Of a DNA stretch of 22,946 nt, positions 1 through 22,946 are shown piece by piece. The translations under genes were made by a program, and so were the position numbers. The stretch covers positions 51,825-74,770 of the forward strand of contig JAHQJS010000001.1 in the NCBI GenBank assembly GCA_019057385.1, written 5' to 3'. How positions within the stretch are numbered: position 1 is the first letter of the stretch; every line of letters begins with the position of its first letter. The notes beneath the pieces are model-generated. The model saw nothing but the letters and a program-made list of their open reading frames with translations, was not told the DNA's origin and did not search any database. This DNA is from Candidatus Borrarchaeum weybense (lineage in GTDB: Archaea > Asgardarchaeota > Sifarchaeia > Borrarchaeales > Borrarchaeaceae).

Positions 1-48
1 GACTGGTGTTCCTCGTTGTCTGGCGACTGGTGTTCCTCGTTGTCTGGC
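1..48. repeat. Exact 24-bp tandem repeat x2 (GACTGGTGTTCCTCGTTGTCTGGC), encoding ARQRGTPV twice
   Basis: Directly visible at 1-24 and 25-48; may continue beyond the window. Confidence 0.95.
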
Positions 49-759
49 AGCTTGAATTCTTTCAAAGGTTGCTGCAGGAGCACCCATGGCCATTGGCCTT
101 AGTTGAGCACCCAAAGCACGTTCCTGTCTTTGTTGCAACTTTTCTCTTATTCCTCCGGCTAAGCCGTATATATCTCTTAATGCCGTTCCCGCCATTCCAG
201 CGAGTGGAGCAAACGGGCCAAGGAAGGCTCCCGCCACTCCTTTCACTCCTCTTTCAACTCCAGCGGTAACTCCTGGCATTGTTCGACGAAGGAAGGGAAC
301 AACCCCCTCACGAGTATTTCGACGTGCTCTTGATGCTCCCTTCACAACCATTTCTTTTGTTATATTTAAATCTTGAGGTGAAATTCCTGTTTCTTTGGTG
401 ACCTTTTCTATCCTCTGTCGCGTAGCTGCAACTTTTGTTGACTGTTCCAAAAAGAATTCTTTTTGGTTGTTCAGAGTTTCTATATGCTGAGTTAGATTCT
501 CTACATCCTCCTTAGCCATAGAACCTGAGGAAAGAACACTATCCAGTAAAGATACGGCCTTCTTTGTCTCAACTATAGCTGTATCAACTTGCTTTCCTTG
601 TCTACTAGCACCATATAACTTACGTAAATTATCAAAGAAGCCAAGATAGTCTCGCATCAGCTTAGTCCTCAAAGCTTTCAAAGTTTGATTAGTAAACTGA
701 TCTGGAGCATTCAGCCTATACTTTCCCGGAGCAACATAAAATCTTTTCTTAGCAGGCAT
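1..759 (-). CDS. Probable tape measure protein, N-terminal part (runs off the left edge)
   Basis: Not in the ORF track. Manual translation from ATG at 759 (TAATG overlap with the upstream stop) is open for 253 codons to position 1: MPAKKRFYVAPGKY...GVAGAFLGPFAPLAGMAGTAL...ARQRGTPVARQRGTPV. It is helical and Ala/Gly-rich with a hydrophobic segment, and lies directly after the tube and chaperone genes. Confidence 0.65.
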   Translation of the reverse strand, partial: MPAKKRFYVAPGKYRLNAPDQFTNQTLKALRTKLMRDYLGFFDNLRKLYGASRQGKQVDTAIVETKKAVSLLDSVLSSGSMAKEDVENLTQHIETLNNQKEFFLEQSTKVAATRQRIEKVTKETGISPQDLNITKEMVVKGASRARRNTREGVVPFLRRTMPGVTAGVERGVKGVAGAFLGPFAPLAGMAGTALRDIYGLAGGIREKLQQRQERALGAQLRPMAMGAPAATFERIQAARQRGTPVARQRGTPV

Positions 760-962
760 TACTTTCCCTTCAAGCTCTCTTTAAGACGCTCTTCTTCATC
801 TCTCAATTGTTTAAGTAATCTTCCATGATGCCAATCCAGTATTCTCGATTCAACATTCCTCATACTTCCAATAGTAAACCCACCTCCTCCATAGTAGGCT
901 AAATCAAATTCCCTCTCCAAAAGCATCTCCAAGGGCTTCGCCATCTGGATAAAGGTAGTCAA
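759..962 (-). CDS. Small gp51-like / tail assembly chaperone second-frame protein (start uncertain: TTG 962, ATG 926, or reached by frameshift)
   Basis: LLEREFDLAYYGGGGFTIGSMRNVESRILDWHHGRLLKQLRDEEE resembles the short helical ORF that follows gp26-like genes in T4-like phages. It overlaps the upstream gene in the +1 frame and is coupled to the next ATG. Confidence 0.6.
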   Translation of the reverse strand: MTTFIQMAKPLEMLLEREFDLAYYGGGGFTIGSMRNVESRILDWHHGRLLKQLRDEEERLKESLKGK

Positions 963-1632
963 GTCGAAAGGGCACCTCCAAGTCTTCCTCCTTCTTGCAC
1001 ACAGGACACTGAACAGTTGTTCTCATATCAGGTCCATGCACAAACTTTTGGTGGAACCATCTAATTTTGGCTAGATCCTTAGCCTTTAACTTGCTAAGTT
1101 GGTTCATCCTATCCATCACATCCATATCACTAACTATTGACTTAGCGAAACGAAATAGATGACCATCCTCATGATTTGGATTGGATTCATATCTTTCGAT
1201 TTCCAACTCATCCGCAACAGTGAACAAACGAAGTTTTATCTCTTTTCCAGCGACTGGAAGCTTCACGGAGTAAGGTTGCTGGAAATCATCTGGGAGTTCA
1301 ATCAAGTTTAACTTAGTTAAATCCACCTCGACTTGAACGTCTCTAAGGCAGTGACTGCATACCATCTTGACTTTGATAACTTCAGTATAGGAGTTCATAC
1401 ACTCCCAAATCATGATGTAAAATCTATCGCCCAGAGTTAGTTTCTTAGCGTCTATGCCTTGAATGACATTTTGGAGGACCTGGAGATATTTTGATTCCAG
1501 ATTGATGGGATTGATTTCAGCTAAAAATATTTCATCTTTAGCTTGGTAAGGTCTTATTGTGATGTCCTCTGGATTAACATCATAAGTCAAACATTTTGAT
1601 GGTAAATTTATCGGTAAAAATTCACTCATCAT
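904..1632 (-). CDS. T4 gp26-like baseplate hub / tail assembly chaperone
   Basis: Two repeats of the LP..G..I.[IL]R.[YF]...DE motif (INLPSK..ITIRPYQAKDE; VKLPVAGKEIKLRLFTVADE), two CxxC pairs (CSHC, CPVC), and LTLGDRFY. SD AAGGAG upstream. Confidence 0.75.
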   Translation of the reverse strand: MMSEFLPINLPSKCLTYDVNPEDITIRPYQAKDEIFLAEINPINLESKYLQVLQNVIQGIDAKKLTLGDRFYIMIWECMNSYTEVIKVKMVCSHCLRDVQVEVDLTKLNLIELPDDFQQPYSVKLPVAGKEIKLRLFTVADELEIERYESNPNHEDGHLFRFAKSIVSDMDVMDRMNQLSKLKAKDLAKIRWFHQKFVHGPDMRTTVQCPVCKKEEDLEVPFRLDYLYPDGEALGDAFGEGI

Positions 1633-1652
1633 TTCTCTCCTTTCTCAATTAA

Positions 1653-2354
1653 TTATGCGAAAAAAGTTCCGCCAGTAGTGGGAGTTTTATTCAACCCGGG
1701 AGTAGTATTCAACCCCGCCCATTGCCTACTACTCAAAGGTTTGCGTCCTATACTCCCTAACATATCCTTTGTCTTACTGGCTACACTTCCTACTATACTT
1801 GATACACCCTCAGTAATTGAACCAATGAAGCTTGTTGGCTCTATAGAGTCAACGCTCATATCAATTGTTAAAATAGATACACTTTCACTATCATACGATA
1901 AAGTGAATCTTGGTTTTGTTCGCGGGAATGTTCCTTTCAACTTAAATTTTACAGACTCGATACCTGTCCTGTCATACAACATAACATAGATATCTCTCTT
2001 GTAGTTATTCTTTGGATGATAATATCCCTCTTTGTCCACAATCAATTCGTGCCAGCCATAGAAGTAACTAGTCACTGAGTTATCTACCGGAACCAGAAAT
2101 GACAAGGTTACAGTATTAATCTCTTGGAGGCCGGCATAAAATCTTCGATATGGTCCATATCTAATCGATGATATTTCTGTTATGCTATAGTCACCAAATC
2201 TTACTTCTTGACAATATTGTGAGACCAGAATTCCAATAAGTCCTCTTATGTCATGAGGCATTATTAGTTGCCAATTGTAAGATCTCTGCAGCAACCAAAC
2301 TCTTCTAAGAACATTGCCTGCCAGGCCTGATAAATCAAAACCTATTTGCTGCAT
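1653..2354 (-). CDS. Tail-tube-like baseplate / tube initiator protein (gp48/gp54-like)
   Basis: Tube-fold pattern paralleling the adjacent tube gene (SYNWQL, YFYGWHELIV, YKRDIYVMLYDRTG, FKLKGTFP, LSYDSE); position next to the tube gene. Confidence 0.7.
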   Translation of the reverse strand: MQQIGFDLSGLAGNVLRRVWLLQRSYNWQLIMPHDIRGLIGILVSQYCQEVRFGDYSITEISSIRYGPYRRFYAGLQEINTVTLSFLVPVDNSVTSYFYGWHELIVDKEGYYHPKNNYKRDIYVMLYDRTGIESVKFKLKGTFPRTKPRFTLSYDSESVSILTIDMSVDSIEPTSFIGSITEGVSSIVGSVASKTKDMLGSIGRKPLSSRQWAGLNTTPGLNKTPTTGGTFFA

Positions 2355-2370
2355 TACTCAACCTCTTAGA

Positions 2371-2886
2371 TTAAGATTGCTCTTCCCAGTAATCATATGA
2401 GAAGGTTACATTATAGACCACATTTCCCTCAGCCTCGTACGCCAAAGGAACATCATCTATAGCTTGGACATAACAACCTACCAGTTTAATCTTTGCAAAA
2501 ACTGTTCCTTGTGGGTTCAGCAAGCGGAGATGGATATTTGTTTTGATTGTCGAATCAGGACCACCAGTACCAAGTCGATCATTAACTATAGCTTGATTCC
2601 AAGCATGGAGTGCATCGAAAACTTTCTTATCCAGGCCTTCAACAAAAGTAACTGGAAAAGCATGAGACATAGTCAACTTCCCTGGATATTTAATTCCAGC
2701 AGTTGCCTTGAATGGTACGAGAATCTCGCCCACACTCCGGCCAGGAATCACAGCACTTTGGCACCTCAATTCCAGTGTTTCAGCATCCCCTCCACCTACT
2801 GGGTTGACTATGATAACTTCCCATAGGTAAGTTTTTGCAGGATCACTAAGGTTATTCTTTAGATTATCCGCTGACATATTTGCCAT
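2371..2886 (-). CDS. Tail tube protein (T4 gp19-like)
   Basis: 171 aa directly after the sheath. Motifs YLWEV, CQSAVIPG, KYPGKL, KLVGCY, LAYE...VTFSYDYWE. SD AAGGAG. Confidence 0.9.
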   Translation of the reverse strand: MANMSADNLKNNLSDPAKTYLWEVIIVNPVGGGDAETLELRCQSAVIPGRSVGEILVPFKATAGIKYPGKLTMSHAFPVTFVEGLDKKVFDALHAWNQAIVNDRLGTGGPDSTIKTNIHLRLLNPQGTVFAKIKLVGCYVQAIDDVPLAYEAEGNVVYNVTFSYDYWEEQS

Positions 2887-2905
2887 TGCTATAACTCCTT
2901 ACTTA

Positions 2906-4564
2906 TTAAAATAATACGCCACGAGCGATAAGTTCTTCGAAGGAAGCTCCAGTTGAGGTTATGATAGACTGCAGTTGAATATATTCCGCAGCCCTTACAG
3001 GCTTAATGAACACATCCACATGCAATTCATTTTGGTCAATTCTCTCAGGAGTATTATTAGTTTCATCACAGACAACATGATATCCTCTATCAGCTCCTTC
3101 AAGCTGGAATGCACCTTGAGCTGACAATCCATCTAAGTAAGAATCCAGCAATGATTCGATCCTGAATCTTGTTATCTCACTATTAGGCTCGAATACAAAC
3201 TGCCTTAAAGCTATTGCCATAGTCTTCTCGATAACAATCAGAAGCCGTCTGACATTAACGCTGCTTAAAGCCGAACCCTTAAACTGCTCAGTCTTCTGAC
3301 CCCAGATAACTCTTCCCTCACCTCTAAACGTTTGGAGAGGATTAATCTGCGCTTGATATAACGTATTTCTTTCGGACAAATTAAAAGCTTTGCCATTTGG
3401 CTTCAAAACTTGGAGAACATCCAGTTGACCTCTATTGAAGCCCGCTGGTGCATCCCAAGGATTGCCAACATAGTCGTTATAAGCAAACTGAGCAGCAATA
3501 TATCCTGATGGTGGAACCTCAAGTAGCAGATCATTATAAGCATCATGTATCTTAGGCCATAGTGAATACAAAGCACAATAACTTGAGTTAAAGTTCTGAG
3601 TATTCTGTCTCCAGGATACCATATCTGTAACCGTACCGGTAGAAGCATAAGGTATATCCAGAATGGCTATACAATCCGCACGGCTCTCCGCCACAGCTTT
3701 TATCTTAGTTTGGACTGAAATATCTGTCTCCCCACCATCAATGAGTATTCTTACATCTACATCATCAGGATTAACAAATTCATCCCATCCAGATACTAAA
3801 TCTGCAGAGGAAATAGCGCTTCCATCACTTCCTTTCAAAAAGTCAAGTCTAGTAGCTTGAGCTTTTGGAAGTTCTGTATCAGGCACATTTCTCGTTCCAC
3901 CGGTTGTGGTAGTATTATCCACTACCAGGATGTATCTACTTACTCCATTAATCTTGTTCTCGAGATATAATTGCTTTCCATGACCATCCACTTTTGTCTT
4001 ACGAGATACTTTATGCCTCTCTACTTCCGACCAGTTACCATCTGCATCTTGATAATATACAACAATTTCAAATGTATATTGATCAGTAGGAACTGGATCG
4101 GTACCATCCTTGATACTCTCAATTTTGATGCCAACCTTGTTATTCCAAGCACCTGGGTTAGCTCCCAAGATTTGGAAAGCAACATCATCAGTATATCCGG
4201 AAGTTATACCTCCCGCTGAAGATGCTTTTCCAACAGAAAAGGCAGCATTACTCTCAGATGAAGAGGAACCCATTATATCAACCCCACCATACAGTGCTCC
4301 GTTCTCCACCCGCAAACAATATAACGTGCTACCTTTAGACAGATATGCAAGAGCAGCGTAGTGGAAGAAGTGCCCAGAAGTCGGATCTGGTTCACCATAC
4401 TCTTCTATAAACTGTTGGTCACTGGTGATGAGTACTATATCATCAACACTTCCCTTAACAGAATACCCTACAATTGCAGCTGATGAGGTAGCAACTCTTG
4501 GTGTTATGTCAGAGATATCTTTTTCTTTAACATATACACCCGGACTGAGAAAAATACCAGCCAT
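2906..4564 (-). CDS. Contractile tail sheath protein (T4 gp18-like)
   Basis: LSPGVYVKEKD N-terminus, PGAWNN, PWDAPAGFNRG, INPL...WGQKT, VNVRRLL, FVFEPN, VVCDETNNTP, IKPVRAAEYI. Confidence 0.97.
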   Translation of the reverse strand: MAGIFLSPGVYVKEKDISDITPRVATSSAAIVGYSVKGSVDDIVLITSDQQFIEEYGEPDPTSGHFFHYAALAYLSKGSTLYCLRVENGALYGGVDIMGSSSSESNAAFSVGKASSAGGITSGYTDDVAFQILGANPGAWNNKVGIKIESIKDGTDPVPTDQYTFEIVVYYQDADGNWSEVERHKVSRKTKVDGHGKQLYLENKINGVSRYILVVDNTTTTGGTRNVPDTELPKAQATRLDFLKGSDGSAISSADLVSGWDEFVNPDDVDVRILIDGGETDISVQTKIKAVAESRADCIAILDIPYASTGTVTDMVSWRQNTQNFNSSYCALYSLWPKIHDAYNDLLLEVPPSGYIAAQFAYNDYVGNPWDAPAGFNRGQLDVLQVLKPNGKAFNLSERNTLYQAQINPLQTFRGEGRVIWGQKTEQFKGSALSSVNVRRLLIVIEKTMAIALRQFVFEPNSEITRFRIESLLDSYLDGLSAQGAFQLEGADRGYHVVCDETNNTPERIDQNELHVDVFIKPVRAAEYIQLQSIITSTGASFEELIARGVLF

Positions 4565-4586
4565 CTCAACGCCTCCTATAAAAAGT

Positions 4587-5174
4587 TTATCTTATTTCTG
4601 GTCTCATCAATTCTAATGATTTCACCTTTGATTTGAAAAATTTAGTCCAATACTTTCTATTAGTATTTACTTTAGCATTGCAACTTCTACACAAAGTTAT
4701 TAAGTTATTAGAATCTAAATTTTCCTTCGCATAATCAATATGATGAATAGATAATTTCTTGCCTTCATCTTCCTGAGTTTTATCACAAAGTTGGCACGTA
4801 TGATTATCTCTTTCTCTAATTGATTCTTTCAATTCTTCATTGAATTCAAATGGATATGGAAAGTTTGAGATTCCTCCTTTCCAATTAAAATTCCTCTCGC
4901 CAAGATGAGAAATTTTCATTTTCTCTTTAGTATCTTCAGAATGATGTCTACCGAACATTGGATTATTTTGTCCAGTTCCATCTCTCTTAGCTTTGCAGAT
5001 GCAGCAGCTGCAGTTTGGTTTGTGGTTCAGAGGTTTCCCTCTATTCCAAGCAGGTTTACCCCTTCTATGATGTGCAGATAAATACTTAGGGATTCCAGTG
5101 TATTTATGATGAGGCTTTATTTCTATTCTGTCGCCGCAACCGCAGGTGCAAAAATGTAAATAGTATTTGATCAC
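4587..5174 (-). CDS. Free-standing NUMOD3-HNH homing endonuclease
   Basis: CTCGCG N-terminus; NUMOD3-like NPMFGRHHSEDTKEKM; NWKGG; HNH core IRERDNHTCQLC...IHHIDY...NNLITLCRSCN. Confidence 0.9.
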   Translation of the reverse strand: MIKYYLHFCTCGCGDRIEIKPHHKYTGIPKYLSAHHRRGKPAWNRGKPLNHKPNCSCCICKAKRDGTGQNNPMFGRHHSEDTKEKMKISHLGERNFNWKGGISNFPYPFEFNEELKESIRERDNHTCQLCDKTQEDEGKKLSIHHIDYAKENLDSNNLITLCRSCNAKVNTNRKYWTKFFKSKVKSLELMRPEIR

Positions 5175-5590
5175 TGCAGCTCTGGCCTCAATTTCACATC
5201 TATAATAAACTGCTCGGTGTAATGTCGGTTGTTCTTTCCAATGTAATCCCTATGGAAAGTGACTTTGGTTACCTTATTTTTCTTTATCGACCATTTCCCA
5301 AACATCTTATTCAAATCATCATCACTTATTCTATCTAAAAATTGATTGACAGTGACTTTCCTTTTGCCCCAAAAATTCTCAGGGTCTTTATGGCGAATCT
5401 CAACTTTCCCCCACATCTTAATTCGCTCTAACCATCCTGGTATAGTAACATCAAAAGTACAAGGGAGAATTTCTGGAGTAGCTATCTCATCGCGCATCCG
5501 ATCTAATTCAGTTGCGGTCAAGGTTTCTTCCAGAGTTGGTCCCTTATCTCCCTGGAGCAGAATGTCATATAAAACAGTATCCATCATCAT
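5171..5590 (-). CDS. Hypothetical protein
   Basis: 139-aa ORF with ATGA overlaps on both sides; no recognisable family. Confidence 0.7.
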   Translation of the reverse strand: MMMDTVLYDILLQGDKGPTLEETLTATELDRMRDEIATPEILPCTFDVTIPGWLERIKMWGKVEIRHKDPENFWGKRKVTVNQFLDRISDDDLNKMFGKWSIKKNKVTKVTFHRDYIGKNNRHYTEQFIIDVKLRPELQ

Positions 5591-5850
5591 CCTTCTACCT
5601 TTAGTGAGACGACTTTATCTTCAGGAACATTATATTTTTTCATTAAATATTCCAAGTCGTCACTAGATTCTACCGTTTCAGGTTTTCCTCTTCCTTTATC
5701 ATCCCAATAACCATATCGTGGTATCACCATCGCAACTTTACCTGTCTTAGCATCTATGGCTTCAAACGACTTTCCAAAGTCAGTAATAAATCCCTTCCCG
5801 GTAGGTTCAAATTCATTAACTATTCTTTCATACAATTCGTTATCCATCAC
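5587..5850 (-). CDS. Hypothetical protein with leader-like N-terminus (MDNELYERIVNE); likely start ATG 5847
   Basis: Coupled to both neighbours; GGAG upstream; no recognisable family. Confidence 0.7.
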   Translation of the reverse strand: MMDNELYERIVNEFEPTGKGFITDFGKSFEAIDAKTGKVAMVIPRYGYWDDKGRGKPETVESSDDLEYLMKKYNVPEDKVVSLKVEG

Positions 5851-6788
5851 TCCACCTTGTATATAGATCCATCTGCGACAGAACTTTGTAATGTTTCGGT
5901 TACTTTAACAGAAGTTACATCACTGGCATATCCAGAACTAACCACAGTATAGATTCCATCATTTCCTGTAGAATTCTGAATCCTAAACTTCTCGCCGGCA
6001 GAGAAGTCTCCTGGGAAGTTACCAAAGATTTTCACGAGGTTGTTAGTAAGATCTATCTCATAAATATCATATAAGTTTCTTCTAAAGAACCTTAGAGCAG
6101 CTTCCAGTTCGGTATTCTGATCCGAATCATCAACAATGATTTCCTCATAATTCTCAACTTGATCTTTATCGTAGAATGTTACAACTATCTTGCTTATCGT
6201 CTTGAAGCTAAGACCTCTGAATATCCAGGCATCGATCTTGATAGGCATCTTGAAGCAAAAAACTATTCCTTTTTCAAATTCTTCAGGAACAGTAGATTCA
6301 TCAACAATATCCCCAAGATGAATATCTGGAGTAATCTCATATAGGTCATTATATTTAAGCGAAACTTTGGGATTGTCTTGCTGCCAGAATATATAATCCT
6401 CCATGCATTCATAAATCTTATCTAAATCTTTGCTCCAAAACCAAACATTATATCTCAAATCCACTGGAACAGCTTTGACGTGTGCAGTTTCTTGAGTAGT
6501 GGAACTTGTCGAAACCCACATTCCCCTTCTTGAAACAACACTTCTATTTCTATCCCAACTAAAACTTGTTCCTTCTCTATAAAAATTTATGAACTCTAGA
6601 AAATTTTCTCCCCGCTTCTCGGCGGCGATTCTCATAGCCGTGTCTTTTGGAAATTGAAATACTCCCTCATTAATATTTTCCTCTTCTATGCTATGCTGAG
6701 TATCAATTCCCAAATTAGATCCAAATCGATCATAGATAAGGAGTTTCAGGGCTAAGTCATAGCTTCTTAAGAAAGAACTATTCGCCAT
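5847..6788 (-). CDS. Tail terminator / sheath stabiliser (T4 gp15-like) with an extra C-terminal beta domain
   Basis: VKAVPVDLRYNVWFWSKDLDKIYECMEDY matches the gp15-type pattern; located between the neck and sheath genes. Confidence 0.65.
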   Translation of the reverse strand: MANSSFLRSYDLALKLLIYDRFGSNLGIDTQHSIEEENINEGVFQFPKDTAMRIAAEKRGENFLEFINFYREGTSFSWDRNRSVVSRRGMWVSTSSTTQETAHVKAVPVDLRYNVWFWSKDLDKIYECMEDYIFWQQDNPKVSLKYNDLYEITPDIHLGDIVDESTVPEEFEKGIVFCFKMPIKIDAWIFRGLSFKTISKIVVTFYDKDQVENYEEIIVDDSDQNTELEAALRFFRRNLYDIYEIDLTNNLVKIFGNFPGDFSAGEKFRIQNSTGNDGIYTVVSSGYASDVTSVKVTETLQSSVADGSIYKVE

Positions 6789-7038
6789 CTTCTACGCCCC
6801 TCAAAATCTTTATGAAATACTTCACAACCAAATCTTCAAACTCTCTGGTTGGGCAAGCCAAGTTAGTTTTTACCCATTGCTCGGCGAACAATTCTGGACC
6901 CGTCCCGAGAATAATATCTTTAGCATCCTTATAACTTTTGTACATCATAAGAGACGCCATTAAAGCGCTCTGGTGAAATAGAAAATCAGCAGGACAACTA
7001 GGATCACATTCTAATTGTAGTTTAACCTTAAAATCCAT
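6778..7038 (-). CDS. Hypothetical protein
   Basis: 86-aa ORF overlapping both neighbours in the operon. Confidence 0.65.
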   Translation of the reverse strand: MDFKVKLQLECDPSCPADFLFHQSALMASLMMYKSYKDAKDIILGTGPELFAEQWVKTNLACPTREFEDLVVKYFIKILRGVEDGE

Positions 7039-7241
7039 TAGTCGAGCAATCTTGTTTTGCCCTCACTTTCGTTAACTTCAGTAAGATCCCGAGTAAAGGA
7101 CACCTGTCCTTTCAACTCATCTTCGTTGGTTATACTAACATTCTCAAGAGAAGATCCACTAGGAAGATCAACTTGTTGTCCATTCTTAAGTTTTAATGGA
7201 ACAGTCTTCTGAGAAATATTTTGTATTCTTTTAGCTTTCAT
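7038..7241 (-). CDS. Small hypothetical protein, possibly virion-associated
   Basis: 67 aa, SD AAGGGAG; short beta-rich domain (RIQNISQKTVPL...QVDLPSG). Confidence 0.7.
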   Translation of the reverse strand: MKAKRIQNISQKTVPLKLKNGQQVDLPSGSSLENVSITNEDELKGQVSFTRDLTEVNESEGKTRLLD

Positions 7242-7253
7242 TACTCTCCCTTC

Positions 7254-7742
7254 TTATGCCTGAACCCTTCTTGGAACAGCCGAGTAGGTTTTTCTTATAA
7301 CTGCGTCTTGCATTCCCTTACTCGCCGCATTTACTATTTCAAATTGTTCAGCTCCCTTATAATTTCCAGGAATGAATTCCGGCTCTATCTCAAAATAACT
7401 TCTTCTGCAGACATCAATGCTTACTACTTGCCCAGCATTTGCTCCAGAGATAGCCGTAGCTTTATTACCAAACCAAACTAATATTGGCAGCACATCCTCT
7501 GTAAATAGACCTAACTTCTTTAGTCTATATAAACTTGGATTCCAGTTAATGAAAATTTTAGCTGAGTAGCTATCAAAACTATAATCACTTGGTGTAGCAA
7601 ATACATCAAGTTTTTCCGCCGTGTTATATGATGATGTAGTAGGAATATACAAAGTACAGTCCATTCCAATAGCATCTAAAGCTACATCAACGTAGTCTCG
7701 AAGTACATCAATCGTCTCTCTTGGAAACATTCGCGTAGTCAT
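7254..7742 (-). CDS. Head closure / neck protein (T4 gp14-like)
   Basis: LRDYVDVALDAIGMDCTLYIP and LKKLGLFTED resemble gp14-type motifs; located upstream of the gp15-like gene. Confidence 0.6.
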   Translation of the reverse strand: MTTRMFPRETIDVLRDYVDVALDAIGMDCTLYIPTTSSYNTAEKLDVFATPSDYSFDSYSAKIFINWNPSLYRLKKLGLFTEDVLPILVWFGNKATAISGANAGQVVSIDVCRRSYFEIEPEFIPGNYKGAEQFEIVNAASKGMQDAVIRKTYSAVPRRVQA

Positions 7743-7743
7743 A

Positions 7744-8655
7744 TCATACTCCCATAATACTCTTGATTTTGCTCACCTCATCTGGAGTTATTTCCTCATC
7801 CTTAAGAAGTTCCTCTAATTCCTTTATGATTGTCATATACTGGTAACGAGCTATAAACTTAAAAGCCGCATTCATATCTCTCCAGTCATTAACCAGCTTT
7901 GTGTTCTTGAGGTCTTCCCACGACTTGATAGCCTTATTTCCAAGCCTTCTCAACTCAACCCAATTCTTTCTCTTTAGGTGCAAACTCTCTATATCCTTTT
8001 CAATATCCTCAAGTTTGCCTTTTAATCGAACACGAAGTTTTTCCTGAGCTTCTTTTGGTAGCCGAGGCAAAACACCATGGATTGTTTCATAGTCGATTAC
8101 ATCCCTCTTTAATTCGCCTATAACTATATCCGTTCCCTGAACAGCATTTTTTATGTCATCGCCAATATTTGAAAAGTCTTCATAAGGATCGAAATCCATT
8201 GGAACTATTCTAGGACCTTTTTTCCATTCATCGTTTTGAACATCATATACAGAATCGGAAAGGTGGTCAATATGTGATTGTAGCTGCACAAAAACTTCGA
8301 TCCTATGTTTGTCTACAAAAGCATCTATCTCCTCAGCATGCTCATCGAACCAAACTTTCGTCTCTTTTTGCTTTTCCTCAGTCCATGCACTAATATCCTT
8401 GGGAACAATATGGACGTCGATATCCGCATCTTCAGTGTAAAGATTCGTACCAATAGATCCTACTATCCTAATTTCCTCTGCTATATCTACCAGGTCAACT
8501 GGTTCATAAGCTTTAAGAACATCGAATATCTTTTCTTTAACCTCTGGCCTTAGAATATATTTATCTTCACTCTTTTGCCAAACAGATAAATCCAAATCTT
8601 CTTGAGGAAAGTCAATTAAAGATTCTTTTAAGATTTTTTCGAGAAGATTTCTCAT
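7744..8655 (-). CDS. Pol-beta superfamily nucleotidyltransferase with a C-terminal helical region
   Basis: Signature hG[S]x(8-13)DhDh seen as IVGSIGTNLYTEDADIDVHIV; third acidic residue in IEVFVQ; SVYDV..DEW..GP. Confidence 0.85.
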   Translation of the reverse strand: MRNLLEKILKESLIDFPQEDLDLSVWQKSEDKYILRPEVKEKIFDVLKAYEPVDLVDIAEEIRIVGSIGTNLYTEDADIDVHIVPKDISAWTEEKQKETKVWFDEHAEEIDAFVDKHRIEVFVQLQSHIDHLSDSVYDVQNDEWKKGPRIVPMDFDPYEDFSNIGDDIKNAVQGTDIVIGELKRDVIDYETIHGVLPRLPKEAQEKLRVRLKGKLEDIEKDIESLHLKRKNWVELRRLGNKAIKSWEDLKNTKLVNDWRDMNAAFKFIARYQYMTIIKELEELLKDEEITPDEVSKIKSIMGV

Positions 8656-8966
8656 ATGTCTTCTACTTCAGCCTCACCCTTCTTGAGTAGTTCTTCTTCA
8701 TTCGCAGCCAAATCGTTCAAAAGCTTCTGGAATTCTCCAACATGAACGCGTTCTTCGTCCGCTATACTCAGTAAAACTTTCTTGACCTTTTCATTGTCTG
8801 TAGCATCTGCGTGTGCTTGATAAAGATGAGTAGCTTCTTCTTCAGCTGCTAAGTCAAGTCTGAGCGCTCTTATTAATTCAGCGTCTGTCATCTTCCTTGG
8901 AGGAACCATCCCGCTAAAAGGATTTACAAATGCTGCTTCATGTAGCTTTTCTATAAGTTCGTGCAT
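8652..8966 (-). CDS. Ferritin-like protein of the short encapsulin-associated / rubrerythrin half-domain type
   Basis: FVNPF..., ELIRALRLDLAAEEEATHLY and IADEERVHVGEF give the E..A...Y and EExxH di-iron half-sites of EncFtn/Flp-type proteins. Confidence 0.88.
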   Translation of the reverse strand: MHELIEKLHEAAFVNPFSGMVPPRKMTDAELIRALRLDLAAEEEATHLYQAHADATDNEKVKKVLLSIADEERVHVGEFQKLLNDLAANEEELLKKGEAEVEDI

Positions 8967-8967
8967 A

Positions 8968-9549
8968 TCACATCCCTTTATAATCCTTTATATAGTCCAC
9001 TGTTTCCTGAGGAGCCTTATCTATTCCTAAGGTATTCAAATTCCCCGCACCCCAGTTATAAGCTGCCAGCCTATTTTCTACAGTATCCTCAATTCCAAAA
9101 TGTTTAAGTAGTCGTGGAATTTCCACATTCATATAATAATTAGCAACGGCAGTATTTTTATCTGCATCATGAGCTTCTTCCCAAGTCCAATCTTCGCCCA
9201 TCTTTTTAACCATCTGCTCCCAAGTAGGTCTCATGATCTGATATAAGCCTCTCGCTCCTTTAGGTGAATCAGGAGTATCCGGATCATTTCTAGACTCAAT
9301 CCAAGCGATCTTGGACATATCGATAGAAACTTTAGATATCTCTTTTGGTGCAGTAATAACAGGTTTCTCAACAGGTTTCTCAACTGAACTAGCAGGTTTT
9401 TCTGCTGTTCCCTTCCATAAACCTAAACCAGCAGCAGCTCCACCTATAAGTCCAGTAGCAGCAGCCGTTCTAAGAGTTTTCTTTATATCCAACTCATTAA
9501 CCGCCTCTTCTTTTGTGGCAGCCAAAGTTTTCTCAAGAAGTTCATACAT
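8968..9549 (-). CDS. Lytic transglycosylase (SLT domain) with an N-terminal hydrophobic segment
   Basis: SLT motifs IES (catalytic Glu), GARGLYQIMRPT, LAAYNWGAG and ETVDY. Confidence 0.93.
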   Translation of the reverse strand: MYELLEKTLAATKEEAVNELDIKKTLRTAAATGLIGGAAAGLGLWKGTAEKPASSVEKPVEKPVITAPKEISKVSIDMSKIAWIESRNDPDTPDSPKGARGLYQIMRPTWEQMVKKMGEDWTWEEAHDADKNTAVANYYMNVEIPRLLKHFGIEDTVENRLAAYNWGAGNLNTLGIDKAPQETVDYIKDYKGM

Positions 9550-9550
9550 T

Positions 9551-9958
9551 TTAGTGACTCGGATAATAAAAGCCTACCGCAACATCCTCAACTCCGCCCT
9601 CACGGTTGATTCTTATCGTGAGTGATTCAGCGGCATATCCCGATCCAGGAAGCCAATCTATATGCCAGTCAACCGCGTCGAAGTCAAAAAGCACTTCTAT
9701 AGTATCCACATGATTATCTTCAGCATCAACTATCTCTACATCAAACTCAACTCTTCCTCGTGGAGTAACTGTTATGTCCTTTATGCCCCAGTCTCGATAC
9801 TCAATTTCGATATCATATGATATGCGAATACTATCCGGACTCTGCTCTTCTTCGCCATCTTTCAAACCATCAACATAAACAGAAACAGTATCAACGTTTA
9901 TACTATAGTTTTCGTCAGCTTCATTCAGGTTTGATAATTTTTCAACAATCTCTCGCAT
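9551..9958 (-). CDS. Acidic hypothetical protein
   Basis: 135 aa, about 33 D/E versus 10 K/R by hand count; coupled to its neighbours. Confidence 0.8.
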   Translation of the reverse strand: MREIVEKLSNLNEADENYSINVDTVSVYVDGLKDGEEEQSPDSIRISYDIEIEYRDWGIKDITVTPRGRVEFDVEIVDAEDNHVDTIEVLFDFDAVDWHIDWLPGSGYAAESLTIRINREGGVEDVAVGFYYPSH

Positions 9959-12351
9959 TATTCTTCCTTTACGATGACCATGAACTTCTTTGGATCTTCC
10001 TCATCCGTTACAACCTGACCCTTTTCTTTCCGAGCGATTTCTTCAGCATTAGCCTTATCTTCAATTCCCTTAGCTATAGTTGAAAAAGTTTGCTCATCTA
10101 CTTTATCTTCACTAACAAGCCCGGCGAATTTCGCATTCAAAGTCCGAGCAAGCTCTTTTCCCTTTTTTGTAAGTTTATCTAAATCAGGATCGGTATCTAC
10201 CTCTATCTTCTCTCCTTTTGGTAGTTCGACGATGCTAAGATTAAAAACATCTGAGTCTATTTTGCTTCTTGAAATCTCAATAACTACTTGTGATTCCACA
10301 TCAGCTTCAATCTCTTTTTGCCTCATCTCTTTTTCTTCCAACTCAGACCTCATCGGAATCGCTCTGTTTTTCTCCACCCAGTTAGCTTGATAATCAGTGA
10401 ATACGCGAATCTTTTTCCCCGCCACGTTCTGCGGACGAAAAGCAGAAACCGGATCTCCTTTTTTATCTAATAAAGGATTGCTCCAGAGTTGATTATGCTC
10501 ATACTTAAATGTTAAATCCCAATCCTCTTCCTTCTCGTTAGTTGTAGCTGCAAGATAAGGTTTCATAGCCTTAGTAAGAAGGATATGTTTTAGATACACT
10601 ATTCTAAAATCTTGTATATCATCAAAATCAGCTATTGCTGCGTCGACTCCAGCCTTGGTTAACTCATCAACCATCTGCTCATCGGATGGCCATTCATTCG
10701 GGATAACTCCATCCTCAAGGGCTTTATATAGCGCCGCTTGCTCTTCTTTTTCTATTCCAGGTACTTCGCCAACTAACTCGCGAATCCCCTCCTTGAGGCT
10801 TGACTCAAAAGGGGCATCATCCCCCTCTTTACTTCCTTTCTTCGGTTCTTCTGTAATTGGTCCTTCAACTTTAATATCCTCTCTAGATGGACGCTTGGCT
10901 TCTCTTTCAGCATGAGCTTTATCAAAGGCCATAACCGTTGTAGATTCTTCTTTTCCAGTACTCTTATTTTTCCAGGTTACCTTAAAAGGTTCTTTTGTTT
11001 GACCAGCGGCTAAGTCGGAATCTCTTCCCTCCATAGCTCTCTCAATTTTTTCGACAGAGATAATTTCAGCTGACGGATTTTTATCTTCAACAAACTGCTT
11101 CGCATCCTCTTCATCAAAGGCCATGACCTTATCCTCTTTTTCCTTCTCCCCATCCTTAAAAACTACTTTGAAGGGCTTCTTGAAAAAGTGAACAGTTCCT
11201 TTCTCCTCTTGAGTTATTCTTTCGGTATTCTCACTATCGCACTCAGTACACTTTGATTCATTACTTCGGAAAGTTCTGCAGCACTCATTACATAACCAAA
11301 GTGGTTTTTGTCTGCTCACAAAAGAAAATTTAGAATCTTTAACTCCTCTGGCCAGGAGCAAGTTTCGAACATCTGGAGCGGACATTTTTCCTTTTGAAGA
11401 TTTTGCAGCTTTCTGAACAGCTTGCTCCCTTGTCATTTGACTTTCTTCTCTGGCTTTCCTATAAACTTTTATCACAGCATCTTCTAGAGTATCCACCTGC
11501 TCCATGGCCGCACCAAAAAGCCCTCTTTCTTTCATCTCATCTTCATATGCTTTTAGCACTTCCTCAGACTGAGTGATAAGTTCAGCATGTGCTTTGTCCG
11601 CCTTCCAAAGCTCAAGAGATCTACGAGCATTAGAATGAAGTTTTTTGAGTTCATCATCAGAAATATCCTTAATTCCTTCTATTACAGATTCCTTCTTTGG
11701 TTTAACCACCTTATCCGGTTCTATTTTTAACTCATCATCCTCAACGGGTTTGATAACATCTTCAGCATCTTTGGGTTTCTTTTTTGGCTTTTCGAGATCC
11801 TCTTTTGAGAGATCCTCCATATGAGAATCTTCAGCTTTAACATCTGGCTCCTCCTGAGGCTTCATAGTTTGCTCAGCATCTTCAGCTTCATTAGTTGTAG
11901 ATTCTCTTGGTGGAATACCTAAAGTTTCTCCCGGAGCTACGTCCTCTACATGTCCGCATTTTAGGCATTTGATCTTGCCTTCTATTTCAGCTGTCTTCCC
12001 AGATCCACACCTAACACATCTATACTTCTCATTGACTTCAGAATCCTTCAACTCACTTGCACATACATTAGTAATGACAAAACCATCTTCAAACATTATG
12101 CTATAGCGAGCCACTTCTTCTCCAACGGATTCAACAACTTCAGCTACAGATTCGTTATGATTCAGCCTGCTTGCATGCTCATCAGCTCCAAGTGTTCTAA
12201 CAAGGTCAGAATTATTAAGACCAGAGCCAAACATATTATAGACTACTTTATCGCCCTTCTTAAATGAGCCTCTTTCTTCATCTATATCCGGGGTTGTGGA
12301 TTCCCGAATTTTGCCCAGTAGGTTAAGTACATCCTCATCTTTTGGATACAT
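9958..12351 (-). CDS. Large modular Glu/Lys-rich protein (SH3-like module, two Zn ribbons, internal repeat); probable internal head protein
   Basis: 797-aa ORF with CVRC..CLKC, CNEC..CTEC and a duplicated PFKV.[FW]K....E...VMAFD...A unit; SD GGAG. The function is inferred. Confidence 0.75.
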   Translation of the reverse strand: MYPKDEDVLNLLGKIRESTTPDIDEERGSFKKGDKVVYNMFGSGLNNSDLVRTLGADEHASRLNHNESVAEVVESVGEEVARYSIMFEDGFVITNVCASELKDSEVNEKYRCVRCGSGKTAEIEGKIKCLKCGHVEDVAPGETLGIPPRESTTNEAEDAEQTMKPQEEPDVKAEDSHMEDLSKEDLEKPKKKPKDAEDVIKPVEDDELKIEPDKVVKPKKESVIEGIKDISDDELKKLHSNARRSLELWKADKAHAELITQSEEVLKAYEDEMKERGLFGAAMEQVDTLEDAVIKVYRKAREESQMTREQAVQKAAKSSKGKMSAPDVRNLLLARGVKDSKFSFVSRQKPLWLCNECCRTFRSNESKCTECDSENTERITQEEKGTVHFFKKPFKVVFKDGEKEKEDKVMAFDEEDAKQFVEDKNPSAEIISVEKIERAMEGRDSDLAAGQTKEPFKVTWKNKSTGKEESTTVMAFDKAHAEREAKRPSREDIKVEGPITEEPKKGSKEGDDAPFESSLKEGIRELVGEVPGIEKEEQAALYKALEDGVIPNEWPSDEQMVDELTKAGVDAAIADFDDIQDFRIVYLKHILLTKAMKPYLAATTNEKEEDWDLTFKYEHNQLWSNPLLDKKGDPVSAFRPQNVAGKKIRVFTDYQANWVEKNRAIPMRSELEEKEMRQKEIEADVESQVVIEISRSKIDSDVFNLSIVELPKGEKIEVDTDPDLDKLTKKGKELARTLNAKFAGLVSEDKVDEQTFSTIAKGIEDKANAEEIARKEKGQVVTDEEDPKKFMVIVKEE

Positions 12352-12352
12352 T

Positions 12353-12796
12353 CTACTTCTCCTCTTTTTCCATAGGTATTAAATCAACACTCTCCCCGTC
12401 GATATTTGTCCATTTCCCAGTTTTGCCGGTATTCTCCCAATCAATAAGATCCTTCACGCGGTCACTTATCTTCTTATCTCTCGACCAATGAGCTACATGA
12501 TGTTTTCGACCATCCTTCATCACCGGCCTATAACAAATAGGTAGATCGGAAAATCTTAGATTAAGCAATTTGTGGATGCTTCTGGGAACAGAACCTGCGG
12601 AGAGTATGAATCCAAGAATTTCCTGAGCCTTCTTATCTTTAGGTAGTATTTTCTTCCCTTGTTCTGAGGCAACATCAAACAAATTATCCACGCCAGTCGC
12701 TGGAACTGAGGCGGAATAATCACCTAAAGTTTTGAGTAATTTCTGGTATAGGCTCACATCTCGAGCTTCTCGAATTTGCTTAAGTATGTTATCCAT
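12353..12796 (-). CDS. Hypothetical protein with leader MDNILKQIREA
   Basis: 147 aa; SD AGAGGA. Confidence 0.75.
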   Translation of the reverse strand: MDNILKQIREARDVSLYQKLLKTLGDYSASVPATGVDNLFDVASEQGKKILPKDKKAQEILGFILSAGSVPRSIHKLLNLRFSDLPICYRPVMKDGRKHHVAHWSRDKKISDRVKDLIDWENTGKTGKWTNIDGESVDLIPMEKEEK

Positions 12797-12867
12797 TGCT
12801 ATTCCTCTAACAATCCTTCATACAATCTTCTACGTTCCAACGTATATATGTTAACTATAAGATATGA

Positions 12868-13755
12868 TTACTTAGTCATATCCTCTATAACTTCGTAAAG
12901 TGTACCGAAAAAGTCGGTATTGAATTTCTCGTCACTCGGATATAATACTCTCCCAACTCTCTTAACAGAAGACACCCGTTTCTCTACCTCATCTAAAACA
13001 TGTTCGCTATCTACATAAATAGACTCGGAGACCATAAAAGAGGTATCGACAGCAGCTTCAAAAATTAACGGGATATCATGAAATTTGCTTTTTATTCTAG
13101 TTCCATAGATGTTATCATAGCCTTTGAATACCTCATGGGCACTTAACGGCCTGCCACTATCTATATCATCGATAAGCATCTCCATGTTGCCTTTATCTTC
13201 ACCATAGACATATAAGAGACCACTGGATAACTTCTGAGAATCCTTCTCTTTATTTTCAAATCTTATAGCAACTTTGTCTTCATTGGTTACAAACTCAGAT
13301 ACTCCAAAACGACTTGCCCAAACTTTTATTGTTTTGTCCAAGGAAGAAAATCTTTGCTCATTGAGCATCTCAGTTATAACCGGCTTCAAATCATCACGAA
13401 GCTTTTCAAGATCATCCTCCATAGCTTCGTTCAAGAGATCTTTTAAATTTAGGTATGAATCATCATCCAACTTTCCTGAGAACATTTCTTGGAAAGCTTC
13501 CCAGTGCTCTTTTGGAACGATGATCCTTAGAGCGTCTTCAATTCTAATATCCTTATTCCCATTGTCATCTTCCAATATTTCTAAACCCCATTTCCACTTC
13601 TGTCTCGATAAGTCTTTAACTTTAGTTCTGATAGCTCCCAAGTGAGCTGGAATAAAAGTTATGGCGTCCATTGTAGTGGCTTCGATGAGTTTTATTCTCC
13701 TATGAATCTCAACCTGCCCCAACTCGTCACACATATCAAAGTATTCTCTTGTCAT
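12868..13755 (-). CDS. Hypothetical protein
   Basis: 295 aa, TAATG-coupled to the upstream gene; SD GAGG. Confidence 0.8.
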   Translation of the reverse strand: MTREYFDMCDELGQVEIHRRIKLIEATTMDAITFIPAHLGAIRTKVKDLSRQKWKWGLEILEDDNGNKDIRIEDALRIIVPKEHWEAFQEMFSGKLDDDSYLNLKDLLNEAMEDDLEKLRDDLKPVITEMLNEQRFSSLDKTIKVWASRFGVSEFVTNEDKVAIRFENKEKDSQKLSSGLLYVYGEDKGNMEMLIDDIDSGRPLSAHEVFKGYDNIYGTRIKSKFHDIPLIFEAAVDTSFMVSESIYVDSEHVLDEVEKRVSSVKRVGRVLYPSDEKFNTDFFGTLYEVIEDMTK

Positions 13756-14153
13756 TACCTCACCCTAACTAGATCTAAAAATTCTTTCCAACTGCTGCCT
13801 TCTTTTCCTTTTCTCGGATGTTTATATTCAAAGAAAAACTTATCCTCATTTTTAGCTAATTTATACAAAGATTTAATTTGACTTTCACTAGGCATTACAG
13901 AAAACATCACATCCATCTCTGACCGGGGCTCGTTTAGTAACCAACGGATATTCCCTCTATTTAAAAATTCATCATAAGCTAGACCAGGATTACCAGACCA
14001 ACCTTCTTTCTCCAATGCCTCCAAGGCATAAGTATCATGATCCCCTATCACATATTGAGGAATCTCTTCAATTCTACCATCAGAAAGAACGTAACCTCCT
14101 CTTTTGAAATACGTCCACTGCTCACACAAACATTTCTCAAGAAGTTCAAACAT
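13755..14153 (-). CDS. Hypothetical protein with leader MFELLEKCLCE
   Basis: 132 aa; GGYVLSDG..H..GNIRW pattern; coupled on both sides. Confidence 0.75.
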   Translation of the reverse strand: MFELLEKCLCEQWTYFKRGGYVLSDGRIEEIPQYVIGDHDTYALEALEKEGWSGNPGLAYDEFLNRGNIRWLLNEPRSEMDVMFSVMPSESQIKSLYKLAKNEDKFFFEYKHPRKGKEGSSWKEFLDLVRVR

Positions 14154-15001
14154 TAGAAAAGCTCTTCCTCTGGAGGTCGTTCTCTCTTTCTTGGAGTTTC
14201 TACCTCTGGTTCTTCTTCAGGTTTTTCCGGTTCTCTTTCTGGACGCCTTCTGAGACGTTTTCCAGGTTTTCGTTTCGGCTTTTTTCTAACTTTCTTTTTC
14301 GGCTTTTCTTCTTCCTCTTCTTCTGGTTCCTCTAGCTCTTCCGGTTCTTCTGGTACTCCTGCTCGCCGTTTTCTTAAAGCTGCGGCCGCTCGTTTAACCC
14401 AACCAAACTCTTCTTTTGCTTCATCCTCCCACTCGCGTATTTCTTTACCGTAGAAATCCCGAAGCCACTTTGCCATTGTACTTCCATAGAATGGAAAGGC
14501 CTTGAGCAATCTGTCTAAGTGCTTACAAACCATTCCATATTGTCTTGGATTTCTGACTTTTGGAGGACGCGTCTCCTTCCTTGTATACTTAGCATCATAT
14601 TTGCCCAAACTCCTTATATAGTGACCACCCCAGTAAAGGTCTGCCGGGCAAGAGCAGAATAATTGAATATCCGCCCTATTCATAAATTCCTTGGCCAGCT
14701 TTCTCAGGTCAACTCTTGATTTGTCTGCAGTCCAAAACCTTCTATCCTTGACCAATCTTTCTAATGTTGGTTTCACATTCTTAAAGTGGATATATCCATC
14801 ATACCAGACATCATCTTTTGTCCCACTATGCAGCCTAAACTTCCAAGTCTCTGGATCTTGATCATCAAGACGAATGCCTCCCTTATCTTCTACTCCCTTT
14901 GTCTTTTTGTCGAAGTCGGGAAAGAGTCGTTTTATGGATCGATGCTTCCTTAAAATATCACTAGCGGTAGCTTCTACTAATTTATCTATTAAATCAATCA
15001 T
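14153..15001 (-). CDS. SWIM-like zinc-finger protein with a charged low-complexity tail
   Basis: CxC...CKH (FCSCPA...RNP...GMVCKHL); the C-terminus alternates poly-Glu and Lys/Arg blocks. Confidence 0.75.
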   Translation of the reverse strand: MIDLIDKLVEATASDILRKHRSIKRLFPDFDKKTKGVEDKGGIRLDDQDPETWKFRLHSGTKDDVWYDGYIHFKNVKPTLERLVKDRRFWTADKSRVDLRKLAKEFMNRADIQLFCSCPADLYWGGHYIRSLGKYDAKYTRKETRPPKVRNPRQYGMVCKHLDRLLKAFPFYGSTMAKWLRDFYGKEIREWEDEAKEEFGWVKRAAAALRKRRAGVPEEPEELEEPEEEEEEKPKKKVRKKPKRKPGKRLRRRPEREPEKPEEEPEVETPRKRERPPEEELF

Positions 15002-15636
15002 TGTGTACTAAGTAAATCTCCACTCAGTAATATTCTAAAGTTTTGTGTCTTTCCAATATCCGTGATTGCTACGTCTTGGATTTTTAAGCCCCATCCATCT
15101 GAGGCGTTTCTAACTGATTCTAAAAGTTTATTTTTTAACTCATCCAAACTGGATTTTAGCTCATCCAAGGTATGCTGACGGACATAATCACAAACCACGC
15201 CTAAGACCACATTTTGAAGACTCTGGTCGTAATCATGAACCTCCAGAAGAGCTTTCATGGCATTCTTAACATAATATCTGATAGATGTACCAACAGTTAC
15301 ATCATGACCATCTTTTGTCCAAACTGATTGAGCTCTAATATCCTTTACTTGCGTTTTAGTTTTGCATGTTTCATATTCCATTATCCAAGGAATTATCCAA
15401 TACCATCCTCCTGCCTTTGTTTCAGTAAGCCAGGTATTTTCATGTTTTACTCTTGGATGCCAAGGCTTCATCGCCCATGGCTTTTTGATCCATGTCCATC
15501 TAATCCAAGGCCAGTAATCCCACGGCCATCCTTTCCAAGGTTTTGGTACCTGCCTAAAGCCAGCTTCATCATCTCGGATAATAGCGGGCCTTGGAATAAA
15601 TCCTGTTATTGTTTCTAATAAAGATATGACCCACAT
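14998..15636 (-). CDS. SPFH / Band 7 domain protein with a Trp/Pro-rich insertion
   Basis: GWYWIIPWI, QSVWTKDGHDVTV...IRYYV, WGLKIQDVAITDI are typical SPFH elements. No clear SD. Confidence 0.85.
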   Translation of the reverse strand: MWVISLLETITGFIPRPAIIRDDEAGFRQVPKPWKGWPWDYWPWIRWTWIKKPWAMKPWHPRVKHENTWLTETKAGGWYWIIPWIMEYETCKTKTQVKDIRAQSVWTKDGHDVTVGTSIRYYVKNAMKALLEVHDYDQSLQNVVLGVVCDYVRQHTLDELKSSLDELKNKLLESVRNASDGWGLKIQDVAITDIGKTQNFRILLSGDLLSTQ

Positions 15637-15664
15637 AATATTTCAAAAATTCCGAAAAATTTCT

Positions 15665-15692
15665 TTGAGTACAAACCATCATTTTGTATAAT
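15665..15692 (+). promoter_or_regulatory. Sigma70-type promoter antisense to the structural operon
   Basis: TTGAGT (15665-15670), 16-nt spacer, TATAAT (15687-15692); A/T tracts upstream; located in the largest intergenic gap of the window. Confidence 0.5.
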
Positions 15693-15759
15693 TACTTATG
15701 AATGGTTAAAATCAACGCCCCTCTTATATTTTGAGAAAGTTAAGGATGACGTCCACCTG

Positions 15760-15806
15760 TAGGCGAAAGTTTACCCCCAGCTTTCGCCTATCTTTATTTT
15801 CTTTTC
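15760..15806 (+). terminator. Intrinsic terminator-like hairpin, U-tract on the + strand
   Basis: Perfect 10-bp stem TAGGCGAAAG (15760-15769) / CTTTCGCCTA (15781-15790), followed by TCTTTATTTTCTTTT. No U-tract follows it on the minus strand. Confidence 0.6.
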
Positions 15807-16483
15807 ATCATGATTACCCATCTGCAATCCCTGGCGAGTCTTGCTTGCAAGTCCTTTACTTCTTCTCTTCCTTCGTCAATCATAGCCTGGCCATCAATAG
15901 GAGTATCAATAATAGCTGTCTTCCTCAAAGTATTTCCTTCTATCTGCTTTACTAACGCCTTAGCGTAATAAAGCACCCAATCCAGGATGTATTCATTTGT
16001 TACATTCTCGTTACTTAGAATCCTTTTCGTTCCAATTACAAATAAACTTGAAACATTGTTTGGAACGTTAATGGCGTAAACATATCCTCCGGTTGTAGGA
16101 TCATCTGACTTCTGCCAATGAAATCTAAAGTTTGTTCCTACATATATTCTGTAGTTTCGGAAAGCTTCAGACATCATAATCAAGTCGGTAGTAACATTAT
16201 CCAAAACGGTTATACCAGTTAATGTCCAAAGAGGATGATCGTTCCAAATCCAAGTAGTTGCCTGCGTCGGAATAACATCTACAACGGATTTAAATTCTGG
16301 ATCAATTTGAACTCTCTTAGTGCCAGCGGCGTAGTCATATACACCCGATATCTTAAATGCTGAATGAGTATTCCAATATCTAACAGCGTTATCAACTTGT
16401 TGAAGGAGAGTATTCGTAGGAGATATTAAAGTTAGTGGCTTAAATTCTTCCACTATCCAGCTAACCATTTCAGTTCTATTCAT
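15794..16483 (-). CDS. Neck / head-tail adaptor protein (T4 gp13-like)
   Basis: C-terminal DWVLYYAKALVKQIEGNTLRK...IDGQAMIDEGREEVKDL matches the gp13-type ending; N-terminal VDNAVRYW; SD GGAG. Confidence 0.8.
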   Translation of the reverse strand: MNRTEMVSWIVEEFKPLTLISPTNTLLQQVDNAVRYWNTHSAFKISGVYDYAAGTKRVQIDPEFKSVVDVIPTQATTWIWNDHPLWTLTGITVLDNVTTDLIMMSEAFRNYRIYVGTNFRFHWQKSDDPTTGGYVYAINVPNNVSSLFVIGTKRILSNENVTNEYILDWVLYYAKALVKQIEGNTLRKTAIIDTPIDGQAMIDEGREEVKDLQARLARDCRWVIMMKRK

Positions 16484-16492
16484 TTGCTCTCC

Positions 16493-16681
16493 TCACTCAT
16501 TTAGCTCTAATAAAATCTTTAGTTGTTTTTCGATGCATTGCTCTTCAAAGGGAGCGTCTCTCGTCTCATTGAAGATGCTCTCAAAAATCTCTCTTCTCTT
16601 TGCAACCTTCCTCTCTGAAACCATTAAAAGGAGTTTTCTATGGAGCTCATGCAACACACCTCGAGCTCTTTCATGATCCAT
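16493..16681 (-). CDS. Small helical hypothetical protein
   Basis: 62 aa, fills the gap between genes; GGTGAG upstream. Confidence 0.6.
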   Translation of the reverse strand: MDHERARGVLHELHRKLLLMVSERKVAKRREIFESIFNETRDAPFEEQCIEKQLKILLELNE

Positions 16682-16691
16682 CTTCTCACCA

Positions 16692-17324
16692 TTATTCTTT
16701 AGGGATTTCTTCTACTTCTACTTCTGGATTCTCATCAGTTCTCTCGCCCGGTTGTAATTCTGGAGCATCAGGATTCATCTCTCTCCATTCCTCAACAGAA
16801 ATCTCTTCTACTTCAGGACCATTGGAAGTGGATATCTCCGGAGGATTTTCTGGAAGAACTATTCCTGACTCTTTCAACTGCTTTCCTTCAAACTCGGGCG
16901 TACCTTCCTTCCAAGGAGCATCTGGCTCTGCCGTCCCGGGTAGATCCGGAGTATCATCCACTCCATGCTCTGGAAGCGGTTCTTTAGGTCGGTTTATAAT
17001 ATTCTCACTGGGAACATTTTCAAGAGATGGTGCTGTAAGAGGAGCTTCACTGAGTACTGGAATTTCCTCAGGCTCTTCTACCTTCTCTTCAGGTTCCACC
17101 GCAACTACTTCCTCCTCACTAACTTCGGGAAGAACTACGGGAATTTCTTTTCTCTCTTCTTCATGCATTCCCGCTTCAACAATTATGCCCAATTTCAAAT
17201 GCGCTTCAAAATCCCCTCGGTCTTTGAAGTCCACTCTCTTTACTTCTCCCTTGGAAAGGAAATAAATTCCCCCACAAGTTTTCAATTGAAAATCTTTTAA
17301 CGCTCTAATTTTTTTCGTTATCAT
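16692..17324 (-). CDS. Hypothetical protein: small N-terminal domain plus Glu/Pro-rich disordered tail (start revised to ATG 17324, MITKK)
   Basis: The ORF-track extension to 17513 overlaps the capsid gene and its terminator. ATG 17324 has a purine-rich GGGAGAG upstream. Confidence 0.75.
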   Translation of the reverse strand: MITKKIRALKDFQLKTCGGIYFLSKGEVKRVDFKDRGDFEAHLKLGIIVEAGMHEEERKEIPVVLPEVSEEEVVAVEPEEKVEEPEEIPVLSEAPLTAPSLENVPSENIINRPKEPLPEHGVDDTPDLPGTAEPDAPWKEGTPEFEGKQLKESGIVLPENPPEISTSNGPEVEEISVEEWREMNPDAPELQPGERTDENPEVEVEEIPKE

Positions 17325-17348
17325 TTCTCTTTCTCTCCCATCAAATTC

Positions 17349-17386
17349 AAAAAGAAGCATAGGGAGGAAAAATATCCTCCCCATGC
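17349..17386 (-). terminator. Rho-independent terminator after the major capsid gene
   Basis: The minus strand reads GCATGGGGAGGA-TATTTT-TCCTCCCTATGC-TTCTTTTT. Confidence 0.85.
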
Positions 17387-17406
17387 GAACAAACAACGCG
17401 TCACTA

Positions 17407-18918
17407 CTACGAAGTCTGATATCCGGAGCCGAGATTAGTGATCTTGCCTTCGTTAAACAGACCGGCATTGATAACCTTGAAACCTGCTGCTGAGAGGAAT
17501 CCCTTCTGAGCAATCAAGTCACTGGTGATCAATGTTGGAGTGGTGAACAGAGGAATATACGGAGCATAAATGAAGCCCGCATAGAGATAACTTGGACCAC
17601 GGAAGCCACAAGTGTAATAATCTCTCCTCTTGAACGGGTTCTGGACAACCGTACGACCATCCAAGTCACCGATTACCATCGGACCAGTTGGAACTGGAGC
17701 GGCAGCCTTACGCGGAGTAAATCCATGATCAGTTAACTGCCTGATCACTCGGGCAACATTATTACCACAATGGATAAAGGTTGCCACACCACGTTTGGTT
17801 TTCTCAAAGATAAGGTTCGAAGCTTGTTCGATTCTATCTTTGAATTCTGCCTTTTTCCACAGCCAAGGTTCACCAAGACCAGGTCTGGCATCCCAATCGG
17901 TTGGAGCAGTAGCAGCTTCAGATGAAGATGCCGCTTCATCGATCATATCCAAACCTACTTGGTCAATGGTAAACTTAACTTCGCTGCCGAGATACTTCAC
18001 CAGTTCACTCTCAAGATCGATTCCATGCGCCTTCATTAAATCGATTTGAGCACCGATGCTGTACTTAGCCCTCAGTGGGAAGTCAATCGCTTCCACTGTT
18101 GACTGAGTGACAGATACATCAACTTCCGGAACGCCAGTCTTGTTGCCATAGGCGTCTTCCACAAGGTCATACTGGTAATCGTAAGTGATGTAAATAGTAT
18201 CGCTACTTGAAGTTCCGGTGACTATAAAGTAGTATGTTCCATTAGCAGCTATCGAACCAGTTCCACTAATATAAGTACCAGTAATCTGCCCTGAGGAGTT
18301 ACTGGAACCAACCAGAGTTCTGGATTCGTTGATAGTACCAATATTAGATACTGTCTCAATCTTGACATTCTCAAGATTGATCAACTTATTATAGTCAAGG
18401 GTACCAGAAGTGATACCATCACCTTGGCCGACAGCTTCGTCAACCACTCGAGCCATTGCATACCGACGTCCACTCTTGCCGATAGAATGACCAGTTTTGG
18501 CTCCAAGCATTGTATCTCCACTGGAGACGTTGCCCTTGTTGGAACCATATTTCACATCAAGATAGAACACAGCTGCGATTCGCCGATCCATAGCCTGCAC
18601 AACCGCTATCTCATTAAGAGCTAACGATGGCAGCAATGCCGCGATAACAGGAAGCTGAACGCCTAAGAAAGCAATATTATCCTCAGTTGTAGTTTCAAAC
18701 AACCTGGTTCCAGCTTTTAATCCTGTATCGATAATGGCATTGTAAAGACATTGTGCTACGTTCCGCTTCTCATAAACCGACATTCCACGGTTTTGATTAG
18801 CCTGAACGTGCTCTTCAACTATGCCGAGATACTTCTTGATTCGGGGAATCTTCATCAAGGCTTCTTGCTGTGAATGTAGGGCAGCTAATTGAGATTGTAC
18901 TAATTCTATGTCAGTCAT
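17407..18918 (-). CDS. Major capsid protein (T4 gp23-like, HK97 fold)
   Basis: EIAVVQAM, VFYLDVKY, LRAKYS..AQIDL..AHGIDLESEL, LYAGFIYAPYIPL. Start placed at ATG 18918, 8 nt after SD AGAGGGG. Candidate maturation site LFE|T at residues 73-76; ends TAG TAG TGA. Confidence 0.95.
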   Translation of the reverse strand: MTDIELVQSQLAALHSQQEALMKIPRIKKYLGIVEEHVQANQNRGMSVYEKRNVAQCLYNAIIDTGLKAGTRLFETTTEDNIAFLGVQLPVIAALLPSLALNEIAVVQAMDRRIAAVFYLDVKYGSNKGNVSSGDTMLGAKTGHSIGKSGRRYAMARVVDEAVGQGDGITSGTLDYNKLINLENVKIETVSNIGTINESRTLVGSSNSSGQITGTYISGTGSIAANGTYYFIVTGTSSSDTIYITYDYQYDLVEDAYGNKTGVPEVDVSVTQSTVEAIDFPLRAKYSIGAQIDLMKAHGIDLESELVKYLGSEVKFTIDQVGLDMIDEAASSSEAATAPTDWDARPGLGEPWLWKKAEFKDRIEQASNLIFEKTKRGVATFIHCGNNVARVIRQLTDHGFTPRKAAAPVPTGPMVIGDLDGRTVVQNPFKRRDYYTCGFRGPSYLYAGFIYAPYIPLFTTPTLITSDLIAQKGFLSAAGFKVINAGLFNEGKITNLGSGYQTS

Positions 18919-18937
18919 TTTCAAATCCCCTCTTTAA

Positions 18938-21900
18938 TTAACTGTTCATACCTTCAAACACATTATTTACACTACGTTTAGCTCTCTCATGTTCTGGATC
19001 ATTCTTAGGTTTACTAACAGCTACACCCGATATGGACTCAGAGTGAAGTGCACCCCGCCTGCTAGCATCTAAAATTTCATCTAGAACATCATCCACTTGT
19101 TCTGGCGATTCACAATCCTCAAGAAGTGCCCGAGAATTTTCATCGACTTTCAGATTAGTTTCAGAAAGTCTAAACTCAACAAAACGCTTAATAAACTCCT
19201 TTGTAACTTCTTCTCTTACTCTTTTTTCTGTTTCTGTTTTTGCCTCCTTAATCTTTTCCTTAGCTACTTCATTTGCTTCTTGCAATGCCTTTTCATGTTT
19301 TACTTTAGCTTCTTGTAAAGCTTTCTTATGCTTGCTCTCAGCAGCAGAAGCAGACTCCTTCAAACTCGTGATATCTTTAGACAGGTCGGATTTTATTTTC
19401 TCTACCTGTTTTTGAACTTTCTTAGCCTGCTCAACCTTCTCGTCCAACTGCTTTTGTAAATCAGCTGAAAGTTTTGCCTTCTCCTCTAATTTGGATCGTA
19501 ATGCTTCAACCTCTCGTTCCTTAGCTTCAAAGGTTTGATTCGCCTTTTTGATAAGTATTTTAGCTTCAAGAGCTTTTTCTTTTCTGGCCTTTGCCTTAAG
19601 GTCATTTTTCTCACTTGTAGCTTCTTCAAGAAGTTCCAATGTTTTATCTCTTTCAGCTCTTGTTGAAGCTTCCTTAACTTTCAGGTCTTTAATTTCTTTG
19701 GCAGTGGTTGAGATAGATTCCTTTTTACCTTTCTTCCTATGAGCTTTCTTCACAGCCTTTTCTTTTCCAAGTTGCTTCATGGCTGTAGGATAGGCTTTCT
19801 TAAGAGCTTCTTCTCCAGAATCGCCCCCATCTTTATATCCTTTAGCTATTTTAATAGCAAGCTCATGGAAAGCTTTTGTATGAATACCTTTACCATCTGG
19901 AGCAGGAAGTCCGGCATCCCGGTACATCTTCTTGATGTCTTCTGTTTCGTCTATCTCTTCGGACTCTTCTAACTCTTCCTCCGCCCATTCATTGTATTCA
20001 TTGATAAGCTCCTTAAGTTCTTCCACTCCAGGAATTTTATCACTTAAGTCAGGCAGCTCCTCTTCAATAGCTTTGATTGCATTTGGATTAGGATCTTCAA
20101 ACTCATGGTTTTCCAAATATTCCATCTGAGTAGCTATAGCAGTACCAAGGCGAGAGTCAAGGATGTTAAACAATTCTGTGTACTGTCCTTCGTATGTCCA
20201 AGCTCCTTCATCTACTTCTTCAGCTTCTTCAAGAACTTTTTTACCTTCATCACTGAGTTCTAATCCAACTTCTTTGCCTCTCTTAATTACCTCTTTCTTG
20301 GAATTGGTTAATCCTGTAAGATGTTTCGCAAAAGCATTGTCAATAGACTTGAAGAGTTTCTTCACATCCGCAGTAGACAACTTTTGTTCATCTACTTCAG
20401 ATTCTGATACTCCTTCTACATGTCCACACTTATGGCATTCCCACTGAGATATGTCTCCCTCGGCATGAGGTGCTCCTTCGGACATTTCAGCTCCGCACTT
20501 AGGACATTTCTTCTCGTCCAGCTTTTCTTCTAAAACCGGTTCGGTATATCCACACTTCACACACTCAAACTGATTATCTTCAGAATCAGGAATTGCCCTT
20601 ATCTCCATCTTTTCCTTACATTTTGGGCATTTCTTTTCATCTACTTTTTGCTCTTTGACTTTTTCATCAAAGGTACTCTTGATAATAGAATCTATCTTAT
20701 CCTTATTCAATCCGGAGAGATGAAGCACTTTTCGTATAGCATCTTCTTTCTTTCCTCTACGCTTCATCACTTGAGCAAGTTGGTGTGCATATACCAGATC
20801 TTCCTCATCTACTCGGGTTTCGGATATTTTTGTAAATCCTTCTCTATCAAAATCATTCCATGACTTCTTAACTAGAGCTCCAACACCTCCACCCATAACT
20901 TCCAGATTAACTCCGTTCACGTCAAAGCTATCTACAACATAAGATTCGCCTGCTCTATTCTGAACAACACTCCCTTTCTGGAGACCATGTGCTTCATCAA
21001 TTTCAGACTCAGATTCCTTAGTTGCTTTCTTGTGCTTATCACACTTCTCTTCCATCTCCTCTTCAGGCATTTCTGGTTCAGCTACTATCTCTGAATCAAC
21101 TTCTGGCTCTGGTGGAAGTTCAGGTTCTTTTTCTACCTCTTTTGGAGGTGGAACCAAAGTAATGCAAACCGAATCTGGATTCTCTACCTGAACTAACGTT
21201 CCATCATCAAGCATTACCCCAACACCTTGTTCGTCAATAGTAGTAACTTTCCCAGATTCATTTTCGTAATCACCTTCTGTAAGAATGACCTGGTCATCAA
21301 CTTCGATACTTTCCTTACCAGGCTTCTCCGCAGCTTTGCTAACTTCGATATTTTTATATTTACGCTTAACAGCACTTGCAACTTTTTTCACAAGGTCTTC
21401 CAAGCTTCCCTTATACCAAGGCGGAGCTTTGCTATACTGATTAGCTCTGGATAATGCATTCCTTGCCTGAGCTTTATTGTTAATTGGGAAGTGATCCTTA
21501 TCATCTTTAACCTTGGAACTTCCAGCAGGAAATATAACATCTCCTCTATTTCTAACTTTAGCCTTCGGATCCTTCTTAGCCTCTGGGACTGGCTCGTCTT
21601 TCATAAGTTCTTCAGGAGTTTCATCTCCAGTGACTGCTGGCATTCCCATTCCAGTATTTCCTGGTTCGGGCATTTCTACCGGAGGTTCTCCAGGACCTGG
21701 GCAAGGTGGAGCTTCTTGTTCCGGCTGAATAAATATTGTACCATCCAGCTCTATAATAACATAAGCTGCTCCATTTATCTTTACTTCTTTCCCACCACTA
21801 GAATCCATTCCAGGAATTGATATATCAACTTCTTTTCCTTCCTCAACCTTTGTAACTTTGCCTTCCATCTCATTGCCATCTTGGATAAAGTTGATTGGCA

Positions 21901-22645
21901 TGCCCTCTTTAATAATTCCTTCTTGGACTGCCTGCTCTATAGTTTTCTTCTCCGCCACCTTTTTTTGCTCCTTAAGTATTTCGCAACGGCCGCATCCACC
22001 ACATTCACCTTTTGACTCTTCGCACTTCATTCCTTCAAGTAAACATGTTGCGAATTTTCTTTCACTTTCGTTTACATCTTTACCTTCAAGGACTTTCTTA
22101 ATTTCGGATACTACGTTTCTCCTAACATCATGAGGAAGAGCTCCAGGAGTACTTGGATCAGCTGTGAAGTCTGTAGTTACATATCTGTAACTTTCAGGAA
22201 CAACTCGATGATAAGTTCCATCCTCATCCTCTGCTTCTTCAAGGTCGCCTTCGGCTCTAGTAGAAACACCAACCTGGCAATTTGCTCTAAGGAGTGCATC
22301 TACAATCCTACCACATGGAGTATCAACAACATCCATTTTCTGCCACATAATCCCATCATCTTTCCACATCTCGAAGATAACATGGCTGGTTTTTTCAAGG
22401 TTAGATTGTGTTTCATTAGGATGCTCAGCGTGACCAAATAGCCTCCGATTCTCCATCTTTTCTTGCAATTCTTTTTCATTGCATACTGCTTCCCAAACCT
22501 CATCCTCATAAACTCGATTGTTAGCATTCCTCTGACCAATGTTGCAAATAGGGTAGGTTACTCTACACAGAACACCTTCAGGAAGTTTGTCTCTGGATAC
22601 TTCTTCTAGAATTGGTTTTGCCAGAATTGTCTCTACAAGCTTCAT
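18938..22645 (-). CDS. Prohead core protease (T4 gp21-like) fused to multiple internal modules and a C-terminal coiled-coil scaffold
   Basis: The first ~175 aa carry RNANNRVY, GHAEHP, SHVI, TPCGRIV, VGVSTRAEG and DFTADPS. The last ~260 aa are heptad-rich coiled coil. It lies directly upstream of the capsid gene. Confidence 0.9.
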   Translation of the reverse strand: MKLVETILAKPILEEVSRDKLPEGVLCRVTYPICNIGQRNANNRVYEDEVWEAVCNEKELQEKMENRRLFGHAEHPNETQSNLEKTSHVIFEMWKDDGIMWQKMDVVDTPCGRIVDALLRANCQVGVSTRAEGDLEEAEDEDGTYHRVVPESYRYVTTDFTADPSTPGALPHDVRRNVVSEIKKVLEGKDVNESERKFATCLLEGMKCEESKGECGGCGRCEILKEQKKVAEKKTIEQAVQEGIIKEGMPINFIQDGNEMEGKVTKVEEGKEVDISIPGMDSSGGKEVKINGAAYVIIELDGTIFIQPEQEAPPCPGPGEPPVEMPEPGNTGMGMPAVTGDETPEELMKDEPVPEAKKDPKAKVRNRGDVIFPAGSSKVKDDKDHFPINNKAQARNALSRANQYSKAPPWYKGSLEDLVKKVASAVKRKYKNIEVSKAAEKPGKESIEVDDQVILTEGDYENESGKVTTIDEQGVGVMLDDGTLVQVENPDSVCITLVPPPKEVEKEPELPPEPEVDSEIVAEPEMPEEEMEEKCDKHKKATKESESEIDEAHGLQKGSVVQNRAGESYVVDSFDVNGVNLEVMGGGVGALVKKSWNDFDREGFTKISETRVDEEDLVYAHQLAQVMKRRGKKEDAIRKVLHLSGLNKDKIDSIIKSTFDEKVKEQKVDEKKCPKCKEKMEIRAIPDSEDNQFECVKCGYTEPVLEEKLDEKKCPKCGAEMSEGAPHAEGDISQWECHKCGHVEGVSESEVDEQKLSTADVKKLFKSIDNAFAKHLTGLTNSKKEVIKRGKEVGLELSDEGKKVLEEAEEVDEGAWTYEGQYTELFNILDSRLGTAIATQMEYLENHEFEDPNPNAIKAIEEELPDLSDKIPGVEELKELINEYNEWAEEELEESEEIDETEDIKKMYRDAGLPAPDGKGIHTKAFHELAIKIAKGYKDGGDSGEEALKKAYPTAMKQLGKEKAVKKAHRKKGKKESISTTAKEIKDLKVKEASTRAERDKTLELLEEATSEKNDLKAKARKEKALEAKILIKKANQTFEAKEREVEALRSKLEEKAKLSADLQKQLDEKVEQAKKVQKQVEKIKSDLSKDITSLKESASAAESKHKKALQEAKVKHEKALQEANEVAKEKIKEAKTETEKRVREEVTKEFIKRFVEFRLSETNLKVDENSRALLEDCESPEQVDDVLDEILDASRRGALHSESISGVAVSKPKNDPEHERAKRSVNNVFEGMNS

Positions 22646-22688
22646 TGCAATATCCTCTTATAATTCCATAACTTATAACTACGACGAA

Positions 22689-22771
22689 TAGCCTGGGCAG
22701 GATTCGAACCTGCAAGCTCGTTTGAGCAGTAGTTTCTAAGACTACCGTGTATGCCATTCCACCACCAGGCC
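22689..22771 (-). tRNA. trnL: tRNA-Leu (TAG)
   Basis: Acceptor GGCCTGG/CCAGGCT plus A73; anticodon arm GTAGT-CTTAGAA-ACTAC; long variable arm; T arm GCAGG-TTCGAAT-CCTGC; no CCA. Confidence 0.93.
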
Positions 22772-22775
22772 GTAG

Positions 22776-22847
22776 TGGAGAGGATGGGAATCGAACCCAC
22801 CACAGATTGCTTGCAAGGCATTCTCGCCCCTTGGAACATGCCTCCCC
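22776..22847 (-). tRNA. trnA: tRNA-Ala (TGC)
   Basis: Acceptor GGGGAGG/CCTCTCC with the G3:U70 Ala determinant and A73; loop CTTGCAA; T arm GTGGG-TTCGATT-CCCAT; weak D arm; no CCA. Confidence 0.88.
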
Positions 22848-22851
22848 AATG

Positions 22852-22924
22852 AGCTGGAGGAGGGAATCGAACCCACAACCACTCGCTTACAGGGCGAGCG
22901 CTCTGCCAGTTGAGCTACTCCAGC
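22852..22924 (-). tRNA. trnT: tRNA-Thr (TGT)
   Basis: Acceptor GCTGGAG/CTCCAGC plus U73; D arm GCTC/GAGC; anticodon arm CTCGC-CCTGTAA-GCGAG; no CCA. Confidence 0.92.
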
Positions 22925-22927
22925 AAC

Positions 22928-22946
22928 TCCGAGTGGCAGGATTCGA
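22928..22946 (-). tRNA. 3' end of a further tRNA (identity unknown, truncated by the window)
   Basis: The minus strand reads TCGAAT-CCTGC-CACTCGG-A: T loop, T stem, acceptor 3' strand and discriminator. Confidence 0.8.

Follow-up and report, generated by a model that had tools for sequence, protein, structure and literature searches.

Unrelated proteins in the head module of a T4-type phage share an N-terminal leader resembling the T4 capsid-targeting propeptide

The capsid targeting sequence (CTS) of phage T4 was reportedly described by Mullaney and Black in 1996. In the T4 record the tags have 10 residues, of which the fourth and eighth are hydrophobic and the tenth is Glu, followed by Ala or Ser as residue 11, as in MKTYQEFIAE/A of IPII and IPIII and MAKINELLRE/STTT of gp24 (a slash marks a known or proposed cleavage site). 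The CTS is found on the internal proteins IPI-III and Alt, and propeptides are removed by gp21 from gp24, gp22 and gp23 (PMC9026906, PMC3012670, PMC5694885). Positions 4 and 7 of the tag are used in targeting, and positions 8 and 10 in processing (PMC9026906). In the giant phages phiKZ, 201phi2-1 and SPN3US many head and ejection proteins have N-terminal propeptides that an S77-type protease, a gp21 homologue, cuts off after Glu, and these propeptides are thought to direct the proteins into the prohead (PMC5694885, PMC7411985).

The window (the whole stretch of 22,946 nucleotides that was analysed) lies on a contig that looks like a bacterial phage binned together with an archaeal genome. The phage is of the T4 type, 179 kb long and uncultured. 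The leader motif M-x-[DEN]-[LI]-[LIV]-x-K-[LI..] opens eight adjacent, unrelated genes on the minus strand (7744-15001), and these leaders mostly close with [LIV]-x-E followed by a small residue. The motif comes right after the Met in seven of these eight strong cases and at an offset of 8 in the 797-aa protein. A ninth gene (12868-13755) has a different leader type, of 25 aa and ending in LIE/ATT, and a tenth (5587-5850) opens with a less convincing, though plausible, leader. The genes and their leaders are as follows.

14153..15001, minus strand: SWIM-like Zn-finger protein, 282 aa, with a charged tail (C-x-C...C-x-H in the sequence); leader MIDLIDKLVE/ATASD (14972-15001)
13755..14153, minus strand: 132-aa protein; leader MFELLEKCLCE/Q (14121-14153)
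12868..13755, minus strand: conserved 295-aa protein (orthologue alignment); 25-aa leader (13681-13755) ending RRIKLIE/ATTMD
12353..12796, minus strand: conserved 147-aa protein, leader kept in orthologues; MDNILKQIRE/ARD (12767-12796)
9958..12351, minus strand: 797-aa protein, no family assigned, leader conserved in orthologues; 17 aa, ..VLNLLGKIRE/STTPD (12301-12351)
9551..9958, minus strand: acidic protein, 135 aa; leader MREIVEKLSNLNE/A (9920-9958)
8968..9549, minus strand: lytic transglycosylase (SLT), 193 aa (Pfam SLT 4.4e-11, above cut-off); leader MYELLEKTLAATKEEAVNE/L (9493-9549), followed by a hydrophobic segment
8652..8966, minus strand: encapsulin-type ferritin-like protein (EncFtn/FLP), 104 aa (PDB and Pfam matches); leader MHELIEKLHE/A (8937-8966)
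7744..8655, minus strand: Pol-beta-type nucleotidyltransferase, 303 aa (motif G-S..D-x-D in the sequence); leader MRNLLEKILKE/SLIDFP (8623-8655)
5587..5850, minus strand: small protein, 86/87 aa; weaker candidate leader at 5812-5847, read from the ATG at 5847: MDNELYERIVNE/F

An earlier note on this DNA had described about ten unrelated proteins with one leader ending in [LIV]-x-E. All ten N-termini are present as quoted on the minus strand (that of the SLT protein in the shortened form MYELLEKTL..AVNE/L), eight of them strong; one of the ten (12868-13755) has the different, longer type, and three sites have an unusual residue after Glu (Q, L, F), which counts against a T4-type reading. The claim that sheath, tube and HNH genes lack the motif was borne out, and neck-like genes lack it as well. 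Further leader-like starts, overlooked before, open the protease (MKLVETILAKPILEE/V), the SPFH protein (MWVISLLETITGF; MWLETLLEKITSF in relatives) and genes just beyond the window.

When all six frames of the 4.18-Mb assembly were translated, the expression M.[ED][LI][LIV][ED]K matched 14 times, and five of these matches are ORF starts inside the 7-kb block; for a looser expression the figure is 7 of 23. The motif is concentrated in the block, for which the earlier note had proposed an enrichment test, and it is very rare outside the block in this assembly. In leave-one-out scoring against the N-termini of 4565 other ORFs, every leader ranked between 0 and 47. A matrix trained on the leaders of other contigs only, and scored against 4580 ORFs, ranked block proteins 1, 3, 6, 8, 29 and 38. 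A chance origin of the shared leader is excluded. Between gene 5587-5850 and the main block lie neck-like genes that have no leader. The 5587-5850 protein came third by the independent matrix and resembles the DKLYENML type; it had no orthologues among the relatives and no family matches.

In about 15 related metagenomic contigs the orthologues retain the leader and its invariant Glu, at capsid-protein identities of 54-81%, and the same leader is found on additional unrelated small genes. The leader would be a portable address, and it has been attached to at least about 18 unrelated protein families of this phage lineage. Among the conserved members, the SWIM-like protein (phrog_4315, 7.6e-8) has nine orthologues with E10 and A11 invariant, and the 295-aa protein has seven with E25 and T27 invariant. 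In the structure models of both, the leader forms an N-terminal helix, after which comes a stretch of low confidence; the SWIM-like model gave no clear fold match, and neither sequence nor fold (weak model) related the 295-aa protein to the capsid protein or to PDB entries. The 797-aa protein had no relatives in Pfam, PHROG or Atlas, and its orthologues carry LLAKMQE/ATTSE, LLRKIQE/STTQD and LDRINE/SVPRID. In a distant clade (contigs L035 and L012) the domain homologous to the 147-aa protein is fused behind a ferritin, with an internal junction ..KMNIFE/AKD; this ferritin is itself leaderless, which counts against a T4-type reading. Sequences of such fused, polyprotein-like forms indicate that the leader doubles as an internal linker.

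The remaining members are variable. The 132-aa protein had no family match in Pfam or PHROG, and its position is taken in L010 by an unrelated 121-aa protein with the same leader (MFDKLLEKCLCE), BLASTP similarity between the two being limited to the first ~14 residues. The acidic protein has one orthologue (L008), in which the core MRDIYEKL is kept and the proposed cleavage site is not; nor is the proposed cut site of the SLT protein conserved, and both facts count against a T4-type reading. The SLT gene has its start coupled to the stop codon upstream, and its PHROG matches include phrog_342, 'internal virion protein with endolysin domain' (1.3e-8). The payload is as broad as had been claimed, including SLT, EncFtn, Pol-beta nucleotidyltransferase and SWIM-like proteins, and in relatives also a RyR domain and a small protein in which G-S..D-x-D, identified by eye, resembles a nucleotidyltransferase motif.

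The best PDB matches of the ferritin are the encapsulin cargo proteins EncC, EncB and P. furiosus FLP (EncC 7s8t, 6.7e-18; 5n5e; 2e0z), while in Pfam Rubrerythrin gave 1.6e-8 and EncFtn-like fell under the cut-off. It is 65-78% identical to cellular FLPs whose genes lie directly upstream of Linocin_M18 shell genes; these start with MPEFVNPFSG and end with ..IPTVGNLKK. The alignment of more than 1100 homologues starts only at about residue 12, and the cellular proteins begin at the predicted mature N-terminus, in support of the proposal that the leader is a phage-specific addition. Among the 120 homologues listed, only four have the leader: the protein of the window and three from metagenomes, of which at least two are on contigs with the window's gene order. 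None of these four has the C-terminal encapsulin targeting peptide, and at least 57 of the others listed have that peptide and a leaderless start. No encapsulin shell gene was found in the assembly. The comparison indicates that the leader has replaced the C-terminal encapsulin address in a captured encapsulin ferritin.

The nucleotidyltransferase matched MTPAP-like and NTP_transf_2 in Pfam, both under the cut-off, and its Atlas clusters are viral NTP_transf_2. A junction [LVIFM]-x-E/S was found in 116 of the 120 homologues listed (P3 hydrophobic in 111/116, P1 Glu in 109/116, P1' Ser in 111/116), irrespective of the length of the part ahead of it, which ranges from 3 to more than 100 residues. 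In 31 of the 116 more than 45 residues lie ahead; several of the long forms open with the leader and a few repeat it just before the junction. Since E-S-S is kept even with just 3-5 residues ahead, it could belong to the folded domain, besides or instead of forming a cut site.

The protease and the major capsid protein are encoded, together with a scaffold-like coiled coil, directly upstream of the tagged block.

18938..22645, minus strand: gp21/S77-type prohead protease fusion, 1235 aa (Pfam, PHROG and BLASTP)
17407..18924, minus strand: gp23-type major capsid protein (Pfam Gp23 2.2e-36; phrog_138)

The presence of a gp21-type protease, which had been claimed, is confirmed by Pfam Peptidase_S77 (4.5e-9, above the cut-off), by phrog_207 head maturation protease (1.5e-29) and by BLASTP to T4 gp21 (4e-9), where GHAEHP and GVSTR align with the catalytic His85 and Ser140. 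The protease occupies about residues 1-230 of the fusion and is followed by a series of small modules, ~750 aa in all, that include Zn ribbons and, at the C-terminus, by a K/E-rich coiled coil where T4 has the gp22 scaffold; the sequence holds [LIV]xE sites, and orthologues are present in every relative. The capsid protein, whose likely start is the ATG at 18918, has only ~25% identity with cultured relatives. Its predicted propeptide (residues 1-75; 18694-18918) ends in RLFE/TTTED, conserved in 13 relatives as RLFE/[TAS]TTED (TLSE/TTTED in the distant clade), which supports the earlier placing of LFE/T at a gp23-like position (T4 gp23 has ..FLTE/AE at residue 65). The P1'-P3' residues are those of three leaders (KLVE/ATASD, KLIE/ATTMD and KIRE/STTPD), and the residues after Glu in the 295-aa protein likewise resemble TTTED. 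Of 11 occurrences of the six-residue motif [LIVFM].E[AST][TS][TASM] on the phage contig, six are in the head module.

Taken together, these data make it likely that the shared N-terminal peptide is a capsid-targeting propeptide of the T4 type. During prohead assembly the short amphipathic leader would give the proteins affinity for the internal core, which is probably made of the protease-scaffold fusion encoded two genes upstream. After closure of the gp23-type shell, the gp21/S77-type protease would cut behind the Glu of [LIVF]-x-E, as it presumably does in the capsid protein's own propeptide. The mature proteins would remain in the head and some may exit with the DNA at infection, the transglycosylase being the clearest candidate and the nucleotidyltransferase a possible one. 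Lys at position 7, where T4 has Phe and where the residue matters for targeting in T4, counts against a T4-type reading. The earlier reading of the block as packaged enzymes and effectors is partly supported, by the protease, the capsid site, the T4-like layout, the phage-specific addition and the breadth of the payload. The best conserved of the tagged proteins, namely the SWIM-like, 295-aa, 147-aa and 797-aa ones, may be structural or core proteins and not effectors.

It is conceivable, but rather unlikely, that the leaders are protease-removed propeptides of proteins that mainly build or assemble the head, as core, vertex-associated or internal-body proteins like T4 gp24, gp67 and gp68, and are not delivered. 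The SWIM-like, 295-aa, 147-aa and 797-aa proteins are the backbone that every relative conserves in the block, they have capsid-like [AST]-T-[TAS] past the Glu, and T4 gp24 has a 10-aa propeptide of the same kind. However, the variable part of the block consists of enzymes or small exchangeable proteins (EncFtn, nucleotidyltransferases, SLT, RyR domain) that turn over rapidly between relatives, a pattern typical of accessory cargo, and the 295-aa model, although weak, matched no HK97-like or other structural fold.

We regard it as improbable that the leader is a tag recognised by another partner encoded nearby, such as a modifying enzyme, a chaperone, the SPFH protein or an M42 aminopeptidase, and unrelated to the capsid. 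In its favour, an SPFH gene or one orthologous to the M42 aminopeptidase gene of L010 always lies just upstream of the block, in the window the following:

14998..15636, minus strand: SPFH/Band_7 protein with a Trp-rich N-terminal part (Pfam Band_7 1e-20)

This upstream gene is, however, not constant: SPFH orthologues are found in L015, L023, L035, L013 and L012, whereas in L008, L010 and L033 the position is taken by another gene, orthologous among the three and an M42 aminopeptidase in L010. The leader also ends in the same site as the capsid propeptide, the block sits within the head module, EncFtn swapped one shell-address peptide for the leader, and the radical-SAM-like genes of the contig lie at a great distance. 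That the shared start is a recombination by-product or a common translation-initiation cassette with no peptide function is hardly credible, despite 15 identical leader nucleotides in 13755-14153 and 8968-9549 and cassette-like replacement downstream of a constant leader, because synonymous codons vary, which points to selection on the leader peptide, the upstream DNA is not conserved, orthologues still keep the motif where capsid-protein identity has fallen to 54%, long fused proteins contain it at internal sites that require no initiation, and capsid, sheath and tube, the most highly expressed late genes, lack it.

The capsid-targeting reading finds its closest parallel in T4, and the likeness to T4 tags pointed out before holds in length and layout: a 10-20-residue N-terminal peptide common to unrelated proteins, with hydrophobic positions 4 and 8 and Glu 10, ends in [LI]-x-E followed by Ala, Ser or Thr, both phages encode a gp21-family protease along with a gp23-family capsid protein that has this site, and the cargo genes vary between relatives. 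The leader of the 797-aa protein (..LGKIRE/STTPD) may be compared with that of T4 gp24. In contrast to T4, the consensus here is M-x-E-L-L-E-K-I-L and not M-K-T-Y-Q-E-F-I-A-E, with Lys for Phe at position 7; the genes form one block in the head-to-neck module instead of being scattered; many more families are tagged, including an encapsulin ferritin; fused forms use the leader again, as an internal linker; and protease, modules and scaffold-like coiled coil are joined in one protein. The giant phages have [A/S/G]-x-E sites and mostly propeptides of more than 100 residues, whereas the hydrophobic P3 and the 10-25-residue leaders here indicate the T4 type. As in T7 gp16-type proteins, an SLT domain is found on a protein predicted to lie inside the head, but the T7 type is a 1300-aa core protein and the present one is small, with a leader and a hydrophobic segment. 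Encapsulin EncFtn/FLP systems share the same cargo protein, an HK97-fold shell and a short terminal address peptide; in the phage copy the C-terminal peptide is absent and the N-terminal leader is found instead, the shell is presumably a gp23-type capsid filled with DNA, and cleavage would remove the address.

Every gene of the window is on the minus strand; their order along the direction of transcription is given below.

Features of the window in order of transcription
22851-22924, minus strand: tRNA-Thr(TGT), phage-borne, upstream of the protease gene
22689-22771, minus strand: tRNA-Leu(TAG), phage-borne, upstream of the protease gene
18938-22645, minus strand: 1235-aa protease-scaffold fusion
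17407-18924, minus strand: gp23-type major capsid protein
then, minus strand: three small genes
14998-15636, minus strand: SPFH/Band_7 protein
15001 down to 7744, minus strand: block of adjacent leader-bearing (tagged) genes
then, minus strand: four leaderless neck-like genes
5587-5850, minus strand: 87-aa gene with a weaker candidate leader
then, minus strand: 139-aa gene and HNH endonuclease
end of the window, minus strand: sheath, tube and baseplate genes

The ten N-termini quoted in the earlier note, which had claimed one short leader on unrelated proteins, were all found as given. A clear core, M-x-[DEN]-[LI]-[LIV]-x-K-[LICT], is common to eight of the ten; the 295-aa protein has a different leader of 25 residues ending KLIE↓ATT (the arrow marks the predicted cleavage junction), and that of the 87-aa protein is weaker than the others. 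Seven of the ten leaders end in [LIV]-x-E↓[A/S]; in the other three the Glu is followed by Q, L or F. There are eight to ten such genes in the window, and the bodies of the tagged proteins are mutually unrelated by Pfam and BLASTP. The test of N-terminal enrichment proposed in the same note also came out in favour of the leader, the motif being concentrated in the block. When the entire 4.18-Mb assembly was translated in six frames, a strict regular expression matched 14 times; five of these matches are ORF starts in the 7-kb block, and with a looser expression the block ORF starts account for 7 of 23 assembly matches. In leave-one-out scoring against 4565 other ORF N-termini, every leader ranked within the top 0-47. 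A matrix trained on 48 leaders, all from other contigs, placed block proteins at ranks 1, 3 (the 87-aa protein), 6, 8, 29 and 38 of 4580, for which a simple binomial estimate gives a probability of about 1e-8. Synonymous codons differ among the leaders and the DNA upstream is unrelated, so that the peptide is the conserved unit; only two genes have a 15-nt stretch in common. Chance, a DNA-level repeat and a secretion signal were rejected as the origin of the leaders.

The 1235-aa protein begins with a gp21/S77 prohead protease domain of ~230 residues (phrog_207 1.5e-29; Pfam 4.5e-9), which scores 36.5 bits for Peptidase S77 (PF03420), above the curated cut-off of 27. This domain aligns with T4 gp21 (E 4e-9), and its GHAEHP and GVSTR motifs land on His85 and Ser140, the catalytic residues of T4 gp21. 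At its C-terminal end the same protein has ~250 residues of coiled coil rich in Lys and Glu, at a position that the gp22 scaffold occupies in T4. The capsid protein (Pfam Gp23, 2.2e-36) carries RLFE↓[TAS]TTED about 75 residues from its N-terminus, or TLSE↓TTTED in a distant clade, and the site is conserved in 13 relatives. The two head proteins that had been read from the sequence, a gp21-type protease and a capsid protein with LFE↓T at a gp23-like position, are thus both borne out, the former by the score and the aligned catalytic pair and the latter by RLFE↓TTT at residue 75. After the Glu, the capsid protein and three of the leaders alike show [AST]-T-[TAS], and the six-residue junction motif occurs 11 times on the contig that holds the window (C1), 6 of these in the head module.

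Several features of the neighbouring genes were observed in passing. The small ORFs listed in the tRNA stretch (22689-22924) are probably not genes. In many relatives (L009, L015, L017, L019, L026, L033 and L035) the capsid gene is broken into two to four pieces by inserts encoding HNH/Zn-ribbon endonuclease-like ORFs, one recurrent break lying directly after ..AFLGV, and these inserts look like introns or inteins; the capsid gene of the window is unbroken, and a related HNH/NUMOD3 gene is found at 4587-5174. The long ORF that follows the capsid gene (16692-17513) has an acidic, Pro/Glu-rich tail which differs in length among relatives, and like these it probably starts internally (..MITKKIRALKDFQL). 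The SPFH/Band_7 protein, whose start is leader-like and whose N-terminal part is rich in Trp, stands constantly ahead of the tagged block in some relatives. In the related locus L010 its place is taken by an M42 glutamyl aminopeptidase (L010:18655-19758, Pfam 3.7e-56), with orthologues at the same position in two further loci (L008:13504-14580 and L033:15801-16895).

The capsid protein as query retrieved four IMG/VR loci and 33 metagenome loci at 54-85% identity. No capsid-protein relatives were found among species-representative genomes, and cultured phages gave no near-identical DNA; the capsid proteins nearest to it from cultured phages have just 25-29% identity. In the closest cultured group, Thornevirus with Listeria phage LIS04, the protease gene is followed by the capsid protein and neck genes, without a tagged block. 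The leader and its Glu are kept in orthologues of the tagged proteins. Orthologues of the SWIM-like protein (282 aa) have the junctions KLVE↓ATASD, KIIE↓ATASD, QIHE↓ATTKQ and ELFE↓ATTSQ, and all nine sequences keep E10 and A11; those of the 295-aa protein have KLIE↓ATTMD, RLLE↓ATTMS and PIFE↓TTTSD, with E25 and T27 invariant; those of the 797-aa protein KIRE↓STTPD, KMQE↓ATTSE and KIQE↓STTQD; and those of the nucleotidyltransferase KILKE↓SLIDFP, LEVGE↓SSIDYP and KVVQE↓SSIDFP. Other small genes in the relatives combine the same leader with unrelated bodies (an RyR-domain protein, a 121-aa G-S..D-x-D protein and several without a known family). At the site of the window's 132-aa gene, L010 encodes an unrelated protein with a near-identical leader (LLEKCLCE), similarity ending after ~14 residues. 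Counted over a dozen loci, there are about 18 unrelated tagged families.

The nucleotidyltransferase family carries the same kind of junction inside longer chains. A junction precedes IDFP in 116 of the 120 homologues listed, all of them metagenomic; of these 116, 111 have L, V, I, F or M at P3, 109 have Glu at P1 and 111 have Ser at P1'. The stretch before the junction varies from 3 to more than 100 residues and exceeds 45 in 31 of the homologues listed. The leader opens several of the long forms and in a few recurs immediately before the junction (e.g. ..LLEKILHVDE↓SS), which is what a protease-cut linker would be expected to look like. Since E-S-S is kept also in forms with almost nothing upstream, it may in addition belong to the fold. 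In one metagenomic homologue of 499 aa (P0178) an SLT domain is joined to the nucleotidyltransferase via ..NSVGE↓STIDFP, and two cargos of the window therefore exist elsewhere as one chain.

The 104-aa tagged protein is an encapsulin-type ferritin-like protein, with PDB matches to EncC (7s8t, 6.7e-18), the P. furiosus FLP (5n5e, 5e-12) and an FLP-encapsulin fusion (2e0z, 5e-11). It has the E-x-x-H iron-site motifs of a two-helix half-ferritin (AAEEEATH and DEERVH), and in Pfam Rubrerythrin scores above its cut-off and EncFtn-like below. More than 1100 homologues at 65-78% identity cover residues ~12-104 only. Among the 120 homologues listed, the leader is confined to the window protein and three metagenomic ones, at least two of which sit on contigs with the gene order of the window, and all four tagged ferritins are devoid of the C-terminal encapsulin peptide; that of the window ends ..GEAEVEDI, without a TVGxL motif. 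At least 57 others of the 120 start MPEF[VT]NPFSG and end ..[IL]PT[VI]G[ND]LK, in agreement with the published FLP targeting consensus L/F-x-V/I-x-x-L/I (PMC11202242). Both cellular homologues looked up, on long contigs, have a Linocin_M18 shell gene directly downstream. The assembly itself gave no match to a Linocin_M18/encapsulin shell gene and has no second ferritin. Comparison with cellular homologues had been suggested as a means of recognising the leader as a phage addition, and for the ferritin it did so: the leader is absent from the cellular copies, which have the C-terminal encapsulin peptide instead.

In two loci of the distant clade (L035:18158-19180 and L012:6169-7125) a leaderless EncFtn is fused, via a ~100-aa linker ending KMNIFE↓AKD at the domain boundary, to a homologue of the window's 147-aa protein (12353-12796), and because of this fusion the sequences suggest that EncFtn and the 147-aa protein act together. 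A ferritin otherwise loaded into an encapsulin shell has therefore lost the address of that HK97-fold shell and gained the leader, or else rides on a tagged partner. This exchange of address peptides is independent, evolutionary evidence, and the strongest indirect support, for the leader as a compartment address. In a DNA-filled head, possible roles of a ferroxidase are protection of the DNA from Fe(II)/peroxide chemistry or delivery to the host.

Among the other tagged proteins, the 193-aa one is a putative lytic transglycosylase (SLT, PF01464, 42.8 bits against a curated cut-off of 21.3) and matches the PHROG 'internal virion protein with endolysin domain'. The SLT protein and the nucleotidyltransferase are more plausible as ejected enzymes, and the tagged proteins of the conserved backbone may be structural. 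For the 295-aa protein (12868-13755), paralogy to the capsid protein as a gp24-like vertex protein was considered. This was not supported: nothing was found by BLASTP against the capsid protein, by phmmer against PDB or by Foldseek against PDB, the AlphaFold model being weak (pLDDT 68). The model of the SWIM-like protein (pLDDT 62) had only weak BFVD matches, to phage proteins that are uncharacterised or of SWIM type, and an Atlas look-up of the 797-aa protein gave no usable match.

Leader-like starts were also seen outside the window. A 671-aa protein (G000:C1:84242-86257; L040:9472-11487, minus strand, in a stretch of the same contig) starts MIESIFENIRDRE.. and carries at its C-terminus the domain of the type I Thoeris inhibitor Tad3 (Pfam 5.4e-33), and the adjoining 211-aa gene starts MSKRNKLFDKLVKA; both are possible further tagged proteins, and the former may serve in anti-defence. 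Just past the high end of the window, a 1124-aa protein without a family match (G000:C1:74918-78292) starts MDKYFDLIAE↓N, and the L010 homologue of this 1124-aa protein has a module matching residues ~353-457 of the protease fusion. The 1124-aa protein may be portal-associated or a second polyprotein that is processed; Pfam and PHROGs recognised no portal in the 16 kb upstream.

The contig, of which the window covers positions 51,825-74,770, has 179,096 bp, 39% GC and ~300 ORFs and is phage-like throughout by its ORF map. It encodes a family-A DNA polymerase, a bacterial-type RecA, a DnaB-like helicase and gp32-like and clamp-loader proteins; the only clamp match, to DNA_pol3_beta, is sub-threshold. 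C1 also encodes a putative murein transglycosylase and lipobox-type signal peptides. No 20-mers beyond chance are common to C1 and other contigs of the assembly, and hence there are no spacer-like matches between them; the contamination of the assembly is 7%. In view of the bacterial-type replication genes, the murein hydrolase, the lipobox signals, the missing spacer-like link and this contamination, the sequence is probably that of a phage of a bacterium, mis-binned with the archaeon.

By analogy with the T4 scheme, the leader would have affinity for the assembling core, the shell would then enclose the leader-bearing proteins, cleavage would follow after the leader Glu, and the mature proteins would be retained or ejected. 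It is tempting to propose, at somewhat less than even odds, that a widespread uncultured T4-type phage lineage uses one portable N-terminal address, also as an internal protease-cut linker, to fill its capsid with fast-changing enzymes, and, with the leader in place of the C-terminal encapsulin peptide, has re-addressed a bacterial EncFtn ferroxidase from an HK97-fold nanocompartment to a virus capsid of the same fold. The predicted virion-borne enzymes (transglycosylase, nucleotidyltransferases and ferroxidase) may act as infection begins or shield the DNA inside the head. If the re-addressing holds, the virion carries an iron-oxidising enzyme, and nature offers a case in which encapsulins and their viral relatives have exchanged cargo, tying together cargo loading in two HK97-fold shells with a much-discussed relationship. 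If the leader acts as proposed, the T4 capsid-targeting principle reaches a distant, environmentally common phage lineage, and a second natural pair of address and cut site becomes available for loading foreign proteins into phage heads. No publication on a phage-borne EncFtn with such a leader was found.

T4, and giant phages with longer peptides, already exemplify the leader principle as such; what is new is the lineage with a consensus leader of its own, how large the tagged set is and how it turns over, the leader as internal linker and the re-addressed encapsulin cargo. The features of a T4-type propeptide are present here: a shared N-terminal peptide of ~10-20 aa, its [L/I]-x-E end, a gp21-family protease and a gp23-family capsid propeptide, T4 gp23 itself being cut at FLTE↓AE, residue 65 (PMC5694885). 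The tags in the T4 record (MKTYQEFIAE↓A in IPII/III, MAKINELLRE↓STTT in gp24 and MLKEQLIAE↓A in gp22) are as long as the present leaders and agree with them in the hydrophobic character of positions 4 and 8, in the Glu of position 10 and in the small residue that follows it. In mutagenesis of T4 IPIII, positions 4 and 7 served targeting and 8 and 10 processing (PMC9026906); position 7 is Lys in the leaders described here, whereas it is Phe in the T4 tags. The giant-phage type (phiKZ/SPN3US), with a cleavage motif [A/S/G]-x-E and propeptides mostly >100 aa (PMC5694885), is not matched, since P3 is L, I, V or F here and the leaders have 10-25 aa.

Follow-up and report, generated by a model that had tools for sequence, protein, structure and literature searches.

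The locus raises the question of what an enzyme subunit of a classic encapsulin cargo family is doing in a phage operon, and to which destination the protein is sent. Encapsulin shells have the HK97 fold and are relatives of phage capsids; their classic cargo is EncFtn. The window, meaning the whole stretch of 22,946 nucleotides analyzed here, belongs to a contig (C1) of an uncultured T4-like phage that was binned with a genome reported as an Asgard archaeon; the bin may not be the host. The explanation we favor, and consider probable, is that the gene encodes an EncFtn-type ferroxidase subunit of a phage-specific branch, retagged with a leader resembling a capsid-targeting sequence (CTS) as a likely head cargo. 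Packaging, leader cleavage and enzyme activity are what we infer from the sequence comparisons described below.

8652 to 8966, minus strand: EncFtn-type ferritin-like gene of 104 aa (P0001), from ORF and translation, EncC match and Foldseek
8742 to 8843, minus strand: putative di-iron ferroxidase-center residues E42, Y49, E72 and H75, codons checked

On the minus strand the ORF runs from an ATG at 8966-8964 to a stop at 8654-8652, and the N-terminus of its translation reads MHELIEKLHEAAFVNPFSG. The original prediction had described a 104-aa protein with AAEEEATHLY and EERVH half-sites, and the same were found on this ORF, within LAAEEEATHLY (residues 39-49) and DEERVH (residues 70-75). The ligand codons are located at 8841-8843 (E42), 8820-8822 (Y49), 8751-8753 (E72) and 8742-8744 (H75), and the resulting E-x6-Y-x22-E-x2-H spacing equals that of R. 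rubrum EncFtn (E32/Y39/E62/H65). All four ligands are kept in 20/20 phage or fusion forms and in 83/83 cellular forms.

A sequence search recovered more than 1,180 homologues of P0001. Pfam Rubrerythrin (PF02915) matched at 1.6e-8 with 35.5 bits, passing the cut-off of 22.8, and is mostly the sole Pfam listed also for close cellular homologues beside encapsulins; the EncFtn-like profile PF22277 (3.5e-4, 20.7 bits) stayed under its gathering cut-off of 27. In sequence the best solved relative was M. xanthus EncC (7s8t, 6.7e-18), with further PDB matches to P. furiosus EncFtn (5n5e, 5e-12) and EncB (7s5c, 5e-5). The AF2 model of P0001 (pLDDT 82 overall, core >90) has a half-ferritin fold, in which a hairpin of two long helices (28-55 and 59-87) is followed by a short third C-terminal helix (90-103). 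The top Foldseek matches of this model were all EncFtn structures (5n5e, 7s8t, 7s5c/7s5k, 5da5 and 3k6c) with target-normalized TM scores of 0.7-0.88, and this, together with the EncC sequence match, upheld the EncFtn-type fold proposed at the outset. Complex prediction with two copies of residues 11-104 and iron stayed below its mark (0.20 against 0.42) and thus speaks neither for nor against a dimer. By fold, homology and intact iron site, P0001 can be assigned as a subunit of an EncFtn-type di-iron enzyme with a predicted ferroxidase activity.

P0001 shares its two-helix fold and ligand spacing with the EncFtn/Flp-TP cargo of family 1 encapsulins (EncC 7s8t, EncB 7s5c, R. rubrum 5da5, H. 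ochraceum 5n5f), and its identity to EncC, taken over the fold alignment, reaches 46-48%. Its cellular homologues (66-78% identical) are linked to encapsulins, as an encapsulin gene was present in the locus of 57/58 that bear the C-terminal targeting peptide (TP) and missing in 14/16 that are TP-less (Fisher 4e-12); three of these shell genes matched Pfam Linocin_M18 at e-64 to e-70. The encapsulin C-terminal peptide (..PT[VI]G[SDN]LK) was sought in P0001 and was absent. The protein stops 3-4 residues past the core with ..GEAEVEDI, whereas cellular long forms end in ..IPTVGNLKK or similar. Also unlike the encapsulin cargo, it has an added leader and no shell gene nearby, and its gene belongs to a late operon of a phage. 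No encapsulin shell gene was seen in the window, and the PF04454 profile search found none in the whole bin.

These data bear on the possibility that P0001 is loaded into an encapsulin of the host, poisoning or hijacking the nanocompartment. The identity of 66-78% to genuine encapsulin cargo proteins speaks for such loading, but with a missing TP, a feature that tracks with encapsulin genes, and with no encapsulin gene in window or bin we regard it as very improbable, even though the bin may not be the host. An encapsulin supplied by the bin's own organism was dropped as a candidate since the bin holds none, the bin is reported as an Asgard archaeon and the phage has a peptidoglycan-type transglycosylase. 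When the other seven contigs of the bin were compared with C1 by blastn, only chance-level matches of 19-26 nt were obtained, the best of them not within a repeat array, and neither a spacer nor another host link was found; a search for a terminal repeat at the ends of C1 gave none.

The cellular relatives closest to the phage proteins are Planctomycetes DG_23 L005 and P0004, both TP-less and without an adjoining encapsulin. The L005 gene lies on a bacterial chromosome among superoxide dismutase, desulfoferrodoxin and ZIP transporter genes, a hint at an oxidative-stress function. Both proteins are of the s-FLP kind, the class of short FLPs without a targeting peptide that includes NE0167 (3k6c) (PMC11202242). 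Like P0001, s-FLPs are TP-less and about 100 aa long, but they begin at the core and have no leader. Because the nearest cellular relatives are TP-less and not beside an encapsulin, the donor may, as far as sequence can tell, have been a free short FLP, from an encapsulin-associated family but not itself actively encapsulated. The earlier claims of an encapsulin-linked short ferritin type and of a lacking C-terminal targeting extension were thus borne out, by mostly TP-bearing cellular homologues with an adjoining encapsulin gene and by a P0001 that stops right after the core. The capture of a nanocompartment-type ferroxidase, which had also been claimed, holds for the family, with this caveat on the donor.

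8937 to 8966, minus strand: leader MHELIEKLHE, residues 1-10, candidate capsid-targeting propeptide and protease site (see alignments)
8655 to 8936, minus strand: predicted mature protein, residues 11-104, 10.5 kDa, pI 4.6 (alignment A1 and AF2 helices)

At the N-terminus the phage protein is longer than its cellular homologues, which start MPEFVNPF. In alignment A1, 26/26 non-phage sequences begin M[PA][ED]F[VLI][ND]PF, one of them with a 7-aa upstream extension, and an extension of 9-12 residues is limited to P0001 and three relatives. This confirmed that cellular proteins start just before FVNPF and that MHELIEKLHE, followed by A, is added in the phage. The leader ends with L8-H9-E10 ahead of A11, and AF2 renders it as a short low-confidence helix that leads into a disordered stretch. 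A protein processed at this point would begin two residues ahead of the conserved FVNPF, where cellular proteins begin (A1).

The leader is not confined to P0001. The gene is translationally coupled to both neighbors, with 1 nt between the stop of the SLT gene and the P0001 start and an ATGA overlap at its end with the next gene, and throughout the surrounding cluster genes abut or overlap at their starts and stops.

7744 to 8655, minus strand: downstream neighbor, 303-aa nucleotidyltransferase-like protein, leader MRNLLEKILKE followed by S (Pfam MTPAP-like/NTP_transf_2, weak)
8968 to 9549, minus strand: upstream neighbor, 193-aa SLT lytic transglycosylase, leader MYELLEKTL... (Pfam SLT 4.4e-11)
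9551 to 9958, minus strand: 135-aa protein, leader MREIVEKLSNLNE followed by A (leader pattern)
12353 to 12796, minus strand: 147-aa protein, leader MDNILKQIRE followed by A, homologue of the C-terminal part of EncFtn fusions (leader pattern and homology)
13755 to 14153, minus strand: 132-aa protein, leader MFELLEKCLCE followed by Q (leader pattern)
14153 to 15001, minus strand: 282-aa protein, leader MIDLIDKLVE followed by A (leader pattern)
14998 to 15636: SPFH/Band 7 gene heading the leader cluster (Pfam search)
17407 to 18924, minus strand: major capsid protein of the T4 gp23 family (Pfam Gp23 2.2e-36)
18938 to 22645, minus strand: 1235-aa protein with an N-terminal gp21-type prohead protease domain (Pfam Peptidase_S77 4.5e-9, above cut-off)

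The leader pattern occurs in 7/9 adjacent and mostly unrelated genes at 7744-15001 against 20/3015 long ORFs (0.7%) on the other contigs of the bin; since these genes also served to define the pattern, the statistic for the window is post hoc. A relaxed version of the pattern, applied to related contigs that are independent of the window, was found in 8/15, 5/8 and 3/7 genes against a background of 1.8%. A stricter pattern with a second [LIV]-x-E was set aside; it missed P0001 itself, because L8 there serves both roles.

The T4 CTS is 10 residues long, positions 8 and 10 hold its processing residues, and gp21 cuts after L/I-x-E (PMC9026906). It is carried by IPI, IPII, IPIII and Alt, from which gp21 processes it, and such tags experimentally bring foreign proteins into heads (PMC9026906, PMC3012670). 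The window phage shares with T4 a propeptide of about 10 residues on unrelated proteins, L/I at position 8 and E at position 10 (the IPIII geometry), and both genomes encode a gp21-family protease and a gp23-family capsid. Pfam searches also placed sheath, gp19 tube and T4 baseplate domains in this phage. Here the protease is fused into a long modular protein, which is different from T4, and its gp21-type domain is the presumed leader-removing enzyme. The proposal that the phage gave P0001 its own head-targeting tag therefore gains from a leader common to six neighbors, from the T4 CTS geometry and from the gp21-type protease in the genome. The cargo sets differ, being largely acidic here and basic and DNA-binding among the T4 internal proteins. 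P0001 is acidic as well (pI 4.7, net charge -12), which counts against a head cargo, yet most of its leader-tagged neighbors are also acidic. To our knowledge, ferritin-like cargo has not been described in T4-like phages.

A leader that is genuine could serve another destination or use, such as the neck, the tail, the baseplate, a membrane platform made by the adjacent SPFH protein or a role as an inhibitory propeptide that the protease removes, and the EncFtn would then act at that site or only once activated. This would fit with the SPFH/Band 7 gene at the head of the cluster and with the position of the cluster between head genes and neck/tail genes. However, the leader length and the L/I-x-E position are as in the T4 CTS, and gp21-type prohead proteases, which are active inside proheads and of which one is encoded 10 kb away, are the only known users of such sites. 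Furthermore, the SLT neighbor is similar to proteins known from inside virions (PHROG 'internal virion protein with endolysin domain', 1.3e-8). We find a different destination unlikely.

The leader could also be a by-product of operon splicing on an ordinary cytoplasmic auxiliary gene, made late in infection, whose product would buffer reactive oxygen or iron while the host is dying. Two leaders within the window are 20/21 identical in DNA, from which it follows that leader-coding DNA does get copied, and the nearest cellular relative is encoded within a cluster of oxidative-stress genes. There is also a phage precedent, since Lactobacillus plantarum myophages encode Dps-like ferritins with a proposed cytoplasmic antioxidant role (PMC6669764). 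Those proteins are, like P0001, phage-encoded members of the ferritin superfamily, but they are of the four-helix Dps type, their genes lie close to replication genes, and they have neither a targeting leader nor a connection with head assembly. Against a mere by-product, 5/5 clade-A orthologues (including L092) have [LIV]-x-E followed by A/G directly ahead of the conserved F-x-[ND]-P-F, and they retain the leader pattern and this [LIV]-x-E-[AG] junction while other leader residues differ, which points to selection on the peptide. Moreover, the gene lies among structural and not replication genes, and sister lineages have other ways of joining this enzyme to cargo genes. A purely cytoplasmic role is rather unlikely in our judgment.

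Support for the favored explanation, a retagged EncFtn as likely head cargo, extends to related phages. In L099, L093 and L143 the EncFtn gene likewise precedes the nucleotidyltransferase gene, and L099 also has the SLT gene upstream of it. All phage copies group together, with TP-less planctomycete proteins as their sister, at bootstrap 88 and SH-aLRT 98 in a core-only tree of 92 columns, where support is moderate and the bootstrap not fully settled; this tree replaced a first one with tag columns that was unresolved. Fusion proteins of a sister phage lineage combine EncFtn with a C-terminal part that is homologous to the 147-aa protein (L001/P0125, P0121, P0122, P0132, P0135), and each fusion contains the internal junction ..KMNI[FL]E/AKD (I-[FL]-E/A, with the slash marking the junction). 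A third form, L002, ends in ..IADFITEDPD, and eight nearby ORFs begin ..DIA.LITEDPD. The records of L001 and of L003/L004 (the latter a 320-kb phage) encode the S77 protease as well. The phage EncFtn group thus appears to use three addresses: an N-terminal leader, a fusion to a cargo gene and a C-terminal copy of another phage's tag. The fusions parallel the archaeal fusion-FLP encapsulins (P. furiosus 2e0z/5n5e), in which the FLP enters an HK97-fold shell by covalent linkage and not by a TP, with the difference that the fusion partner of the phage EncFtn is a small internal protein and the junction is of the protease type; P0001 itself is unfused. Among 50,697 deposited phage genomes there was no DNA match to window positions 7000-16000 and no tblastn match to P0001, and PHROGs has no family for P0001.

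If P0001 is a head cargo, the leader would dock it onto the scaffolding core during prohead assembly, as the T4 capsid-targeting sequence does, and a protease cut after L8-H9-E10 would release a mature protein that starts almost exactly at the cellular EncFtn start. Iron-bridged dimers, possibly then decamers, would oxidize Fe(II) to Fe(III), either inside the head or in the cell after ejection together with the tagged transglycosylase and nucleotidyltransferase. The outcome may be less Fenton damage to phage DNA where Fe(II) is abundant and oxygen is low. Protection of the DNA, or a shift in the iron or redox state of the host, are the possible roles that had been suggested at the outset. Several points count against packaging in the head. 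An EncFtn decamer would have to dissociate to traverse the tail tube, a shell is required for iron storage as EncFtn alone merely oxidizes iron, and a DNA-filled head has little room for mineral. A broader scenario, which we consider improbable, is that in anoxic sediments the DNA-filled heads of large T4-like phages serve as iron-oxidizing compartments in the manner of encapsulins, and that one phage-specific EncFtn lineage was passed among phage groups of about 150 kb to 320 kb and re-addressed in at least three ways (cleaved N-terminal leader, polyprotein fusion and C-terminal tag). Under this scenario, and if the root of the tree lies that way, ferritin-like cargo loading of HK97-fold shells could have begun in viruses, and encapsulins would have inherited it and not invented it.

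Taken together, a classic encapsulin cargo family is found in real phages, with a putative phage head-address label in place of the encapsulin one. If packaged, P0001 would be the first enzyme of the ferritin type known from inside a virion, and a natural counterpart to the CTS-based protein packaging engineered in T4. For anoxic settings rich in Fe(II), it would offer a way to study how viruses shield the DNA in their heads or prime the host. With its three addressing modes, the phage clade amounts to a natural experiment on cargo-tag evolution, and it bears on the evolutionary link of capsids and nanocompartments.

Both half-site motifs that the original prediction had named, LAAEEEATHLY at residues 39-49 and DEERVH at 70-75, were found in the translation of P0001, the window's encapsulated ferritin-like (EncFtn) protein (104 residues, N-terminus MHELIEKLHEAAFVNPFSG). 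The gene is embedded in a long minus-strand operon, 1 base from the stop of the upstream SLT transglycosylase gene, and its own stop shares an ATGA overlap with the start of the next gene.

P0001, T4-type structural genes and leader-bearing neighbours in the window

8966 (start) to 8654-8652 (stop), minus strand: P0001 open reading frame, from translation
Minus strand, as P0001: gp23-family major capsid protein (2.2e-36)
Minus strand, as P0001: 1,235-residue protein with N-terminal Peptidase_S77 (gp21-type) prohead protease
Minus strand, as P0001: other T4-type structural genes, namely tail sheath, two gp19-type tube proteins and a T4-type baseplate protein
Leader-bearing neighbours of P0001: nucleotidyltransferase-like protein, SLT transglycosylase, SWIM-like basic protein and three small family-less proteins

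The minus strand also carries two phage tRNA genes, tRNA-Leu (anticodon TAG) and tRNA-Thr (anticodon TGT), at 22689-22924, a short way upstream of the protease gene. Between the sheath and neck-side genes lies a 195-aa Cys/His-rich ORF (4587-5174, minus strand; ..HHIDY..N..LC..CN..), which resembles an HNH-type homing endonuclease and would be an insertion in the structural operon.

In Pfam, P0001 matched Rubrerythrin above threshold (1.6e-8) and, more weakly and below the gathering score, EncFtn-like (3.5e-4). The best matches among sequences of solved structures were M. xanthus EncC (6.7e-18), the P. furiosus encapsulated-ferritin domain (5e-12) and EncB. An AlphaFold model made with 30 homologues (mean pLDDT 82) has a short ill-defined helix at residues 2-10, disorder up to 27, a long helical hairpin (28-55 and 59-87) and then a short third helix. 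In line with the anticipated fold, Foldseek searches of the PDB with this model gave exclusively EncFtn-type entries as top matches (5n5e, 7s8t, 7s5c/7s5k, R. rubrum 5da5 and mutants, NE0167 3k6c and 5n5f). Glu32, Tyr39, Glu62 and His65, which are ligands of the ferroxidase centre in R. rubrum EncFtn (PMC5012862), have their counterparts in E42, Y49, E72 and H75 with identical spacing, and E-x6-Y-x22-E-x2-H was present in 20/20 phage or fusion forms and 83/83 cellular forms examined. Taken together, the Pfam, structure-sequence and Foldseek matches and the conserved ligand pattern establish, at the level of sequence, that P0001 has the EncFtn fold, belongs to this family and retains an intact active site.

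More than 1,180 homologues were obtained, the best cellular ones being 66-78% identical across residues 13-104. Cellular N-termini are indeed short, as the original prediction had stated; all non-phage sequences in the alignment start M-[PA]-[ED]-F-x-[ND]-P-F, one of them with a 7-aa upstream extension. At the C-terminus of the long cellular forms (about 113-136 aa) stands a ..PT[VI]G[SDN]LK peptide, which is of the known Gly-Ser-Leu-Lys type of encapsulin localisation sequence (PMC5012862). Among 74 loci from species-representative genomes, the expected linkage was clear, with an encapsulin gene in the locus of 57 of the 58 genes bearing this targeting peptide, usually starting <100 bases downstream, and none in 14 of the 16 loci of homologues without it; three of the linked shell genes matched Pfam Linocin_M18 (e-64 to e-70). 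From the targeting peptides and linked shell genes of its homologues, P0001 is therefore a member of a family with true encapsulin cargo as typical members, itself without the cargo label. Its C-terminus ends only a few residues past the core, which bears out the predicted absence of a targeting extension, and since it lacks this peptide it is very unlikely that P0001 hijacks a host encapsulin.

Where the cellular proteins have MPE, P0001 carries a leader of ten additional residues, and the same type of start was found on six adjacent genes with mostly unrelated products. A pattern written from these same leaders, which makes the statistic post hoc, matches 7 of the 9 genes in 7744-15001, 9/304 genes on the 179-kb contig and 20/3,015 long ORFs on the bin's other contigs; the two pattern-negative genes in 7744-15001 have the leader in a displaced version. 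With a relaxed pattern, syntenic regions of independent contigs gave 8/15 (L099, a 156-kb metagenomic contig), 5/8 (L093) and 3/7 (L001) genes over a background of 1.8%. In L099 the order SLT, EncFtn, nucleotidyltransferase-like gene is kept with leaders on all three, and in L092/L093 the EncFtn gene lies between a homologue of the 797-aa gene, on its upstream side, and the nucleotidyltransferase-like gene. The SLT product matches a PHROG annotated as internal virion protein with endolysin domain.

Over their initial 21 bases, the SLT gene (9529-9549) and a 132-aa gene (14133-14153) differ at only one position, synonymous sites included, and leader-coding DNA thus seems to have been copied between genes. 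This 20/21 identity speaks for P0001 being a cytoplasmic auxiliary gene product with an extension that arose incidentally when gene starts were copied, as do the Dps-type ferritins of Lactobacillus phages, for which a cytoplasmic role was proposed (PMC6669764); we regard this explanation as quite unlikely. In T4, the first 10 residues of IPIII are enough for packaging and its processing is governed by residues 8 and 10, gp21 cutting after L/I-x-E (PMC9026906; PMC3012670). The P0001 leader ends in L8-H9-E10 followed by Ala, therefore cleavage there would yield AAFVNPF.., two residues before the conserved core. Orthologues in L099, L092/L093, P0003 and P0019 differ in leader residues and have leaders of 11 or 12 residues, and all have [LIV]-x-E then G immediately before F-x-[ND]-P-F. 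Retention of this motif despite the differing residues and lengths argues for selection on the leader peptide, not on the leader DNA. On balance, P0001 is probably packaged in the phage head and its leader processed; that the leader addresses another structure, or serves only as an inhibitory propeptide, is unlikely.

A search for longer EncFtn relatives, together with IMG/VR scans, showed that other large phages carry EncFtn domains as well. L001 is an 84-kb fragment with synteny to the window; its EncFtn starts like the cellular proteins (MAEFVNPF) and makes up the N-terminal third of a 340-residue fusion (9998-11020), whose C-terminal part is homologous to the 147-aa tagged protein of the window (gene 12353-12796). 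Four more fusions of this build with a variable middle (P0121, P0122, P0132 and P0135; the set spans 249-388 aa) keep the same ..KMNI[FL]E|AKD junction, a motif of leader plus cleavage site that is now internal to the protein, and because of this junction the fusions look like protease-processed polyproteins. In L002 (IMGVR_UViG_3300027917_000033, region 5128-10345), eight ORFs in a row open with ..[DE]IA.[LM]ITEDPD[VI], unlike the window's leader. Two genes downstream, the EncFtn protein carries this motif at its C-terminus, ..IADFITEDPD (..IADFITEDPDWSVSK), where I-T-E is another I-x-E. The EncFtn of a 320-kb jumbo phage with terminal repeats (L003/L004) has an acidic C-terminal extension ending ..KIADEI. 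The S77 protease was found in the L001 and L003/L004 records and not in L002, a 24%-complete fragment. Further arrangements were seen in P0130 (799 aa, 170-kb contig), where EncFtn is an internal module and repeated ..[AS]SLLK[TEKS].. linkers, a punctuation different from the window's [LIV]-x-E, divide the modules; in P0131, where an N-terminal EncFtn is followed by a region bearing a GNAT-like Q-x-x-G-x-G motif; and in P0127, P0128 and P0136, N-terminal EncFtn fusions with a common family-less C-terminal domain of about 340-480 aa.

In a maximum-likelihood tree of the core only (103 sequences, 92 columns; bootstrap not fully settled, root not known), all 12 phage-context sequences and three long fusions form one group with no cellular member (UFboot 88, SH-aLRT 98), and its sisters are two proteins without targeting peptide (81/82). 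The cellular part tracks phyla, and the phage group lies inside a Planctomycetota-dominated part. One sister (L005, Planctomycetes bacterium DG_23) is the closest cellular relative, short, without targeting peptide and in a locus without encapsulin; its gene has those of Fe/Mn superoxide dismutase and desulfoferrodoxin on one side and that of a ZIP transporter on the other (2207-5447), an arrangement suggestive of a cluster for oxidative stress and metals. The simplest reading of this tree, with moderate support, is one capture, possibly of a planctomycete-type gene without targeting peptide, after which the gene spread among phages and was re-addressed repeatedly.

The window is positions 51825-74770 of C1. 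This 179-kb scaffold, one of the 8 pieces of a 4.18-Mb bin, bears phage genes and has a slightly raised G+C content. No encapsulin gene was found in the whole bin, its sole other ferritin-like match being distant and on C7, and no spacer-like match was found between C1 and C2-C8. Since an SLT transglycosylase with a head tag speaks for a peptidoglycan-containing host, and the nearest relatives of the EncFtn are planctomycetal, binning with Candidatus Borrarchaeum weybense is unproven as a host assignment. Given the peptidoglycan-type SLT and the missing spacer link, C1 is probably a bacterial T4-like phage binned by composition.

The protease and capsid proteins encoded here are of the families that make use of such leaders. 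We propose that the leader would dock P0001 into the prohead core and that the prohead protease would remove it after E10. The mature protein, acidic and of 10.5 kDa, would stay in the head or be ejected with the DNA, and would form iron-bridged dimers oxidising Fe(II). As EncFtn assembly is described as metal dependent (PMC5012862), the two-helix hairpin could in principle leave the head in unassembled form. P0001 may protect the packaged DNA against Fenton chemistry or do its work in the cell just infected; that its closest cellular relative is surrounded by oxidative-stress genes favours, in general terms, a role in detoxifying iron or oxygen.

P0001 had no match in 50,697 deposited phage genomes or in PHROGs, and full-text literature searches on EncFtn or encapsulated ferritin together with phages turned up no EncFtn described from a phage or a virion. 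A structural review from 2024 on encapsulated ferritin-like proteins (PMC11202242) sorts them into FLP-TP, fusion-FLP, s-FLP and IMEF, and the word phage is absent from it. EncFtn as an enzyme and the T4 capsid-targeting sequence as a packaging device were already known separately; what is new is that the two are combined, and that phages have an EncFtn clade of their own whose address labels are interchangeable.
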